Shown in pieces: positions 1-64,000 of a stretch of 64,000 nt of DNA. The notes under the pieces are model-generated. The model saw only the letters and a program-made list of their open reading frames with translations. It had not been told where the DNA came from and searched no databases. A program made the position numbers and the translations under genes. The number at the start of each line of letters is the position of its first letter. The stretch's first letter is position 1. The DNA lies in assembly GCA_030673645.1 (NCBI GenBank), contig DAOVIO010000006.1:5027-69026 (forward strand), read 5' to 3'. Source of the stretch: Bacteroidales bacterium. Lineage in GTDB: Bacteria; Bacteroidota; Bacteroidia; Bacteroidales; GCA-2748055.

Positions 1-690
1 GAATATCTTTTTACTAAATCGGTATATGAATTCTACATAATCGACGCCCTGATACCCAAAGTGGCTTGGATCGTAATTAAAACCAAATGCAGGATGATTA
101 TCAATAGCTTTCAATGTTCTTTCAGCAGAGGCAATATCGAATGCTATCTCTGTGGGATGCACCTCTAGTCCGAAATTAACTCCCAATTTTGCATAGGAAT
201 CCATTATTGGTTCCCATCTGTCGGCAAAGTCTTTGTAACCAGCATCAATCATCTCTTTACTTACCGGAGGGAAAGAATATAGCAAATTCCAGATTGAGCT
301 CCCAGTAAATCCATTTACTATTTTTACTCCTAATCTCTTAGCAGCTTTCCCTGTTTCAATAATCTCTGCTGCAGCCCTTTGTCTTACTCCTTCCGGATCT
401 CCATCTCCCCAGATATAATCGGGCAGTATAGATTTATGTCTTTCATCAATCCTATCACAAACAGCTTGTCCAACCAAATGAGTTGAAATTGCAAAAACTT
501 TAAGATCATATTTTGCCAGAAGTTTTCGTTTGGCATCGCAATAAGCATCATCAGCTTTATCCACCTCAAAATGATCACCCCAACATGCAAGTTCAAGTCC
601 GTCATATCCAAAGGCTTTAGCTTTTTTACATACTTCTTCCAATGTTAGATCTGCCCATTGCCCGGTGAAAAGTGTTATTGGTCTTGACAT
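1..690 (-). CDS. sugar phosphate isomerase/epimerase (xylose-isomerase-like TIM barrel); C-terminus cut by window edge
   Basis: Absent from the ORF track because it has no in-window stop. Reverse-strand ATG at 690-688 opens an uninterrupted 230-codon frame to position 1 ([46 protein letters not shown]...[18 protein letters not shown]). It is the usual partner of the adjacent Gfo/Idh/MocA gene. Confidence 0.75.
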
Positions 691-732
691 AATCGATAAA
701 TATTTAGGTTAATAATTTTAGCAACAAAAAAA

Positions 733-1887
733 TCAAAATTTAGTCCATTTATAATCCGACTTATTCGATTCAATTAATTTATCAATGAATTTCATCCCTC
801 TCAATCCATCATAAACAGTTGGATAATCCATTGCAAATTCAGGAATATCTTTTGCCATTAATTTATACTGAATAGAAGTCGCTAAATTCCTGTATATATT
901 AGCAAATGCCTCAATTAGTCCTTCAGGATGACCGAATGGTAAACGTGTATTATAGCTTGCTATTTCTGAAAGATAAGAGTTTCCCGATCTTCGTAATTCT
1001 ATTGGCTTATCTAGTCGGTTAACTATAAGGGTATTAGGCTCCTGTTGTATCCACTTGACCGATCCTTTCTCCCCATAAATCCGAATATTTAAATTATTTT
1101 CTTCACCTACTGATATTTGACTTGCATGAAGTATTCCTTTTGCCCCATTGTCAAATCTCAACAAAACATTTCCATCATCATCTAGCTTCCTGTTCTCAAC
1201 AAAAATACTTAAATCAGCGCATATTTCAGTGGCCCTTAATCCTGAAATATACTCTGCTAGATTTAAAGCATGTGTTCCTATATCACCCATACAACCTGCT
1301 TTCCCCGACCGTTTAGGATCGGTGCGCCAGGAAGCCTGCTTACTATCGCCTTGCTCGAGTGGCAAACTCAGCCAGCCTTGTGGATATTCAACAATAATCT
1401 TCCTGATACTTCCCAGCTCATTATTTTGAATTATATTCCTTGCCTCTTTCACCATTGGATATCCTGAATAAGCATGCGTTACAGCAAAGAACAGCCCGGT
1501 TTTTTCGACTAGTTTCACCAGAATCTCAGCTTCTTCTACTGTATACGTTAAGGGTTTATCACTAACAACATGAAAACCATTCTCCAATGCCATTTTAGAA
1601 GGCTCAAAATGGACATGATTTGGTGTCGCGATGCATACAAAATCCATTCTCTCTCCATCTGGAAGTAACTTCTCCTTTTCAAACATATCCTGAAAGGAAC
1701 CATATATTCGCTCTGGATTTAGGTAGTAACCTTCTCCTGCCTCTCTTGATTTATCAGGATCTGAGCTAAAAGCACCACAGACCAGTTCAATTTGCCCATC
1801 GAGCATTGCAGCATTAAAGTGAACTCTTCCTATAAATGAACCAGGGCCACCTCCAACCATTCCCATTCTAATTTTTCTTGATCTCAT
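733..1887 (-). CDS. Gfo/Idh/MocA family oxidoreductase
   Basis: Rossmann N-terminus KIRMGMVGGGPGSFIG plus the typical C-terminal dimerisation region. I prefer the ATG at 1887 (MRSRKIRMG...) over the 22-codon upstream extension in the track. Confidence 0.85.
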   Translation of the reverse strand: MRSRKIRMGMVGGGPGSFIGRVHFNAAMLDGQIELVCGAFSSDPDKSREAGEGYYLNPERIYGSFQDMFEKEKLLPDGERMDFVCIATPNHVHFEPSKMALENGFHVVSDKPLTYTVEEAEILVKLVEKTGLFFAVTHAYSGYPMVKEARNIIQNNELGSIRKIIVEYPQGWLSLPLEQGDSKQASWRTDPKRSGKAGCMGDIGTHALNLAEYISGLRATEICADLSIFVENRKLDDDGNVLLRFDNGAKGILHASQISVGEENNLNIRIYGEKGSVKWIQQEPNTLIVNRLDKPIELRRSGNSYLSEIASYNTRLPFGHPEGLIEAFANIYRNLATSIQYKLMAKDIPEFAMDYPTVYDGLRGMKFIDKLIESNKSDYKWTKF

Positions 1888-1979
1888 ATCTTGTCTTATA
1901 ATAGTTAATACATATTTCTTAAATATCGCAATTTTCAGATAGCTTATATGCAAAGTAATAAATTATTTCTAATTGGTAT

Positions 1980-1987
1980 TATTTTTG
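1980..1987 (+). promoter_or_regulatory. candidate Bacteroidota -7 promoter box (TATTTTTG)
   Basis: Matches TAnnTTTG about 50 nt upstream of the ATG at 2039. Confidence 0.35.
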
Positions 1988-2038
1988 CAATATCATTTAT
2001 ATCAACATGATTTAATACAAGCACTTAAATTTTAGAAA

Positions 2039-2989
2039 ATGAAAATCAGGATAAAAAACTTAGTGATTTACACAGGAATATTTTTCCTTTTTGCTGCCCC
2101 ATCTATATCCTTTGATGCTTTATTTCCATCTGAACTAAAATTACCCGATCACATAAAAACTATTGCAATTATTGATCGTAGTATCCGTGAAGATAAACTT
2201 GTAAATATTCTCGAGGGAGGCATTACCGGTGAAGGTATTGGTCAGGATAGAGTAGCTGCCCGAAAATGTCTCGATGGTTTAATAGATCTTGTAAATAATA
2301 ACATTCATATTAGTTTCGTCAGAACAAATATTGAAATGACTTTAGATTCTAAACCTGGAAACATGGCAGATTTACTCTCTTTGGCACATCTCAAGGGTAT
2401 TTGCATGGAAAATGAAGCAGATGCAGTTTTATCTCTGGAATATTTTGACACAGACCGCAGAGGAGAATTCATTGATGTCAAACTTGGTTTTAGAATATAT
2501 GACTTAAGATCGAATGCTGTTATTGAGGAATATAATTTTAGCAGAAGCGGGAGGATACATTTACTGGAAAACAATCTGGTGAACATTATTAATACGACTT
2601 ATATATCAAATCCCATTATGCAGCTTAGTTATGATGCAGGCAGAAATTACGGGCAGAGAATCTCCCCATACTGGCAAAGAGTAAGTAGAATATATTACAA
2701 AAAAGGGCGAAGAGATAAAGACCTTGCACAAGGGGCGAGAATGATGGAAGTGAATGACTGGGATGCTGCTATTGCTAGTTTTAAAACTTCTATTAATAGC
2801 AAGAAAAGAAAAACCCAGGCACGTTCGGCTCATAACCTGGCTGTTGTTTATGAAATTTTAAGTGAATTCGAAACCGCAAAAGAATATTCACAACTAGCAT
2901 GGGGAGAATATAAAAATAAAGACTCAAAAGAGTATTCAGAGATACTAAGTCGAAGAATACGTGAGGTTAATATGCTGAATGAAGATTGA
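2039..2989 (+). CDS. hypothetical exported protein with TPR-like C-terminal helices
   Basis: 316-aa ORF with a hydrophobic N-terminal signal-like segment (LVIYTGIFFLFAAPSISF). The C-terminal helical region (DWDAAIASFKTSI...AHNLAVVYEILSEFETAKEY) resembles a TPR pair. No family confidently recognised. Confidence 0.55.
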   Translation: MKIRIKNLVIYTGIFFLFAAPSISFDALFPSELKLPDHIKTIAIIDRSIREDKLVNILEGGITGEGIGQDRVAARKCLDGLIDLVNNNIHISFVRTNIEMTLDSKPGNMADLLSLAHLKGICMENEADAVLSLEYFDTDRRGEFIDVKLGFRIYDLRSNAVIEEYNFSRSGRIHLLENNLVNIINTTYISNPIMQLSYDAGRNYGQRISPYWQRVSRIYYKKGRRDKDLAQGARMMEVNDWDAAIASFKTSINSKKRKTQARSAHNLAVVYEILSEFETAKEYSQLAWGEYKNKDSKEYSEILSRRIREVNMLNED

Positions 2990-3040
2990 TATATGGGTAA
3001 GGTGTTTGAAATTCTTTTTCTTCTACTAATACAAAGTTCG

Positions 3041-3209
3041 TCTAACCCCCTCCTAGCCTTCCCCCAAGTGGGGAGGAACAGATTATGCCAACGAAACGAA
3101 CAAGGCAAATCATTGTAGTTTATTTTTCTTCCCAGTAACCAGACTCTTCGACCCTTCGGCTAGCTCAGAGATCGCAGGCTCAGGGCGGCGCCCAGCAACC
3201 AGCAACCAG
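3041..3209. repeat. GC-rich composite intergenic element (E1)
   Basis: CCTTCCCC/GGGGAGG hairpin at 3057-3076. Module actcttcgacccttcggctagctcag...ggcggcg at 3141-3190 is shared with 34324-34369. It ends in cccagcaaccagcaaccag heptads at 3191-3209. Confidence 0.6.
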
Positions 3210-3281
3210 ATTTTCAGAAATAAATCAAATCAATTCCTACTTTATAGATCTATTATGAAGAGATAAGTAAATATTTCTTTT

Positions 3282-3289
3282 TAAATTTG
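3282..3289 (+). promoter_or_regulatory. candidate -7 promoter box (TAAATTTG) for pgi
   Basis: TAnnTTTG match 43 nt upstream of the ATG at 3332. It overlaps the TTG at 3287 used by the ORF track, which argues against that start. Confidence 0.4.
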
Positions 3290-3331
3290 CCTCTACAATC
3301 AGATTTTTTAATTAATAATTTTTTGAAGCGC

Positions 3332-4675
3332 ATGAAAAATTTCAAGCTTGATATTAGCAAGGTTTATGATTTTATAAGTAAAGAGGAAATATTCAGTATA
3401 AAAAATGAAGCCGAAAAGCAAGTTAAAAGTTTACATAATAAATCCGGAGAAGGTAATGATTTTTTAGGTTGGGTTGATCTTCCGTCTCAAATCTCAGAAA
3501 ACGAAATTCAAGAAATTGAAAATGTGGCTAAGGGATTGGCAAAAAAAGTTGATTATGTTATTGTTATCGGTATTGGGGGTTCTTATTTGGGAGCAAAATT
3601 TTTCCTGGAAGCTATGAGCAGTAGTTTTGAGTGGTTAGAGCAAGCTGGAAAATATCCAAGAGTCCTTTTTGCCGGGCAAAATATTGTTGAAGATTACCTG
3701 GGAGAATTAACTGAACTGCTAAAAGATAAGAAATTTGGTATTGTAGTAATTTCAAAATCAGGGACAACTACAGAGCCGGCAGTTGCATTTCGCATTCTCA
3801 AGAAACAACTTGAGAGTCAAGTAGGAAAAGAAAATGCAAAGGAATTGATTATTGCAATTACAGATGCTAAGAAAGGTGCTTTACGGGAGCTTTCAAATAT
3901 TGAAGCTTATCAAAGTTTTATCATTCCTGATGATGCAGGCGGAAGGTACTCAGTTCTTACACCCGTAGGACTGCTTCCTATAGCTATTGCGGGTTATTCC
4001 ATCCGTGAATTTATTAATGGGGCAAAACAAATGGAATCAATATCTGGAACCGATACTATTTTTGAAGATAATCCTGCTGCTATTTATGCTGCTACACGTC
4101 ACGCGCTTTATAAAAAAGGAAAAAAAATAGAAATCCTCGCTAATTTCAATGATAAACTAGTTTATTTTTCAGAATGGTGGAAACAATTATTTGGAGAAAG
4201 TGAAGGAAAAGAAAATAAGGGTATTTTTCCGGCCAGTGTATATTTTACAGCCGACTTGCACTCTATGGGTCAGTATATTCAGGAGGGTGAACGTCATATT
4301 TTTGAAACCGTAATTTCCGTTTCAGGTTCTGATAAGAAAATTCAGATCCCATCTGACGAGGGAAATTTAGATCAGCTTAATTATATTGCTAATAAACGCA
4401 TATCGGATGTTAATTCAATGGCAGAACTAGGTACTATGCTTGCACATGTTGATGGTGGAGTTCCGAATATCCGTATTGAGATTGACGCTATAAATGAATA
4501 TAATTTGGGACAATTGGTATATTTCTTTGAAAAAGCTTGTGGAATAAGTGGATACTTACTGAACATTAACCCTTTCAATCAACCTGGCGTTGAGGCTTAT
4601 AAAAAAAATATGTTTGCCTTACTTGAAAAGCCAGGATTCGAAAAGGAAACTGAGGAAATTAAAAAAAGATTATAA
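3332..4675 (+). CDS. pgi: glucose-6-phosphate isomerase
   Basis: Short bacterial PGI family, ~447 aa: [35 protein letters not shown] motifs. Start placed at ATG 3332 ([10 protein letters not shown]). Confidence 0.9.
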
Positions 4676-4842
4676 AATTTATTTACAACCTCGTATTCGA
4701 AATTTTGATCTTTTTTGAATGAATAAATCCTGATTAAACAATAATTGGAATTAGCATTCTTACTGCGGTCAAATCATTAGTTTCAAAATATCAAAAACAC
4801 ACACAGAATGAAGCTGTGGTTTCAAAATAATAATTTTCATTT

Positions 4843-6180
4843 CTATAGTTTATGCTCTTTTACGAAATCGTCTAATACCATATTCAAATCTGGTTCGCCA
4901 ATTTCCTGAAGGTCATAAAATACACGTGTGTGAGGCTTCTTAATATTAACTATTCTGCTCAGATCAATAGGCGTACCGATAATGACAGCATCGCAATCGG
5001 TATTGTTTATCGTTGTCTCCAGATCTCTAAGCTGTTCATCTCCATATCCCATTGCAGGTAGAAGAGTGCCAATTCCAGGATAAAGCTTAAAAGTCTCGCT
5101 CAGTTTCCCAACAGTATATGGCCTGGGATCAACAAGTTCTGCGCAGCCATATTTCTTTGCGGCAACTACACCGGCACCAAGTTTCATTTCTCCATGGGTA
5201 AGTGTTGGCCCGTCCTCGACAACAAGCACTCTTTTACCCTTAATAATTGAAGGATTTTCAACCCTGATTGGTGAGGCACCATCAATAACTATAGCATCAG
5301 GATTTACTTTATCAATGCTTTCGCGCACAATTTGAATAGCTTCCGGATCTGCGCTATCCATTTTGTTAATGACAACTACATCAGCAATTCGTAATGTAAC
5401 TTCACCCGGATAATATTTCAATTCATGTCCCGGACGATGAGGATCGACAACTGTTACTGTAAGATCAGATTTGTAGAATGGGAAATCATTGTTCCCTCCA
5501 TCCCATAAAATTACATCGCATCCATCAGGATCTTCTTCAGCAGCCCTTAAAATAGCCTCATAATCAACTCCGGCATATATTACGTTTCCTCTAACAACAT
5601 GTGGTTCATATTCCTCCATTTCTTCAACAGTACATTTATTTTTTTCCAGGTCATTTACTTCCGCAAAACGTTGAACTTTTTGTGCTACCAGATCACCATA
5701 AGGCATAGGATGTCGGACAGCTACAACTTTTAAACCTTTCTCCATTAATATTTCAATTATCCGTCTTGAAGTCTGACTTTTACCACATCCCGTTCTTACG
5801 GCACCAACGGCAATAACTGGTTTCTTACTTGCTATCATTGTATCCTTTCCTCCAAGCAAGATAAAATTAGCTCCGGCAGCATTAACAATTGCGCTTACAC
5901 TACCAACTTTATCGTAAGTAACATCACTATATGAGAAAACACAGTCATCTACTTTCTTATCAATAATCAAATTTGGTAAATCCTCCTCAGAAAAAATTGT
6001 TATACCATCGGGATACAGTTCTCCAGCAAGTTCTGAAGGATATTTTCTTCCATCAATATCCGGAATTTGGGCGGCAGTAAATGCTACAACATTATAATCT
6101 TCATTATCGCGGAAGTAAGTATTAAAGTTATGAAAATCTCTTCCTGCTGCACCGATGATAATTACATTCTTTTTAGACAT
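4843..6180 (-). CDS. cyclic 2,3-diphosphoglycerate synthetase-like P-loop protein
   Basis: 445 aa with VIIIGAAGRDFHNFN N-terminus and a Walker-A-like GAVRTGCGKSQTS. Resembles the family usually annotated cDPG synthetase. The function of bacterial members is unclear. Confidence 0.55.
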   Translation of the reverse strand: MSKKNVIIIGAAGRDFHNFNTYFRDNEDYNVVAFTAAQIPDIDGRKYPSELAGELYPDGITIFSEEDLPNLIIDKKVDDCVFSYSDVTYDKVGSVSAIVNAAGANFILLGGKDTMIASKKPVIAVGAVRTGCGKSQTSRRIIEILMEKGLKVVAVRHPMPYGDLVAQKVQRFAEVNDLEKNKCTVEEMEEYEPHVVRGNVIYAGVDYEAILRAAEEDPDGCDVILWDGGNNDFPFYKSDLTVTVVDPHRPGHELKYYPGEVTLRIADVVVINKMDSADPEAIQIVRESIDKVNPDAIVIDGASPIRVENPSIIKGKRVLVVEDGPTLTHGEMKLGAGVVAAKKYGCAELVDPRPYTVGKLSETFKLYPGIGTLLPAMGYGDEQLRDLETTINNTDCDAVIIGTPIDLSRIVNIKKPHTRVFYDLQEIGEPDLNMVLDDFVKEHKL

Positions 6181-6407
6181 ATTTTCATTTTTAAATTGAT
6201 ATATAAAAGATGTAAAACAAAGGTGTAAAAGTTTTAATGAATTTAAAATCTATTAAAAAACATATACAGAAATTTAGACTATCCGGTCGAAAAATAATCA
6301 TTATTAAATCTGCCATGACGACCATTAATTTGATCCTGGTCGAATTTTGGATTATTATTATGAAAAAGTTAATAAATTCTTACTCGCATTTTCATAAAAA
6401 CTCCCTG

Positions 6408-6415
6408 TATATTTG
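6408..6415 (+). promoter_or_regulatory. candidate -7 promoter box (TATATTTG) for acpH
   Basis: TAnnTTTG match about 50 nt upstream of the ATG at 6465. Confidence 0.4.
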
Positions 6416-6464
6416 TAACTTCTGAGGCCAGAACGGCATATTATTTGAATCTAATATTCCAATA

Positions 6465-7073
6465 ATGAATTTCCTTGCTCACATATATTTATCCGGCAAT
6501 AATGAGAAGATTCTTGTAGGGAATTTTATGGGTGATTATGTCAAGGGCAGAAATTACATACAATATCCTGAAGAAGTTCGCAGGGGCATTCTAATTCACA
6601 GAAAGATCGACTATTACACAGATAATCATCCTGTTACAAAAATAAGCAAACTCCATTTAAGCGAACGATATTCAAAATATTCAGGAATTGTAGTCGATAT
6701 ATTTTATGATTACCTACTTACTCTTTCCTGGCAAAAATATTGTGACATACCCCTACCAGTGTTTGTAGATCGTGTATTTCATTTACTACGAAATAATTAT
6801 GACATCTTCCCTCAGGGAATTAAAAACTTGTTTCCAAATTTTATCAGGAATAATTGGTTAATAGCCTATTCTACTATTGAAGGTATAGAAACAGTGTTGC
6901 AAAGAATGTCTAGCCGTACATCTTTGCCGGAACATACTGAATTTGCTATTAATTCTTTGCGTGAACATCAAGATGAATACCTGGAAGAATTTAATTCGTT
7001 TTTCCCAGATATTAAAAATTATATGCTTAAGGAATTCGGGATCAAGACAGGAAATCTTGATTTTAGTTACTGA
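6465..7073 (+). CDS. acpH: acyl carrier protein phosphodiesterase
   Basis: N-terminus MNFLAHIYLSG...GNFMGDYVKG and ~200 aa length are characteristic of AcpH. Confidence 0.8.
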   Translation: MNFLAHIYLSGNNEKILVGNFMGDYVKGRNYIQYPEEVRRGILIHRKIDYYTDNHPVTKISKLHLSERYSKYSGIVVDIFYDYLLTLSWQKYCDIPLPVFVDRVFHLLRNNYDIFPQGIKNLFPNFIRNNWLIAYSTIEGIETVLQRMSSRTSLPEHTEFAINSLREHQDEYLEEFNSFFPDIKNYMLKEFGIKTGNLDFSY

Positions 7074-7104
7074 AAATAGAATACTTAATGAAAAAGATAA
7101 ACTA

Positions 7105-8448
7105 CTAGGCTGTAGTTTTATAATTATCGATTCTTACAATCTTCTTATCCTGTTTTTCTTTTATCTCATCAAACTCATCCTCAAAGAAGAATCTGTCATC
7201 CTCAAAAGGAACAAGCTCATCAAGCCATTTCGCATTTTCATCGTATTCTGCAAAAAACGGCTTATTTACCCAATCAGGATTTCTTCCCTGAAGGAAATTG
7301 AGAACAAAAACTTTTTGATTTCTAATCTTTGTTACTCCTGCAATTTGCACTTTTCCAGGATCTGCTGACATACTAGGGCCCCGAACTGTTCTAGCAAGTC
7401 CGCTAACCTGACTATATGCCCTACTAAATATCTGGATTGATTTTTTGAGCGATGTTCCAAAATAATGCTGTGCGCCTGTATCCCTTGCAATAAACATATA
7501 ATATGGTATTAACCCAAGTGCTACCTGATGACGCCACATCCTTGACCATAATTCCGGCTTATTATTAATATGGTTAAGCAAAGGTGATTGGGTTCTAATC
7601 TGAACACCAGTATTTCGTATCCTCCTGATGGCTTCCTGAACAGCTTTTGTAGAAAGCTCTCTGGGATGATTAATATGTGCCATCAGAGCCAATTGTAATC
7701 CAGACTTACTCACTTTTTCAAACAGCCTCAATACATCTTCCGAATCTTTATCATTAATGAACCTGTCTGGCCAGAATGAAAGAGATTTAGTTCCAATACG
7801 AATAGTATTAAGATTATGACTATGAGAATTTAATATGGGCTCAATATATGCTTTTAAATTATTGATATTCATCACCATTGGATCTCCACCGGTAATGAGC
7901 AAATCGCTTACAGACTGATTATTTTCAAGGTATTCTGTCAGTAGATTGGACTGCTTCATTGCGAATTTCAGTTCATCCATATTGGTAAACTGCGGCCACC
8001 TAAAACAAAAAGTACAGTATGCATGACATGTTTGTCCCTGAGTAGGAAAAAACAATACAGTTTCTTTGTATTTATGTTGAATGCCTGATAATTTCTCTCC
8101 ATTCAAAAAAGGAACATTACTCTCCTGTCCTGCCGGGTGAGGATTCAATTGTCTTCGTATATCATTTGCCAGGCTATAAACTTCCTTCTTATCAGCTCCA
8201 CGCCTAATCAGATCCAACATCTGATTATAATGATTATCCTGCAACATATCTTTTTGTGGGAAATTCAAAATAAACATCGGATCATCTTCAAAGTTGTCCC
8301 AATCAATTAGTTTATCTGTTACATAATTATTGGTCTTAAAAGGAAAAACTTTTGATACCACCTCAATTGCTTCTCTCTGTTCTTTGCTAAACTTCGAAAA
8401 TTGATCGATGTTCTGATAATTGTGTATGGAATAGGACTGATGCTTCAT
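7105..8448 (-). CDS. KamA-family (lysine 2,3-aminomutase-like) radical SAM protein
   Basis: CX3CX2C cluster CHAYCTFCFRW, LITGGDP, and a C-terminal PGK motif (SADPGKVQI) at the position of the PLP lysine. 447 aa with N- and C-terminal extensions relative to EpmB-size proteins. Confidence 0.8.
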   Translation of the reverse strand: MKHQSYSIHNYQNIDQFSKFSKEQREAIEVVSKVFPFKTNNYVTDKLIDWDNFEDDPMFILNFPQKDMLQDNHYNQMLDLIRRGADKKEVYSLANDIRRQLNPHPAGQESNVPFLNGEKLSGIQHKYKETVLFFPTQGQTCHAYCTFCFRWPQFTNMDELKFAMKQSNLLTEYLENNQSVSDLLITGGDPMVMNINNLKAYIEPILNSHSHNLNTIRIGTKSLSFWPDRFINDKDSEDVLRLFEKVSKSGLQLALMAHINHPRELSTKAVQEAIRRIRNTGVQIRTQSPLLNHINNKPELWSRMWRHQVALGLIPYYMFIARDTGAQHYFGTSLKKSIQIFSRAYSQVSGLARTVRGPSMSADPGKVQIAGVTKIRNQKVFVLNFLQGRNPDWVNKPFFAEYDENAKWLDELVPFEDDRFFFEDEFDEIKEKQDKKIVRIDNYKTTA

Positions 8449-8652
8449 AGAACTAAATGAACGTTTTTTAAAAGATTACAAAAATAGTAAAAAAGACGGT
8501 TCTTAAAAAATTAATTCAACAATGATCCCATACAAAACTAATCAATATCTATTGTGAAAACAATCACATATAACTTATTTTCAAATATTTAAGCTTAATT
8601 CCAATTACTCAACTAATCATCTTTACTAAGTTATAGGCATCTGACGGAATTA

Positions 8653-8713
8653 AGCAGCACACCACATCAGCACACCAGCACTCCCGATATCTATCGGGAA
8701 GCACACCAACACA
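8653..8713. repeat. GC-rich intergenic element (E2)
   Basis: agcagcacaccacatcagcacaccagcac heptad-like tract, then hairpin TCCCGATA/TATCGGGA (8682-8699), then gcacaccaacacac. It abuts the TAG stop of rodA. Confidence 0.6.
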
Positions 8714-10135
8714 CTAATTAATATGCTCCATCCGACTAGCATCCAACCTCAATAAAATGAAAAGTAAAATAGTAAAAGCCCAAAGTGAGGAGCCTCCATA
8801 GCTGAAAAATGGTAGAGGAATACCTATTACAGGGAACATTCCAATTGTCATTCCAATATTTACAAAAAAGTGAAAAAACAAAATCGAAACAACTCCATAG
8901 CCATATATTCTGGCAAATTTGGATCTTTGCCGCTCTGCCAATTTAACTAGTCTTAGCAGAAGGAAAACAAATAACAGAATCACAATGCTTGAACCAATAA
9001 AACCCCATTCCTCACCAACTGTACAAAAAATAAAATCAGTACTCTGCTCTGGAACGAAATTTAGTTTAGTCTGTGTACCATTTAAATAACCTTTACCACT
9101 TAATCCGCCCGAACCAATTGCAATCTTTGACTGTGCAAGATTATATCCAGCACCATGAGGATCAGACTCAAGACCGAGCATAATATTTATTCTCCTTTGC
9201 TGATAGGAGTCGAGAATATTATTAAAGGCGAAATCAACAGTAAAGACATAAAATATCGCCATTATCCCAAATCCCAGGATAATTCCTGCTGATCTCAATC
9301 TGGATTTCAAAATTACTATCAAAAAGATAATGCTTGAAAAACCTAAACTAAGAATCCCAATCCTTAAATTACCAGACTCCAATCCTGCCTGTGAATCTAT
9401 TCCCCAGAAGACAAATAAATTGCCTGCAATAATTAGTGCAGATAACATCATCTTCTTAAAACTTCTGAGAACAATCCCAGCTGAAAAAATTGATAATATT
9501 GTAATTATTCCAAGAATTATAACTTTCTCAAAGATTAGACTCAATAGAAATAAAACAATGAGCGAAATAGAAATAAGCAAGAAACTTATAGGAAAACCTT
9601 CACGAAATACGACTAGAATAAAAACAAAGAAAACAATAGCTGAACCAGTATCCGGTTGCAAAATAATTAATAGTGAAGGAGATAAAATTATTATGGCAGA
9701 AATAAAATATGTCTTAAACTTGTTAATTTTCAAATTAAATCCCGATAGATACCTTGCCAATGCTATTGCAACTGCAGGTTTGGCCAACTCTGAAGGTTGA
9801 ATTTGAAGACCACCAAGTATAATCCAGCTTTTGGCTCCGTTAATTTCTTTGCCAACAAGGAGTACTATTAGCAATAGAAGAATTGCCATTCCATAAAATG
9901 CATAGGCAAAAAAATCATAGAATTTATGATCAATGATCAATATTATTGTTGCAATAATTATAGAAGAGATCATCCATAAAAATTGCTTTCCCTGGCGATG
10001 ACTGAGATCCAGGAGCTCTGAAGTACTATCAGAATACACGGCTGAGTATATATTCAACCAACCTAAAACTATCATTATCAGGTACAGCAATACTGTAATC
10101 CAATCCATATTTGCTATAACACTACCTCTTTTCAT
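8714..10135 (-). CDS. rodA: rod shape-determining protein RodA (SEDS family)
   Basis: Polytopic FtsW/RodA/SpoVE-type protein (QPSELAK, PEQSTDFIF, LPFFSYGGSS). Its start overlaps the mrdA stop by 4 nt. Confidence 0.9.
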   Translation of the reverse strand: MKRGSVIANMDWITVLLYLIMIVLGWLNIYSAVYSDSTSELLDLSHRQGKQFLWMISSIIIATIILIIDHKFYDFFAYAFYGMAILLLLIVLLVGKEINGAKSWIILGGLQIQPSELAKPAVAIALARYLSGFNLKINKFKTYFISAIIILSPSLLIILQPDTGSAIVFFVFILVVFREGFPISFLLISISLIVLFLLSLIFEKVIILGIITILSIFSAGIVLRSFKKMMLSALIIAGNLFVFWGIDSQAGLESGNLRIGILSLGFSSIIFLIVILKSRLRSAGIILGFGIMAIFYVFTVDFAFNNILDSYQQRRINIMLGLESDPHGAGYNLAQSKIAIGSGGLSGKGYLNGTQTKLNFVPEQSTDFIFCTVGEEWGFIGSSIVILLFVFLLLRLVKLAERQRSKFARIYGYGVVSILFFHFFVNIGMTIGMFPVIGIPLPFFSYGGSSLWAFTILLFILLRLDASRMEHIN

Positions 10136-11964
10136 TCTATCTCTTCTTTATCTAATTGTGGACCGTTCAAGATATAGGTTTCCAGCCAGCTTCTGGTTAC
10201 CTCTCTAGTTAAATATTTTTCTATCATGAGACTTGCAATGGGGGCAGCCCAACTTGAACCAAATCCAACATTCTCGACATATGCCGCAATAGCAATCTTC
10301 GGATCATCTTTTGGGGCAAAAGCTACAAAGATGGAATGATCCTCACCAAATGGATTCTCAGCTGTGCCTGTCTTTCCACAGATTATCAAATCATTCATTT
10401 TTGCAATTCTAGCAGTACTTCCTTTTCCTCCGTTCACTACAAGATCCATTCCGTCAACAACAATTTCAAACAAGGATGAATCTATTGAGGTATAATGTTT
10501 GGATAGGAAATTCTCATTAATCTCACTACCATTTCCATATTCTTTAATAAGATGAGGGACAAAATAATATCCCCTGTTTGAGATAGCGGCAGTCATATTT
10601 GCCATTTGCAAAGGTGTTATTCCAAGTTCTCCTTGCCCGATAGCAAGAGAAAGGACAGTCAGAAAATTCCAGTGTCCAACTCCATAATACCTGTCATAAT
10701 AAGCCGGCTCAGGCACAAAACCCTTTAGTTCTCCTGAAATATCTGTTCCCAATCTATTCCCAAATCCAAAAGACTCAACATGATTTTTCCAATTAACATA
10801 AGCAGAATCTGTTCTTCCAAATTTCTTATCTTCAAGTATTCTGCCAAGAATATTACAGAAATAAGCATTACAGGAATTTTGAATAGCACCTACCAAATCA
10901 AGAGGTGAATCATGACTATGACACCCAACATGTATCCCCCTGTAATAATATCCCAGATCACAATAAAATCCTGTTGAAGGAGAGGAAACTCCTTCCTCTA
11001 AGGAAATTAATCCATTTATAATCTTAAAAGTTGATCCGGGTGGATAACTGGCAGCTACGGCTCTGTTAAAAACAGGATTTAATGTATCGGTGGCAAGCTT
11101 GTTATAATTCGCACTTAATCCTCTTCCAACTAATAAATCAGGCGGAAAAGAAGGTGCTGAAACCAGAGACAGAATTTCCCCCGTACCCGGCTCAATGGCC
11201 ACAATACTACCAGAAAAAGATCTCATTAATTTCTCCCCGTACTCCTGCAATTCATTGTCAATCGTAAGAGTAATATTCGTACCCAGAACAGACTGCTCAT
11301 CAAATCTACCTGCTTCCCATTCCCCAGTAATTCTATTATGAACATCTACCATATAATACTTGTGTCCTTTTTCTCCACGCAAAACTTCCTCATAAGTCTT
11401 TTCAATACCGCTGATGCCAATATAATCACCTGAAACATAATAATCGCTGTTCTCAACATCTTTTTTACTGACCTCCCCGACATAACCAAGCACATGGGAT
11501 GCAATATTCTTTGGATATTTACGGAGCGTCCTCGACTGAAGATAGAATCCATTATACAGAAAGAGTTTCTCAGAAAATACAGAACTAATTTCAGCAGGAA
11601 CCTGCTTCATGAACACTGAAGGGACATAATAACTATATTCTTTGGCTTTTTTTATCCTCTCATCAAAATCCTGTCTTTCAATGCCAAGTAAACGACATAA
11701 TTCAATTGTGTCAAAACTTTCCATCTGACGGGGAATTACCATAATATCATAAGCTGCCTGATTCGATACTAATAGATTTTGATTCCTGTCATAAACAAGA
11801 CCCCTGGCAGGATAAATAATAACATCTCGCCGTGAATTACTTTCAGCAGATAATTTATATCTGTCATCAATTATCTGCATATAAAACAACTTTGTGATAA
11901 AAAGCAAAGCAGACAACAGAATCAGAATAATAATTATATATTTTCTGTCGACGTATGAATTCAT
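10132..11964 (-). CDS. mrdA: penicillin-binding protein 2
   Basis: N-terminal TM plus PBP dimerisation domain. Transpeptidase motifs STFK (PPGSTFKI), SCN, KTGTA. Confidence 0.9.
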   Translation of the reverse strand: MNSYVDRKYIIIILILLSALLFITKLFYMQIIDDRYKLSAESNSRRDVIIYPARGLVYDRNQNLLVSNQAAYDIMVIPRQMESFDTIELCRLLGIERQDFDERIKKAKEYSYYVPSVFMKQVPAEISSVFSEKLFLYNGFYLQSRTLRKYPKNIASHVLGYVGEVSKKDVENSDYYVSGDYIGISGIEKTYEEVLRGEKGHKYYMVDVHNRITGEWEAGRFDEQSVLGTNITLTIDNELQEYGEKLMRSFSGSIVAIEPGTGEILSLVSAPSFPPDLLVGRGLSANYNKLATDTLNPVFNRAVAASYPPGSTFKIINGLISLEEGVSSPSTGFYCDLGYYYRGIHVGCHSHDSPLDLVGAIQNSCNAYFCNILGRILEDKKFGRTDSAYVNWKNHVESFGFGNRLGTDISGELKGFVPEPAYYDRYYGVGHWNFLTVLSLAIGQGELGITPLQMANMTAAISNRGYYFVPHLIKEYGNGSEINENFLSKHYTSIDSSLFEIVVDGMDLVVNGGKGSTARIAKMNDLIICGKTGTAENPFGEDHSIFVAFAPKDDPKIAIAAYVENVGFGSSWAAPIASLMIEKYLTREVTRSWLETYILNGPQLDKEEIE

Positions 11965-12470
11965 TATTTCCTAAACACAAAAAATTGACTCAAAATAACT
12001 AAAAAGGTTGAAATCAATGTATTTAAAATAGTTCTCCATAAAATATGCAAGATATCGGAAAGTCTGAACATTTCAAGGCTGAATAAAAATAAATGGTGGA
12101 CGAAAATCAGGATAATACTATACTTTGCAAACCAGCCTAATCCATAATAATATACTCGCGGGAAACTCCCTGATTCATATCCATCTCTGGGAGCAAAAGT
12201 CTGTAATATAAAAGGTCTAAAGTAAGCCATTAAAACTGTTGCCGCAGTATGAAATCCCGGATTCATCAGAAAAATATCCATACTTAAACCTAATAAGAAT
12301 GCAATAATCAGCAGGGCCCAACCTGTAATTTCAAAAGGCATTAGAATAATAAAAAGGACATAAATATATGGACTAATATTCCCTCCGAGTTGTATATTTT
12401 CAAAGATCAATATCTGTACAAAGATCAGGACAATAAAACGAACTATATTTCTTAAATAAATCCTAATCAT
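11964..12470 (-). CDS. mreD: rod shape-determining protein MreD
   Basis: 168-aa polytopic membrane protein lying between mreC and mrdA. Confidence 0.75.
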   Translation of the reverse strand: MIRIYLRNIVRFIVLIFVQILIFENIQLGGNISPYIYVLFIILMPFEITGWALLIIAFLLGLSMDIFLMNPGFHTAATVLMAYFRPFILQTFAPRDGYESGSFPRVYYYGLGWFAKYSIILIFVHHLFLFSLEMFRLSDILHILWRTILNTLISTFLVILSQFFVFRK

Positions 12471-13305
12471 AAGAAACTTCCCTTTCCAGCTCTTTTTGCT
12501 CTTCTTGCAAGTAATTTCTGATTACCATCACATGATTTATTGTTCTAAAATTAACGAATAGTTGAATCTGGATATTATAAAAATTACCTTGTCCTTTCTG
12601 GTATCCATCTATTCTCCCAATCGGTAGATCTTTTGGGTAAATTGAAGAATAACCACTAGTTACAATGGTGTCACCTTCATTAATATTAACATGAACAGGA
12701 ATCTCACTTAACTGAACATATTCCGGACTTCTTCCGTCCCAATCCAAAATGCCGAAGTAATCGTTTCCCTTTATTTTCGCACCAACCCGCGAGTTCCTGT
12801 TCAGCAATGTCTGTATTGTAGCAAAGTTATCTGAAGTTTGAATTATCATTCCTACTACACCACAACTAGAAATTACAGCCATATTTGCCTGGAGCTGATT
12901 TGATTCTCCCTTATTAATTGTAATATAGTTGTATTGTTTATTTATCGAACTGTTTACAATCTCTGCAGGTTTAAAAAAGTATCTGTCCTCATTTGAAATA
13001 TCTAAGGTATCGGAAGTGAAATTTTCAGGATATGAAAGATAGACAGTAGTATTGAAGTTATTCAACTGATTTCTGAGATAAACATTTTCGCTGTTTAGTC
13101 GCTCATTCTCTTCTTGTAAAAATAAATAATCTCCTATATTAGTAAGCCGATTATTTATTGATGCAGTTATATTCCTGCTTACATTTAGGAAAAATGATTT
13201 TTGAAAGGGATTAAATTGAAAAATAAGAACAAGAGAAATCGATTCCAGGAAAAGGAATAAAAGAACAAAATAGTTTTTTACAATTAACCTGAAAAGAGTC
13301 CTCAT
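12463..13305 (-). CDS. mreC: rod shape-determining protein MreC
   Basis: N-terminal TM, coiled-coil (ENERLNSENVYLRNQL) and beta-rich C-terminal domain. Position after mreB. Confidence 0.85.
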   Translation of the reverse strand: MRTLFRLIVKNYFVLLFLFLESISLVLIFQFNPFQKSFFLNVSRNITASINNRLTNIGDYLFLQEENERLNSENVYLRNQLNNFNTTVYLSYPENFTSDTLDISNEDRYFFKPAEIVNSSINKQYNYITINKGESNQLQANMAVISSCGVVGMIIQTSDNFATIQTLLNRNSRVGAKIKGNDYFGILDWDGRSPEYVQLSEIPVHVNINEGDTIVTSGYSSIYPKDLPIGRIDGYQKGQGNFYNIQIQLFVNFRTINHVMVIRNYLQEEQKELEREVSYD

Positions 13306-13312
13306 TTTATCA

Positions 13313-14332
13313 TTATCTCATCAGAAATGAAAATTTACCAATATTTTTTAATGCTATTCCAGTTCCCCTGGCAATTGCCTGAAGCGGATCTTCAGCTACG
13401 TGAAACGGAATATTTATTTTTTCTGAGAATCTTTTATCCAATCCCTTAAGCAGAGCCCCACCACCAGCGAGGTAGATGCCTTTCTGAACGATATCAGCAT
13501 ATAATTCAGGAGGTGTTTGTTCCAGAACAGATAAAATTGCAGTTTCAATTTTAGATATAGACTTATCGAGGCAATGTGCAATTTCCTGATATGAAATTGG
13601 AATTTCAATAGGCATTGCTGTCATTAAGTTCGGACCTCTGACACCAAAATCAGTGGGCGGATTCTCAAGGTCAGAAAGCGCTGAACCAACAGATATTTTA
13701 ATCTCCTCTGCTGTTCGTTCACCGATTTTAATATTATGTTGATGTCTCATATACGCCTGAATATCAGCAGTAAATCCATCTCCTGCTACCCTAAGAGACT
13801 CGTTGCAAACTATGCCACCAAGAGCAATAACAGCTATTTCTGTTGTTCCACCTCCAATATCAACAACCATATTTCCAATTGGAGCTTCTACATCAATCCC
13901 AATCCCGATTGCCGCTGCCATCGGTTCATATATCATATAAACATCGCGCCCACCAGCATGTTCTGAGGAATCTCTAACAGCCCTTCGCTCAACTTCTGTA
14001 CAACCTGAAGGTATGCATACTACCATTTTCAATGAAGGAGTAAAAAAGCGATTCCCCCTATTGATCAACTTAATCATTTCCCTGATCATCAGCTCAGCTG
14101 CATCAAAATCCGCAATTACCCCATCGCGCAATGGGCGAATAGTTATTATATTTTCATGGGTTTTCCCATGCATTTGTCTTGCCTTGTCCCCTATTGCTAT
14201 TAATTTCCCTGTTTTCTGGTCAATAGCTACAATGGAAGGCTCGTTCACAACTACCTTGTCATTGTAAATAATAATGGTATTGGCTGTACCTAAATCTATC
14301 GCTAATTCTTGCTGAAACGAAAACAAACCCAT
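13313..14332 (-). CDS. mreB: rod shape-determining protein MreB
   Basis: Actin-fold motifs DLGTANT, VVDIGGGTTE, YLAGGGALLKGLD. Confidence 0.95.
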   Translation of the reverse strand: MGLFSFQQELAIDLGTANTIIIYNDKVVVNEPSIVAIDQKTGKLIAIGDKARQMHGKTHENIITIRPLRDGVIADFDAAELMIREMIKLINRGNRFFTPSLKMVVCIPSGCTEVERRAVRDSSEHAGGRDVYMIYEPMAAAIGIGIDVEAPIGNMVVDIGGGTTEIAVIALGGIVCNESLRVAGDGFTADIQAYMRHQHNIKIGERTAEEIKISVGSALSDLENPPTDFGVRGPNLMTAMPIEIPISYQEIAHCLDKSISKIETAILSVLEQTPPELYADIVQKGIYLAGGGALLKGLDKRFSEKINIPFHVAEDPLQAIARGTGIALKNIGKFSFLMR

Positions 14333-14337
14333 ATTCT

Positions 14338-15861
14338 CTAATGTTTAAAATGTCTAATTCCAGTAAATACCATACTCATCTTGTTTGCATTGCAATAATC
14401 AATCGAATCCTTATCTTTTATCGAACCTCCAGGTTGAATAACGGAAGAAATTCCAGCTTTATTAGCGATTTCAACTGAATCGGCGAATGGAAAGAAAGCA
14501 TCTGATGCCATAACCGATCCAACAAGACTAATTTCAAAATTTTTTGCTTTTTCAATGGCCTGTTTCAGAGCATCTACTCTTGAAGTTTGGCCAACACCAC
14601 TTGCACATAATTGCTTATTTTTTACAAGTACAATTGTATTAGATTTAGTATGCTTAACTATTTTATTTGCAAATAAAAGATCCTGAATTGTATTTTCATC
14701 TGGACTTAAATCTGTTACTGAATTTAAATCATTAATTGATTCTGAATAAACGTCTTTATCCTGAACAAGGGCTCCATTTAATACTGTTCTAGTGGTTCTG
14801 TCTTTGAAATCAGCAGATTTTTGTATCAGTACAATCCTATTTTTCTTTTGTTTTAATAGTTCTAATGCTTTCTTATCATAAGAGGGGGCAATTATTACTT
14901 CATAAAATATTTTATTAACCTCTGTGGCTGTTTTTTCATCAACCTGTACATTTGTAACCAATATTCCGCCAAATGCTGATACCGGATCTCCGGCTAGTGC
15001 ATCATTCCATGCATCAATTAATTCAGGTCTGCTTGCAATACCGCATGCATTGTTATGTTTCAAGATGGCAAAAGTAGTTTCTTCAAATTCACCCATGAGA
15101 TGAACAGCCGCATCTATATCGAGTAAATTGTTATAAGAAATCTCTTTCCCATGAAGCTTTTCGAATATTTCATCAAAATTGCCGTAAAAATATCCTTCCT
15201 GATGCGGATTCTCCCCATATCTTAATTTCTTACCCGGAAATACAGATTCTTTCAATGCCGTCAAACTTTCAGCATCAAAATAATTGAAAATCATAGAATC
15301 GTAATGTGAAGAAATTTGGAAAGCAGCAGTTGCAAATTTTCTACGGTCTGCTATTTCGGTGCTTCCTTCTTTTTCAATCAGTAACTGATTAAGCTCTTCA
15401 TACTGATCTCGGGAAGAAACAACCAAAACATCTTTAAAATTCTTAGCTGCCGCACGAATTAATGAAATTCCACCTATATCAATCTTTTCAATAATTGAAG
15501 CCTCGTCAGCTCCTGATTTTACCGTTTCTTCAAAAGGGTATAGATCAACAATCACAAGATCCATCTCAGGAATCTCATACTCTATTACTTGCTTTTTATC
15601 AGATTCATCATCTCTTCTGGATAATATTCCACCAAAAACTTTTGGATGAAGTGTCTTAACTCTTCCTCCCAAAATTGATGGATAACCAGTAAGATCCTCA
15701 ACAGCTGTAACTTTCACTCCAAGATCCTCGATAAATGATTTGGTTCCTCCTGTTGAATAGATTTTTACATCCTTTTTTATCAGTCCTCTTACAACTTCTT
15801 CCAGATTTTCTTTATGATAGACAGAAATAAGAGCTGAATTTATCTTTTTTTTAGTATTCAT
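14338..15861 (-). CDS. purH: bifunctional AICAR transformylase / IMP cyclohydrolase
   Basis: ALISVYHKENL, STGGT, KTLHPK, GGILVT...; full-length 507 aa. Confidence 0.95.
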   Translation of the reverse strand: MNTKKKINSALISVYHKENLEEVVRGLIKKDVKIYSTGGTKSFIEDLGVKVTAVEDLTGYPSILGGRVKTLHPKVFGGILSRRDDESDKKQVIEYEIPEMDLVIVDLYPFEETVKSGADEASIIEKIDIGGISLIRAAAKNFKDVLVVSSRDQYEELNQLLIEKEGSTEIADRRKFATAAFQISSHYDSMIFNYFDAESLTALKESVFPGKKLRYGENPHQEGYFYGNFDEIFEKLHGKEISYNNLLDIDAAVHLMGEFEETTFAILKHNNACGIASRPELIDAWNDALAGDPVSAFGGILVTNVQVDEKTATEVNKIFYEVIIAPSYDKKALELLKQKKNRIVLIQKSADFKDRTTRTVLNGALVQDKDVYSESINDLNSVTDLSPDENTIQDLLFANKIVKHTKSNTIVLVKNKQLCASGVGQTSRVDALKQAIEKAKNFEISLVGSVMASDAFFPFADSVEIANKAGISSVIQPGGSIKDKDSIDYCNANKMSMVFTGIRHFKH

Positions 15862-16005
15862 TTATAAGAATTAATAAAGGTGGACAAAATTATTAAATAT
15901 GGTAAAAATAGAGTAATTTCGAAATGATAAAATCATTAATAAAATTATACAAAGGAAGTAGTTTCCAATGAATTAAAGAAAGTTTTCTTAAAATATTTTC
16001 CAACC

Positions 16006-17262
16006 ATGCTTAAACTCCTAAGACTCAGTATAGAAAGTATGTTTTTTGCCCTCCAGGCTGTAGTTGTAAACAGGCTACGTACATTACTATCCTTGTTGGG
16101 CATAACCATAGGCATATTTGCTATTATTGCAGTGTTTACTATTGTTGATTCGCTTGAAATGAATATTCGAGAAAGTCTATCATCTTTGGGATCTGATATT
16201 ATTTACATAGAAAAATGGCCATGGACAGAGGAAGGCGGGGGAGAGTTTAAGTGGTGGCAGTACGTTAACAGACCTTTACCAAACATTCAAGAGTACGCTC
16301 TGCTAAAAACCCGTCTTACAAAAGCTGAGGAAATTGCATTTATAATTTCGACTTCAACTTCTGTTCAATACAAAGACAATCTGATCGATAACATAAATTT
16401 CGTAGGGGTTTCATCGGGTTTTGACGATATTAGAAATTTTGATATTCAAAAAGGTCGTTATTTTTCAGATTTTGAATTGAATTCCGGGAAAAACATTTGT
16501 GTCGTGGGTCACGAAATTGCTAATAAATTGTTCGAAAATATAGATCCACTTGGAAAAGTCATTACCATAAGAGGTCATAAAACAAGAATTGTAGGGGTGT
16601 TTAAAAAAGAAGGGAAAGATACTTTTGGTGACTCTTTTGATGAAAATGTAATGGTACCAGTAAATCACGTTCGAAATGTTATTAATATTAGGAGTGAGTC
16701 TTTGCATCCTATGATATGGGTTAAAGCAGCAGAAAATATCAGCACCGCTGAACTAATGGGAGAGATTAGAATGAATCTTAGAAATATTCGTCGCCTAAAA
16801 CCAAAGGCAGAAGATAATTTCGCGCTTAATCAAACCAGCATGCTAAACAATCAACTCGATGATTTTTTTGGCGTATTGAATGTTGCAGGATGGTTTATCG
16901 GGATATTTTCATTATTAGTAGGGGGCTTTGGAATAGCAAATATCATGTTTGTATCAGTAAAAGAAAGAACTAAGATGATTGGTGTTCAGAAAGCCCTTGG
17001 TGCTAAGAAGTATTTTATTATTGAACAGTTCATCTTTGAATCTGTACTTTTGGCCATTATGGGTGGTTTCGTTGGCCTTCTTTTTGTTTATGTAGGTACA
17101 GCCATTATAAATACAGTATCAGATTTTACAGTCACTTTAACGGTGAGTAATATTATTATGGGTTTAAGCATTTCATCTGTGATAGGTTTAATTTCAGGAC
17201 TAGCACCTGCATATTCAGCTGCAAAGTTAGACCCGGTGATAGCGATAAATTCAACTTTCTAG
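16006..17262 (+). CDS. ABC transporter permease, FtsX/MacB-like
   Basis: N-terminal TM, large periplasmic MacB-type domain, C-terminal FtsX 3-TM bundle (KALGAKK..., PAYSAAKLDPVIAI). No adjacent ATPase. Confidence 0.8.
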   Translation: MLKLLRLSIESMFFALQAVVVNRLRTLLSLLGITIGIFAIIAVFTIVDSLEMNIRESLSSLGSDIIYIEKWPWTEEGGGEFKWWQYVNRPLPNIQEYALLKTRLTKAEEIAFIISTSTSVQYKDNLIDNINFVGVSSGFDDIRNFDIQKGRYFSDFELNSGKNICVVGHEIANKLFENIDPLGKVITIRGHKTRIVGVFKKEGKDTFGDSFDENVMVPVNHVRNVINIRSESLHPMIWVKAAENISTAELMGEIRMNLRNIRRLKPKAEDNFALNQTSMLNNQLDDFFGVLNVAGWFIGIFSLLVGGFGIANIMFVSVKERTKMIGVQKALGAKKYFIIEQFIFESVLLAIMGGFVGLLFVYVGTAIINTVSDFTVTLTVSNIIMGLSISSVIGLISGLAPAYSAAKLDPVIAINSTF

Positions 17263-17286
17263 GGATGGAAGGGGTTGCTGGTTGCT
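17263..17286. repeat. GC-rich intergenic element (E3)
   Basis: ggatggaaggggttgctggttgct fills the 24-nt gap between two convergent TAG stops (17260-17262 and 17287-17289). Confidence 0.55.
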
Positions 17287-18645
17287 CTACATAACACCAT
17301 ACAATAAACGTCCAACCAGAAAATAGATAAACAGACCCATGATGTCATTCATGGTAGTGATGAAAGGACCGGTTGCCAATGCTGGATCAATTTTAACTTT
17401 ATTGAGAACAAGGGGAATTAATGTGCCAAAAAAGGCGGCGAAAAGTATTACAATTAACAATGAGATACTTACTGTGAAAGTAAGTGCAAGTGAATCTGAG
17501 AAATAATAATTATATCCAAAGAGCAGGACAGCAAGAATTCCTCCATTTAAGAATCCTACTAATAATTCTTTAAGCAATTTAGAAATTGTACTCTCTAGTC
17601 CAAGAGTATTATTTGCAATACTTTGAACAACAATTGCTGAGGACTGGATTCCTACATTTCCTGCCATTGCAGCTATAAGTGGAATAAAGAAGGCCATTTT
17701 AGGATTAATTTTCAGATCCATTTCGAATTGTCCTATTACAAGAGCTACCAGTACACCTCCAAATAGACCAATCATTAACCAGGGAAGACGAGCCCGGGTA
17801 AGCAGCCATGCAGAATCGGAATGCTCAACGTCCTCTGTAATACCAGATGCAAGCTGATAATCTTTTTCAGCTTCTTCATGTATTACATCCATTACGTCAT
17901 CAATAGTAATTCTTCCCATAAGGCGTCCAATAGCATCAATTACGGGAAGACTTACAAGGTCATATTTCCTCATTATATTAGCTACGTCTTCATCGTTTGT
18001 ATCAGTATGAACTGATATAACATCAGGATTATAAAGATTATTAATTTTCTGACTTGAAGATGCCAAAACCAACTTCTTAAGAGATAATGTTCCTTTCAGG
18101 ATTTTAGTATCATCTACAACATATACGTAAAACACCTCATCAACATTTTCTGCTTGCTTGCGCATTTCCTTTAATGCTGTAAGAATAGTCCAGTTTTTAT
18201 TAACTGTGATCATCTCCTTAGCCATGAGACCACCAGCAGTGTCTTCATCATAGCTTAGAAGATCAACAATATCTCCAGCCTGATCAACATCCTCTATAAA
18301 TTGCAGTACCTCTTCTTTTTTCGCTTCAGGTAGGTCAGCAAGAACGTCAGCAGCATCATCAGAATCCATTTCGTTGATAAACTGGGTGGCAATGGTTTCC
18401 GAAGGCAAGACCTTCAAAAATTTACCCCTGTCATCATCCTCAAGCTCAGCAAGTACATCTGCGGCTTTTTCACCCTCTAGTAACAGATACAAAAATTTGG
18501 CACTTTCAATATCAATTTCAGTGTATATTTCAGCAATATCAGCAGCATGAAGTTTATTGAGCATTTCAATAGCCAACTTCTCATCTTTAGCTGAAATTAC
18601 CTTCTGCAATTCGGATAAATATTCTCTTGTTAATTCGAAATTCAT
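17287..18645 (-). CDS. mgtE: magnesium transporter MgtE
   Basis: N-domain, tandem CBS domains and a C-terminal 5-TM MgtE channel (GNVGIQSSAIVV, PFITTMNDI). Confidence 0.9.
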   Translation of the reverse strand: MNFELTREYLSELQKVISAKDEKLAIEMLNKLHAADIAEIYTEIDIESAKFLYLLLEGEKAADVLAELEDDDRGKFLKVLPSETIATQFINEMDSDDAADVLADLPEAKKEEVLQFIEDVDQAGDIVDLLSYDEDTAGGLMAKEMITVNKNWTILTALKEMRKQAENVDEVFYVYVVDDTKILKGTLSLKKLVLASSSQKINNLYNPDVISVHTDTNDEDVANIMRKYDLVSLPVIDAIGRLMGRITIDDVMDVIHEEAEKDYQLASGITEDVEHSDSAWLLTRARLPWLMIGLFGGVLVALVIGQFEMDLKINPKMAFFIPLIAAMAGNVGIQSSAIVVQSIANNTLGLESTISKLLKELLVGFLNGGILAVLLFGYNYYFSDSLALTFTVSISLLIVILFAAFFGTLIPLVLNKVKIDPALATGPFITTMNDIMGLFIYFLVGRLLYGVM

Positions 18646-18662
18646 GATCTGGCAGATTATTC

Positions 18663-19436
18663 CTATTTCTTAATTTTTTCCAATTTTGTGCAGAGCTCTA
18701 TAAAATCTTCAACAGATAATTCTTCAGGTCGTCTTCTTAGTCCAAAGTCTTCAATATCCGGATTCAAATTTACTAAAATACTCTTTAATGAGTTGCTTAT
18801 CACTTTTCTCCTTTGATTGAAAGACATTTTGATAGTGCCCCGATAAAAATTTTCATCGCATGAGATTTTTTCCCGATTGTTTCTTTTCAACCTTATTACG
18901 CTTGAAATTACTGAAGGAGCAGGAAAAAAAGATCCGGGTTTCACATTAAATTCCAACTTTATATCATACCATGTTTGAAGCAATACCGAGAGAATCCCAT
19001 ATTGCTTATTTCCAGGAGCGGACACAATTCTCTGTGCTACTTCTTTCTGAATCATACAAACAACCTCATCAACTATGTCTTTATTTTCAAGGATTTTAAA
19101 AAATATCTGAGATGAAATATTATAGGGGAAATTTCCAATAACGCTAATTGAGCCATCTAACTGCCTTAAATCTTGTTTCAAAAAATCTCCCTCTATCAGG
19201 TTCTCATTCATTTCAGGATACTTAATTCGCAAAAAATCTACGGCCTCCTGATCAATCTCTACCAGGTGTAAATTATTCCCAGCCTTTTTGATCAAAAAAT
19301 CAGTTAGTATTCCTTTCCCGGGACCCACCTCTACCACAGTTGTCTCTGACTCATTTTGCAAAAGCTTAGTAATCCGTTCAGCGATGGAAGAATCGGTTAG
19401 AAAATGCTGTCCAAGACGTTTTTTGGGTTTAACCAT
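18663..19436 (-). CDS. rsmA: 16S rRNA (adenine1518/1519-N6)-dimethyltransferase
   Basis: KKRLGQHFL, VVEVGPGKGILT, GNFPYNISS motifs. Confidence 0.9.
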   Translation of the reverse strand: MVKPKKRLGQHFLTDSSIAERITKLLQNESETTVVEVGPGKGILTDFLIKKAGNNLHLVEIDQEAVDFLRIKYPEMNENLIEGDFLKQDLRQLDGSISVIGNFPYNISSQIFFKILENKDIVDEVVCMIQKEVAQRIVSAPGNKQYGILSVLLQTWYDIKLEFNVKPGSFFPAPSVISSVIRLKRNNREKISCDENFYRGTIKMSFNQRRKVISNSLKSILVNLNPDIEDFGLRRRPEELSVEDFIELCTKLEKIKK

Positions 19437-19520
19437 GATTATACAAATTTGAAGAAAATATCTTACAATCCTGTTCGAACTCAGGTAATTTTATAATTTT
19501 ATGATCTATATAATACAACT

Positions 19521-19994
19521 ATGAAGAAAATTAAAAACCCATTTGTTGGTCACCAAGGATTCAATTGCTTTGGTTGCTCTCCAGATAATTCTATTGGTTT
19601 AAAAATGGAATTCATTGATGAAGGTGATTACTTTATTTGTAATTGGGAGCCCAAGGAAAGGTTCCAGGGATACAATCATATTTTACATGGTGGCATTCAG
19701 GCAACACTAATGGACGAGATCGCAAGCTGGTACATTTTAGCTAAACTTGGAACCGCTGGAGTTACATCACAAATGGAAACCCGTCATAAAAAACCAATTT
19801 ACACGAATAAGGGAAAACTTAAAATTAAAGCCTGGCTTAAGGAACAATCAAGCAGAATTGTCAAAATTAATGTAGAAATTTATAATAATGACAACAGCCT
19901 TGGAGCTACTGGTATTATCGAGTATTTTATTCTATCACCTGAACAGGCAAAAGAAAAACTAATGTATCCGGGAAAAAATGCATTTTATTATTAA
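19521..19994 (+). CDS. PaaI-family (hotdog fold) thioesterase
   Basis: 157 aa; CFGCSPDN...GL N-terminus and HGGIQATLMDE core typical of PaaI/4HBT-type thioesterases. Confidence 0.7.
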   Translation: MKKIKNPFVGHQGFNCFGCSPDNSIGLKMEFIDEGDYFICNWEPKERFQGYNHILHGGIQATLMDEIASWYILAKLGTAGVTSQMETRHKKPIYTNKGKLKIKAWLKEQSSRIVKINVEIYNNDNSLGATGIIEYFILSPEQAKEKLMYPGKNAFYY

Positions 19995-20098
19995 TCAGGA
20001 GATTAGTCTAAATATACTTTCTGCTTAAACCTTCCATATGCATAAAAATAATTTTCGAAAAATTACCAAACAGCAAATCATATTATCTTCAATATATT

Positions 20099-21268
20099 AT
20101 GAAATACGATTTTGATAAACACATTGACAGAGAAAATACCAATAGTGTAAAGTATGATATCAGGGAAGAATATTTTGGAAAAAAAGATGTTTTGCCTTTA
20201 TGGGTTGCAGATATGGATTTTGAAACTCCAGAATTTATAAGAGAGGCAGTTATTAAGAGGGCTAAACATCCGATTTACGGATATACTCTCCGGGGTGATA
20301 GTTTTTATTCCTCAATTATAGACTGGATGAGAAAACGTCATGATTGGAAAGTAGAGAAGGATTGGATTTCATTTGCTCCGGGAATTGTTCCAGCTATTAA
20401 CATGGCTGTCCTTTCATTCACAAAACCAGGAGAAAAAATTCTTATCCAGCCACCTGTTTACCACCCATTTTTCTATGCCATAAAAGACCATAAAAGAGAA
20501 ATTCTTGAGAATAATCTGGTATACGAAAAGGGGAAATACACAATAGACTATAAAGATTTTGAAGAAAAAGCCAAAGAGGCAAAGGTTTTTATTCTTTGCC
20601 ATCCACACAATCCCGTTGGAAGATTATGGAACAAGGAAGAGCTTACTCAATTACTTAAAATATGCCGTAGGCATGAAGTAATGATCTTCTCTGATGAAAT
20701 TCATTCAGATCTTATACTTGGAGAAAATCCTCATATCCCTCTTTTAAGTCTGGAGGAAGAGCCAACCAATATTATTTCTTTCTATGCACCAAGTAAAACT
20801 TTTAATCTGGCTGGTTTATCCACTTCTTTCCTTATTATTCCCAATAAAAAAATAAAGATTATTTATGAAGAACTATTAAATTCATTGCATGTAAATATGG
20901 GGAATATTTTTGGAGCAGTCGCTCTGGAAAAAGCTTATGAGGAAGGAGAAGAATGGCTGGAACAGTTATTAGATTATTTAAAGTCTAATCTTAAATTCCT
21001 TAAAGATTTTATCGAAAAAAATATTCCTGAAATCAAAGTTATTAATCCTGAAGCAACATATCTGGTATGGTTGGATTTCAATCAATTAAATATTTGCGAT
21101 GAAGATCTTCGTAAATTCATTATTGAGAAGGCAGAGATTGGTTTAAACGATGGCCCAGGTTTTGGGAAAGCAGGATCCGGATTTCAGAGAATAAATATTG
21201 CCCTGCCCCAACTCATTCTGGAACATGCCCTAAAAAAGCTTGAAAAGGCAATAAAAACTATCAGGTAG
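20099..21268 (+). CDS. MalY/PatB-family PLP-dependent C-S lyase (cystathionine beta-lyase type)
   Basis: Class I/II aminotransferase fold: WVADMDF, HNPVGR, PLP-lysine context APSKTFNLAG. Confidence 0.8.
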   Translation: MKYDFDKHIDRENTNSVKYDIREEYFGKKDVLPLWVADMDFETPEFIREAVIKRAKHPIYGYTLRGDSFYSSIIDWMRKRHDWKVEKDWISFAPGIVPAINMAVLSFTKPGEKILIQPPVYHPFFYAIKDHKREILENNLVYEKGKYTIDYKDFEEKAKEAKVFILCHPHNPVGRLWNKEELTQLLKICRRHEVMIFSDEIHSDLILGENPHIPLLSLEEEPTNIISFYAPSKTFNLAGLSTSFLIIPNKKIKIIYEELLNSLHVNMGNIFGAVALEKAYEEGEEWLEQLLDYLKSNLKFLKDFIEKNIPEIKVINPEATYLVWLDFNQLNICDEDLRKFIIEKAEIGLNDGPGFGKAGSGFQRINIALPQLILEHALKKLEKAIKTIR

Positions 21269-21411
21269 TAGAATTCCTCAAACAAGAAAAGAGTATTCAT
21301 CTAAATATGGAAGAGTTAGGTATTAACTCAAGAGAAATATGCACAAAGAAAAACATTACTTCAGAAAGAAATAGATGATCAAAAATTAAAAAAGATTCCT
21401 AAGGGCTTCAT

Positions 21412-22830
21412 CTATAAATACTTGGACATAGTAGACAAAAGTTTTGGCAACCAAATGGGTTTAATTAGGAAATTGTCGAAATTTGTCAGATCCTTTTTAT
21501 CTCTACCACCTTCTAAACTATAAGCTGTTTGAGCAATAATAGGCAAATCACTTCTTAATTCCTTAATTTTTCTTGAAGCCTCATATCCGTCCATTATAGG
21601 CATTAAAATATCCATCAATACCAGGTCAACATTAGGATTTATTTTAACCTCATTAACAGCTTCTTCCCCATTTTGCGCCCAAACAAGCTTCACTTTTGTT
21701 GGTCTTAATAATTCCCGAAGATAAATAAAATTCGACTCAACATCTTCAGCAATTAAAATTGTATGATTACTTAAATCACTCTTACCTGGGTCCGCTTTGT
21801 CTAGTGTTGCAGTTTCTTGCTCAATTTCCAAATTTTCATTTTTAGTTATTTTAGTCGACTTAATTACGTTGAAAGGAAGTGTAAAATAAAAAGTTGATCC
21901 CTTTCCTAGTTTAGAATCAGCCCAAATATTCCCACCTAATAATTTTACTAAACTTTTTGAAATGGTTAATCTCAGAGCTACACCATCGAATGGCTGATTA
22001 TGATTATCAGATAGTTTCTTATATCGTTTGAAAATAATTTCCAGTCTATCCATTGAAAATCCCTGACCAGTATCTTTCACAAAGAACTCAAGAAGACCAT
22101 CCCCTTTCAATCTATACCCTAATTCTACAACTCCCTCCTCTGTGTGTTTAAGCGCATTCTCCAGTAAATTTGTAAGAACTTGCTTTAATCTTTCTTTATC
22201 AGTATTTACTCTAAGAGACTTTGGTGCTAAAGATGAATCAAGCTTCAACTTCACCTCTTGCCTGCCCATTTCTTTCTTCTTCTCATTATAGTACCTGAAT
22301 AGATCATTCAAAACATCCAAAACATCAAAATCTGATTTATTAATCTCAAGTTCATTTGACTCGATTTTTGCGATATCAATAAGATTATTAATAAACAGCA
22401 AAAGATAATTTCCACTAGAGTGAATATGACTTATATAAGTATCTTTAGATTGTGAAGATAAGTTTGGATCTTTCAATAATTCAGAGAATCCAATAATTGC
22501 ATTTAAAGGAGTTTTTATTTGATGTGATAAACTGAAAACAAATCCAGTATCCATTTTTGATGGCATACTTTCTCTGCCTGACTTATGCTTTAGAAATTCA
22601 ATCTCAATGTCTAATTCGCTGATAAAACCTGAAATTATAAATCCGAAAATAATTAGCCCAACAAACATTAACAACCGGTTATAAACCTCAATTAAAGGTA
22701 CAGCAGTAATGAATACTTGTAAAAATGTATCTTCTTCATTAAAGAGCAAATAATAAATAGTAGCGTCAAGAATGTATAGAATGATCGCAATCAGAATTGC
22801 ATAAAGAATAACTTTGTTTTTTGAATTCAT
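21412..22830 (-). CDS. hybrid sensor histidine kinase/response regulator
   Basis: Three N-terminal TM helices, H-box SHQIKTPLNAIIGFSELL, HATPase_c (DTGQGF...GKGSTF), and a C-terminal receiver (ILIAEDV...DLVLMDILMPIMDG). Confidence 0.85.
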   Translation of the reverse strand: MNSKNKVILYAILIAIILYILDATIYYLLFNEEDTFLQVFITAVPLIEVYNRLLMFVGLIIFGFIISGFISELDIEIEFLKHKSGRESMPSKMDTGFVFSLSHQIKTPLNAIIGFSELLKDPNLSSQSKDTYISHIHSSGNYLLLFINNLIDIAKIESNELEINKSDFDVLDVLNDLFRYYNEKKKEMGRQEVKLKLDSSLAPKSLRVNTDKERLKQVLTNLLENALKHTEEGVVELGYRLKGDGLLEFFVKDTGQGFSMDRLEIIFKRYKKLSDNHNQPFDGVALRLTISKSLVKLLGGNIWADSKLGKGSTFYFTLPFNVIKSTKITKNENLEIEQETATLDKADPGKSDLSNHTILIAEDVESNFIYLRELLRPTKVKLVWAQNGEEAVNEVKINPNVDLVLMDILMPIMDGYEASRKIKELRSDLPIIAQTAYSLEGGRDKKDLTNFDNFLIKPIWLPKLLSTMSKYL

Positions 22831-23457
22831 GGTACAGTCAATCGTTTGATGTTCAATAAAATTAGAAGATTAATTACAAAAATCAAACACTTTTGAATAA
22901 TATAAATAAAATCTTACATATAATTCTGGTAGTTTACGCAAAAAAACCATTAAGGTTTGAGTAATTTGAGAAATATATTCAAAAGAAAATCGGGCATAAT
23001 AACATTCTGTAAACAAGACTTTTAGAGCAGTCTTGATTTATAAATATTCTTCAGTCAAGTACTTCTGTCAAGGCCGGAAGCTTCTTAAATAGTATAGAAG
23101 CTAAATAAATATTAACGGCAATAAACATAATCGAAAGATTATGCTGATAAATAAAGATTAGAATTAATAATTCAGGTTTTGAAGAAGCCATAAAAAGAGC
23201 TTGTTCGGGAGGTAATTCTCCCTTCATATTCAATACATTTAGTAGAGCAAGACAGGATAGCTCGTTTCTTTGTAACGATTAAATTGGCAATAAGGCCGTT
23301 CTGGCATTAAGTTATGAATCAATTTAAATTCCTTTGACCGGATAGCTCTCATTGCATCTTGTGTTTCATCCATCTTATCTCTAGCTGCAACTAAACTTGC
23401 CCCCCTATACATGCAATTCTTTCTATTTTCATATTTTAATATATTATTGTTTCTTCC

Positions 23458-24456
23458 TTAAACCACAATAGACTTAGCCTCTTCCAGTAACTGATCTTTG
23501 TCTACAGGAACAACACCCGGCTTCTCACAAACTTGTCCACCAGCAAGATTAGACAAAGCCGCTGTTTGAAGAGGATTTAACTTTGCGCCAAGACAAAGAG
23601 CAGCTACGCTTATTACAGTATCACCTGCGCCAGACACATCTGTTATATCTCGTACTTCTGCAGAGATATGATGGTATGCATTTCTGTGATTCACAATAAT
23701 CCCAAGTTCTGATAAGGTAAGCATCACATTCTTTATCGACTGCTCTTTCCTAAATTCCTCCATTAAAGAAGCTACATCTTTCATGTCAGATTTGTCAACA
23801 TCAGCTTTCAAGCCTTCTTTTAGCTCTTTAAAATTAGGCTTAAACAGGCTAACTTTTTTATATGAAAGAAAATTTTTCTTTTTGGGGTCAACTAAAACAG
23901 GAATTTTTGCACTATTAGCCATTTTCACAACCTCCTCGATAAGTCTAGTTGTAATTACTCCTTTGTCATAGTCTTGAAACAAAACCGACTGGATTGACTT
24001 TTTATTAATGACTTCCCTGATAAAGGAAATTAACTTATCCTCTGATCTGGGTGATATTTTTTCATCTATTTCCTCATCTACCCTTAATAAATGCTGATTA
24101 TTACTGATGATTCTGGTCTTTTGAGTAGTAATTCTTTCTTCGTCAATAATTATCCCAATATCAGTAAGCTTTTCCTCTTTCAGCAAATCAAGAAAAACTT
24201 TTCCTTTTTCATCATTTCCTATTACTGAGCATAAAATTGGGATCGCTCCTAAAGCTCTGATATTCAGAGCCACATTAGAAGCTCCACCTAATCTTTTCTC
24301 ATCACTTAGATCTGAAATGACCGGTACCGGAGCTTCTGGAGATATTCGCTTAACTTTTCCCCAAAAATAATTATCAATCATTACATCGCCAATGATTAAT
24401 ACTTTCTGGGAAGAAAAATCTTTAAAAATTTTATCTAAATTTAGTTTTGATAGCAT
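23458..24456 (-). CDS. PfkB-family sugar kinase, D-beta-D-heptose 7-phosphate kinase (RfaE domain I)-like
   Basis: VLIIGDVMIDNYFWGKVKRISPEAPVPV N-terminus and C-terminal DVSGAGDT motif. 332 aa with no fused adenylyltransferase domain. Confidence 0.7.
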   Translation of the reverse strand: MLSKLNLDKIFKDFSSQKVLIIGDVMIDNYFWGKVKRISPEAPVPVISDLSDEKRLGGASNVALNIRALGAIPILCSVIGNDEKGKVFLDLLKEEKLTDIGIIIDEERITTQKTRIISNNQHLLRVDEEIDEKISPRSEDKLISFIREVINKKSIQSVLFQDYDKGVITTRLIEEVVKMANSAKIPVLVDPKKKNFLSYKKVSLFKPNFKELKEGLKADVDKSDMKDVASLMEEFRKEQSIKNVMLTLSELGIIVNHRNAYHHISAEVRDITDVSGAGDTVISVAALCLGAKLNPLQTAALSNLAGGQVCEKPGVVPVDKDQLLEEAKSIVV

Positions 24457-24643
24457 GGGGTTGGTGGATTGGTTTGCTGATGTGCTAGTGTGTTTATGTG
24501 CTGGTGCTAAGTTAAACTCAGCTTTCGGAAGTTTACAACCGAAAGATGTTAGTTGAATTCATGCTGAACCTGGTTCAGTACTAGTCCCGATCCCGATAGC
24601 CATCGGGACTCTCGGGATCTTAGCCTGCTTGTTTGCTGTTTGC
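24457..24643. repeat. compound GC-rich intergenic element (E4) with three hairpins
   Basis: G/T-rich heptads at 24457-24509 (tgtgctggtgct). Hairpins CTTTCGG/CCGAAAG (24522-24545), CTGAA/TTCAG (24564-24578) and nested TCCCGA-TCCCGAT/ATCGGGA-TCGGGA (24585-24617). Tail cctgcttgtttgctgtttgc. Confidence 0.65.
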
Positions 24644-24650
24644 AAATATA
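24643..24650 (-). promoter_or_regulatory. candidate -7 promoter box (TATATTTG on minus strand)
   Basis: TAnnTTTG match just after the priA stop. If used, all of element E4 becomes the ~180-nt leader of the heptose-kinase-like gene. Confidence 0.35.
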
Positions 24651-24655
24651 TTATT

Positions 24656-27112
24656 TTAAAACGGATCGACATCAATATTAATTCGGACTTTTTTAATCTT
24701 ATTATCAGATTCTAAAGCATCTAGCTTTTCTGTCAACAACAGTTTAGCCTTCTTAAATGAGGCCTTTTTCTCAATTTTCAAAATTATCTGATGTAGATAC
24801 CAGTTTTTTACTCTGGAAACCAGTGGTGTATGTGGTCCCAAAACTCTCTTTCCAAATATTTTTCTCAATTCAATCGATAATTCAGATGCAGCTATTTTTC
24901 CATCATTAAATTCTTTAGATTTGATTTGTATTTTGATCATTCTTACGTATGGAGGATAATTGAATTCCTGCCTTTCTGCATTCTGCTCCTTAAAAAATGA
25001 AACAAAGTCATTATTAAGTACATGCTGAATTACTGGATGGGAAATATCTGTTGTCTGAATAATCACCATACCTCTTTTATTCTTCCTGCCAGCTCTCCCG
25101 CTAACCTGCGACATAAGCTGAAAGCTTCTTTCCAAGGCCCTGAAATCGGGAAAATTTAGCATCTGATCTGCATTTAATATCCCGACAAGAGCAACATTAT
25201 CAAAATCCAGACCCTTAGAAAGCATTTGTGTTCCAACCAGAATATCTGTCGACCCTTCTCCAAAAGATTTCAAGATTCTGTCATATGAATTTTTTGAACG
25301 CGTAGAATCGAGATCTAATCTTGCAATCTTCACGCCCGGGAAAATTAGTTCCATTTCATCCTCAACCAGTTCAGTGCCAAATCCCCTTGTTACTAATCTG
25401 GTGCTATTACACTCCGGACATTGCTTAGGAATCTTTGTGTTTGAACCACAATAATGACATAAAAGATAATTTCTACTTTTATGATGTGTGAAGCTAACAT
25501 CACATGATTTACAATTAGGCATCCAGCCACAAATATCGCATTCAATGTATGATGAATATCCGCGACGGTTTTGAAAAAGAATAATTTGCTTTCTTCTTTT
25601 AAGTGTCTCTTCTATATGCTTAATCAGCACTGGAGTAAAAACAGATCTCATTTCTCTTTTCAAGCGTGATTTCCTAATATCAGCTATCAGTATCTCAGGG
25701 AGCATAAGTCCACCAAAACGTTCGGTAAGTTTTACATATCCATATTTTCCGGTATTACAATTCGCATAAGTTTCCATACAAGGAGTAGCAGTTCCGAGTA
25801 ATACTTTAGCATTATGGTATGATGCTAAAACGATGGCACTATCGCGGGCATGATATCTTGGAGCAGGATCATATTGTTTAAAAGTATTTTCGTGCTCCTC
25901 ATCAACAATTACGAGTCCCAGATCTCTGAATGGTAAAAACAAGGCAGACCTGACACCGATAATAAGTTTATATTCATCTTCCTTATTATCGATTAACTTA
26001 CGATAAACCCCTACCCTTTCAGAATCATTGAATTTACTGTGGTAAACTCCAATTGTGTCACCAAACACTTTTTTCAGGCGATCAACAATCTGTGAAGTCA
26101 GTGCTATTTCAGGAAGCAGATACAGTACCTGTCTCCCTTGAGAAATGATCTCTTTAATCAAAGATATATAAATCTCTGTCTTGCCACTAGATGTAACACC
26201 ATGTAGCAGAGTAACATCTTTTTCCTTAAATGAGTTTTTAATTTCTTCAAAAGCTATATTCTGTGCTTTGCTCAATGAAAAAGTCTCACGGGTTCTAGCT
26301 TGAATATTAAAAGGTTCTACTTTATCTTTTTCAATCTTATTAATCAGACCTTTGCTAAATAAATTATTAATAAGATTTAAGCTGAAATTTTCATAAAGTA
26401 ATGCTTGTTTAATTTCCGTTTTTCCTTCAGAATATGATTTTGCCAAAAAAGTCATAAGCTCTCTTTGTCGTGGCGATCTGCCAAATTCAGCTTCCCATCC
26501 TTCTGTAGAAATCAATTCTCTTCCTGCTTCGCTTAAAAGTAAATAAATTTCCTTCTTCGGTTTATAGTCCTCTCTAAGTCTCTCTTCGATAAAAATCACT
26601 TTTTCATCCAGCATTTCCCTTATGTCTTTTTGAACATTCTTAAGACCTGTTTTTCCGGGAAGCTCAGAAATGCTAACAGCATTATTCTTTTTTAGATATC
26701 CACTAATAAGTTTTTGTCTCTCATTCAATTCTGAAGTCTTTTCATATGTTTCATTCAGAATAATTTTAGATTCGCTCTCAAGCTTTAGTCCACCTGGCAA
26801 TCCAGCTTTTAACACCTCCCCCAGGCTGGTAATATAATATTCAGAGATCCATTTCCACAGTTTGAGTTGAGATTCTCTTACAATAGGGGCCTTATCAATA
26901 AACTCAGATATTTCTTTGACATTCTCAAGATCCGGTTCATTATTATGCAAACGATAAATTATAGCCGTGTATAATTTGCGCTGACCTAAAGGCACGATAA
27001 TCCGCATTCCAATTTCCGGGAGGAGGGTGATATTTTCCGGGATTCGATAAGTATATAATTCTTTTATTGCAAGGGGCAGAATAACATCTGCGAATGAATA
27101 CTTCTTGCTCAT
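24656..27112 (-). CDS. priA: primosomal protein N' (replication restart helicase)
   Basis: 818 aa; Walker A GVTSSGKTE, DEEH box, Cys-rich zinc insertion (CDICGWMPNCKSCD...CHYCG...CPEC). Confidence 0.9.
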   Translation of the reverse strand: MSKKYSFADVILPLAIKELYTYRIPENITLLPEIGMRIIVPLGQRKLYTAIIYRLHNNEPDLENVKEISEFIDKAPIVRESQLKLWKWISEYYITSLGEVLKAGLPGGLKLESESKIILNETYEKTSELNERQKLISGYLKKNNAVSISELPGKTGLKNVQKDIREMLDEKVIFIEERLREDYKPKKEIYLLLSEAGRELISTEGWEAEFGRSPRQRELMTFLAKSYSEGKTEIKQALLYENFSLNLINNLFSKGLINKIEKDKVEPFNIQARTRETFSLSKAQNIAFEEIKNSFKEKDVTLLHGVTSSGKTEIYISLIKEIISQGRQVLYLLPEIALTSQIVDRLKKVFGDTIGVYHSKFNDSERVGVYRKLIDNKEDEYKLIIGVRSALFLPFRDLGLVIVDEEHENTFKQYDPAPRYHARDSAIVLASYHNAKVLLGTATPCMETYANCNTGKYGYVKLTERFGGLMLPEILIADIRKSRLKREMRSVFTPVLIKHIEETLKRRKQIILFQNRRGYSSYIECDICGWMPNCKSCDVSFTHHKSRNYLLCHYCGSNTKIPKQCPECNSTRLVTRGFGTELVEDEMELIFPGVKIARLDLDSTRSKNSYDRILKSFGEGSTDILVGTQMLSKGLDFDNVALVGILNADQMLNFPDFRALERSFQLMSQVSGRAGRKNKRGMVIIQTTDISHPVIQHVLNNDFVSFFKEQNAERQEFNYPPYVRMIKIQIKSKEFNDGKIAASELSIELRKIFGKRVLGPHTPLVSRVKNWYLHQIILKIEKKASFKKAKLLLTEKLDALESDNKIKKVRINIDVDPF

Positions 27113-27195
27113 TTTTTTAATGAAATAATCCCTGATAATAAATCAGAGCGGTATTTTGGTTGTAATAAATGGATTACACAGTCTTGCTTAGCAGC

Positions 27196-28179
27196 TTATA
27201 CTGATAAAATATCAGCCATTTCCAGATCAACAGGATCTATGCTTTTATGTCTTTTTGTTACTTTTCGGAAGGGAACATAAACAATTTCATTATCCTTGAT
27301 ACCAATCATAACAGACTTCTGATCATCGAGCAAGGCTTCTATTGCATAATAGCCAAGTTTACTGGCATTGTACCTGTCTTTTGCCGAAGGAGTTCCTCCA
27401 CGCTGAATATGTCCAAGAATAGATACCCGAACGCTGTAATCTTCAAAATCCTTTTTTACTTTTTCTGCTATTTGCATTGCACCACCTTCTTCATCACCTT
27501 CAGCCACGATTATTATGTTACTGGATTTCTTTCTTTTATGTCCTTTCTCCAGATGATCCTTAAGTCCAGCAACCTGATTTTCTTGTTCGCGAACAAAAAT
27601 TGCCTCAGCTCCTGTTGCAACACCACCTTCCAAGGCAATAAATCCGGCATCACGTCCCATTACTTCAATAAAAAACAATCTGTTATGACTGCTGGCGGTA
27701 TCTCTAATCTTATCAATAGCTTCAACTACAGTATTTAATGCAGTGTCATATCCTATAGTATAATCAGTCCCAAATATGTCGTTATCAATTGTTCCTGGTA
27801 TGCCTATAAAGGGAATGCCGGGATATTCATCACAAAAAATTCTGGCCCCAGTCATCGATCCATCTCCACCTATAACAACAACAGCATCTATTTCTTCTTT
27901 TTTCAAATTATCATAAGCCATTTTCCTTCCTTCTGCTGTCATAAACTCCTTACTTCTTGCAGTTTTAAGGATAGTACCTCCCCGACCAATTATATCGCTG
28001 ACACTAAATGATTTTAATTCTTTAAAATGACCATTAATCATACCATGATATCCGTGTCGGATGCCAATTACCTGCATTTCATTATATACGGCAGCTCTTG
28101 TTACACCTCTAATGGCTGCGTTCATTCCTGGTGCGTCTCCTCCCGAAGTAAAAACACCTATTTTTTTCACTTTCCCCAT
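27196..28179 (-). CDS. pfkA: ATP-dependent 6-phosphofructokinase
   Basis: GVFTSGGDAPGMNAAIR, VIGGDGS, GIPGTIDND, MGR motifs. Confidence 0.9.
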   Translation of the reverse strand: MGKVKKIGVFTSGGDAPGMNAAIRGVTRAAVYNEMQVIGIRHGYHGMINGHFKELKSFSVSDIIGRGGTILKTARSKEFMTAEGRKMAYDNLKKEEIDAVVVIGGDGSMTGARIFCDEYPGIPFIGIPGTIDNDIFGTDYTIGYDTALNTVVEAIDKIRDTASSHNRLFFIEVMGRDAGFIALEGGVATGAEAIFVREQENQVAGLKDHLEKGHKRKKSSNIIIVAEGDEEGGAMQIAEKVKKDFEDYSVRVSILGHIQRGGTPSAKDRYNASKLGYYAIEALLDDQKSVMIGIKDNEIVYVPFRKVTKRHKSIDPVDLEMADILSV

Positions 28180-28244
28180 TATTCTTAGTTAAAATATTTC
28201 TGAACGGAAAATTCTTTTATAATGATTAAAATTAGAACATTTAT

Positions 28245-29117
28245 TTAAATAATCTTAAAACTTTCGATTCTTTCCTTTACTAATTTTAATACCCAGGCCG
28301 GTGTGGATGTTGCGCCTGCAATTCCGACATTCGCCACCGAATCAAACCACTCCTCTTTTAGCTGGTCGACCTCGGAAATAAATTTAGAATTATCATTTTC
28401 TTTTTTGCAGATATCAAAAAGAATTTTTCCGTTTGAACTATTACGCCCTGCAACAAATATTAAGATGTCGTATGATTGTGCAAAATCAACTATCCCGGGT
28501 TGTCTGTGCGAGATATGTTTGCAAATTGTATTCTTAACTTCAACCTTAACACCGGGATGCTCCTTTGCATTTCCCCTTATCTGATTCTCCATTTCTGTAA
28601 AACCCTCAGAATCCATAGTTGTTTGGGAGAATAAGGTTAAATTTTTTTCCGGATTAATTTTCTTTATGTCTTCAGAATTTCTGATTATAACTGCACTATT
28701 ATTTATCTGACCATTAAGAGCTTTCACTTCGGGATGTGATGTTTTTCCATAAATAACAATCTGATCATTTTGAGTATCAGAATTTTTATAGCTATTACGA
28801 ATTTGCTTCTGTAGTGCATTTACTATAGGACAGGTGCCATCTATAATAGAAATATTTCTCTCTTCGCAAATCTCGTAAGTTGACGGTGGTTCCCCATGAG
28901 CTCTTATTAAAACTGTTTCATCTTTCAATTTAAGGAGATCTTCTTTTTCAATAAATATCATTCCTTTTTCAGCCAAACGATTAACTTCTTCCTCATTGTG
29001 TACAATTTCACCCAGACAATAAAGTTTATCACCCTTATCAAGGATCTCCTCTGCCATTTGAATGACCTTACTAACCCCAAAACAAAAACCTGAACTTTTT
29101 TCTATTTCAATATTCAC
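28245..29117 (-). CDS. ispH: 4-hydroxy-3-methylbut-2-enyl diphosphate reductase
   Basis: GFCFGV, HNEEEV, DGTCP, SSN motifs. GTG start at 29117 overlaps the cmk stop (GTGA). Confidence 0.9.
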   Translation of the reverse strand: MNIEIEKSSGFCFGVSKVIQMAEEILDKGDKLYCLGEIVHNEEEVNRLAEKGMIFIEKEDLLKLKDETVLIRAHGEPPSTYEICEERNISIIDGTCPIVNALQKQIRNSYKNSDTQNDQIVIYGKTSHPEVKALNGQINNSAVIIRNSEDIKKINPEKNLTLFSQTTMDSEGFTEMENQIRGNAKEHPGVKVEVKNTICKHISHRQPGIVDFAQSYDILIFVAGRNSSNGKILFDICKKENDNSKFISEVDQLKEEWFDSVANVGIAGATSTPAWVLKLVKERIESFKII

Positions 29118-29791
29118 TTTTTGACTTTCTTTATTAAATCTCTAAACCAGATCATCTGATCTTCAGGTGTTAAATTGGAGTTATCCAACAAAACAGCATC
29201 GGAACTCTGAACCAGGGGACTGGTTTCACGACTCTGATCTATTTTATCTCTGTGCATCAGATTTTCTAATATTTCATCAAAACTCACATTTTCACCTTTA
29301 GCGATGAGTTCATCAAATCTTCTATGTGCTCTAACCTCCGGACTTGCTGTTAGAAAAATCTTAATCTCAGCATTAGGGAAAACTACGCTACCAATATCTC
29401 TTCCCTCCATAACAACAGACTGATTATCTCCGTAATTTCTCTGAATTTCAACCAATCGATGCCTTAACTCAGGAACAACACTAACTTCACTTACCATTGA
29501 AGAAACGGTGAGCGAGCGAATCTCTCCCTCTACATCTTTATCATTAAGAAAAACGTGCTGTTTTGCTGAATATTGAACTTTTCTGAATTCAATATTAATC
29601 TTATCAAGCGATTGTACAAGTTCATCTACATTTAGTTTTCCTGCATGAATAATGTCATTTTCAAAGCAATACAAAGTAGCAGCCCTATACATAGCTCCAC
29701 TGTCAATGTATAAAATATCCAGCTCATCAGCAATTTGCTTTGCAAAACTGGATTTCCCGCAGGATGAATGACCATCGATAGCTATAATCAT
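29114..29791 (-). CDS. cmk: (d)CMP kinase
   Basis: IIAIDGHSSCGKSSFAK P-loop, DSGAMYR, GRDIGSVVFP. Confidence 0.9.
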   Translation of the reverse strand: MIIAIDGHSSCGKSSFAKQIADELDILYIDSGAMYRAATLYCFENDIIHAGKLNVDELVQSLDKINIEFRKVQYSAKQHVFLNDKDVEGEIRSLTVSSMVSEVSVVPELRHRLVEIQRNYGDNQSVVMEGRDIGSVVFPNAEIKIFLTASPEVRAHRRFDELIAKGENVSFDEILENLMHRDKIDQSRETSPLVQSSDAVLLDNSNLTPEDQMIWFRDLIKKVKK

Positions 29792-29859
29792 AAAATGAAA
29801 TTATTTTAACACAAAAGTAGGAAAAACCAGCGTACAGACAAGGCGTGCATAGAGAGTAC

Positions 29860-30047
29860 AGAGGCTGTATAAAAAGTCAGATTCTATTAAAATCAACTTA
29901 CAATTTGACACCTCACATAATTTACCCCCCTAAATCCCCCCTAAAGGAGGGACTTTAGAGAGCAAAACCTATCCTTAAGCGATGATTTATTAGTTGATGC
30001 AATCTGTAAGTTCAAACTTTTCGTATTGTACTTTTGAGACAGCCTCT
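29860..30047. repeat. ~190-bp inverted-repeat-bounded intergenic element (E5), MITE-like or structured RNA
   Basis: 18-nt terminal inverted repeats agaggctgtataaaaagt (29860-29877) and acttttgagacagcctct (30030-30047), 16/18 complementary. An inner second inverted pair contains aacttaca/tgtaagtt. The centre holds a tandem cccccctaaa x2 (29925-29945) followed by ggaggga. Confidence 0.55.
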
Positions 30048-31103
30048 TTATCTTCTTCTATAAAACTCCGACAAATTAGTACTCATAGAAAAATGGTTTG
30101 AGGCTCCTGCCAAATGATAAGTGGCACGTCCATAGCTAAAATGAAATTTTGACACTTTAAGTCCAAATCCCCAGGAGAAACCTACCATGGCAGGATAATT
30201 ACTTAATTTTAATTCTTGTCTACGCTGGTAATTATATCCAAAGGCTGTATAAAAATTCTTTCCAGGTATAAATTCAAATCCTATTATTGCATGGCGCAAC
30301 ATATTATCCCCAAAATCACCAATCTTCCCTGATGTGGTTACCAATTCTTCCTCATTAAGAAGATTATCGCTTTCATCTAAATCTGACTCATACTGAAGAT
30401 TCCATTTCTGCAAGTGCTGCAAAGTCAGGGATAAACGAAAAGGTGCATGAGCCAATTTTTGCGAAATCCCAGCCTGAATTTCAAAAGGTACCGGTTCCCT
30501 TTCCCCTCCACTATAGTACTTGGTAATTTGGGTCCCCATATTTTTCAGCACAAGAGAAGCGGAGAAAAGCTTAACAGGATTATAATAATTAACACCAACA
30601 TCAGCAACAAGTCCTAAAGACTGATAACTTTCAAAAGAAGTATAAACAGGTTTGATATTTGCTCCAATAGTCAGAAAAGAGTCTATTCGTCTACTATATA
30701 TGAGGTTAAGAACATATTCTGCTGCATTGAAAGTACCAGAACGATCTCCAAAAATATCGGCATGCTGAAATTCGCCATAATTCATATAATGCAATCCTAT
30801 AGCAAAATTCCCAATGCTATCGTAATCTTTCGCATAACTAACATAACCATATTTTATATCAGAAAAATAACCTACATAATTCATAACCAAGTGATTATTC
30901 TGTTCGGAAGATAAAAGAGAAGGATTATGGAAAGGCATATTCAAATCGCCATCGGCAATACTTACCGATTTACCTCCTAATGCTGCTACTCTGGCAGAAT
31001 TTGTCTGATTCAGAAATGCATAAGTATAGGTTCCCCCTATCTGCGAAAAAATATTTCCACTAAAAAAGAAACAGAAAATCAGAATCAGGCTTACTCTATA
31101 CAT
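30048..31103 (-). CDS. porQ: type IX secretion system outer-membrane protein, PorQ-like
   Basis: Signal peptide, then GGTYTYAFLNQTNSARVAALGG... and a beta-barrel-like repeat pattern ending in an aromatic-rich C-terminus. From memory, porQ-cmk-ispH adjacency is known in Porphyromonas. ATG at 31103 preferred over the TTG at 31106. Confidence 0.65.
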   Translation of the reverse strand: MYRVSLILIFCFFFSGNIFSQIGGTYTYAFLNQTNSARVAALGGKSVSIADGDLNMPFHNPSLLSSEQNNHLVMNYVGYFSDIKYGYVSYAKDYDSIGNFAIGLHYMNYGEFQHADIFGDRSGTFNAAEYVLNLIYSRRIDSFLTIGANIKPVYTSFESYQSLGLVADVGVNYYNPVKLFSASLVLKNMGTQITKYYSGGEREPVPFEIQAGISQKLAHAPFRLSLTLQHLQKWNLQYESDLDESDNLLNEEELVTTSGKIGDFGDNMLRHAIIGFEFIPGKNFYTAFGYNYQRRQELKLSNYPAMVGFSWGFGLKVSKFHFSYGRATYHLAGASNHFSMSTNLSEFYRRR

Positions 31104-31193
31104 CAAATATTATTTAACTTGATAAACGTATAAATTTTTCTGTTAGTGTACAAGAGTTAATTTGGAATAGTGAATTGATTTAGAAAAGGATAA

Positions 31194-31763
31194 TCATCCT
31201 CCTGAAGATTTAAATCCCACTTTAGGGCGATTTTTAAATTTCAGTTCTTCTTGCTTTACTTTTTCAAGCTGTTTAATATAATTGAAAATAAGTTTAATTT
31301 TCTCATCCTGCTCAATATCCTTACGCTCGATTTGTTCAAGTTTTTGTAGTATTTCTTTATGAGAAGACAGAAGTTCTCTCATCTTTGTAAAGACGCGAAT
31401 AATCTGAATATTTACCTTAATGGCTCTATTGCTATTTAATACACTAGATAACATCAGAACACCATGCTCTGTGAAAGCCATGGGAGCATACCTGATTCCG
31501 CCCCAACTTGAGGTGCCAAATTGGCTCCTCAAGCCTTCAAATTCTTTATGATTTAAGTCAAACATAAAGTCAATTGGAAAACGTGAAATGTTTCTCCTAA
31601 CTGCCCTTTTAAGCTGCTTTGTTTCAATATTATATAACTCAGCAATATCTTTATCAAGAATAACATTTTTGTCTCGTATCCGATATATTTTTTGTGTAAT
31701 TATTTTATCCGGAATCAAACCAGAATCTTCTACAGAACCCATAATATTATATTTTGTTGACAT
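31194..31763 (-). CDS. ORF6N domain-containing protein (KilA-N-like DNA-binding)
   Basis: IYRIRDKNVILDKDIAELYNIETKQLKRAVRRNISRFPIDFMF...GGIRYAPMAFTEHGVLMLSSVLNS is the ORF6N signature, followed by a coiled-coil tail. ATG at 31763 preferred, because the longer ORF in the track starts with TTG. Confidence 0.8.
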   Translation of the reverse strand: MSTKYNIMGSVEDSGLIPDKIITQKIYRIRDKNVILDKDIAELYNIETKQLKRAVRRNISRFPIDFMFDLNHKEFEGLRSQFGTSSWGGIRYAPMAFTEHGVLMLSSVLNSNRAIKVNIQIIRVFTKMRELLSSHKEILQKLEQIERKDIEQDEKIKLIFNYIKQLEKVKQEELKFKNRPKVGFKSSGG

Positions 31764-31837
31764 TTCGCTTATACTACTTAATGTAAAAAAGTGAAAAAAA
31801 AACGATCCTGGAATGGAGAAAATAAATAAAAATTTTC

Positions 31838-32866
31838 TCAATAGTCGGAAAGAACCCAGGCTCTGAAAACTGAATTTTGAGCAGAATCCATTTCTGAATA
31901 TGAATCAAATTCAGTCAATGACCTCGAAACCCCCACCCTCTCCCCATCTATCGCATTGCACATTTGCTCAAAATGATTCTTGCATGGAAGTGTATAAACC
32001 ATTTTTCCAAGAAAGGCAGCTTCGCATTGCGACTCAAATCCTGCGGTGGTGATTAGAGAGTTGCATCTGGATAACTCATGTAGGAAACTTTCCTGATTAA
32101 GTCCGAATACCAACATATTGTCTAAAACAGAAAGAGCCTCTGGTTTCCTGTCCATGAATATTTTAAAAGAAATTTCCGGATATTTAATTGCCAGCTTGAA
32201 TATTTCCTTAATCCATCCACTGTTTAACAGATATACCAATATAAAGTCGCCCTTTTCCGGCTCCATATTGAAAATAGCCTCTCTGAGCAATGGTGGAATG
32301 ATTTTGATTTTACTATTATACTGATTTGGATGCGTATCAAAAGAAAGAGCCCGGATCTCGGAACTTCCCAGACTGCAAATTCCTGAATGCAGTTTTAAGA
32401 AGAATTTATTGAGAAAATATCCTTTGGGGAATTTAAAATATGAGCTTCCGAGAAAATACTGGTGTGAGATAGTAATGATTTTCTTTTTTGAGAAACTCAG
32501 GGCGCCTGACAATCCTCCAATCATATCGTAGAAATTCACGATGTAATCGTAGTCTTTTTTCCTGATTTCACATCTTAGTAAAAAGATACTGTGAATAAAA
32601 ACAGGAAACAGTAATATATTGTACAGTATGGACAATCCTGGTTTTATCCCTTTTTTATCTGGTGTTTTGAGAAAATTGGGACTTCTGAATGTTGCAAGTT
32701 TGTTTCCAAATACTTCTTTTGCATAATTTGGAATAGTTCTTTCAGGACTTGTTCCGATAAAAGCTTTTTCCACATGATGTCCATCCTTTTCGAGCTTTTC
32801 TTTAAGTGCAATTGCCTGAGAAAGATGCCCTCTCCCTTCGCCTTGTATGATGAAAAGGTAGTTCAT
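31838..32866 (-). CDS. glycosyltransferase (GT-B, MJ1255/UDP-glycosyltransferase-like)
   Basis: N-terminus MNYLFIIQGEGRGHLSQAIAL is typical of this widespread Bacteroidota GT family. C-terminal TTAGFES motif. Confidence 0.7.
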   Translation of the reverse strand: MNYLFIIQGEGRGHLSQAIALKEKLEKDGHHVEKAFIGTSPERTIPNYAKEVFGNKLATFRSPNFLKTPDKKGIKPGLSILYNILLFPVFIHSIFLLRCEIRKKDYDYIVNFYDMIGGLSGALSFSKKKIITISHQYFLGSSYFKFPKGYFLNKFFLKLHSGICSLGSSEIRALSFDTHPNQYNSKIKIIPPLLREAIFNMEPEKGDFILVYLLNSGWIKEIFKLAIKYPEISFKIFMDRKPEALSVLDNMLVFGLNQESFLHELSRCNSLITTAGFESQCEAAFLGKMVYTLPCKNHFEQMCNAIDGERVGVSRSLTEFDSYSEMDSAQNSVFRAWVLSDY

Positions 32867-32875
32867 TGATTAAAA

Positions 32876-33571
32876 CTAAATAATTGGAAACTCTTTGTAT
32901 ATTCTTAAAAGCCCGATTGTTTCGGATCTCATTTTAGATTGAACAAATTTTTTCATTTTACTATCCATCAACTCTCCTAAACCTTGCAATAATCCCTTTT
33001 CACTTACCGATTCCAGTTTCTCTATGCAGACTTGGACATACTCGCTGAAAGTCATACTCATCCGGGATTCAACAATGTCAATATTTATAGGAGTTTGTTT
33101 TTGCAAAAAGAACCAAGAATCAAAAACATCTCTGTTAGCTATTGAATTCCGATCGAGGAGAGCGCATAATTTGTGTGCAAACATATCTTCCTGCACCATT
33201 ACTTTCATATTGATACCAAGTAAATTTTTTATCTCATATTTATTTTCAAATTGGCGACTCGAAATTTCCACCTTTAATTTTCGTTCCTTATAACCATAGT
33301 CCAAAACAATTAAAGGTCCATAATACTTTTTTGCTTCATCAAATATTTTTCCATATTTGAGAAGTATGTTACGGACTTTTTCATAAACGATATCTTCTTT
33401 ACTTTTATCAATCAGATTAAAATCTAAATCGACAGAGAACCGAGGCAATTCATAGAAAAACATTAATGCTGTACCTCCTTTGAATCCAAGCCAACTAGCC
33501 AATTCAATATCTGTATAAATATCTTTTAGAAGTTGAACCAGAAAGAATCTATGTCTGTTAATATCCATCAT
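32876..33571 (-). CDS. abiEii: nucleotidyltransferase AbiEii/AbiGii-family toxin
   Basis: FKGGTALMFFYELPRFSVDLDFNL matches the AbiEii NTase motif (GG..L....R.S.DLDF). Its start overlaps the upstream antitoxin-like gene by 14 nt. Confidence 0.8.
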   Translation of the reverse strand: MMDINRHRFFLVQLLKDIYTDIELASWLGFKGGTALMFFYELPRFSVDLDFNLIDKSKEDIVYEKVRNILLKYGKIFDEAKKYYGPLIVLDYGYKERKLKVEISSRQFENKYEIKNLLGINMKVMVQEDMFAHKLCALLDRNSIANRDVFDSWFFLQKQTPINIDIVESRMSMTFSEYVQVCIEKLESVSEKGLLQGLGELMDSKMKKFVQSKMRSETIGLLRIYKEFPII

Positions 33572-34151
33572 TTTTCAAGAGTTTATTTACCCTTTCAATT
33601 AAAGCCTTCGATTGATATAGAGGCAATAATTTATAAACAAGTGTTTTGTTTAGCGGATTGAGATTATCAAAATAATAATTGCCGTTCAGGTATAGCATAT
33701 CCAAAAATGCCCTTTCGGCAGAAGCTATATTAACATGATTTTCTTCTCTTTCGATTCCACCGCTATTAACTAATATCATTCCCTTGATTTTACGAAACTG
33801 GTAAATCTGCTCTGATACAATAATGCTTCTACTGAGATAACTAACTACAGTAATACCTGAATCGTATTGAAATATTATACCTGAAATTCTTAATACATAT
33901 TCAAGGGAGATATATGCCGGCGAGTATATGCTACATGCTAATTCTTCAGGATTATAATTTGTTTTGGCATAAATCCCTTTACGCGGGTTCTGCAGCTTTT
34001 TTGTACGAACATAGTAGTTCAGTTTTTTATTAAGCGACTGAAAGTCTGTCTCTCCCACCAGCATAGCAATATCTATCAAACGAAATACAGTTCGAATGTC
34101 CTTATAAATTTCTAAAACAACATTATTGTTATTTTTCTGAGACCTATACAT
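33558..34151 (-). CDS. abiEi: AbiEi-family antitoxin-like protein
   Basis: 197 aa directly upstream of and overlapping abiEii. N-terminal wHTH-like region (FRLIDIAMLVGE...LNYYVRTKKLQNPRKGIY) and C-terminal AERAFLDMLY motif. Confidence 0.65.
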   Translation of the reverse strand: MYRSQKNNNNVVLEIYKDIRTVFRLIDIAMLVGETDFQSLNKKLNYYVRTKKLQNPRKGIYAKTNYNPEELACSIYSPAYISLEYVLRISGIIFQYDSGITVVSYLSRSIIVSEQIYQFRKIKGMILVNSGGIEREENHVNIASAERAFLDMLYLNGNYYFDNLNPLNKTLVYKLLPLYQSKALIERVNKLLKNDGY

Positions 34152-34176
34152 GCTATTTTTTCGTATTTCCAGTTCA

Positions 34177-34184
34177 CAAATATA
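34177..34184 (-). promoter_or_regulatory. candidate -7 promoter box (TATATTTG on minus strand) for abiEi-abiEii
   Basis: TAnnTTTG match about 25 nt upstream of the abiEi ATG. Confidence 0.45.
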
Positions 34185-34280
34185 TCAATAATTAATTGCT
34201 TTTCAAAGAAATACTCATAATTATGGTTCATCATCAACTTATAATCTCCTTGAATTTCAGTTTGATATGTAATAATATTT

Positions 34281-34369
34281 GGTTGAAAGGGGGTGCCTAT
34301 TTGGAAATATTGATTTTACTATAGACCAGCACTCTTCAATCCTTCAGCTAGCTCAAGGCGGCGGCTGGC
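34281..34369. repeat. GC-rich intergenic element (E6)
   Basis: ggttgaaagggggtgcc, then gaccagcactcttcaatccttcagctagctcaaggcggcggctggc (34324-34369). The latter is homologous to the E1 module and contains the near-palindrome CCTTcAGCTAGCTcAAGG. It abuts the ykgJ stop. Confidence 0.6.
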
Positions 34370-34371
34370 AT

Positions 34372-34860
34372 CTATTTAAATTCTTCCCTCAACCCCTTAA
34401 CTACCTCAAAAACCGCCAGACAGGTATAAGTATTCTTAAGTGTCAGATCGAGTATCTGAACAAATCGTTTCCTATTGGTGTGTGGATATTCTTTACAGGC
34501 ACGGGGACGAAGTTCATAAATTTTACAATAATTATCCTGCATCAGGAAAGGACAAGGGGTTTCTTTAAATACATAATCATCATCCTTATCAAGGTAGAGA
34601 TATTTACTGACAAATTCGGAGGGTTTCATTCTCAAATGTGAAGCAATTCTTTGAATGTCTTTATCAATAAGAAACGGACTAATCGTTTTGCAGCAATTAG
34701 CGCAAGACAAACAATCAATGTTTTCAAAGGCCTTCTCATGAAGGTCTCTGGCAATTTTATCCAGATTTTTTGGTCTCTTCTTTTTTATTTTCTGAAGGAG
34801 AGATTTATTCTCTTTGTTCTTTTCATCTGCTAATTTTTTCAGTTTTTCTGGTTCAATCAT
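34372..34860 (-). CDS. YkgJ-family cysteine-cluster protein (UPF0153)
   Basis: CLSCANCCKT ... CPFL ... CKIYELRPRACKEYP cysteine pattern. Confidence 0.8.
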   Translation of the reverse strand: MIEPEKLKKLADEKNKENKSLLQKIKKKRPKNLDKIARDLHEKAFENIDCLSCANCCKTISPFLIDKDIQRIASHLRMKPSEFVSKYLYLDKDDDYVFKETPCPFLMQDNYCKIYELRPRACKEYPHTNRKRFVQILDLTLKNTYTCLAVFEVVKGLREEFK

Positions 34861-34863
34861 AGA

Positions 34864-35790
34864 TCAAATGGCTATGTTTTCCGGAATTGTTTCTCTCTTA
34901 CTTTTCCGCTTAATTGATTTTAACTGAGATAAGATCAGGCCTATTAGAACTATAGCAATACCAAGAATTTTTAAAATTGGCATTTCCTCTTTTAATAAAA
35001 GAAAAGATGCAATAGCCGTAAATACAGGAATCAGATTTGCGAAAATATTAGCTTTTGCAGCTCCAAGTTCTCTTACTGCTCTTGTAAAAATAATGAATGT
35101 TACTGATGATCCAAAAATAGCAAGATAAAGAACAGCATATATCGAATTTGTAGTTGGTACAGTATTCATAAGATCTTTAAGGTCCCAAATGAGAAATATC
35201 GGCAAAAACATAAATAATCCAAAAAAGTTCTGCCAGATGGTTATGGTGAAACCATTATATGAGCTGGAAAGTTTTTTAGCAAGTAAAGTATAGGCTGAAG
35301 CTGCCAAAACGGCCAGAAACATTAATAGTATTCCTTTTAGGGTTGCCGCCCATTCTGCATCGACAGCCAAAACTACAGCAATAACTCCAAGTGTTGAAAC
35401 TAGTAAACCAAAAATATTCAGACGGCTTAATCGCTCTGAAAAGATAAAATATGCAGCGATAGGAACAACAAGTGGAATAGTAGCTATCATAACAGATGCA
35501 AGAGTTGAAGAAACATATTGTAGTCCGAAACTTTCTCCAAGAAAATATAAAAAGGGCTCAAAAAATGCCATTAATAACAGGTATTTATAATCCTCTTTTT
35601 TTACTTTTTGAAGTTTTTTCAGAAGTTTAGCAGCCAGATAAATAAATATAACTGAAATGATAAGACGCATCATAACGATGCTGATCGGCTTGAATGATTC
35701 GAAGGCAATCTTGAAAAATACAAAAGTTAGGCCCCATAGGAACATTACCAAAACAAGACCAAGATATAAGGAAAAGTTTTTTGATTTCAT
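34864..35790 (-). CDS. DMT-superfamily (EamA) transporter
   Basis: 10-TM protein built from two EamA-like halves; 308 aa. Confidence 0.85.
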   Translation of the reverse strand: MKSKNFSLYLGLVLVMFLWGLTFVFFKIAFESFKPISIVMMRLIISVIFIYLAAKLLKKLQKVKKEDYKYLLLMAFFEPFLYFLGESFGLQYVSSTLASVMIATIPLVVPIAAYFIFSERLSRLNIFGLLVSTLGVIAVVLAVDAEWAATLKGILLMFLAVLAASAYTLLAKKLSSSYNGFTITIWQNFFGLFMFLPIFLIWDLKDLMNTVPTTNSIYAVLYLAIFGSSVTFIIFTRAVRELGAAKANIFANLIPVFTAIASFLLLKEEMPILKILGIAIVLIGLILSQLKSIKRKSKRETIPENIAI

Positions 35791-35956
35791 AGATTGAAAA
35801 TAGGCTCAAAAGTAGAAAAAATGAATGAATAATAATATAATCATATCTTTTTCAGAGAATTTGAATTACTTCAATCTTAGATTAAACCTTTCTAGTGTAC
35901 TTACATCTAATTTGTGGAATTAAAATAACATATTTAAAACTTAAAATATATTAATC

Positions 35957-36802
35957 ATGAAAACAAAAAATTTGCTTTACACTCTAGCAATATTTGCAAT
36001 CGTTTCAATAATCATCTCTTCATGTGAAAAAAATAGTGATGAGTCCCTCGAAATTGAAATTGCTAAGGATGAAGCATTAAGTGCTTCCTTATTTGATGAT
36101 GTATTTGTTGAAGTGGAGAATGCTATGGAGAATATGGAATATAGGATTTACGATGGCATAAAAAAGTCTGCATCAGATGTTGTTTGTAAAACAATAACTA
36201 TTGAGCATCCCAATGACAGTACTCTATGGCCAAGAACAGTTATTATTGACTATGGTGAAGGTTGTGTGGGGCCGAATGGTCGTGAAAGAAAAGGTAAGAT
36301 AATAATTGTAGTATACAAGCATTATTTAAATGCAGAATATTTCCGCACAGTAACTTTCGATAATTATTATGTAAACGGAAATAAGATTGAAGGAATAAAA
36401 ACTGTTATTAATAAGGGTTTCAATGACAGTCGGAATATGTACTTTTCTCATAGTCTTTCTGAAGGAAAAGTTATTACACCTGAGGGGCTGGAACTTTCAA
36501 AGGAGTATAACAGAATAAGTGAGTTTGTTACCGGAATAAATACACCAAGGTTCAGGGGTGATGACGAATACATGATTACAGGAGCAGCCTCAGGTGTCAA
36601 TCGTGATTTGGTTTCTTATACCCGTACAATTATAGAACCATTACATGTTGCATCTTCCTGCAAATGGATACTATCTGGTACTGTTGAAATAGTTGCTGAA
36701 GAACAAGAAACAGCTATTATTGACTATGGAGATGATACTTGTGATGATAAGGCTACAGTAACTATTGGAAGTACAAGATTGGAAATCAATATTCGTCTGT
36801 AA
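35957..36802 (+). CDS. hypothetical lipoprotein
   Basis: Signal peptide with lipobox IIISSC. No recognisable family. Confidence 0.55.
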   Translation: MKTKNLLYTLAIFAIVSIIISSCEKNSDESLEIEIAKDEALSASLFDDVFVEVENAMENMEYRIYDGIKKSASDVVCKTITIEHPNDSTLWPRTVIIDYGEGCVGPNGRERKGKIIIVVYKHYLNAEYFRTVTFDNYYVNGNKIEGIKTVINKGFNDSRNMYFSHSLSEGKVITPEGLELSKEYNRISEFVTGINTPRFRGDDEYMITGAASGVNRDLVSYTRTIIEPLHVASSCKWILSGTVEIVAEEQETAIIDYGDDTCDDKATVTIGSTRLEINIRL

Positions 36803-36803
36803 T

Positions 36804-36832
36804 TATCAGATAATATATTTCTGATTTTTTTT
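36804..36832 (+). terminator. weak intrinsic terminator
   Basis: tatcaga-taatatatt-tctgat hairpin followed by a T8 run, directly after the stop at 36802. The stem is AT-rich. Confidence 0.4.
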
Positions 36833-37025
36833 AGAAAATCAAACTAGGGTCATGGACATTTTGTTCAAGACTTTTTTTTAGAAAAGATGATTTATAAAAC
36901 GGGATTCTTTTAAAATAACTTACGAGAGAGTTTTCAAAATAAAGCTTATTACCACAAAGGATTTCACTGGCTGAACACTCTTCGCTTCCATTTTATTGTT
37001 TAGTGATATATTCATAATATTTTAA

Positions 37026-38258
37026 CTAAAATAGATCGATAATACCAACTATTCCAGCATAAGACATTAAAAGTGTGAAGCCCAGAATAATACTTATTAT
37101 AATATTCTTTGCTAAGCTTATCTTATAATCACCCATAATATTCTTACTATTTAATAAACGTAATAAATAGAAAAGTATAACAGGTGTTGCTAATATGGTT
37201 AATGCTTGCGAAACGATCATTACCAGAACAGGTCTGCCGCCGAAGATAGGTACAACCAGACCAAGTAGAAGTCCGAATAAAACTAATAATCTGGAGTTAG
37301 TACTCTTCATATTTCTGGGTTTACCGTTATAGTCGGCAAAAAGCCAGGGAGCCAGTAACACTATGGGTAATAATGAGGACAATCCGGCACTTACTATTCC
37401 AACTACAAATATCGAAGTAGCAAACCTACCTGCGAGGGGTTCAATTAAGTTCACCATGTCTATGGCATTATCAACCCTTAATCCCCTTACGTACATTGTT
37501 CCGGCAGCAGAGATCATAATAGCTACACTAAGAACAAACATTAATATTGCAGATATTTTTGCATCACGTTTCTCAATTTTAAGATCTTTGATTGTCCAGC
37601 CCTTTTCCTGTACAAGTATAGATCTGACAACAAATAATATTCCTCCCATGGTTGTACCTACCATTCCAGACATAATCAAAAATGAGTTTTTTCCTCCAAC
37701 AATTTTTGGAACCAGCCCATGAAAAATTGAAGCAGGATCAGGATCGACCATGAACATGGTTAATATAAAACTAAGTCCCATTATGGTGACAAAAAAAGTT
37801 AATATTTTTTCAAAGAATCTGTGGCGACCCTGCCAGAAAATATAATACAATATTGATCCAAAAATTAGGGCCATTATTATTGGATTAAATCCATTCCCAG
37901 ACTTGGTTAGTGGTCGTGACCATTCCTGAACAACCTGAGTTACAATACCCATTAACCCCATTGAAGAGATCCATTCACTTATTAGAAGTGCAACGAGTAC
38001 AAAAAGGGCTACTGCTTTACCATAATGCTTTTTATAACTAAATAAAATTGTGTCGCCTGTTAGCATGGTATATTCACCAAAACTGACAATAAGGTAATAG
38101 GTAAAAACACAGGATAATAGTAGTGGCCACATTAATGCCATACCATATTCAGCTCCGGCTGAAGCCATGGTTGTAATACTCCCGGTTCCAATATTATATC
38201 CTATAAGAAAAACTCCGGGGGCAATAGAAGCCAGAAAAAGTCCAATTTTTTTTAACAT
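37026..38258 (-). CDS. NRAMP-family divalent metal (Mn2+/Fe2+) transporter
   Basis: 11-TM protein with N-terminal GPGVFLIGYNIGTGSITT motif region (DPGN-type position). Confidence 0.8.
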   Translation of the reverse strand: MLKKIGLFLASIAPGVFLIGYNIGTGSITTMASAGAEYGMALMWPLLLSCVFTYYLIVSFGEYTMLTGDTILFSYKKHYGKAVALFVLVALLISEWISSMGLMGIVTQVVQEWSRPLTKSGNGFNPIIMALIFGSILYYIFWQGRHRFFEKILTFFVTIMGLSFILTMFMVDPDPASIFHGLVPKIVGGKNSFLIMSGMVGTTMGGILFVVRSILVQEKGWTIKDLKIEKRDAKISAILMFVLSVAIMISAAGTMYVRGLRVDNAIDMVNLIEPLAGRFATSIFVVGIVSAGLSSLLPIVLLAPWLFADYNGKPRNMKSTNSRLLVLFGLLLGLVVPIFGGRPVLVMIVSQALTILATPVILFYLLRLLNSKNIMGDYKISLAKNIIISIILGFTLLMSYAGIVGIIDLF

Positions 38259-38316
38259 AATGCTTTCATATTTAAAAAATCTAATCTATAAAAAATAGTA
38301 TTCAAAAAACCACATT

Positions 38317-38375
38317 AAAAAAGAGCAGAATATTAATCCCGTTAGAGTCTATAAGAACGAAATAATATTCTGCTC
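38317..38375 (-). terminator. intrinsic terminator closing the glycan/phosphatase operon
   Basis: Perfect 13-bp inverted repeat gagcagaatatta (38323-38335) / taatattctgctc (38363-38375). On the minus strand it is followed by TTTTTT (38317-38322). Confidence 0.6.
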
Positions 38376-38415
38376 ATAAATCAACTACTAAGAAAAGTAA
38401 ACAACCAACAACTAT

Positions 38416-40191
38416 CTAATTATTTTCTAAATTTTTAATTCTCTCCAGAACTTCGAGATAACCAACATAATCCTCATCATCCTCTGGAGCCATAAACCAG
38501 TCGGCTCCAATTTTTAATGATTGAAGCATTAGAGTTGTATCTCCAAAATCTCCATAAAGATCTGCCAGATCAAAATGCAGTTCGGCATCATTTGGGACTA
38601 TACTTATACCAGCCATCAGTGCTTCAATTGCTTTCGGGAGATCATTCATTTTTTCAAAAATTTCTGAACGATATTCTGCGGCGTCCGGGCTGTCTGCTGT
38701 AACCTCCTCAAGTCTATCGGTCCATAATAATGCCTCATCCCAATTTTCAAGTTCAATATATATATCAATCAGGGCCTCATAAGTATCTGGAAATTGTGGA
38801 ATTTCTTCATAGGTTTCCAATGCAAGTCCTTTTGCTTTATCAAAATCACCAAGTCCAACATAACAATTGGCCATCAGTCCTTTAGCAATCAAACAATTTG
38901 GATCTTTTTCCAATGCCCATTCAAACTTTGCTATTGCTTCTTCATACAACTCATCGTCTCCGAATAGATCATCACCCTCTTCAACTGCTTCAGCTACATC
39001 CAGGCTAACATCAGCCATAGTTTCAAATGTTAACATTCCTTCTTTATATGACTCCACTGAAGAAGGATCTTTTTTGTCAAGTACAAACTCATCTAGAATC
39101 TCTCCATTAAGCATTGTATGTTTGTAACTCATTACAGATCCATCAATTTCAATACTGGTAAATCCAAAGACCCTTTTTGCTATTTTGGTAAAATTACTGG
39201 GGATTACATATCTCATTGGGGTTCCTCCGTTTCCACAAACTATATAAGTGATAGGCATATTTGCATTTTCACCTATTATGGGAAGGCTACGTTCATAGTG
39301 GTGATCGTGTCCGTTCAGAACCATGTCAACATTATATTCATTGAAAATAGGTACAACAAGATCTTTAATTTTTATCCTCGTATCACTATAATATTGCCCA
39401 CCTGAAGAATACGGTGGGTGATGTTGGAGTACAAATCGCCAGGTCTGATGTTGGTTTTCTTTCAGATCATTTACCAACCATTTTACTTGTTCATCATCAT
39501 CCAGTAAAAATTCCTCGTCAGAACTTAAAATAATAAAATGAGCATTCCCGAAATCAAATGAATACCAACCCTTATTATCAGAAGGTGGAGTAAAATAATT
39601 ATAATAATTTGGGTCATTATCTTCATGATTTCCCTGGATGGTAAATATTGGTATATGGCTGATCATATTCCGTGTAGGAGTGAAAAATAATTTTTCCCAT
39701 TGCTTATGCACTCTACCCCGATCCACTAAGTCTCCATTATGTAATACAAAATCTGCGTCACTTACAGATATGAGATTTGCTACTTTTTCATGATTAAAAG
39801 GGCCATTTTTATTATCGCCGTATACAGCAAATGAAAAAGGAGAATCTTTTTCTACAGCTGTATTAAAATGAAAGATTTCACTCTTTTTACCTGCACTTTC
39901 AACCTGATAGAAGTACTTCGTATCAGTTTCAAGTCCGGATAGAACTACTTCGTGGAGTTTAGCATTTTTATTATCGGACAATTCAGTACCAAGTTCTTCA
40001 GTCTTCCCATAAAAAACGGTGCCATCGGATACGACAACGCCTTCCCAGGAAATATTAATACCGTCCATGCTTACATTCTGTACATAAGGTCCAACATAAA
40101 AAGTATGGGGTACGTCTTCCTTACAAGAACTGAGTAATACCAGTCCAAAAAAGGTAATGAAAAATAAGATTTGTCTTTTAATCTGTTTCAT
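38416..40191 (-). CDS. lipoprotein metallophosphoesterase (purple-acid-phosphatase-like) fused to C-terminal TPR repeats
   Basis: Lipobox LLSSC. Fn3-like PAP N-domain (YVQNVSMDGINISWEG...TKYFYQV). Metallophosphatase motifs GDNKNG, GDLVDRG, GNHE, HHPPY, GHDHHYERS. The last ~200 aa are TPR-like (AIAKFEWALEKDPNC..., ANCYVGLGDFDKA...). Confidence 0.8.
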   Translation of the reverse strand: MKQIKRQILFFITFFGLVLLSSCKEDVPHTFYVGPYVQNVSMDGINISWEGVVVSDGTVFYGKTEELGTELSDNKNAKLHEVVLSGLETDTKYFYQVESAGKKSEIFHFNTAVEKDSPFSFAVYGDNKNGPFNHEKVANLISVSDADFVLHNGDLVDRGRVHKQWEKLFFTPTRNMISHIPIFTIQGNHEDNDPNYYNYFTPPSDNKGWYSFDFGNAHFIILSSDEEFLLDDDEQVKWLVNDLKENQHQTWRFVLQHHPPYSSGGQYYSDTRIKIKDLVVPIFNEYNVDMVLNGHDHHYERSLPIIGENANMPITYIVCGNGGTPMRYVIPSNFTKIAKRVFGFTSIEIDGSVMSYKHTMLNGEILDEFVLDKKDPSSVESYKEGMLTFETMADVSLDVAEAVEEGDDLFGDDELYEEAIAKFEWALEKDPNCLIAKGLMANCYVGLGDFDKAKGLALETYEEIPQFPDTYEALIDIYIELENWDEALLWTDRLEEVTADSPDAAEYRSEIFEKMNDLPKAIEALMAGISIVPNDAELHFDLADLYGDFGDTTLMLQSLKIGADWFMAPEDDEDYVGYLEVLERIKNLENN

Positions 40192-40202
40192 AATAATCTA
40201 TT

Positions 40203-42074
40203 TTATAAGGTTTTGATATTAAAACTATATTGAACATTCTCTAATATTGATGTTGGAGGAAATTCTGTTGTGATAATGATAGGTACCGCCTGAAGAGCAG
40301 GATAAACAGCCCAGTAGTTATCTTTTCTCCCGATTTCCATTTTTACACCCTCAGTTTCGAGTTCCATAATAATCTCTGTAGAGCCGTCTGATATCTTAAT
40401 TAAGATATCTGAAATTTGTTCAATATTTGTCTTTTCATGTAGAATAATGGGCTCAATAATCCTCACATTTTTGAATTCATCATGGAATCTTATTGAAGTC
40501 GATTTTCTTATCACATCATCCGAAAACATATATTTGATACCATATCCTATTCCTCCTTCTTTTTGATCTCTGTTTTTCAACTCCCCATAAGCTGATATGT
40601 TATATATCCCATTTCCTTGATTGAAATCTGATGTAGCATCAAATTCATACAAATTAGTAAAGTATCCTTTATCATTTTTAAATTCTATTCTAGGTGTTAA
40701 GATCTCTATGCTATCAGCTACGGGAAAAGACATTGGCTCCCATCTGTGATATTCAGTTTGAGATGAGGCAGTCAGAAAACCATAATTACGAATAGACAGA
40801 TTAGAAATAGTGCCACCAGTAGGTCTGTGCATATACTTACTTTTTGGCCCTTTCGGATCTTTATAACCATAAGTTGTAAATGTCGCATTGTAATTATTAG
40901 TACTAATTGTTGCTACATTCAAGGTTGGGAAAATTTCAATTCCCGTTGATTCAGAAGGAAGTTTTTTATAAGGTGCAGATTCTGAATTAGTATAACTATG
41001 GGCCATTGCCAGATTTTTCGCTTTAGTAAAAGTTGGATAAATGCAAGGAGGATAATCCATGACCCTCCAGTGGTGCGGACCGTAACCTACTATTCCATCT
41101 TTCATACAGGTTTTAAGGTATTCCAAATTTCGAATTGAGGCATTTGAATAGACAGGATCTTCATCCGAAAACAAGCTGAATAGAACCTGAGAACCGTCAG
41201 ATGTAGCACCACCAAAACAAGTCCATTTATTCGATCTGATTCCCCAGGAAGCGTCTAAAGAACCATCAGGGTAGATAAAATGTATGTGTCTTTTCAGCGA
41301 TTGCCGGATTTTGTCCATAACTATTGAGTCATTATTCAATCTGGCATAAATAGTCATTCCCCATAAAGACATCTCCATATTATAGCCTAAATCAACTCCA
41401 TATTTAATATTAAAGACTCTTCCACCCTCACCAGTGATAAAGTAATCATCATCCATTTTTGCAATAACTCTTGTTGCCAGAGCCTCAGCTTTATCAGAAT
41501 ATTTTTCATCGGGAAATAATTGATATAATGTCATCAAAGTTGCACAAGTAGTTGCAACATAATTAATGCTGGCAAATTCCGGACTCATTACTTCTGTAAG
41601 GTAATTACCTGCATTTTTCATCGAGAAAAGCCACTCCTGATCTTCTTTTTCAGTAAGAAATTCCTTTAAAATTGGGTAAGCCTTTAGCATCATTAATAGC
41701 TGATCTGTAGAAGTCCCTGTCCAATCTTCAGGTGTTTCCTGCCATGAACCGTCTGGATACTGCTGACGAATTAACCAATTTCCCAAAGCTATTGCTGATT
41801 CCCTATATTCAACATCCCCATTTATTGCATATTGATATGCAAAAGGATATACCGCTTCCGCTGCTCTTGTATGATAAAGCTCACACAGAGGACAATCTAT
41901 TGCTCCATAATGTTGATCAGTAGTATCAAGATTCTGCAAATTAAGAAGCGCATGATTTAATATTCCCAATGTAGAAATATATTGCTCTTTTACTTCTATT
42001 TCCTTAATCTCATTGGGTATATTACTACAAGAGGTAAATAAAATTAATCCAATGTATAAAAATAATTTTCTCAT
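40203..42074 (-). CDS. uncharacterised lipoprotein, alpha/alpha-toroid-like N-domain plus beta-rich C-domain
   Basis: Lipobox LFTSC. QW-like repeat RQQYPDGSWQE and a helical-repeat N-half. C-terminal ~250 aa are beta-strand-rich. No family confidently recognised. Confidence 0.55.
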   Translation of the reverse strand: MRKLFLYIGLILFTSCSNIPNEIKEIEVKEQYISTLGILNHALLNLQNLDTTDQHYGAIDCPLCELYHTRAAEAVYPFAYQYAINGDVEYRESAIALGNWLIRQQYPDGSWQETPEDWTGTSTDQLLMMLKAYPILKEFLTEKEDQEWLFSMKNAGNYLTEVMSPEFASINYVATTCATLMTLYQLFPDEKYSDKAEALATRVIAKMDDDYFITGEGGRVFNIKYGVDLGYNMEMSLWGMTIYARLNNDSIVMDKIRQSLKRHIHFIYPDGSLDASWGIRSNKWTCFGGATSDGSQVLFSLFSDEDPVYSNASIRNLEYLKTCMKDGIVGYGPHHWRVMDYPPCIYPTFTKAKNLAMAHSYTNSESAPYKKLPSESTGIEIFPTLNVATISTNNYNATFTTYGYKDPKGPKSKYMHRPTGGTISNLSIRNYGFLTASSQTEYHRWEPMSFPVADSIEILTPRIEFKNDKGYFTNLYEFDATSDFNQGNGIYNISAYGELKNRDQKEGGIGYGIKYMFSDDVIRKSTSIRFHDEFKNVRIIEPIILHEKTNIEQISDILIKISDGSTEIIMELETEGVKMEIGRKDNYWAVYPALQAVPIIITTEFPPTSILENVQYSFNIKTL

Positions 42075-42082
42075 AACATTAA

Positions 42083-43192
42083 TTAATATGCCTGAGTAAT
42101 ATCTTTGTTTTCAGGCAGATCTAATAATGAACATACCTTATGGAATATTTCTGTATTTTCATAAATGCCACCAAAATTCTCCGAGCCTGACCCATAAGCA
42201 AACACTGGAACCATAACACCTGTATTACCATCAGTTGAAAAATGAGCCTCCACTTCGCCTGTTTCATAATTTCCATCAAGAATTGTAACTCCTCCTGATT
42301 CATGATCTGCTGTTACCACTACCAAAGTTCCTGGATTATTATCGGCAAAGTCAAATGCTATTCCAACCACTTCATCAAAGTCTATGGTTTCGGCTAGCAG
42401 ATATTCAAGGTTATTTTCCACTCCAGCAAATTCAATTTGCGAGCCTTCCACCATTAGAAGAAAGCCATCCGGATTTGTTATCAAAGTTTCAAGTGCAAGT
42501 TCCACAGATTTACTCATCATCTCACCACTTCCTTTGTGTGCTTCCTCAACATTATTATTGTCGACCAAAACTGCAAGTTTATCTGATGGCTTTGCTTCAT
42601 CAATGTCATAATAAACTGTGAAGCCTTTCCTTTGTAACTGTTGTGTTAAATCTAAACCGTCAGCTCTGGATTCAAAATACATTAATCCTCCTCCAATAAA
42701 CAGATCAATAGGAGATTGAATGAATTCATGTGCAAGAGTCTCTAATGATTTCAGGTCACAACCATGAACGATAAAAGCTGCAGGAGTTGAATGTAGTATC
42801 GAACTGCTGGTAATTAACCCGGTACTCATTCCTTTGAAGGCAGAAAGCTCAATGATGTTAGGATGAGCCTTCCCAATATCATCAATACCCAGCGAACCAT
42901 TATTTGCTTTTTTACCTATTGCAATTGCAGAAGCTCCTGCTCTGGAATCTGTCACATATTTATTAGCAGATCCTGTCAAGGAAAAACCACAAACTTGAGC
43001 TCTTGACATATTCAAACTCCCTTTATTTGCTGTGAGAGCAGCATGCACTGTGGCAACCCCCATGCCATCGCCAATCATCAAAATGACATTCTTTGTCTCC
43101 TGCTTATCTTTAATCAAATTTTCATAAGATTGATTTCCACAAGAATTGAATATCATTGAAAGAACAAAGAACATAAATGCCAGTCTTTTCAT
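42083..43192 (-). CDS. alkaline-phosphatase-family lipoprotein with non-canonical metal site
   Basis: Lipobox FNSC. AP motifs LMIGDGMG, YVTDSRAGASA, HSTPAAF, VEG, VVTADHE. The positions aligned by eye to E. coli PhoA R166, D327, H331 and H412 read L, E, V and N. Confidence 0.7.
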   Translation of the reverse strand: MKRLAFMFFVLSMIFNSCGNQSYENLIKDKQETKNVILMIGDGMGVATVHAALTANKGSLNMSRAQVCGFSLTGSANKYVTDSRAGASAIAIGKKANNGSLGIDDIGKAHPNIIELSAFKGMSTGLITSSSILHSTPAAFIVHGCDLKSLETLAHEFIQSPIDLFIGGGLMYFESRADGLDLTQQLQRKGFTVYYDIDEAKPSDKLAVLVDNNNVEEAHKGSGEMMSKSVELALETLITNPDGFLLMVEGSQIEFAGVENNLEYLLAETIDFDEVVGIAFDFADNNPGTLVVVTADHESGGVTILDGNYETGEVEAHFSTDGNTGVMVPVFAYGSGSENFGGIYENTEIFHKVCSLLDLPENKDITQAY

Positions 43193-43237
43193 TATGTTAC
43201 AATTTTAATTGAAAAATCAATATTTATCTATTTATCA

Positions 43238-44422
43238 TTAAATCCCATTATTAACAAACTCAGCTACAGGAACTACATATACTTGTGGTATTCCTGATTT
43301 ATCTGAAGTATATCCAATATATTTTCCTGAGGAACTGAAAAAGGGGTGTACATGTGAAAATTTCCCATCTCCAGAATCCATTGACGAATTCGGCCAGTCA
43401 ATAATTTTTGATTTTCCTGTTTCGAGATTAATAAGTGTTAGGGGATTCGTTCCCGGCTCCTGGGAATCGGAAATAAACCACTTACCTGAGACATCAGAAA
43501 TGCCATGCCCAAGTCTTACAGTATCTGAGCCATAATATACTATTTCATTATTCCCATTTTTATCCATTGAATAAATTGAAACAGGTAACCAACCTGGCAC
43601 AGTTTTTTGAAAGAAAAAGAACTTTTCTCCATCGGTTGACCATGTTTCATGAGTAGCTCTGAAACCTTTTTCTCGAGTAAGAAATTGCCTCACTATTCCG
43701 GAAGAGAGATCAATTATCCAGTTTCTGGCTCGTAATTCCTGAGGCAAACTCATATCATTCTGAGTATCAGGTCCCGGAACAAAGCTTATTAAATCAGGGT
43801 ATACAGGGTTAATAAGTGGATGAGAGATTCTTCCACCTATTTTCTCATGAGCAAGAATAATTTCATCGGTGCTCAGGTTGACTCTGAATATCTTATTTGA
43901 TTCCTCTTCTACCGATGAGAACAGAGTGTATTCTCCATTGTTGGTGAATGAACCAGAAAATCTAATTCTTCCTGATATTCTTCCCTTTATATCGAACAAA
44001 ATTTCCTCCTTTTTGCTTTCAATATTTGTGGCATAAAGTTTCCCCTCATCAAAATAGCAAACCTGTTGTCCATCTGGATGAACAGTATAATCATCATCGT
44101 GAATTAACCTTCCCTCCGGAGATAAAACAGTATAGTTTCCTGTATTCAAATCTACTCGATAAAGCTTCCAGTCACCGGATCGCACTGAAGAATAAATGAA
44201 ATACTTATCATCACCGGAAAATGCCTGGCGTTCAAAGTAACATGCAACGCTGGCAGAATCGTGGTTTGTTAATTGCCATACTTCCACGCCGGTTCTGGCA
44301 TCAGTGGTTTTAATCCACTCGGGAGGATAATTGATAGAATCCGACTCATTACAAGCCAATAAAAAAGAGAGAATTAGGAAGAACATAAAAAAGTTAACAT
44401 TTTTTCTATTGTAATTGCTCAT
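43238..44422 (-). CDS. beta-propeller lipoprotein, oligogalacturonide-lyase (PL22)-like
   Basis: Lipobox LLAC. TDARTGVEVWQLTN...YFERQAFSGDDKYFIYSS...WKLYRVDLNTG follows the N-terminal pattern of oligogalacturonate lyases. A TolB/DPP-IV-type propeller cannot be excluded. Confidence 0.5.
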   Translation of the reverse strand: MSNYNRKNVNFFMFFLILSFLLACNESDSINYPPEWIKTTDARTGVEVWQLTNHDSASVACYFERQAFSGDDKYFIYSSVRSGDWKLYRVDLNTGNYTVLSPEGRLIHDDDYTVHPDGQQVCYFDEGKLYATNIESKKEEILFDIKGRISGRIRFSGSFTNNGEYTLFSSVEEESNKIFRVNLSTDEIILAHEKIGGRISHPLINPVYPDLISFVPGPDTQNDMSLPQELRARNWIIDLSSGIVRQFLTREKGFRATHETWSTDGEKFFFFQKTVPGWLPVSIYSMDKNGNNEIVYYGSDTVRLGHGISDVSGKWFISDSQEPGTNPLTLINLETGKSKIIDWPNSSMDSGDGKFSHVHPFFSSSGKYIGYTSDKSGIPQVYVVPVAEFVNNGI

Positions 44423-45791
44423 CTTCTAATATATTATTTGTATAATCCATTCCGTTTATTTGAATATTTTCAACTTTCAGGCTCCCAACATTCTCAGTTT
44501 TAAATGCTGATGTGGCATTGTTAACCGTCACATTTTTAATGTTAATATTTTGAAGAGGTTTTTCTTCTGAACCAATTAAGGAAATACCATATTCTTCTGC
44601 ATTTTCACAAACTATGTTTTCAATAAACACATTCCTGAATTGTGGAGGATGACCTTCTCCTTCATTTTTATAGTTTGAATCTATCAGAATTGCGGATCTG
44701 GCATTTTGAAACTCGATATTTCTGACATAAATATTTTCCACGATTCCACCTCTGTCTTTGTTTCCTTTCAAATAAATACCATAAACAACATCTCCTGCAA
44801 ATCCGCAATCTTCAATAAAAATATTATTTACACCTCCCGACATCTCACTTCCAACTGCAAAAGAGTTTAGCCCTTTAAAATTGCAGTTTCTGATAATGAT
44901 ATTTTTAGATTCACGCTTTAGTGTTCGCGCTTCCAAATCTCTTCCTGATTTAATAGCAATATTGTCATCCATATTACTAAACTCAATATTCTCAATAAGA
45001 ACATTCTCACATGATTCTGCATCTATTCCATCATTATTAGGATTTTGCGCATCATATCTTACTTTTCTGACAATAATATTTTTAGAAAAAATTACATGAA
45101 TGCACCAGAATGGTGAATCTGTGATTATTATGTCTTCAATCAGAATATTTTCACACTCATAGAACTGCACCATATGTGGTCTTAAAAAATGTCCTTCACC
45201 AAAAATTCTATCTTCCAGCGGAACATTTGTATTATTCATTTTTCTGCTAAGAAGTTTATCCGGATTCTGGATTTTTTTCCAGGCCGACCATGTTTCTGCA
45301 GCTTCTCCATCAATTTCCCCTTTACCCGAAATGATTATATTTTTTTTGTTAATAGCATAAATAAAGGGTGAATAATTATATATTCTTGTTCCTTCCCAAC
45401 TGGTTAATACATTCGGCAAATAATCTTTAGGGTCAGAACTAAAGAATAATCTGGCTCCTTCTTCAAGGTGAAGATTTATATTGCTTTCAAGGTGTAAGGG
45501 TCCTTTCATAAAATAATTTCCTTCCGGGACAATTATTTTCCCACCTCCATTTTCAGTGCAGTGCTCTATAATTTCATGAAAAGCCTGAATATTATCAAAC
45601 CTTCCATCTCCAATTCCTCCAAAATCGAGCAAATTGAAGTTATTATCCTGAATAACTGGCTCAGTAATCTGATTAAGTATAGTTTCAACTTTATCCCATC
45701 CTGATGGCTCAGCATTCTCGACTTTTTGCTTACAGGCTGAAAAATTAATTAGAAGTAAAATTCCGGCAAAGATTAATATCTTATTCTTCAT
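44406..45791 (-). CDS. glycoside hydrolase family 28 (polygalacturonase-like) lipoprotein
   Basis: GH28 motifs NPNNDGID, MDDNIAIKSG, AVGSEMSGG, GNKDRGG. The lipoprotein signal MKNKILIFAGILLLINFSAC starts at ATG 45791, whereas the track extension begins with TTG. Confidence 0.85.
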   Translation of the reverse strand: MKNKILIFAGILLLINFSACKQKVENAEPSGWDKVETILNQITEPVIQDNNFNLLDFGGIGDGRFDNIQAFHEIIEHCTENGGGKIIVPEGNYFMKGPLHLESNINLHLEEGARLFFSSDPKDYLPNVLTSWEGTRIYNYSPFIYAINKKNIIISGKGEIDGEAAETWSAWKKIQNPDKLLSRKMNNTNVPLEDRIFGEGHFLRPHMVQFYECENILIEDIIITDSPFWCIHVIFSKNIIVRKVRYDAQNPNNDGIDAESCENVLIENIEFSNMDDNIAIKSGRDLEARTLKRESKNIIIRNCNFKGLNSFAVGSEMSGGVNNIFIEDCGFAGDVVYGIYLKGNKDRGGIVENIYVRNIEFQNARSAILIDSNYKNEGEGHPPQFRNVFIENIVCENAEEYGISLIGSEEKPLQNINIKNVTVNNATSAFKTENVGSLKVENIQINGMDYTNNILEDEQLQ

Positions 45792-45795
45792 ACAT

Positions 45796-47550
45796 TTAGT
45801 TTTTATTTTCAATTAATTGTAATATCTCCATTCCGGCATTTATTACCGCCCCCAGACCTCGTGGATCATGATCGGGAGTATTACGTTTTTTGTAAAAATC
45901 AGGGTCTGTACTCATCGATGTTCCCTGACAAATACCAGTAACCGTTCCATCATTAGCGATCTTTGATGCCACAGCTCCCCATGTAATTTCGGCTGTCTCT
46001 ATATAAGTTTTATCAAGCCATCCCATGTTTATTCCTCTGCTCATTGCCAGTGATAATAAGGCCGTTGAAGAGGTCTCTTCAAAAGTTTCAGAATCATCAA
46101 TTATCTGATGCAGAAAGCCGTTTGAATTTTGATGCTTTAGAAGTGCGGAAATGTGTTTTTTATAATACCTGAGTATTGGTTTATAATCTGAATGATCAAC
46201 TGGTAAGTCTTTCAATACTTCTGAAACTCCCCATATTAGCCATCCATTTGCTCTGCTCCAAAAAGGCATAACATTTGAGGGATTTGAATGGCAATACCCG
46301 TGATGACATAAGCCAGTTTTCTTGTCCATGAGAAGTTCATAGAAAAGGAGGATCTGATTTGCTGCTTCATCAATATATTTCTCATCTCCCGTTAATTCTC
46401 CGTACATCATGAAAAAAGGAGCACTCATGAATAAATCATCTGCCCAAACGGTCTTTTCCCAGGGCTCAGGTCTGCACAGAATACCACTTGGTAATCTGCT
46501 TTGCCCGTTTAAGACATAATCAGCTATTTTATGAATCAAGTCTTCCGCCTCGGGAAGTTTATTCTCATTAAGTAAAGAAATGAATGGCAGAGCCGGAGCA
46601 GGTGCATCGTCTAACATTGCCATTCTAAAAATTCGATTATTAAAACCATGAATATCATATAATTCATGAAATTGATACTCAAAAACCGGTAGGTTCTCAA
46701 TAGTAAAATCACAATATTTTTCAACAAATCCTGTGTAATCGGGCATTTGGGTAAATCGGGCAAAATTCAAAACAGACCACAATGTTGCTCCAGTGGAATA
46801 GTGCCATTCATTGTATGGGTGCTTAGTAAATGATGCGTTATCAGGTGGTTTAACCCTGATTGTCAATTTCTGCGGGAATGTCTTCCAGGATAGAAAGCCA
46901 TCCTCAACAGAATAAAAAGGTAAAATTCCGTTTTCAACTGAAGGTGTAGGAAGATTTTCCTGCGAAAAAGGTCCAATCGTAATCCATGGGGTTTCAAATT
47001 CAAGATTAAAGAGATTTAAACTGAAATGAACATCATCGTTTAAAAATCCATTTTTATGTGTGGCTACAATTCCAAATTTTGCGTCATTGATATGCTCGTG
47101 CCTGACAAGAATGTCATTTACCCCCTTATTTAATAAAACGGAAATGACCGTATCTGATTTATAAATATCGTACGCTATTTCCTTGAATATAAATTCTTTG
47201 AATTCGAGTTGTCTGAATACTAATTCTTTATTTATCCAAATAGAAATTGGTGAGTTCGAAGACAATGAAAAATGAATACTTTCATTGTTTGCAGATTCAA
47301 TTTGAGAATAGGAGTACTGAATTTCTTTGTGCGAAAAATCTGAGAAATCTAATATCTGATAAGAATTAGTATTATTAAGGAGTCGAAAAGAGAATTCAAA
47401 ATTTGTATCCCGAATTATTTTATCAATTACACTATTGGTGACCTCTTTAATTTCATCTGAGTTCAGAACTCCATTGTATTGAGAGAATGATGAAGAGCTA
47501 AATACAAGTATGAAAATACTAATGAAACAATATTTAAGACTTCGGCTCAT
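45796..47550 (-). CDS. glycoside hydrolase family 105/88 (unsaturated rhamnogalacturonyl/glucuronyl hydrolase) with ~230-aa N-terminal extra domain
   Basis: VWADDLFMSAPFF (W-x-D-D/G-x-x-M catalytic region) and YteR-like (alpha/alpha)6 helices from about aa 235 onward. Signal peptide present. The N-terminal beta-rich module is unassigned. Confidence 0.8.
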   Translation of the reverse strand: MSRSLKYCFISIFILVFSSSSFSQYNGVLNSDEIKEVTNSVIDKIIRDTNFEFSFRLLNNTNSYQILDFSDFSHKEIQYSYSQIESANNESIHFSLSSNSPISIWINKELVFRQLEFKEFIFKEIAYDIYKSDTVISVLLNKGVNDILVRHEHINDAKFGIVATHKNGFLNDDVHFSLNLFNLEFETPWITIGPFSQENLPTPSVENGILPFYSVEDGFLSWKTFPQKLTIRVKPPDNASFTKHPYNEWHYSTGATLWSVLNFARFTQMPDYTGFVEKYCDFTIENLPVFEYQFHELYDIHGFNNRIFRMAMLDDAPAPALPFISLLNENKLPEAEDLIHKIADYVLNGQSRLPSGILCRPEPWEKTVWADDLFMSAPFFMMYGELTGDEKYIDEAANQILLFYELLMDKKTGLCHHGYCHSNPSNVMPFWSRANGWLIWGVSEVLKDLPVDHSDYKPILRYYKKHISALLKHQNSNGFLHQIIDDSETFEETSSTALLSLAMSRGINMGWLDKTYIETAEITWGAVASKIANDGTVTGICQGTSMSTDPDFYKKRNTPDHDPRGLGAVINAGMEILQLIENKN

Positions 47551-47564
47551 ATAGATATTTATTT

Positions 47565-47614
47565 AAAAATTATCGGATGTTATTCATTTAAACAAACATA
47601 TAACACCCGATAAT
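47565..47614 (-). terminator. intercistronic hairpin (partial terminator/attenuator) between the T9SS cargo gene and GH105
   Basis: 15-bp stem with one mismatch (attatcgggtgttat / ataacatccgataat on the minus strand) followed by TTTT. It ends only ~15 nt before the GH105 ATG. Confidence 0.45.
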
Positions 47615-47680
47615 TATTTAATAAGAAATTATGCTCCTTGTTATGTCAAGCTATAATCACTTATTCCATAATACAAAGTA

Positions 47681-49177
47681 TTATTTTTGAACAGCAAACT
47701 TACCGGCATCTAACAATTCAGATGCAGCATTAACTCTGTACAAATAAATACCATTCTCCAAATCACTTATATTTAGGCTGAAAGCATGACGACCCTGCTC
47801 ATAAGAGAAAGATTTAATTACCTGACCTGCCATATTAAAGATTCTTATTTCAAGTTCGTTAGTTTTTTCAGTGTTAATTCTCATATATAAATTATTCCTT
47901 GCAGGTACCGGATAAATTAAAACAGGACTACTATTGATTCTGTCAACATCAAAACTTGTAGGGATTGAATTTGTCCACTGTGGACTACCTAACATTCCAC
48001 CTGTTTTTGAAGCTGTTGCAGAAATAGCGTCAGCATTAATATTAAAAGTATAGCCACTTTCTCCAGGATTAACAAGGTCTGTGTCTGCATAATAATTAGG
48101 AACATCAACCAGATCTACTTCGCCATCATTTTCATGATATACTGCAATATAATTCAATGGAGCTGGAGGTGCATTGTCAAAAGCCAGCTTTTCATGAATA
48201 AGATTGGTAGTATCTAATTGTCCGTTGGCTGCAAAGAGCATCATACTACTATCAAGAAAAGGTGCTTGAACTCTGGATCCGTTATTATTAATGGCATCAA
48301 TTTGGCCTTGCTCATAATACAGATTATTATTTGAGAAGTCGAAATGACGATCTGCATCAGAAATTTCATCGATTGTTCCCAAAGAATCATTTGTTAAGAA
48401 TCCTGATGGGTCAAGTGGCTCCATTCCCTGCCAATTCATATTGTATAAAATGTTATTAGTGATTTTAGCTTTAAGTATTCCATCTAAGTCAAATCCTTCT
48501 CCTGCAACAAATACCGTATTATGATCAAAATGAAAATATTTAACATAAGCACCATCTGTTCTAAAAATCAGATCGCCATGATGTGAAATAGTAGTATTTT
48601 CAATCCAGATAGTATCTGTTTGATTTCCTCTTGTATCGACTACCCTGCCATTATTTGGACCGTTAACATTAAGAATGTTACGATATGTACAATTTGTAAT
48701 GAACACTTTTGCTCCAGATGCATCCAGGCGTAGTGGACATTGTGCATCATAATCGTAAAAACAATCATGCAGTACAATTCTAAGATCTTCTATCCCAGCT
48801 CTTTGAACATTTTTTACAATATTTCCTATATCATCTTTAGCGGTTATATATAAACTTTCAAGAGTAAGATCGCCTCCTATTGAAAATATCCGGTCAGACT
48901 CAGAGTTTTCATCTGCTGCAGGTTGAAGGATTGGACGAGGACCATCACCAGCCTCAGCACGGATATGTAATGGGTAGTTTGTTGAAATCCGACCATTCAT
49001 GTAATAGATCCCACCTCTTCTTAGTTCATAAATTACCGAGCTGGTATCAGCTTCAACTGCAGCATTTAAAGCACCAACGTTTACACCTTCATCTGGCTCT
49101 ACAACCACAACAGGTAATTGGGCAAATCCTGTGGAAAAGATTCCAAGAAAAAACAAAATAGTAAATAAGTTTTTCAT
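47681..49177 (-). CDS. secreted right-handed beta-helix-like protein with T9SS type-A C-terminal sorting domain
   Basis: Signal peptide. Repetitive N/D/G-rich beta-helix-like core (ITNCTYRNI, IENTTISHHGD, ITNNILYN). The last ~80 aa (VLIYPVPARNNLYMRI...GIYLYRVNA...GKFAVQK) match the Por-secretion tail pattern. Confidence 0.75.
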   Translation of the reverse strand: MKNLFTILFFLGIFSTGFAQLPVVVVEPDEGVNVGALNAAVEADTSSVIYELRRGGIYYMNGRISTNYPLHIRAEAGDGPRPILQPAADENSESDRIFSIGGDLTLESLYITAKDDIGNIVKNVQRAGIEDLRIVLHDCFYDYDAQCPLRLDASGAKVFITNCTYRNILNVNGPNNGRVVDTRGNQTDTIWIENTTISHHGDLIFRTDGAYVKYFHFDHNTVFVAGEGFDLDGILKAKITNNILYNMNWQGMEPLDPSGFLTNDSLGTIDEISDADRHFDFSNNNLYYEQGQIDAINNNGSRVQAPFLDSSMMLFAANGQLDTTNLIHEKLAFDNAPPAPLNYIAVYHENDGEVDLVDVPNYYADTDLVNPGESGYTFNINADAISATASKTGGMLGSPQWTNSIPTSFDVDRINSSPVLIYPVPARNNLYMRINTEKTNELEIRIFNMAGQVIKSFSYEQGRHAFSLNISDLENGIYLYRVNAASELLDAGKFAVQK

Positions 49178-49218
49178 AATAATAGATTTAGTTAATAATT
49201 AGATTTGATAAAATACAT

Positions 49219-52149
49219 TTAGAAAAATTTATATTTCAATCCAATGTTTGCACGCATCCCATAGTATTCTACGCTGCTATAATAGCCTGTAATTAACCGA
49301 GCGGTACGATCTGGTTGATTAAGAATATTATTCAGGCTAACATTTATACTTAGTTTTTCGCTTAAATTTTGTTTAAGCTGAAAATCCCACTTATAAAATG
49401 CAAGTGTTGCCTCGGTATCTGAGCCGTCTATACGTCTTTGCTCATCAGTCAGAATTTGATCTGTATAAGTAAATGACAGTCGGGCAGAGAAACCTTTACG
49501 ATCGTACCCCAGAGATACATTGGCAAGATACCTTGCCTGAAATAGCATTCTGTCTACATATGCTGTATCAAAGTTTACAAAAATTCTTCTTGCTTCTCCA
49601 GGAAGACCATAATCAGGGTTTATCATCCTTTGTATTAAGGTCTCATTATAATAGGTTTCTGAGTCCATAAGAGTAAAGTTTCCACTGAATACTATACCAT
49701 TAAAAGGCGCAGGCAGAAAATTCATATTTGTCTGGATTTCTGTTTCAAATCCTTTAATAATTGTAAGGGCAGAATTGTTTGTCGGATAGCTCATAGAATA
49801 ACCTGCATAACTATCTGGTATGCCAAAAGATTCAGGGGAAAGTGGTGTCCCGGGATTTAATCTTACAGTACGGTCATAAACAAAACCATCAATTATTTTA
49901 TGGAAAAGTCCTATAGTATACAATCCGGCTTTAGGTGTATAGAATGAAAGAATGGCGTCCCAATTTTCTGATTTTACAGGTTCGAGATAGGTTCCTGAAA
50001 GCTTTATTGATAAAGAGCTGGGAGAGATTTGCATTCGGGGAGCAAGGTCAGTATAATCTGGTCGTGACAGTGTATTGGTGTAAGCCAATCTGAGGTCAAC
50101 CCAATCCCAAGGTTTTATTTTCAAATGAATTTGAGGCAGGAAGTGTGTATAACTATTGCTTGTAGTCGTATCCTCAATAATTTGATTTGCAATTTCGCTA
50201 AAATCATCATCAGGAATGGCATCTCCAATGAATGCTGTGTATTCTAAAAAGGTTTTTTCCATTCTTACACCTGGAATAAAAGTTATTTTATCCCACATAT
50301 AAAATTCAAACATCCCATAAGTAGCAAAAATCTCCTCATAACCTGTATAGTCATGTTTAACATGTCCCGAAAAAACAGTATCATAGTAACCCTTACCTAC
50401 CAATTCATAAAAATCATTAGTAAGATCTCTTTGCATAACATAACTTAAGTCCATAACAGGATAATCACCATTTAAGAATTCTTCAGTTTCATAGCTATCG
50501 TCTAAGAAACTTGTAATTCCAATTAGATTCATATGGGCAGATGGTTCCAGTCCGGGCATAAGACTTTCCACGTAAGCTGTCTCCGGAGCACCATCAAAGC
50601 GAATCTGATAAGATTTTGTATCTCTTGTTTTATTTTTTACTCTAAATTTTGTCCCTGTCTTGAAACTCCCCCTAATGGATTTACCAATTTGAAAAGGGAT
50701 TTCCCAATTCAACCAGGCATTAGTTTCATTTTCAGGTGTTTCAAAACTTGAGAAAGTACCATCATATAAATAAATCTCATCTACTTGCTCATCTACGTAT
50801 TGGTCAGTTAATATTTCCTCAGGTGGCAAAGTATTAAAAACATCTGTGTTTTCTAAATATGCAGATAACTGCCTGAAAACCATATGATGATTATATGGTT
50901 GTTTCTGCATAGAACTTGATTGACCGATTCCCCAGTCTAATTTTGTTCCTAACAGATTATGTTTTCCCTCAATAGCATTAGAAAATATAAGACCTGTCTG
51001 ATCAACTTCCCTTTGTTTAAACTCAAGGTAATTTGAATTCAGATCATAATTCTTCTCACGTATGAAATAGTCTCTGTTTAATGCGCTAAAGAAAGTAGAA
51101 GTTTTAATAAGGGAATTCTTAAATTTATAATCCAGAAAGATACTTCCGTTATATCTGCCTCGTTGTTCAATTACCGATTTCAGATCTTCCTCTCCTATCC
51201 ATGGTTTAATGAATGTTTCACCTGCTGCGGTATCAACTATGCCACTGACTTCATAATCGACTTCCCATTGGTCGGAGCTTCTGTCATAGGATTCCGCGCT
51301 TGCAGAGAAAAGCATCCCTAGTTTATTATCAAAAAACCTGTTACTAAAGAATAAATTAGCTTTATAGTGACCAATTGTGTTTGTTTGTCCGCTGTACCCT
51401 GTCTGTAAATTAACATTTAATTTCTTCCCAGGTGCCGCCTCCTTTAAAACCAGATTAACATTCCCTCCCAATCCATCAGCATCCTTATCAGCTGTATTTG
51501 CCTTCATTACTTCAATACCGCTAATTATATCGGCAGAAACCAGGTTAAGATCTGTGCTTCGATCATCCAAGTCTGTTGAGGGAGCCATAAGCCCATTTAT
51601 TGATACTGTATTATATTTAGGTTCAAATCCTCTAATGATTACTTTCTGACCTTCTCCCCCATCTCTTTGAACAGTAATTCCAGGTAACCTCCCAATTGCT
51701 TCAGCAGCATTAATATCAGGTAATTCTTGTAGTTTTTCAGAAGAGATTACATTAATAATTGCATTTGAACTTAATTGTTGATTTATAGCAGCTATTTGTC
51801 CTCTGGCTTGTGCCGTAATAATAACTTCTTCTCCCTGAAAAACCTGTGGAGTAAGTTCGACCTCCATATATGGAGATTCATTCTTTTTAATTAAAATTTC
51901 TCTTGTTTCCAATGCGAAACCCAGGAAATAAAATTCAATTTTTTGATTTCCTTCCGGGATTCCAAGCAAATCAAAATTTCCATTTAAATCGGTTATAGTA
52001 CCAATTGTCGTACCACTTACTCTTATTGAAGCACCGGGTAACCACTCTCCTGAATTAGCATCTTTTACTGTTCCAGATATGGAGCCGCTTTGAGCAACTA
52101 ATAGAGAACTAAATGAAATAAATAATATGACAAATAAATTTTTCTTCAT
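49219..52149 (-). CDS. TonB-dependent receptor with N-terminal carboxypeptidase-regulatory-like domain
   Basis: Signal peptide, GSISGTVKDANSGEWLPGASIRVSGTTIGTITDLNGNF, plug domain, ~22-strand barrel ending GLKYKF. No SusD-like gene follows. Confidence 0.9.
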   Translation of the reverse strand: MKKNLFVILFISFSSLLVAQSGSISGTVKDANSGEWLPGASIRVSGTTIGTITDLNGNFDLLGIPEGNQKIEFYFLGFALETREILIKKNESPYMEVELTPQVFQGEEVIITAQARGQIAAINQQLSSNAIINVISSEKLQELPDINAAEAIGRLPGITVQRDGGEGQKVIIRGFEPKYNTVSINGLMAPSTDLDDRSTDLNLVSADIISGIEVMKANTADKDADGLGGNVNLVLKEAAPGKKLNVNLQTGYSGQTNTIGHYKANLFFSNRFFDNKLGMLFSASAESYDRSSDQWEVDYEVSGIVDTAAGETFIKPWIGEEDLKSVIEQRGRYNGSIFLDYKFKNSLIKTSTFFSALNRDYFIREKNYDLNSNYLEFKQREVDQTGLIFSNAIEGKHNLLGTKLDWGIGQSSSMQKQPYNHHMVFRQLSAYLENTDVFNTLPPEEILTDQYVDEQVDEIYLYDGTFSSFETPENETNAWLNWEIPFQIGKSIRGSFKTGTKFRVKNKTRDTKSYQIRFDGAPETAYVESLMPGLEPSAHMNLIGITSFLDDSYETEEFLNGDYPVMDLSYVMQRDLTNDFYELVGKGYYDTVFSGHVKHDYTGYEEIFATYGMFEFYMWDKITFIPGVRMEKTFLEYTAFIGDAIPDDDFSEIANQIIEDTTTSNSYTHFLPQIHLKIKPWDWVDLRLAYTNTLSRPDYTDLAPRMQISPSSLSIKLSGTYLEPVKSENWDAILSFYTPKAGLYTIGLFHKIIDGFVYDRTVRLNPGTPLSPESFGIPDSYAGYSMSYPTNNSALTIIKGFETEIQTNMNFLPAPFNGIVFSGNFTLMDSETYYNETLIQRMINPDYGLPGEARRIFVNFDTAYVDRMLFQARYLANVSLGYDRKGFSARLSFTYTDQILTDEQRRIDGSDTEATLAFYKWDFQLKQNLSEKLSINVSLNNILNQPDRTARLITGYYSSVEYYGMRANIGLKYKFF

Positions 52150-52213
52150 CTTTTTGAAACTTATGAATAAATGATCTAAATAAAATTAACAACTAAATCA
52201 ATTAAAATCAAGT

Positions 52214-52235
52214 TATAACATGTTATATACATGTA
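52214..52235. promoter_or_regulatory. candidate operator: adjacent perfect palindromes
   Basis: tataacatgttata (14 bp, 52214-52227) is immediately followed by tacatgta (52228-52235). Both lie 65-85 nt upstream of the TBDR start and share an ACATGT core. Confidence 0.25.
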
Positions 52236-52386
52236 AGGCTTTTTTGTAATACTCTTAATACGAGATGATTATAATCAACACCGAATAGGGCAAATAAGAA
52301 ATAATGATTGTCAAATAAGAAAATATAGCCCAAATTTTCAGGATTCAGATAGCTTGTAGATCAGCTTTTTAGAAAGTTTAAGGAGA

Positions 52387-53613
52387 TTACTGTTCCGGAA
52401 TTTCAAAAGGGGAGGGATTATCCAAATAGTTTATTTGCAATAAATCGATTTTAACTGTATTTCTGTGTAATCCCTGTGTCATAAAGCAAGCTTCGAAGTA
52501 ATTAGTACTTACAGGCTTCTTAAAATATTTATTTTCAAACTCTGTCAAAGTTTCAAGATTAGTTAGTTTTTCAATCGTTGAAATTAACCCAATATCTCTT
52601 GAGCTAATGAAAAATAACATCTGACTATCATCGTCTGTGGCAGCAATTTTTGTTATGACTGAGTAATCAGATTCATAAGCATTATCGACCGAAGAAACCG
52701 AAGAATAGTAATGATGAAGGGAGTCCGAAACAATATTATAAAACTGAAGCTCATTAGGATAAATAAAAAATTCAAAATTTGATCTTTTCAATAGGCCCTT
52801 TAGCATACCAAGAGATTTAAAGGATCCAATATAAATGATATTGTTTCCTGATAAATCCTGCCAATTAAAGTCGGAGGCCAGGATAATTTTGAAATCCTTC
52901 CCGGAATTATAAAACATCCTGGAAATAAAACGAATAGCAATAGGGGAAAATTTTCCAAGAGAGGTTAGTTTTGAGTCGCATATATTATCTTTTTTATCTG
53001 GGTTCTCCATTAAAAAAGTATCCATATCAAAATGTGAATTAATTCTTGAATCTCTTATAGAACGATACCTGTCAGGATAAGTATTATCTTTCATCAGATA
53101 ATAATCACCTATGACAATTAACACCGGCCGCTCATTATCCAGGATATTTTTCCAAATATGATTTGAATAATTACTATTTATAATAGTAGTAGTATTAGTA
53201 AAATATTTAAGATAAATAATGTTTGATGCTATAATTATCAGAAGTATAGTGATCCCAATAAGTATAGTTCGTTTTTTGATTACGTTTTTCTTCTCTTTTA
53301 CTTTTTGAAATTCAACTTTGTACCTACCTTTTGGAATAATAATCTTGATCTTATCCTCTTTGCCTTCATTTGCATAATAACTATCAAGTTTTTTTCTCAG
53401 ATTATGTATGTAAACACGAATATTTGATTCAGAGGCAGAATCTGATTTGACATCAATTTCAAATACTTCAAATGCAATAGTAATTTCCTTAGGAATATTT
53501 CCCTCAATCGTAGATTCAACAAGATATCTTAAAAGCTTCTGATACTTTTCAGATCCTGAAAACTCCTGACTTGAGAGTACTTTTTCAAGTAATTCTTTTT
53601 GAAATTGAAGCAT
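52387..53613 (-). CDS. membrane-anchored winged-helix (ToxR/CadC-like) transcriptional regulator with uncharacterised periplasmic domain
   Basis: N-terminal ~100 aa resemble an OmpR/PhoB-type DNA-binding domain without a receiver (KLLRYLVE...IRVYIHNLRKKLDSYY...PKGRYKVEF). Single TM (ILIGITILLIIIASNIIYL), then a ~270-aa C-terminal domain. Confidence 0.55.
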   Translation of the reverse strand: MLQFQKELLEKVLSSQEFSGSEKYQKLLRYLVESTIEGNIPKEITIAFEVFEIDVKSDSASESNIRVYIHNLRKKLDSYYANEGKEDKIKIIIPKGRYKVEFQKVKEKKNVIKKRTILIGITILLIIIASNIIYLKYFTNTTTIINSNYSNHIWKNILDNERPVLIVIGDYYLMKDNTYPDRYRSIRDSRINSHFDMDTFLMENPDKKDNICDSKLTSLGKFSPIAIRFISRMFYNSGKDFKIILASDFNWQDLSGNNIIYIGSFKSLGMLKGLLKRSNFEFFIYPNELQFYNIVSDSLHHYYSSVSSVDNAYESDYSVITKIAATDDDSQMLFFISSRDIGLISTIEKLTNLETLTEFENKYFKKPVSTNYFEACFMTQGLHRNTVKIDLLQINYLDNPSPFEIPEQ

Positions 53614-53754
53614 TATTTCTTTTAATTAACTTTCAAAGGTACCAAGTTAGAATTTTTAATTCAATTTGGAGAAAAATAAATAGCTAAACTAATAACTATG
53701 GGATTAAAGCTTAGATTTAAACAGGTGGATGATAATGGAAATTGGAATTCCCAC

Positions 53755-54972
53755 CTATGCTGCCTTCAGACGTTTCAGATTTGTTTTTTCCAGTCTCTGG
53801 CGGGCATATTCTTCCGAAATCATAATCTCTTTGGTATCTGTTGAAGGCATTTCGAACATTGCATCCATCATAATAGCTTCACATATGGATCTTAGTCCAC
53901 GAGCACCAAGCTTAAATTCAATGGCTTTTTCAACAACATAATTCAGTGCTTTCTCCTCCCACTCAAGCTCAATGCCATCAATCTTGAATAACTTTTGATA
54001 TTGCTTAACAATGGCATTCTTAGGCTCCGTAAGAATCCTTCTAAGAGCTTCTTCTTCCAAAGGATTCATGTATGTAAGAATAGGTAAGCGGCCTATTATT
54101 TCAGGTATGAGCCCAAAAGCTTTCAGATCCATTGGGGCAATATATTGCAATAGATTTTCTCTGTCAATTTTATCCTGAGCTTTGGATGCTCTGTACCCCA
54201 TCGTCTTAGTATTTAAGCGATTGGCTATTTTCTTATCAATTCCATCAAAAGCTCCACCACAAATAAAGAGAATGTTTTTGGTATCAACCGGGATCATTTT
54301 CTGATCGGGGTGCTTTCTTCCACCTTGAGGAGGAACATTAACAATAGCTCCTTCGAGTAATTTAAGCAAGCCCTGTTGAACACCTTCTCCGGAAACATCT
54401 CGAGTAATAGAAGGATTATCACCTTTCCTTGCAATTTTGTCGATTTCATCAATAAATACGATTCCTTTTTCTGCGGCCTCCACATTATAATCTGCCACCT
54501 GAAGCAAACGCGTTAGAATACTCTCAATATCTTCGCCGACATAACCGGCCTCTGTTAGAACAGTAGCATCAACGATAGTAAAAGGTACATGTAACATTTT
54601 GGCAATTGTCCGGGCCAGAAGAGTTTTTCCAGTTCCGGTTTCACCAACAAGAACAATATTTGATTTCTCTATTTCAACCTCATCGGTCTCTCTGGAAGGC
54701 TGCAAAAGCCTTTTATAATGATTATATACAGCAACAGAAATGTATTTCTTGGCCTCATCCTGGCCAATTACATATTCATCTAAAAATTCTTTGATTTCTC
54801 TGGGTTTCAGAAGACGGAGCTGACTTACATCAAAGTCACCTTTTTTTCCAAGTTCTTCCTGTACAATACTGTATGCCTGCTCAATACAACGATCGCAAAT
54901 ATGTCCGGAAATACCTGCGATTAACAGGTTGGTATCCTTTTTTTCCCTACCGCAAAATGAGCACCTGTCCAT
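53755..54972 (-). CDS. clpX: ATP-dependent Clp protease ATP-binding subunit ClpX
   Basis: Zinc ribbon CSFCGR...CDRC, Walker [18 protein letters not shown]. Confidence 0.95.
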
Positions 54973-54978
54973 GATCTT

Positions 54979-55656
54979 TTATTTTTTGCTATTGCGTAAC
55001 AATATTTCATCAATCATACCGTAAGTTTTTGCTTCTTCAGAAGTCATCCAAAAATCTCTGTCTCCATCTTTTTCAACCTGTTTCAGGTTTTTACCAGAAT
55101 GTTTTGCAATAATTTCGTATAATTCCTTTTTGAGTTTAACAATCTCTCTGGTAGTAATTTCAATGTCGGAAGCCTGTCCTTGTGTACCCCCCATAGGCTG
55201 ATGTATCATTACCCTTGAATGTGACAATGCTGATCTTTTACCCGGAGCACCGGCAGAAAGCAAAACAGCGCCCATTGAGGCAGCCATTCCCGTACAAATA
55301 GTAGCAATATCCGATGTAATATATTGCATCGTATCATATATTCCCAAACCCGCATGCACTCCACCACCAGGTGTATTAAAATATATCTGAATATCTTTTG
55401 ATGGGTCTGAAGATTCAAGAAATAACAATTGAGCCTGAATAATATTAGCAACATAATCGTCGATTGGAGTCCCAAGGAAGATAATTCTATCCATCATTAA
55501 CCTGGAGAAAACATCCATAGACGCAATATTCAACTGGCGTTCTTCAATAATTGTGGGGGATATATAATTCCCGTAAACAGAAAGGTATTTATCTAGATTT
55601 AAGGAACTTATACCTTTATGCTTAGTCGCATATTTTCTGAATTCATCTTGATTCAT
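54979..55656 (-). CDS. clpP: ATP-dependent Clp protease proteolytic subunit
   Basis: Catalytic-triad context GMAASMGAVLL, MIHQP, DRD. Confidence 0.95.
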   Translation of the reverse strand: MNQDEFRKYATKHKGISSLNLDKYLSVYGNYISPTIIEERQLNIASMDVFSRLMMDRIIFLGTPIDDYVANIIQAQLLFLESSDPSKDIQIYFNTPGGGVHAGLGIYDTMQYITSDIATICTGMAASMGAVLLSAGAPGKRSALSHSRVMIHQPMGGTQGQASDIEITTREIVKLKKELYEIIAKHSGKNLKQVEKDGDRDFWMTSEEAKTYGMIDEILLRNSKK

Positions 55657-55724
55657 ATTCTTATTTTATTGAGTAAAAAAAATAAATCCTGTAAGATTAT
55701 TAAGTTCTTTAAATTACGAAATTT

Positions 55725-57065
55725 TTACTTATCAGCTTCAAAAAGTTTGCGGAACTTATCCATTGTAATATTTTTCTTATCCAGCTTAACTTTTTCCTTT
55801 ATAAAGGCAATTATTTTATCATCGAATTTTTGCTCACGTAATCGTCTTGCTTCTTCCGGTTTTTCTAATTGCTCTTTGGCATAATTTTCAATATGCTCAT
55901 CTGGAATATTGGTTAAACCGTACTGGAGGAACTGATTCCTGGACAAAATAAAGGCATATTCAAAAAGCTCTTCTTCGCTAACGCTTATTTCATGTGCCGC
56001 TACTAATTTATTTTTCACCAACTGCCAGCGGAACTCATCCTCATAATTTTTAAAATCTTCATCAATACTTTCGGCAGACATTTTTTCATTTGCAGCAACT
56101 ATCCATCTTTTCAAGAATTCTACAGGAAGTTCAATGTTTGCTTTCTTAATTATATAGTCTTTAGCATCGATAGCAAATTTATAATTTGATTCTCGCTCAT
56201 AATTCATTTTCAGTTCTTCGATCACTTTGGCTTTAAACTCTTCCTCAGATTTTACGATACCCACACCATAAACTTTGTCAAATAACTCCTGATTAACTTC
56301 ATGCTTTTCAAATTTAAGCACTTCCATTATTTCGATCTCAAAATTATCAGAAACATCTTGCACCTGATCTTTTTCAATTTTTAACATAGCTGCTAATTCA
56401 GTATCGTTTGGAAAGGACTTTTTTATGTCAAAAATCACTTTATCTCCAACTTTTTTACCTGCAAACAGTTTCTTCTGTTTCTCATCTTTCATCATATCGA
56501 GTGACATACTAGCCTCTTCAACAATTACTCCATCCTCTATATCCTCCTTCAAATTTCCTTTTATTAATTCGTCGTTAGAAGCTTTCTCAACAGGTTTTAG
56601 CTCCCCAAATTTCTTAGCAACCTCATTAACCGACTCCTCAACTACCTTATCGTCAACTTTAATGGTATAGAAGAGAATCTTATCTTTTTCTGTTACGTCA
56701 GAATTAAACTCCGGAGATATTCCTAAATCAAACTTGAAGCTGTATTCTTTATCTTTATCAAAATCTGGAATATTCGCATCATCTTCATTAGGCATTGGCT
56801 CGCCTAAGATTTGTATTTTCTCATTACGTATGAAATTCATCAGATTTTCAGAAACCAGCTTATTAATTTCCTCAATAAGAACAGGCTTATAGTACATTTT
56901 CTTAATCATTCCGGCGGGAACTTTTCCTGGACGAAATCCCTTAATGCTTGCCGTTTTTCTATAATCATTAAGGACTTTATCAACTTTATCCTGATAATCC
57001 ACTTCTTCAATTTTTACAGTCACTACTGCATTCAGATCATCTACTAATTCTTTTGTAATGTTCAT
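55725..57065 (-). CDS. tig: trigger factor
   Basis: 446 aa; N-terminal ribosome-binding GFRPGKVP motif; tig-clpP-clpX order. Confidence 0.9.
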   Translation of the reverse strand: MNITKELVDDLNAVVTVKIEEVDYQDKVDKVLNDYRKTASIKGFRPGKVPAGMIKKMYYKPVLIEEINKLVSENLMNFIRNEKIQILGEPMPNEDDANIPDFDKDKEYSFKFDLGISPEFNSDVTEKDKILFYTIKVDDKVVEESVNEVAKKFGELKPVEKASNDELIKGNLKEDIEDGVIVEEASMSLDMMKDEKQKKLFAGKKVGDKVIFDIKKSFPNDTELAAMLKIEKDQVQDVSDNFEIEIMEVLKFEKHEVNQELFDKVYGVGIVKSEEEFKAKVIEELKMNYERESNYKFAIDAKDYIIKKANIELPVEFLKRWIVAANEKMSAESIDEDFKNYEDEFRWQLVKNKLVAAHEISVSEEELFEYAFILSRNQFLQYGLTNIPDEHIENYAKEQLEKPEEARRLREQKFDDKIIAFIKEKVKLDKKNITMDKFRKLFEADK

Positions 57066-57095
57066 TATTGAGTTATTTAATACTGTTATAAGTTT

Positions 57096-57144
57096 GAAAA
57101 CCGCCGTTCAATAAGTGGTTATATCACTTATTGACAGCGGTTTT
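57096..57144 (-). terminator. intrinsic terminator after tRNA-Leu
   Basis: Long imperfect hairpin aaaaccgc..tcaataagtg / cacttattga..gcggtttt with a 7-nt loop and a T-run on the minus strand. Confidence 0.6.
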
Positions 57145-57152
57145 AAGCTTTG

Positions 57153-57234
57153 TGCGGATGAAGGGACTCGAACCCCCACGCCTTGCGGCACTAGATCCTA
57201 AGTCTAGCGCGTCTACCAATTCCGCCACATCCGC
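57153..57234 (-). tRNA. tRNA-Leu (anticodon UAG)
   Basis: Minus-strand GCGGATG...CATCCGCA acceptor, anticodon arm CTAGA-CTTAGGA-TCTAG, long variable arm (TGCCGCAAGGCGT), T-loop TTCGAGT. Confidence 0.88.
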
Positions 57235-57244
57235 AAAATTTTGG

Positions 57245-57252
57245 CAAAGTTA
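57245..57252 (-). promoter_or_regulatory. candidate -7 promoter box (TAACTTTG on minus strand) for tRNA-Leu
   Basis: TAnnTTTG match ending 10 nt upstream of the tRNA 5' end. Confidence 0.45.
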
Positions 57253-57313
57253 GGATTTTTTTCTAAATCAAATCAAATATAATGATGAATTAAATATTTG
57301 TGGGAAAAATCGA

Positions 57314-58036
57314 TCATCTAAGCTCGAAATTCTCACCTAGGTAAAGCTTTCTAACTTGTTCATCTTCTGCTAGATCCTTACCTGTGCCTGCCTTCAATAT
57401 GGAGCCTTCAAACAAAAGGTATGCCCTATCGGTAATAGATAATGTTTCATGAACATTATGGTCGGTTATAAGAATACCGATATTTTTTTCCTTTAATTTC
57501 GTTACTATGAATTGAATATCCTCAACCGCTATAGGATCAACACCTGCAAAAGGCTCATCCAGCAAAATGAATTGAGGATTCAAAGCCAAAGCACGGGCAA
57601 TCTCAGTCCTTCTTCTTTCTCCTCCACTAAGCTGAATTCCATAACTTTTTCTAATCTTATTCAGTCCGAATTCCTCAAGCAGAGATTCAAGTCGGTTTTT
57701 TTGTTCTTCCTTTGACATATCGGACATTTCGAGAATTGCCTTTACATTGTCCTCTACGCTTAATTTTCTAAAAACAGAAGCTTCCTGTGCAAGATATCCA
57801 ATTCCCATCCGGGCTCTTCTATATACAGGTTCGCTGGTTATATCCTGGTCTCCCAAAAATATTCTTCCCTCATTTGGAGTAATCAATCCAACAATCATAT
57901 AGAAAGAAGTAGTTTTCCCGGCACCATTTGGGCCAAGCAAACCAACTATCTCTCCTCTTTCCAATTCAATGGAGACATCTTTCACTACAGTTCGTGAACT
58001 GTACTTCTTAACCAGATTTTTTGTGTATAGCTTCAT
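57314..58036 (-). CDS. lptB: LPS export ABC transporter ATP-binding protein
   Basis: 240 aa; [32 protein letters not shown] and LptB-type C-terminus ...[10 protein letters not shown]. Confidence 0.9.
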
Positions 58037-58083
58037 TGAAAAAATAATATTAATTCATTTTTAACGGTATCCTCTCCCTTTTA

Positions 58084-58908
58084 TTATTCCTTTTCCCTCT
58101 CAGCTTCTTCCTTTTTCTGTGCTCTAATAATTCTCCTTGAAATAAATATACCAACTTCATAAAGTATAATAAGTGGAACGGCAACAAGAACCTGGCTAAA
58201 AACATCAGGAGGGGTAATTATTGCAGACATTGCAAGAATGACAACCAGAGAATGTTTCCGGTATTTCTTCATAAATTCCGGAGTGATTAATCCTGCTTTG
58301 GTCAGAAAAAAAGCGAGTACAGGCAATTCAAATATCAGTCCTGAAGCCAGAACAACTGAGGCTAAAGTACTAACATAAGAAATAAGGTTTATCTGATTCG
58401 TTACTTCCGAGCTAACGGAATAACTTCCAAGGAAATGAACGGTAAGAGGAGATATAATATAATAGCCAAAAAGTACTCCGAGAATAAATAAAAATGAACT
58501 ATATAAAACGGCACCACGGGAATGTTTTTTTTCACCGGTATGCATTGCCGGCACAACAAAGCTCCAAAATTGATAAAAAACATATGGAAAAGAAACAACG
58601 AAACCAGCAATAAGAGATACCATAATATGCATTGTAAACTGACCAGCCATTTTAATGGAAATAATTTCCAGAGGCAATGTATTAATGCATAATTTTAATA
58701 CACCGACTAATTTCCCGACTTTGCACAAAAATAAATTAGTTGGAAATTCGGGAGATTTTGGCCCAAGAATTACTGCACTGAATATAAAGTCTTTAAAAAT
58801 AAACGCTACAATAGCCATAAAAAAGACACTTAGAAATGCTTTCACTATATGCCATCTTAATTCTTCCAGATGCTCAAGAAAAGACATTTCTTCATCGTTC
58901 TTTGCCAT
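58084..58908 (-). CDS. tatC: twin-arginine translocase subunit TatC
   Basis: MSFLEHLEELRWHI N-terminus and 6-TM topology. Confidence 0.9.
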   Translation of the reverse strand: MAKNDEEMSFLEHLEELRWHIVKAFLSVFFMAIVAFIFKDFIFSAVILGPKSPEFPTNLFLCKVGKLVGVLKLCINTLPLEIISIKMAGQFTMHIMVSLIAGFVVSFPYVFYQFWSFVVPAMHTGEKKHSRGAVLYSSFLFILGVLFGYYIISPLTVHFLGSYSVSSEVTNQINLISYVSTLASVVLASGLIFELPVLAFFLTKAGLITPEFMKKYRKHSLVVILAMSAIITPPDVFSQVLVAVPLIILYEVGIFISRRIIRAQKKEEAEREKE

Positions 58909-59126
58909 AAATAATAATTTTACAAAAAAAAATAATAATTTTAAAAATGTAAAAGTAAATAAAAAATCACAGGTTTATTTGCTAATTTATTGTCTTAGTT
59001 TTTTTATTTTTGATTTTTATTGTAAATTTAATTCATTAACCCACTTCTCTAGCTATAAATCTTAAAAAATGAAAAAATCTGCTTTTAGAAATAAAGTTTT
59101 AATAAATTGATAAGAAATACTTTACA

Positions 59127-61313
59127 ATGGCTTTAGAGGGTGATATAGATTTACATCATTTTCTGAAAAAGTACTTTGGATTTGATAGTTTCAAAGGAAA
59201 TCAGGAAAACATAATCAGAAATGTTCTTTCGGGCAAGGATGGTTTCATATTAATGCCTACAGGAGGCGGAAAATCTCTATGTTATCAGTTACCTGCTATT
59301 ATTATGGAGGGGACTGCTATCATCATTTCCCCTCTGATTGCTCTTATGAAGAATCAGGTTGATGCTATGCGAAGTTTCAGTACAGATGATGGAATCGCGC
59401 ATTTTCTTAATTCTTCACTTACAAAACTTCAAATAGCTAAAGTAAAGGAAGATGTGTTATCTGGATCAACAAAGCTTCTTTATGTTGCTCCCGAATCTCT
59501 TACAAAAGAAGAAAATATTTTATTTCTTCAAAAAGTCAAAATAACTTTTTATGCTGTTGATGAAGCTCATTGTATTTCTGAATGGGGACATGATTTCAGA
59601 CCTGAGTATAGAAGAATAAGACCAATCATTAATAAAATTGGAAATGCACCAATAATTGCTCTTACGGCAACAGCCACACCAAAGGTTCAGCATGATATTC
59701 AGAAAAATCTTGATATGCTTCAGGCTCAGGTATTTAAGGATTCCTTCAGGAGGGCGAACCTTTATTATGAAATACAGCCTAAAATAAATGCTACTAAAGA
59801 GATTATTAAATATATAGCTAACAATAAAGGAAAATCAGGTATAATTTATTGTCTAAGCCGAAAGAAAGTTGAGGAACTAGCTGAAAATCTAGTTGTTAAC
59901 CATATTAAAGCGCTACCTTATCATGCTGGCATGGATGCTACAACTCGTTCCAGAAATCAGGATATGTTCCTAATGGAGGACGTTGATGTAATAGTAGCAA
60001 CCATTGCATTTGGGATGGGGATTGATAAACCTGATGTCCGCTTTGTTATTCATTATGATATTCCAAAATCATTAGAAGCATATTATCAGGAGACGGGTCG
60101 TGGAGGACGCGATGGAGGAGAAGGGCGCTGTATAGCTTTTTATAGCTATAAAGATATTCAGAAGCTTGAAAAATTTATGCAGGGAAAACCAGTTGCCGAA
60201 CAGGAAATAGGAAGGCAACTATTGCTTGAAACTGTTTCCTATGCCGAATCGGCAGTTTGCAGACCGAAAGTATTACTAAATTATTTCGGGGAAGTTATGC
60301 AAGAAAATTGTGGAAATTGTGATAATTGTTTGCATCCTAAAGAACAATTTGAAGGAAAGGACGACATGGTGAATGCCCTGAAGGTTATCCTTGAGATAAA
60401 AGAGAAATTTAAAGTTGATCATGTAGCCAGTATTCTATCCGGACAAGCCAGTTCATCTGTTAAAGCATATAGTCATCATAAAATTGAAATGTTTGGCATA
60501 GGAAAAGATAAGGATGATAAATTTTGGAATGCTGTCCTTCGTCAGGCATTAATTGCAAGATTTATTTCAAAGGATATTGAAAGCTATGGACTACTGAAAA
60601 TAACAGAGTTGGGGCACAAATTTATTCAGAAACCTGTTTCTCACATTCTTACATTGGACCATGATTATAGTGCACGTAAGGATGATTCTGATTCAGGTGG
60701 TGCAGGAAGTGGCGCTATGGATACTGAGCTTTTTAGCATTTTGAAAGACCTTCGAAAAAAAATAGCTAAGAAAAATGAACTGCCTCCATTTGTCATTTTC
60801 CAGGATCCTTCTTTACAAGATATGGCTATTCAGTACCCTATCGATATTGAAGAATTGCATAATATTGTTGGAGTCGGCGCAGGAAAAGCCAAAAGATATG
60901 GAAAAGAATTTATTGAATTAATAAAAATCTATGTGGATGAGAAAGAAATTATTCGCCCACAAGATATGGTTGTAAAATCGGTCGTCAATAAGTCTGGATT
61001 CAAAGTATATATCATTTCAAGTATCGATAGACAAATTTCACTCGATGATATTGCTGATGCAAAGAAGCTTTCACTTAAGGATCTTCTCACTGAGATAGAA
61101 GTTATCATTAATTCAGGAACCAAACTTAATCTGGATTACTACATCAATCAGGTTGTTGATGAAGATAAACAAGAGGACATATATCTTTATTTTAAAGAGG
61201 ATGCTGAAAGTGAATCCATTGAAGAAGCATTGAAGGAACTAGGAGAAGAAGATTATACTGAAGAAGAAATTCGCTTGATCAGAATTAAGTTTATGTCGGA
61301 AATGGGTCAGTAG
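59127..61313 (+). CDS. recQ: ATP-dependent DNA helicase RecQ
   Basis: FGFDSFKGNQ, MPTGGGKSLCYQ, DEAHC, Zn-binding CGNCDNC, RQC and C-terminal HRDC regions; 728 aa. Confidence 0.95.
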   Translation: MALEGDIDLHHFLKKYFGFDSFKGNQENIIRNVLSGKDGFILMPTGGGKSLCYQLPAIIMEGTAIIISPLIALMKNQVDAMRSFSTDDGIAHFLNSSLTKLQIAKVKEDVLSGSTKLLYVAPESLTKEENILFLQKVKITFYAVDEAHCISEWGHDFRPEYRRIRPIINKIGNAPIIALTATATPKVQHDIQKNLDMLQAQVFKDSFRRANLYYEIQPKINATKEIIKYIANNKGKSGIIYCLSRKKVEELAENLVVNHIKALPYHAGMDATTRSRNQDMFLMEDVDVIVATIAFGMGIDKPDVRFVIHYDIPKSLEAYYQETGRGGRDGGEGRCIAFYSYKDIQKLEKFMQGKPVAEQEIGRQLLLETVSYAESAVCRPKVLLNYFGEVMQENCGNCDNCLHPKEQFEGKDDMVNALKVILEIKEKFKVDHVASILSGQASSSVKAYSHHKIEMFGIGKDKDDKFWNAVLRQALIARFISKDIESYGLLKITELGHKFIQKPVSHILTLDHDYSARKDDSDSGGAGSGAMDTELFSILKDLRKKIAKKNELPPFVIFQDPSLQDMAIQYPIDIEELHNIVGVGAGKAKRYGKEFIELIKIYVDEKEIIRPQDMVVKSVVNKSGFKVYIISSIDRQISLDDIADAKKLSLKDLLTEIEVIINSGTKLNLDYYINQVVDEDKQEDIYLYFKEDAESESIEEALKELGEEDYTEEEIRLIRIKFMSEMGQ

Positions 61314-61335
61314 GGGGTGGTGTGCTGGTGGTTAA
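61314..61335. repeat. GC-rich intergenic element (E7)
   Basis: ggggtggtgtgctggtggttaa lies immediately after the recQ TAG stop. Confidence 0.5.
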
Positions 61336-61432
61336 GATGAATCTATCAATTCTTTTTTCAATTAAAATTCTACTGTGAAATAACAATTCCAATTAAAATC
61401 AGTTATTTTAATATCTGATTAATTACCATTAT

Positions 61433-62332
61433 ATGAATAATAATGTCGTTTTCCAAACCAAGAACCTTAGTAAATCCTACGGTTCAACAATTGCCATTAA
61501 TGATGTTTCACTAAAAGTTGAAACGGGAGAGATATTTGGGATTCTTGGCCCAAATGGAAGTGGCAAAACAACAACACTTTCTATTGCAACAGGCATTGTA
61601 GATGCCGATAGTGGCGAATTCAACTGGTTTAATTCTTATCCCGATCATAATAGCAGAAAAAAAATTGGGTCATTAATTGAAGTGCCTCACTTCTATCCTT
61701 ACCTAAGCCTGGTTCAAAATCTAAAAATTATATCGCAAATAAAAGAACTCGAGTATAATGATATCGATCGAGTATTGAAATTGGTAAAACTTTACGATCG
61801 GAGACATTCAAAATTCAGAACCCTATCACTCGGAATGAAACAACGTTTAGGAATTTCAGCGGCTATGTTAGGAGATCCTGAAGTGATGGTTTTGGATGAA
61901 CCAACAAACGGACTCGATCCGGAAGGTATTGTAGAGGTAAGAGACCTGATAATTTCACAAGCCAGGCGAGGTAAAACTATATTAATGGCTTCTCACATAT
62001 TAAGTGAAGTAGAAAAAGTTTGTAGTCATGTTGCTATTCTAAAAGAAGGCAAACTTCTGGAACAAGGAAGTGTAGGTTCAATAATTAAGGGCAAAAGCAC
62101 CTTGGAAGTGGCAAGTGAGGATCTAAATGTTTTGCATGAAGCTTTAAAATCCTGCAAATTTATCGCTAACCTTAAACAGGAACCGGATAGTTTCATACTT
62201 GAACTTAATGATGATTCAAGCGCTACCGAGCTTAACGCTTATCTTTTTGATAAATCGATAATACTATCCAAAATCATTCATCACAAAAAATCTCTGGAAA
62301 GTCAGTTTCTGAAACTTGTAAAAGAAAGTTGA
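61433..62332 (+). CDS. ABC transporter ATP-binding protein (ABC-2 exporter type)
   Basis: GILGPNGSGKTT, LSLGMKQRLGI, MVLDEPTNGLDP. Confidence 0.85.
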   Translation: MNNNVVFQTKNLSKSYGSTIAINDVSLKVETGEIFGILGPNGSGKTTTLSIATGIVDADSGEFNWFNSYPDHNSRKKIGSLIEVPHFYPYLSLVQNLKIISQIKELEYNDIDRVLKLVKLYDRRHSKFRTLSLGMKQRLGISAAMLGDPEVMVLDEPTNGLDPEGIVEVRDLIISQARRGKTILMASHILSEVEKVCSHVAILKEGKLLEQGSVGSIIKGKSTLEVASEDLNVLHEALKSCKFIANLKQEPDSFILELNDDSSATELNAYLFDKSIILSKIIHHKKSLESQFLKLVKES

Positions 62333-62390
62333 GGTTCGTTTTAAATATTATCAAGGATCAATAATAAATAGATAACTTAAATATTTTCTT

Positions 62391-63221
62391 GTGAAAAAAT
62401 TATTCCGTATAGAATTTTCGAAAACAATAAATTTCGGGCCAGTGAAAATTCTGATCCCACTGCATATTTTATTTTTCTTTTTAGGATTCTTTGCCATTCC
62501 CAGGATAAAAATAGATTTCCCATTCCTTTCTGTACTTCCCTTGTACCAGTTTCCCCACGTTTGGAATTTTATTACCTGGATTGGTGGAATCTATAATTTG
62601 ACTTTAGTATTGCTTATTATCATGCTTACTTGTATGGAATTCAGCAATAAAACCTATAAGCATCAAGCTATTTTTGGTTTAAGTCGCAAAGAATTATTTA
62701 TACAAAAGGTAATGCTTGCTGCAAGCTTTTCCTTTTACGTGGTAATTCTCACATTTATTACTGTGATGATCTCGGGATTAATATATAGCTATAAAATTAC
62801 GCCCACGATAATTTTCGACAGATCATGGATCCTTCTTGCAAGTTTTCTTCAAAACTTCATCTGGTTGATGCTTGGTGTATTATTTGCATTGATATTCAAA
62901 AATGTGATTTTGGCAGTGTTAAGCTTTGGATTCTACCGGGTAATGTTCGAGCCCATTATCCGAAGCCTTGTTGAAAAGGAAAATAGCTGGTATTTTCCAA
63001 CTAAGTTTGTATCTAAACTGACACCGGAACCCGATATTCTTAATATTGTTAAAGATAAACTTCAAGAAGCTGATCAGGTAAGTCCAGCTGAGCTGGAAAG
63101 CATTGGAGAAACCTTATTTCCCGATATCCCTATAATCCAAAATATCACTCTGAGCCTGATCTTTCTGAGTCTGATATTAATTTTTACTTATTATATCTTT
63201 CAAAAAAGAAGACTAAATTAA
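62391..63221 (+). CDS. ABC-2-type transporter permease (putative)
   Basis: 276-aa, ~6-TM protein directly after the ATPase. GTG start at 62391, with no nearby in-frame ATG. Confidence 0.55.
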   Translation: MKKLFRIEFSKTINFGPVKILIPLHILFFFLGFFAIPRIKIDFPFLSVLPLYQFPHVWNFITWIGGIYNLTLVLLIIMLTCMEFSNKTYKHQAIFGLSRKELFIQKVMLAASFSFYVVILTFITVMISGLIYSYKITPTIIFDRSWILLASFLQNFIWLMLGVLFALIFKNVILAVLSFGFYRVMFEPIIRSLVEKENSWYFPTKFVSKLTPEPDILNIVKDKLQEADQVSPAELESIGETLFPDIPIIQNITLSLIFLSLILIFTYYIFQKRRLN

Positions 63222-64000
63222 GATCGGGCATCAAGCCTATCACGTAATCCATTACCCAGGAGAGTAAAAGCAAGAACCAGAATCATTATAGCTAGTCCGG
63301 GAATAAAAGCAAGAAAAGCTTTATCCACAATGATAAAACCATAATGATCCCGAATCATCGTACCCCATGAAGGTATCGGTGGCTGAACGCCTATCCCAAG
63401 AAAACTAAGTCCGGCTTCAATAAGGATAGCTGACGCAAAGTTAGAGGCAGCAATTATAATTAAGGGCGAGGCTACGTTGGGAAGTATATGACGATATAAT
63501 ATCCGAAAACTACTCAAGCCTGTAACAATGGCGGCATCTATATACTCAAGCTTTCTAATACTTTTAACCTGTCCTCTTACAACTCTTGCAACTTCAACCC
63601 ACATACTCACACCTACAGCAATAAATATTTGCCAGAATCCCTTTCCCAGTACCATCGTAAGAGCGATAACAAGTAATAATGTTGGTATAGACCAGATTAC
63701 ATTTATAAACCACATAATAAGTTTATCGACAAAGCCTGAATAATACCCGGATACAAGACCGAGAAATGTTCCAATAAATAGCGAGATGAAAACAGCAATA
63801 AATCCAACAGCCATAGAAATCCTTGTTCCTAATACTAACCTGCTAAACATATCTCTGCCAAACCTGTCCGTGCCAAAAATAAACCTTCTTGTAACTAAGT
63901 TCTCCCTTTCAATCATCGATTGAATATCTGCAAAGGAATAATGCCTGGGAACATCTTCAGCATGAATAAATATTTCATTGATCTTAGGATCAACTGTATA
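63218..64000 (-). CDS. ABC transporter permease, DppC/OppC-like; N-terminus cut by window edge
   Basis: Binding-protein-dependent transport inner-membrane signature (EAGLSFLGIGVQPPIPSWG). The frame stays open upstream of the track's Met (YTVDPKINEIFIHAEDVPRHYSFADIQS-M...) to position 64000. Confidence 0.8.
   Translation of the reverse strand, partial: YTVDPKINEIFIHAEDVPRHYSFADIQSMIERENLVTRRFIFGTDRFGRDMFSRLVLGTRISMAVGFIAVFISLFIGTFLGLVSGYYSGFVDKLIMWFINVIWSIPTLLLVIALTMVLGKGFWQIFIAVGVSMWVEVARVVRGQVKSIRKLEYIDAAIVTGLSSFRILYRHILPNVASPLIIIAASNFASAILIEAGLSFLGIGVQPPIPSWGTMIRDHYGFIIVDKAFLAFIPGLAIMILVLAFTLLGNGLRDRLDARS

Follow-up and report, generated by a model that had tools for sequence, protein, structure and literature searches.

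A phosphatase-bearing six-gene cluster in a Bacteroidales bacterium is probably part of a larger uptake system for sugar polymers that had not been described before

Why are genes for uronate-active enzymes clustered with genes of phosphatase families in a Bacteroidales genome? The preliminary description of the window (the whole 64-kb stretch of DNA that was analysed) had proposed a self-contained six-gene system, and all six of its open reading frames were found on the minus strand: a long GH105 enzyme of 584 aa (45796-47550; Pfam GH88/105), a GH28 lipoprotein (44406-45812) with a TTG start and an alternative ATG at 45791 that would give 461 aa, a PL22-like beta-propeller lipoprotein (43238-44422), an alkaline phosphatase (AP)-family lipoprotein (42083-43192), a toroid lipoprotein of 623 aa (40203-42074), and a lipoprotein (38416-40191) with Pfam Pur_ac_phosph_N, Metallophos and TPR domains, hereafter PAP-TPR. 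The reported junctions of +4, -17, +45, +8 and +11 nt were reproduced when the ATG start was taken for GH28, and most of the domain calls were borne out by Pfam. The N-termini of the six proteins, judged by eye, agree with five lipoprotein signal peptides (Cys lipoboxes FSAC, LLAC, FNSC, FTSC and LSSC) and a plain signal peptide, not of the lipobox type, on GH105. However, same-strand neighbours outside that description, the genes of a receptor, of a secreted protein and of a permease, belong to the unit as well; the locus is probably a hitherto undescribed uptake system for sugar polymers, larger than six genes and with representatives in at least five phyla. Herein, we propose that the functional unit is a SusD-less, TonB-dependent glycan utilisation locus at approximately 37026-53613, of which the six genes form the enzyme part, and that the phosphatases are accessory modules recruited independently by different lineages. 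We place the probability of this whole explanation, in which homology and synteny were computed and activities, localisation and substrate were inferred, at roughly 0.55. The remainder of the window consists of housekeeping genes, and therefore the locus forms a discrete island.

The TonB-dependent receptor (49219-52149, minus strand, 976 aa) carries CarboxypepD_reg, Plug and beta-barrel Pfam domains, and its scores of 374 bits against TIGR01782 (cut-off 310) and 78 bits against the SusC/RagA model (cut-off 368) assign it to the non-SusC "TonB-Xanth-Caul" type; no SusD gene was found after it. Homologues with 33-36% identity are present in 30 of the 86 related loci, and the protein is proposed to be an oligosaccharide importer. 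In 15 related loci, the receptor is paired with a homologue of the adjacent 498-aa protein (47681-49177, minus strand), which ends in a Por_Secre_tail domain (residues 421-486) of the T9SS. A 13-member alignment of this protein matched only the tail domain among PDB sequences and Pfam, and faint Beta_helix, DUF4957 and Disaggr_assoc matches appeared in one or two of the members; the protein is possibly a beta-helix, and we propose that it may serve as an extracellular binding or depolymerising component. On the other side of the six genes lies a permease (37026-38258, minus strand; Pfam Nramp, 201 bits) with the NRMT-type structures 7qia and 10ky as its nearest PDB entries. The metal-binding motifs are gone (DPGN to NIGT, MPH to MGG), and a GYNIGTGS motif is common to all seven locus-linked homologues. 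In L142 and L143, the homologue follows a PAP gene. This divergent SLC11/Nramp-like permease is a candidate inner-membrane importer. The tentative last member (52387-53613, minus strand, 408 aa) might be a membrane-bound one-component regulator of the ToxR/CadC-like type: its N-terminal 110 aa match Trans_reg_C with 20.7 bits (E 4e-4), under the cut-off of 26.2, and are followed by a hydrophobic helix at approximately residues 115-135; one homologue (57% identity) is the immediate upstream neighbour of the toroid gene in L008, and another (29%) lies beside the receptor in L115.

The toroid protein had been described as of unknown family. A search of the protein itself against a local Pfam copy gave no match; precomputed assignments place its homologues in PF25840 and PF25841 (Ulvan_lyase_N/C), and the Foldseek neighbours of its AF2 model (pLDDT 87.9) are lyases with a toroid and a beta-sandwich and dermatan-sulfate epimerase (E down to 3e-14). 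P29_PDnc is a Formosa ulvan dehydratase whose product is cleaved by GH105 (PMC8511951). Eight conserved residues of that enzyme fit the toroid protein at one constant offset, six of them being present here, a likeness judged from the residue numbers in that paper and not from a full sequence alignment; all eight occur in 54 of 123 superfamily members, with Asp, Arg and Lys near-invariant, and none of the background ORFs compared fits the pattern as well. The homologues, fold and residue spacing thus place the protein in the Ulvan_lyase_N/C family as a P29_PDnc-like member, and we propose that it is a terminal-uronate 4,5-dehydratase or exo-lyase supplying the substrate of GH105. Such an identity would explain the partnership of the two genes; of 36 long related loci, 29 have GH105 alongside the toroid gene, 25 have GH20 and 24 have GH28.

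The 45796-47550 product is identified as a long GH105 unsaturated uronyl hydrolase by its Glyco_hydro_88 match (235 bits, residues 240-579), its best PDB match 3k11 (181 bits), further matches to YteR and the ulvan GH105 4ce7, and a WADDLFM motif. The extra N-terminal domain noted earlier is real: it comprises approximately 235 aa, has no Pfam match (residues 1-239) and is conserved in homologues from Fidelibacterota (L010, residues 26-582) and Dysgonomonas, to which the protein aligns over its full length. The GH28 protein (Pfam GH28, 104 bits) has the BT4155 alpha-D-galacturonidase as its best NCBIfam model, at 339 bits under the equivalog cut-off of 800, and is probably an exo-acting alpha-galacturonidase-like enzyme; GH28 genes are found in 37 of the 86 related loci. 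The propeller protein appears to be oligouronide lyase-like, with a Pfam PL22 match that is weak yet above the cut-off (56 bits) and with His242, His287, His353, His355 and the Arg of Yersinia OGL (3pe7) retained and Gln350 replaced by Lys; homologues occur in only six of the 86 loci. Most related loci contain GH20, GH84-like, GH2 and NagB-like genes, and neither pectate lyase nor pectin esterase was found in them. This gene content suggests an amino-sugar/uronate glycan, rather than pectin, as the more likely target and renders the earlier label "pectin-type" doubtful. GH20, GH2 and NagB-like genes are absent from the window, and therefore its substrate may differ from that of the relatives.

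The two phosphatase-family proteins differ in their active sites. The AP-family protein (Pfam Alk_phosphatase, 181 bits) is of the compact TAB5-like type (best PDB match 2iuc, 232 bits) and has intact Ser nucleophile and Zn2 and Mg ligands; in the Zn1 site, however, Glu replaces the Asp ligand and Val and Asn replace the two His ligands, and Leu stands in place of the phosphate-binding Arg. The same His is missing (E, Q, G or gap) in the locus-linked relatives P0242, P0243, P0343 and an L098 ORF, and ordinary Bacteroidales APs retain all these residues. The protein is thus probably a pseudo-enzyme or binding protein and, with its degenerate active site, weak evidence for phosphatase chemistry. 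PAP-TPR retains the metal-ligand motifs GD, GDxx, GNHE, H and GHxH, with the exception of Tyr to Asp157, and these PAP-domain motifs do not vary among 25 orthologues from several phyla, which identifies it as a PAP-like binuclear metallophosphoesterase fused to TPR repeats. The CKEDV sequence after the Cys of the lipid anchor suggests that the protein is exposed on the surface.

The gene combination is conserved across phyla, and therefore chance juxtaposition fails as an explanation. PAP-TPR genes lie beside the toroid gene, the long GH105 gene or the receptor/T9SS pair in Bacteroidota (a Bacteroides sp. MAG, L009/L089), Fidelibacterota (L010/L090), Calditrichota (Calditrichaceae, L017), Gemmatimonadota (L173), an unclassified bacterium (BMS3Abin04, L013) and the metagenome loci L105, L109, L110, L116, L160 and L163, with orthologues in the gene set at 41-52% identity in several phyla. 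Other phosphatases recur as well: PAPs without TPR in L115, L142, L143 and L171, a histidine acid phosphatase (His_Phos_2) in L113, immediately upstream of the toroid gene, and AP-like genes in the same position in L098, L171 and L172. Some phosphatase was counted by hand in approximately 11 of 17 receptor/T9SS-type loci, whereas L133, L134, L145 and L162 contain none. Because many metagenome loci nearly duplicate each other, the counts overstate how many independent observations there are. In the closest relatives, the Nramp-like gene directly follows the toroid gene (L091, toroid 73% identical) or a regulator-like gene replaces the upstream AP-like gene (L008, 86%); no phosphatase stands beside the toroid gene, and the phosphatases are thus regarded as accessory. 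Among genomes, the nearest PAP-TPR homologue (L011, 70%) is preceded by unrelated genes, and the gene context of a distant homologue (L174) is also a different one. The comparison indicates that the link is not due to chance and that unrelated phosphatase genes have been picked up repeatedly, suggesting that the acidic target polymer carries phosphate groups. The interpretation in the preliminary description is supported in part.

Several rival explanations were weighed. The toroid protein might be a true PL40-like "ulvan lyase" cutting inside a uronate polymer, with GH105 trimming the products and no dehydratase step. The names of the Pfam families of its homologues speak for this, as do the top structural neighbours, all of them uronate-acting lyases or epimerases; nevertheless, we regard it as doubtful. 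Searches of PDB entries with the toroid sequence and with the family profile gave no significant match, and the PL40 Uly1040 catalytic residues Asn245, Trp246, Tyr305, Asp358, His485 and His487 (PMC12915356) fit no constant offset above background, a test that is weak over long distances, whereas the P29_PDnc pattern fits exactly in spacing. Moreover, P29_PDnc itself was inactive as a lyase towards seven ulvans (PMC8511951).

Turning from the toroid protein to the locus as a whole, an ordinary end-game locus for pectin or rhamnogalacturonan oligosaccharides, with phosphatases for general phosphate scavenging sharing the operon, is unlikely. In its favour, enzymes of the AP and PAP families are classically linked to phosphate starvation, GH28 is nearest to the BT4155 model, and GH105 and PL22 matches are present, the latter with its catalytic residues. 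However, pectate or rhamnogalacturonan lyase, pectin esterase and kduI/kduD are absent from the window, the related loci contain amino-sugar-type genes (GH20, GH84-like, GH2, NagB-like) instead, no pst or pho genes lie nearby, the AP-like protein is catalytically degenerate, and scavenging does not predict the recurrence of phosphatases of three unrelated folds across phyla. A mainly structural or binding role of PAP-TPR, for example with the TPR as a SusD-like lid or adaptor for the SusD-less receptor, or action on a phosphoester outside glycans (in nucleotides, eDNA or phospholipid head groups, for instance), is very unlikely, despite the TPR-like nature of SusD proteins, the frequent direct adjacency of PAP-TPR to the receptor/T9SS pair (L017, L116, L173) and the AP-like neighbour, an instance of an enzyme fold probably put to non-catalytic use in the locus. 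The invariant PAP motifs argue against it, and the replacement of PAP-TPR elsewhere by TPR-less PAPs and histidine acid phosphatase suggests that selection acts on the catalytic activity rather than on the TPR domain.

For the SusD-less, TonB-dependent utilisation locus, we propose the following route. At the cell surface, an acidic glycan that carries phosphate would be engaged by the T9SS-secreted protein and the probably surface-exposed PAP-TPR, and there the PAP domain would strip a phosphate mono- or diester that would block the exo-enzymes, a role taken by sulfatases or esterases in other loci. The receptor would bring oligosaccharides to the periplasm, in which the P29_PDnc-like protein might introduce a 4,5-unsaturation into a saturated uronate at the non-reducing end, which the long GH105 would then hydrolyse off, so that an endo-lyase would not be needed. 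GH28 and the PL22-like enzyme would take off alpha-linked (galact)uronate units, the AP-like lipoprotein, its catalytic residues lost, is probably a binding or accessory protein, and the motif-less permease may move the product to the cytoplasm.

Known systems resemble parts of this scheme. The AP-like protein has the cold-active TAB5 phosphatase (2iuc) as its closest solved relative, likewise compact at approximately 370 aa, but two Zn1 histidines and the phosphate-binding arginine are missing from the window protein, in which Glu stands for the Zn1 aspartate. The removal of phosphate from a phosphorylated glycan by a dedicated phosphatase has a precedent in BT3783 of the yeast-mannan PUL of B. 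thetaiotaomicron, although its fold, substrate and locus type all differ from those in the window. The RG-I/pectin PULs of that species also combine a BT4155-type GH28 with GH105 in one locus, whereas the GH28 here reaches 339 against a cut-off of 800, and SusC/SusD, PL1/9/11/26 and CE8/CE12 are absent. Xanthomonas/Caulobacter-type TonB loci share the TIGR01782 receptor, the absence of a SusD partner and the clustering of enzymes with an inner-membrane transporter; here, the hosts are Bacteroidota and allied groups, the receptor partner is a T9SS protein, and the transporter is Nramp-like, not MFS. In PUL H of the marine flavobacterium Formosa agariphila, P29_PDnc and P33_GH105 offer the same spaced Asp, Glu, Asp, Asp, Arg and Lys, the same genomic partnership and what would be the same chemistry, dehydration of the terminal uronate followed by hydrolysis of the unsaturated residue (PMC8511951). 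Unlike that PUL, the present system has Met for Glu255 and Cys for Tyr306 (two of the eight positions), lacks sulfatases, GH78, PL24/25/28 and SusC/SusD, has phosphatases where sulfatases stand, would not act on ulvan, and belongs to sediment/anaerobic-type Bacteroidales, Fidelibacterota, Calditrichota and Gemmatimonadota. In Bacteroides caccae PUL25, the GH154 dehydratase BcGDH similarly primes a saturated non-reducing-end uronate for a GH88 unsaturated uronyl hydrolase (PMC12269599), and hexosaminidases stand beside the dehydratase/hydrolase pair in loci related to the present one. However, BcGDH is of a different, unrelated protein family: P29_PDnc and GH154 are unrelated in sequence (PMC12269599), and neither the toroid protein nor a 415-aa toroid of related loci matched the GH154 entries among PDB sequences.

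Both hairpins reported earlier on the minus strand, at 38317-38375 after the PAP-TPR gene (intrinsic-terminator-like) and at 47565-47614 between the T9SS gene and GH105, proved real by folding energy and shuffling, and each is followed by a U-run. Folding of the segments 38305-38385 and 47555-47625 gave -22.8 kcal/mol (z -5.5) and -21.8 kcal/mol (z -6.5), respectively, with none of 200 shuffles as stable in either case; a simple terminator scan picked up neither because the loops are long. These terminator-like hairpins set the six genes apart from the receptor/T9SS pair and from the Nramp-like gene, which counts against a single unit. The 47565-47614 hairpin could be a terminator or attenuator, and its loop holds a match to the Bacteroidota -7 box, TATGTTTG, at 47600-47593, with approximately 0.09 such matches expected by chance in the 130-nt gap between the T9SS gene and GH105.

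The six minus-strand genes at 38416-47550, which encode a long GH105, a GH28, a PL22-like protein, an alkaline-phosphatase-family (AP-like) lipoprotein, an (alpha/alpha)-toroid lipoprotein and a purple-acid-phosphatase-like metallophosphoesterase fused to TPR repeats (PAP-TPR), were all confirmed at the coordinates claimed for them in the preliminary description, and the junctions of +4, -17, +45, +8 and +11 nt were reproduced if GH28 starts at the ATG at 45791. The domain calls were mostly upheld by Pfam (GH88/105, GH28, PL22 [weak, above threshold], Alk_phosphatase, and Pur_ac_phosph_N + Metallophos + TPR), and lipoboxes read by eye agreed with five lipoproteins and a plain signal peptide on GH105. 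Both flanking hairpins are significant and each is followed by a U-run, with -22.8 kcal/mol (z -5.5) for the downstream hairpin at 38305-38385 and -21.8 kcal/mol (z -6.5) for the upstream hairpin at 47555-47625. The proposal of a self-contained six-gene operon holds for the genes but not for the boundary of the unit, which is larger and includes three more genes on the same strand. A TonB-dependent receptor of 976 aa (49219-52149, minus strand) passes TIGR01782 and fails the SusC/RagA model; a 498-aa protein with a T9SS sorting tail (47681-49177, minus strand) is placed where SusD would be expected after the receptor; and an Nramp-family gene (37026-38258, minus strand) follows the PAP-TPR gene (38416-40191, minus strand) after a gap of 157 nt. 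These three genes are members of the same system as the six, and the remainder of the 64-kb window consists of housekeeping genes (mreBC, PBP2, rodA, purH, pfk, priA, clpXP, tig, tatC and recQ).

A match to the Bacteroidota -7 box, TATGTTTG, was observed at 47593-47600 on the minus strand, in the loop of the hairpin at 47565-47614 and 43 nt 5' of the GH105 start codon. Because this terminator-shaped hairpin lies between the T9SS gene and GH105 and holds the -7 box match in its loop, the six genes may have a transcript of their own or may lie at the distal end of a longer transcript that is subject to attenuation; promoter and terminator signals may overlap at this place. Upstream of the receptor, an ORF of 408 aa (52387-53613, minus strand) shows a sub-threshold OmpR-type winged-helix match followed by a hydrophobic helix and a C-terminal domain of about 270 aa without family assignment. 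This candidate membrane regulator tentatively resembles ToxR/CadC, and its homologues adjoin the toroid gene in the related locus L008 and the receptor in L115.

The 623-aa toroid lipoprotein (40203-42074, minus strand) had been described as an (alpha/alpha)-toroid of unknown family, of which the fold was borne out and the lack of a family was not. An alignment-based AlphaFold model (pLDDT 87.9, pTM 0.89) matched (alpha/alpha) toroid plus beta-sandwich uronate enzymes at about 10% identity and TM of about 0.55, including PL35 GAG lyases, dermatan-sulfate epimerase, and PL15, PL8, PL12, PL33 and PL17 lyases. The protein gave no match to the local Pfam and NCBIfam collections, even at E 0.1, and only noise in sequence and profile searches of the PDB. 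Its homologues, of which 624 were detected at 45-60% identity in Bacteroidota, Ignavibacteria and Calditrichota (589 representative clusters in an exhaustive search), carry precomputed PF25840 (Ulvan_lyase_N) and PF25841 (Ulvan_lyase_C) assignments in every case among the matches listed, and the family name is taken solely from these annotations.

The functional clue comes from P29_PDnc, a "conserved unknown" from the ulvan PUL of Formosa agariphila that converts a saturated terminal GlcA or IdoA into a 4,5-unsaturated uronate, which GH105 then removes, and that has no lyase activity on the polymer (PMC8511951). Mutation of its conserved residues D248, E254, E255, D269, D290, R300, K303 and Y306 identified the Asp, Arg and Lys as essential (PMC8511951). 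Compared through these published residue numbers as a spacing pattern, not by the P29_PDnc sequence, the toroid protein matches six of the eight positions at a single offset of -20 (D228, E234, D249, D270, R280 and K283); all 745 unrelated ORFs taken from the retrieved loci stayed below this score at every offset. In a superfamily alignment of 123 sequences, the Asp is present in 120, the Arg in 117 and the Lys in 114, all eight residues occur together in 54, and in the two columns that mismatch in the toroid protein the majority residues are exactly Glu and Tyr. Such a pattern, although indirect evidence, is hard to explain other than by homology to P29_PDnc. The pairing with GH105/GH88 that marks P29_PDnc-type proteins is also observed, as the two genes share an operon here and GH105 occurs in 29 of 36 long related loci. 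We infer from residue pattern and gene context that the toroid protein is a putative P29_PDnc-like dehydratase. The catalytic set of the PL40 lyase Uly1040 (His485 as base, Tyr305 as acid, His487/Asp358 as Mn site, and Asn245/Trp246; PMC12915356) reached at most 2-3 of 6 matches in a constant-offset scan, a type of scan that is weakened by indels, and this equals background. In addition, C61, C64, H68 and C344 of the toroid protein form a Cys-x2-Cys-x3-His motif with a distant Cys that is kept in about 86-106 of the 123 superfamily members and suggests a structural or catalytic metal site, perhaps for Zn; P29_PDnc was reported to be cofactor-independent, with no mention of a metal site (PMC8511951).

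The possibility that the six genes are juxtaposed by chance was dismissed because the gene set recurs across phyla. For this comparison, all ORFs of 80 metagenome loci around toroid homologues, together with genome loci found via PAP-TPR, were clustered, and recurrent clusters were annotated. Among 86 loci, the neighbours of the toroid gene were GH28 (37), GH105 (35), a GntR-LacI hybrid regulator (35), GH20 (31), a TIGR01782-like receptor (30), a 415-aa toroid of unknown family (27), a 950-aa protein with a galactose-binding-like domain (22), a xylose-isomerase-like TIM barrel (21), GH2 (20), NagB-like (18), PhyH (16), the T9SS 498-aa protein (15), a PAP-like phosphoesterase (14), SSF (11), MFS (10), Nramp-like (7) and PL22-like (6), counts that overstate the number of independent observations since many contigs are near-duplicates. 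The 36 loci longer than 18 kb include GH105 in 29, GH20 in 25 and GH28 in 24. The locus in the window is a compact variant without GH20, GH2, NagB-like, the 415-aa toroid and the GntR-LacI regulator. The 415-aa (alpha/alpha)-toroid-like protein (e.g. L001 6354-7604, L004 7428-8675 and L089 12300-13547) shows only faint GH88, GH127, C5-epimerase and LanC matches and, against PDB sequences, a single weak partial match to the designed protein 7on6 (E 7e-5). Assignment to GH154 was discarded, as no GH154 match was detectable among PDB sequences, and the family appears to be uncharacterised.

The description of the last gene of the operon as a PAP-like metallophosphoesterase fused to TPR was correct according to Pfam. 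Six of the seven metal ligands (motifs GDxG, GDxxY, GNH(D/E), VxxH and GHxH) are kept and the metal-ligand motifs are invariant in 25 orthologues; the chromophoric Tyr is replaced by Asp157 and its position is variable among orthologues, so the enzyme would not be "purple". The sequence CKEDV following the lipid-bearing Cys fits the surface-export signal of Bacteroidota. A scan of the genome collection with the PAP-TPR alignment retrieved mostly generic PAP patterns, and about 6 of 80 loci contained true PAP-TPR orthologues. Orthologues of 41-52% identity follow the toroid gene directly in L009/L089 (a Bacteroides sp. MAG), L105, L109 and L110, follow the long GH105 in L010/L090 (Fidelibacterota), lie between NagB-like and GH28 beside the receptor/T9SS pair in L013 (bacterium BMS3Abin04), follow the receptor/T9SS pair in L017 (Calditrichaceae), and lie between the receptor plus a 493-aa protein and the toroid gene in L173 (Gemmatimonadota, complete chromosome). 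TPR-less PAP genes of 403-429 aa occupy the equivalent place in L115, L142 and L143, in the latter two directly before the Nramp-like gene, as PAP-TPR does in the window, and a TPR-less PAP gene of 413 aa stands in divergent orientation upstream of the receptor in L171. Moreover, the place immediately 5' of the toroid gene is held by a branch-2 histidine acid phosphatase in L113 and by AP-like genes in L098, L171 and L172. The recruitment of three or four unrelated phosphatase lineages to one gene set argues that removal of phosphate esters is relevant to the substrate, and it is the strongest argument for this view. On the other side, a hand tally gave no phosphatase in about 6 of 17 loci of the receptor/T9SS type. 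The two closest relatives lack phosphatases at these positions, with the Nramp-like gene directly after the toroid gene in L091 and a regulator-like gene before it in L008, and in L011, which holds the closest PAP-TPR from a genome, the genes upstream of it are unrelated.

The second phosphatase proposed for the operon, the AP-like lipoprotein (42083-43192, minus strand), belongs to the alkaline phosphatase family (181 bits to PF00245 in Pfam; closest solved relative the compact TAB5, 2iuc, 232 bits), but a catalytic phosphatase is not indicated, as the catalytic set is incomplete. Against a reference set in E. coli numbering (the Ser; Zn1 ligands Asp327, His331 and His412; Zn2 ligands Asp51, Asp369 and His370; Arg166), the protein retains the nucleophilic Ser and the ligands of both Zn2 and Mg, and differs from TAB5 and ordinary Bacteroidales alkaline phosphatases in the replacement of the Zn1 Asp by Glu, the two Zn1 His by Val and Asn, and the phosphate-binding Arg by Leu. 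Its sole close relatives are P0242 (81%) and P0243 (76%), and other locus-linked copies are P0343 (from L171) and an ORF of L098. The first Zn1 His is missing in all locus-linked relatives, with E, Q, G or a gap instead, and the L098 copy additionally lacks the Ser and the Asp-His pair. Such varied substitutions of catalytic residues while the fold is conserved point to a pseudo-enzyme. Therefore, the protein is probably not an alkaline phosphatase, and it may have a binding or accessory role.

The remaining components were also compared with known proteins. The GH88/105 domain of GH105 covers residues 240-579 (235 bits in Pfam), with 181 bits to 3k11 and 86 bits to YteR in the PDB and the WxDD motif kept as WADDLFM; residues 1-239 have no match in Pfam and are conserved in homologues from Fidelibacterota and Dysgonomonas. 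Of the YeOGL residues, the PL22-like protein (only 56 bits in Pfam) has kept His242, the base, and the Mn ligands His287, His353 and His355, and the fourth Mn ligand, Gln350, is replaced by Lys; it is a lipoprotein, unlike the known OGLs, which are cytoplasmic. The receptor scores 374 against TIGR01782 (TonB-Xanth-Caul; cut-off 310) and 78 against TIGR04056 (cut-off 368), and no SusD-like gene adjoins it, the next gene encoding the 498-aa T9SS-tail protein without a SusD match. Because the SusC and SusD features both fail, a canonical Bacteroidota PUL was rejected; carbohydrate loci with TonB-dependent receptors and without SusD are known. The family profile of the 498-aa protein matched the T9SS tail and nothing else in the PDB and Pfam, and a single-sequence AlphaFold model reached a pLDDT of 34. 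In an alignment of this protein with 12 homologues, faint matches were seen to Disaggr_assoc, a Pfam family related to the Methanosarcina disaggregatase, in two members and to Beta_helix and DUF4957 in single members, which may hint at a beta-helix depolymerase but are too weak to use. Among solved structures, the NRMT-type entries 7qia and 10ky come closest to the Nramp-like (SLC11-family) protein, which has NIGT in place of DPGN (TM1) and MGG in place of MPH (TM6) at the aligned metal-binding positions. Since these motifs are replaced and GYNIGTGS is common to all seven locus-linked homologues, a role in metal transport is doubtful, and annotation as a Mn/Fe transporter is likely to be wrong. 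The protein might instead be the inner-membrane importer of the system.

Herein, we propose a working model in which the locus serves glycan utilisation. The T9SS protein would capture the glycan at the cell surface together with the PAP-TPR lipoprotein, the PAP domain would take phosphate off it, and the oligosaccharides would be imported via the TonB-dependent receptor. In the periplasm, uronates would be removed by the P29-like dehydratase and GH105, and also by GH28 and the PL22-like enzyme, and the Nramp-like permease would carry a product to the cytoplasm. A further-reaching view, which we hold tentatively, with a probability of about 0.3, is that of an uncharacterised multi-phylum system dedicated to an acidic glycoconjugate that is phosphorylated or linked by phosphodiesters and derives from the necromass of microbes or plants. 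In that case, PAP-TPR would act as a glycan-specific surface phosphoesterase, the AP fold would have become a non-catalytic phosphoglycan-binding lipoprotein, and the Nramp-fold protein without a metal site would import an organic product. Among the substrates that would then be candidates are wall polymers of the teichuronic or teichoic type, capsules anchored by phosphodiesters, glycosyl-inositol-phosphoryl-ceramide (GIPC) head groups, and methanochondroitin-like polymers.

The idea of pectin-type glycan enzymes was sound for the GH28, GH105 and PL22 families, but a pectin locus is doubtful, as no pectate/RG lyase, pectin esterase or kduI/kduD-type gene was found among the scanned window ORFs of at least 150 aa (47 of 52), and such genes are likewise absent from the recurrent neighbours in related loci. 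The hexosaminidase and NagB-like genes of the relatives make pectin less likely as a substrate of the family than amino-sugar/uronate polymers made by microbes or hosts. Phytate, inositol and GIPC were considered because phytases are found both among PAPs and among histidine acid phosphatases and because xylose-isomerase-like TIM-barrel and GFO/IDH/MocA genes recur nearby, and methanochondroitin was considered because of the faint Disaggr_assoc matches; the evidence is too thin to make these four readings more than speculation.

The combined action of a dehydratase and an unsaturated uronyl hydrolase, as proposed here, is already known for ulvan, where P29_PDnc acts with GH105 (PMC8511951), and for chondroitin, where GH154, an unrelated family, acts with GH88 (PMC12269599). 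Full-text literature searches returned no description of the gene combination, its phosphatases, the AP-fold lipoprotein or the Nramp-like partner. Thus, the conserved gene set across five phyla, the recurrent phosphatases within it, the degenerate AP-fold lipoprotein and the motif-less Nramp-like partner appear to be new. If the proposal is true, the route for terminal-uronate removal would reach from marine bacteria that degrade ulvan to phyla of anaerobic sediments and digesters, and would cover a new, non-sulfated class of substrates. We know of no earlier system for glycan utilisation in which the recurrent enzymes of de-decoration are phosphatases and not sulfatases or esterases; this would be the first, and a phosphate-bearing acidic polymer would be a significant source of carbon and phosphorus in sediments. 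The locus would also provide two candidates for the re-use of folds, namely an alkaline phosphatase that has become a pseudo-enzyme and an Nramp-like transporter that has no metal site, and the pipeline labels "alkaline phosphatase" and "Mn/Fe transporter MntH-like" for these genes are probably misleading.

Two further features were observed beyond the Nramp-like gene. A predicted lipoprotein of 281 aa (35957-36802, plus strand; SSC lipobox), without a match in Pfam, lies on the opposite strand just past this gene. A block at about 31194-34151 (minus strand), beside a family-1 glycosyltransferase, contains a gene with an AbiEii-type toxin domain (32876-33571) and an ORF6N-domain gene (about 31194-31841), both assigned from annotations precomputed for L005, an identical contig, and may be a defence or toxin-antitoxin module.
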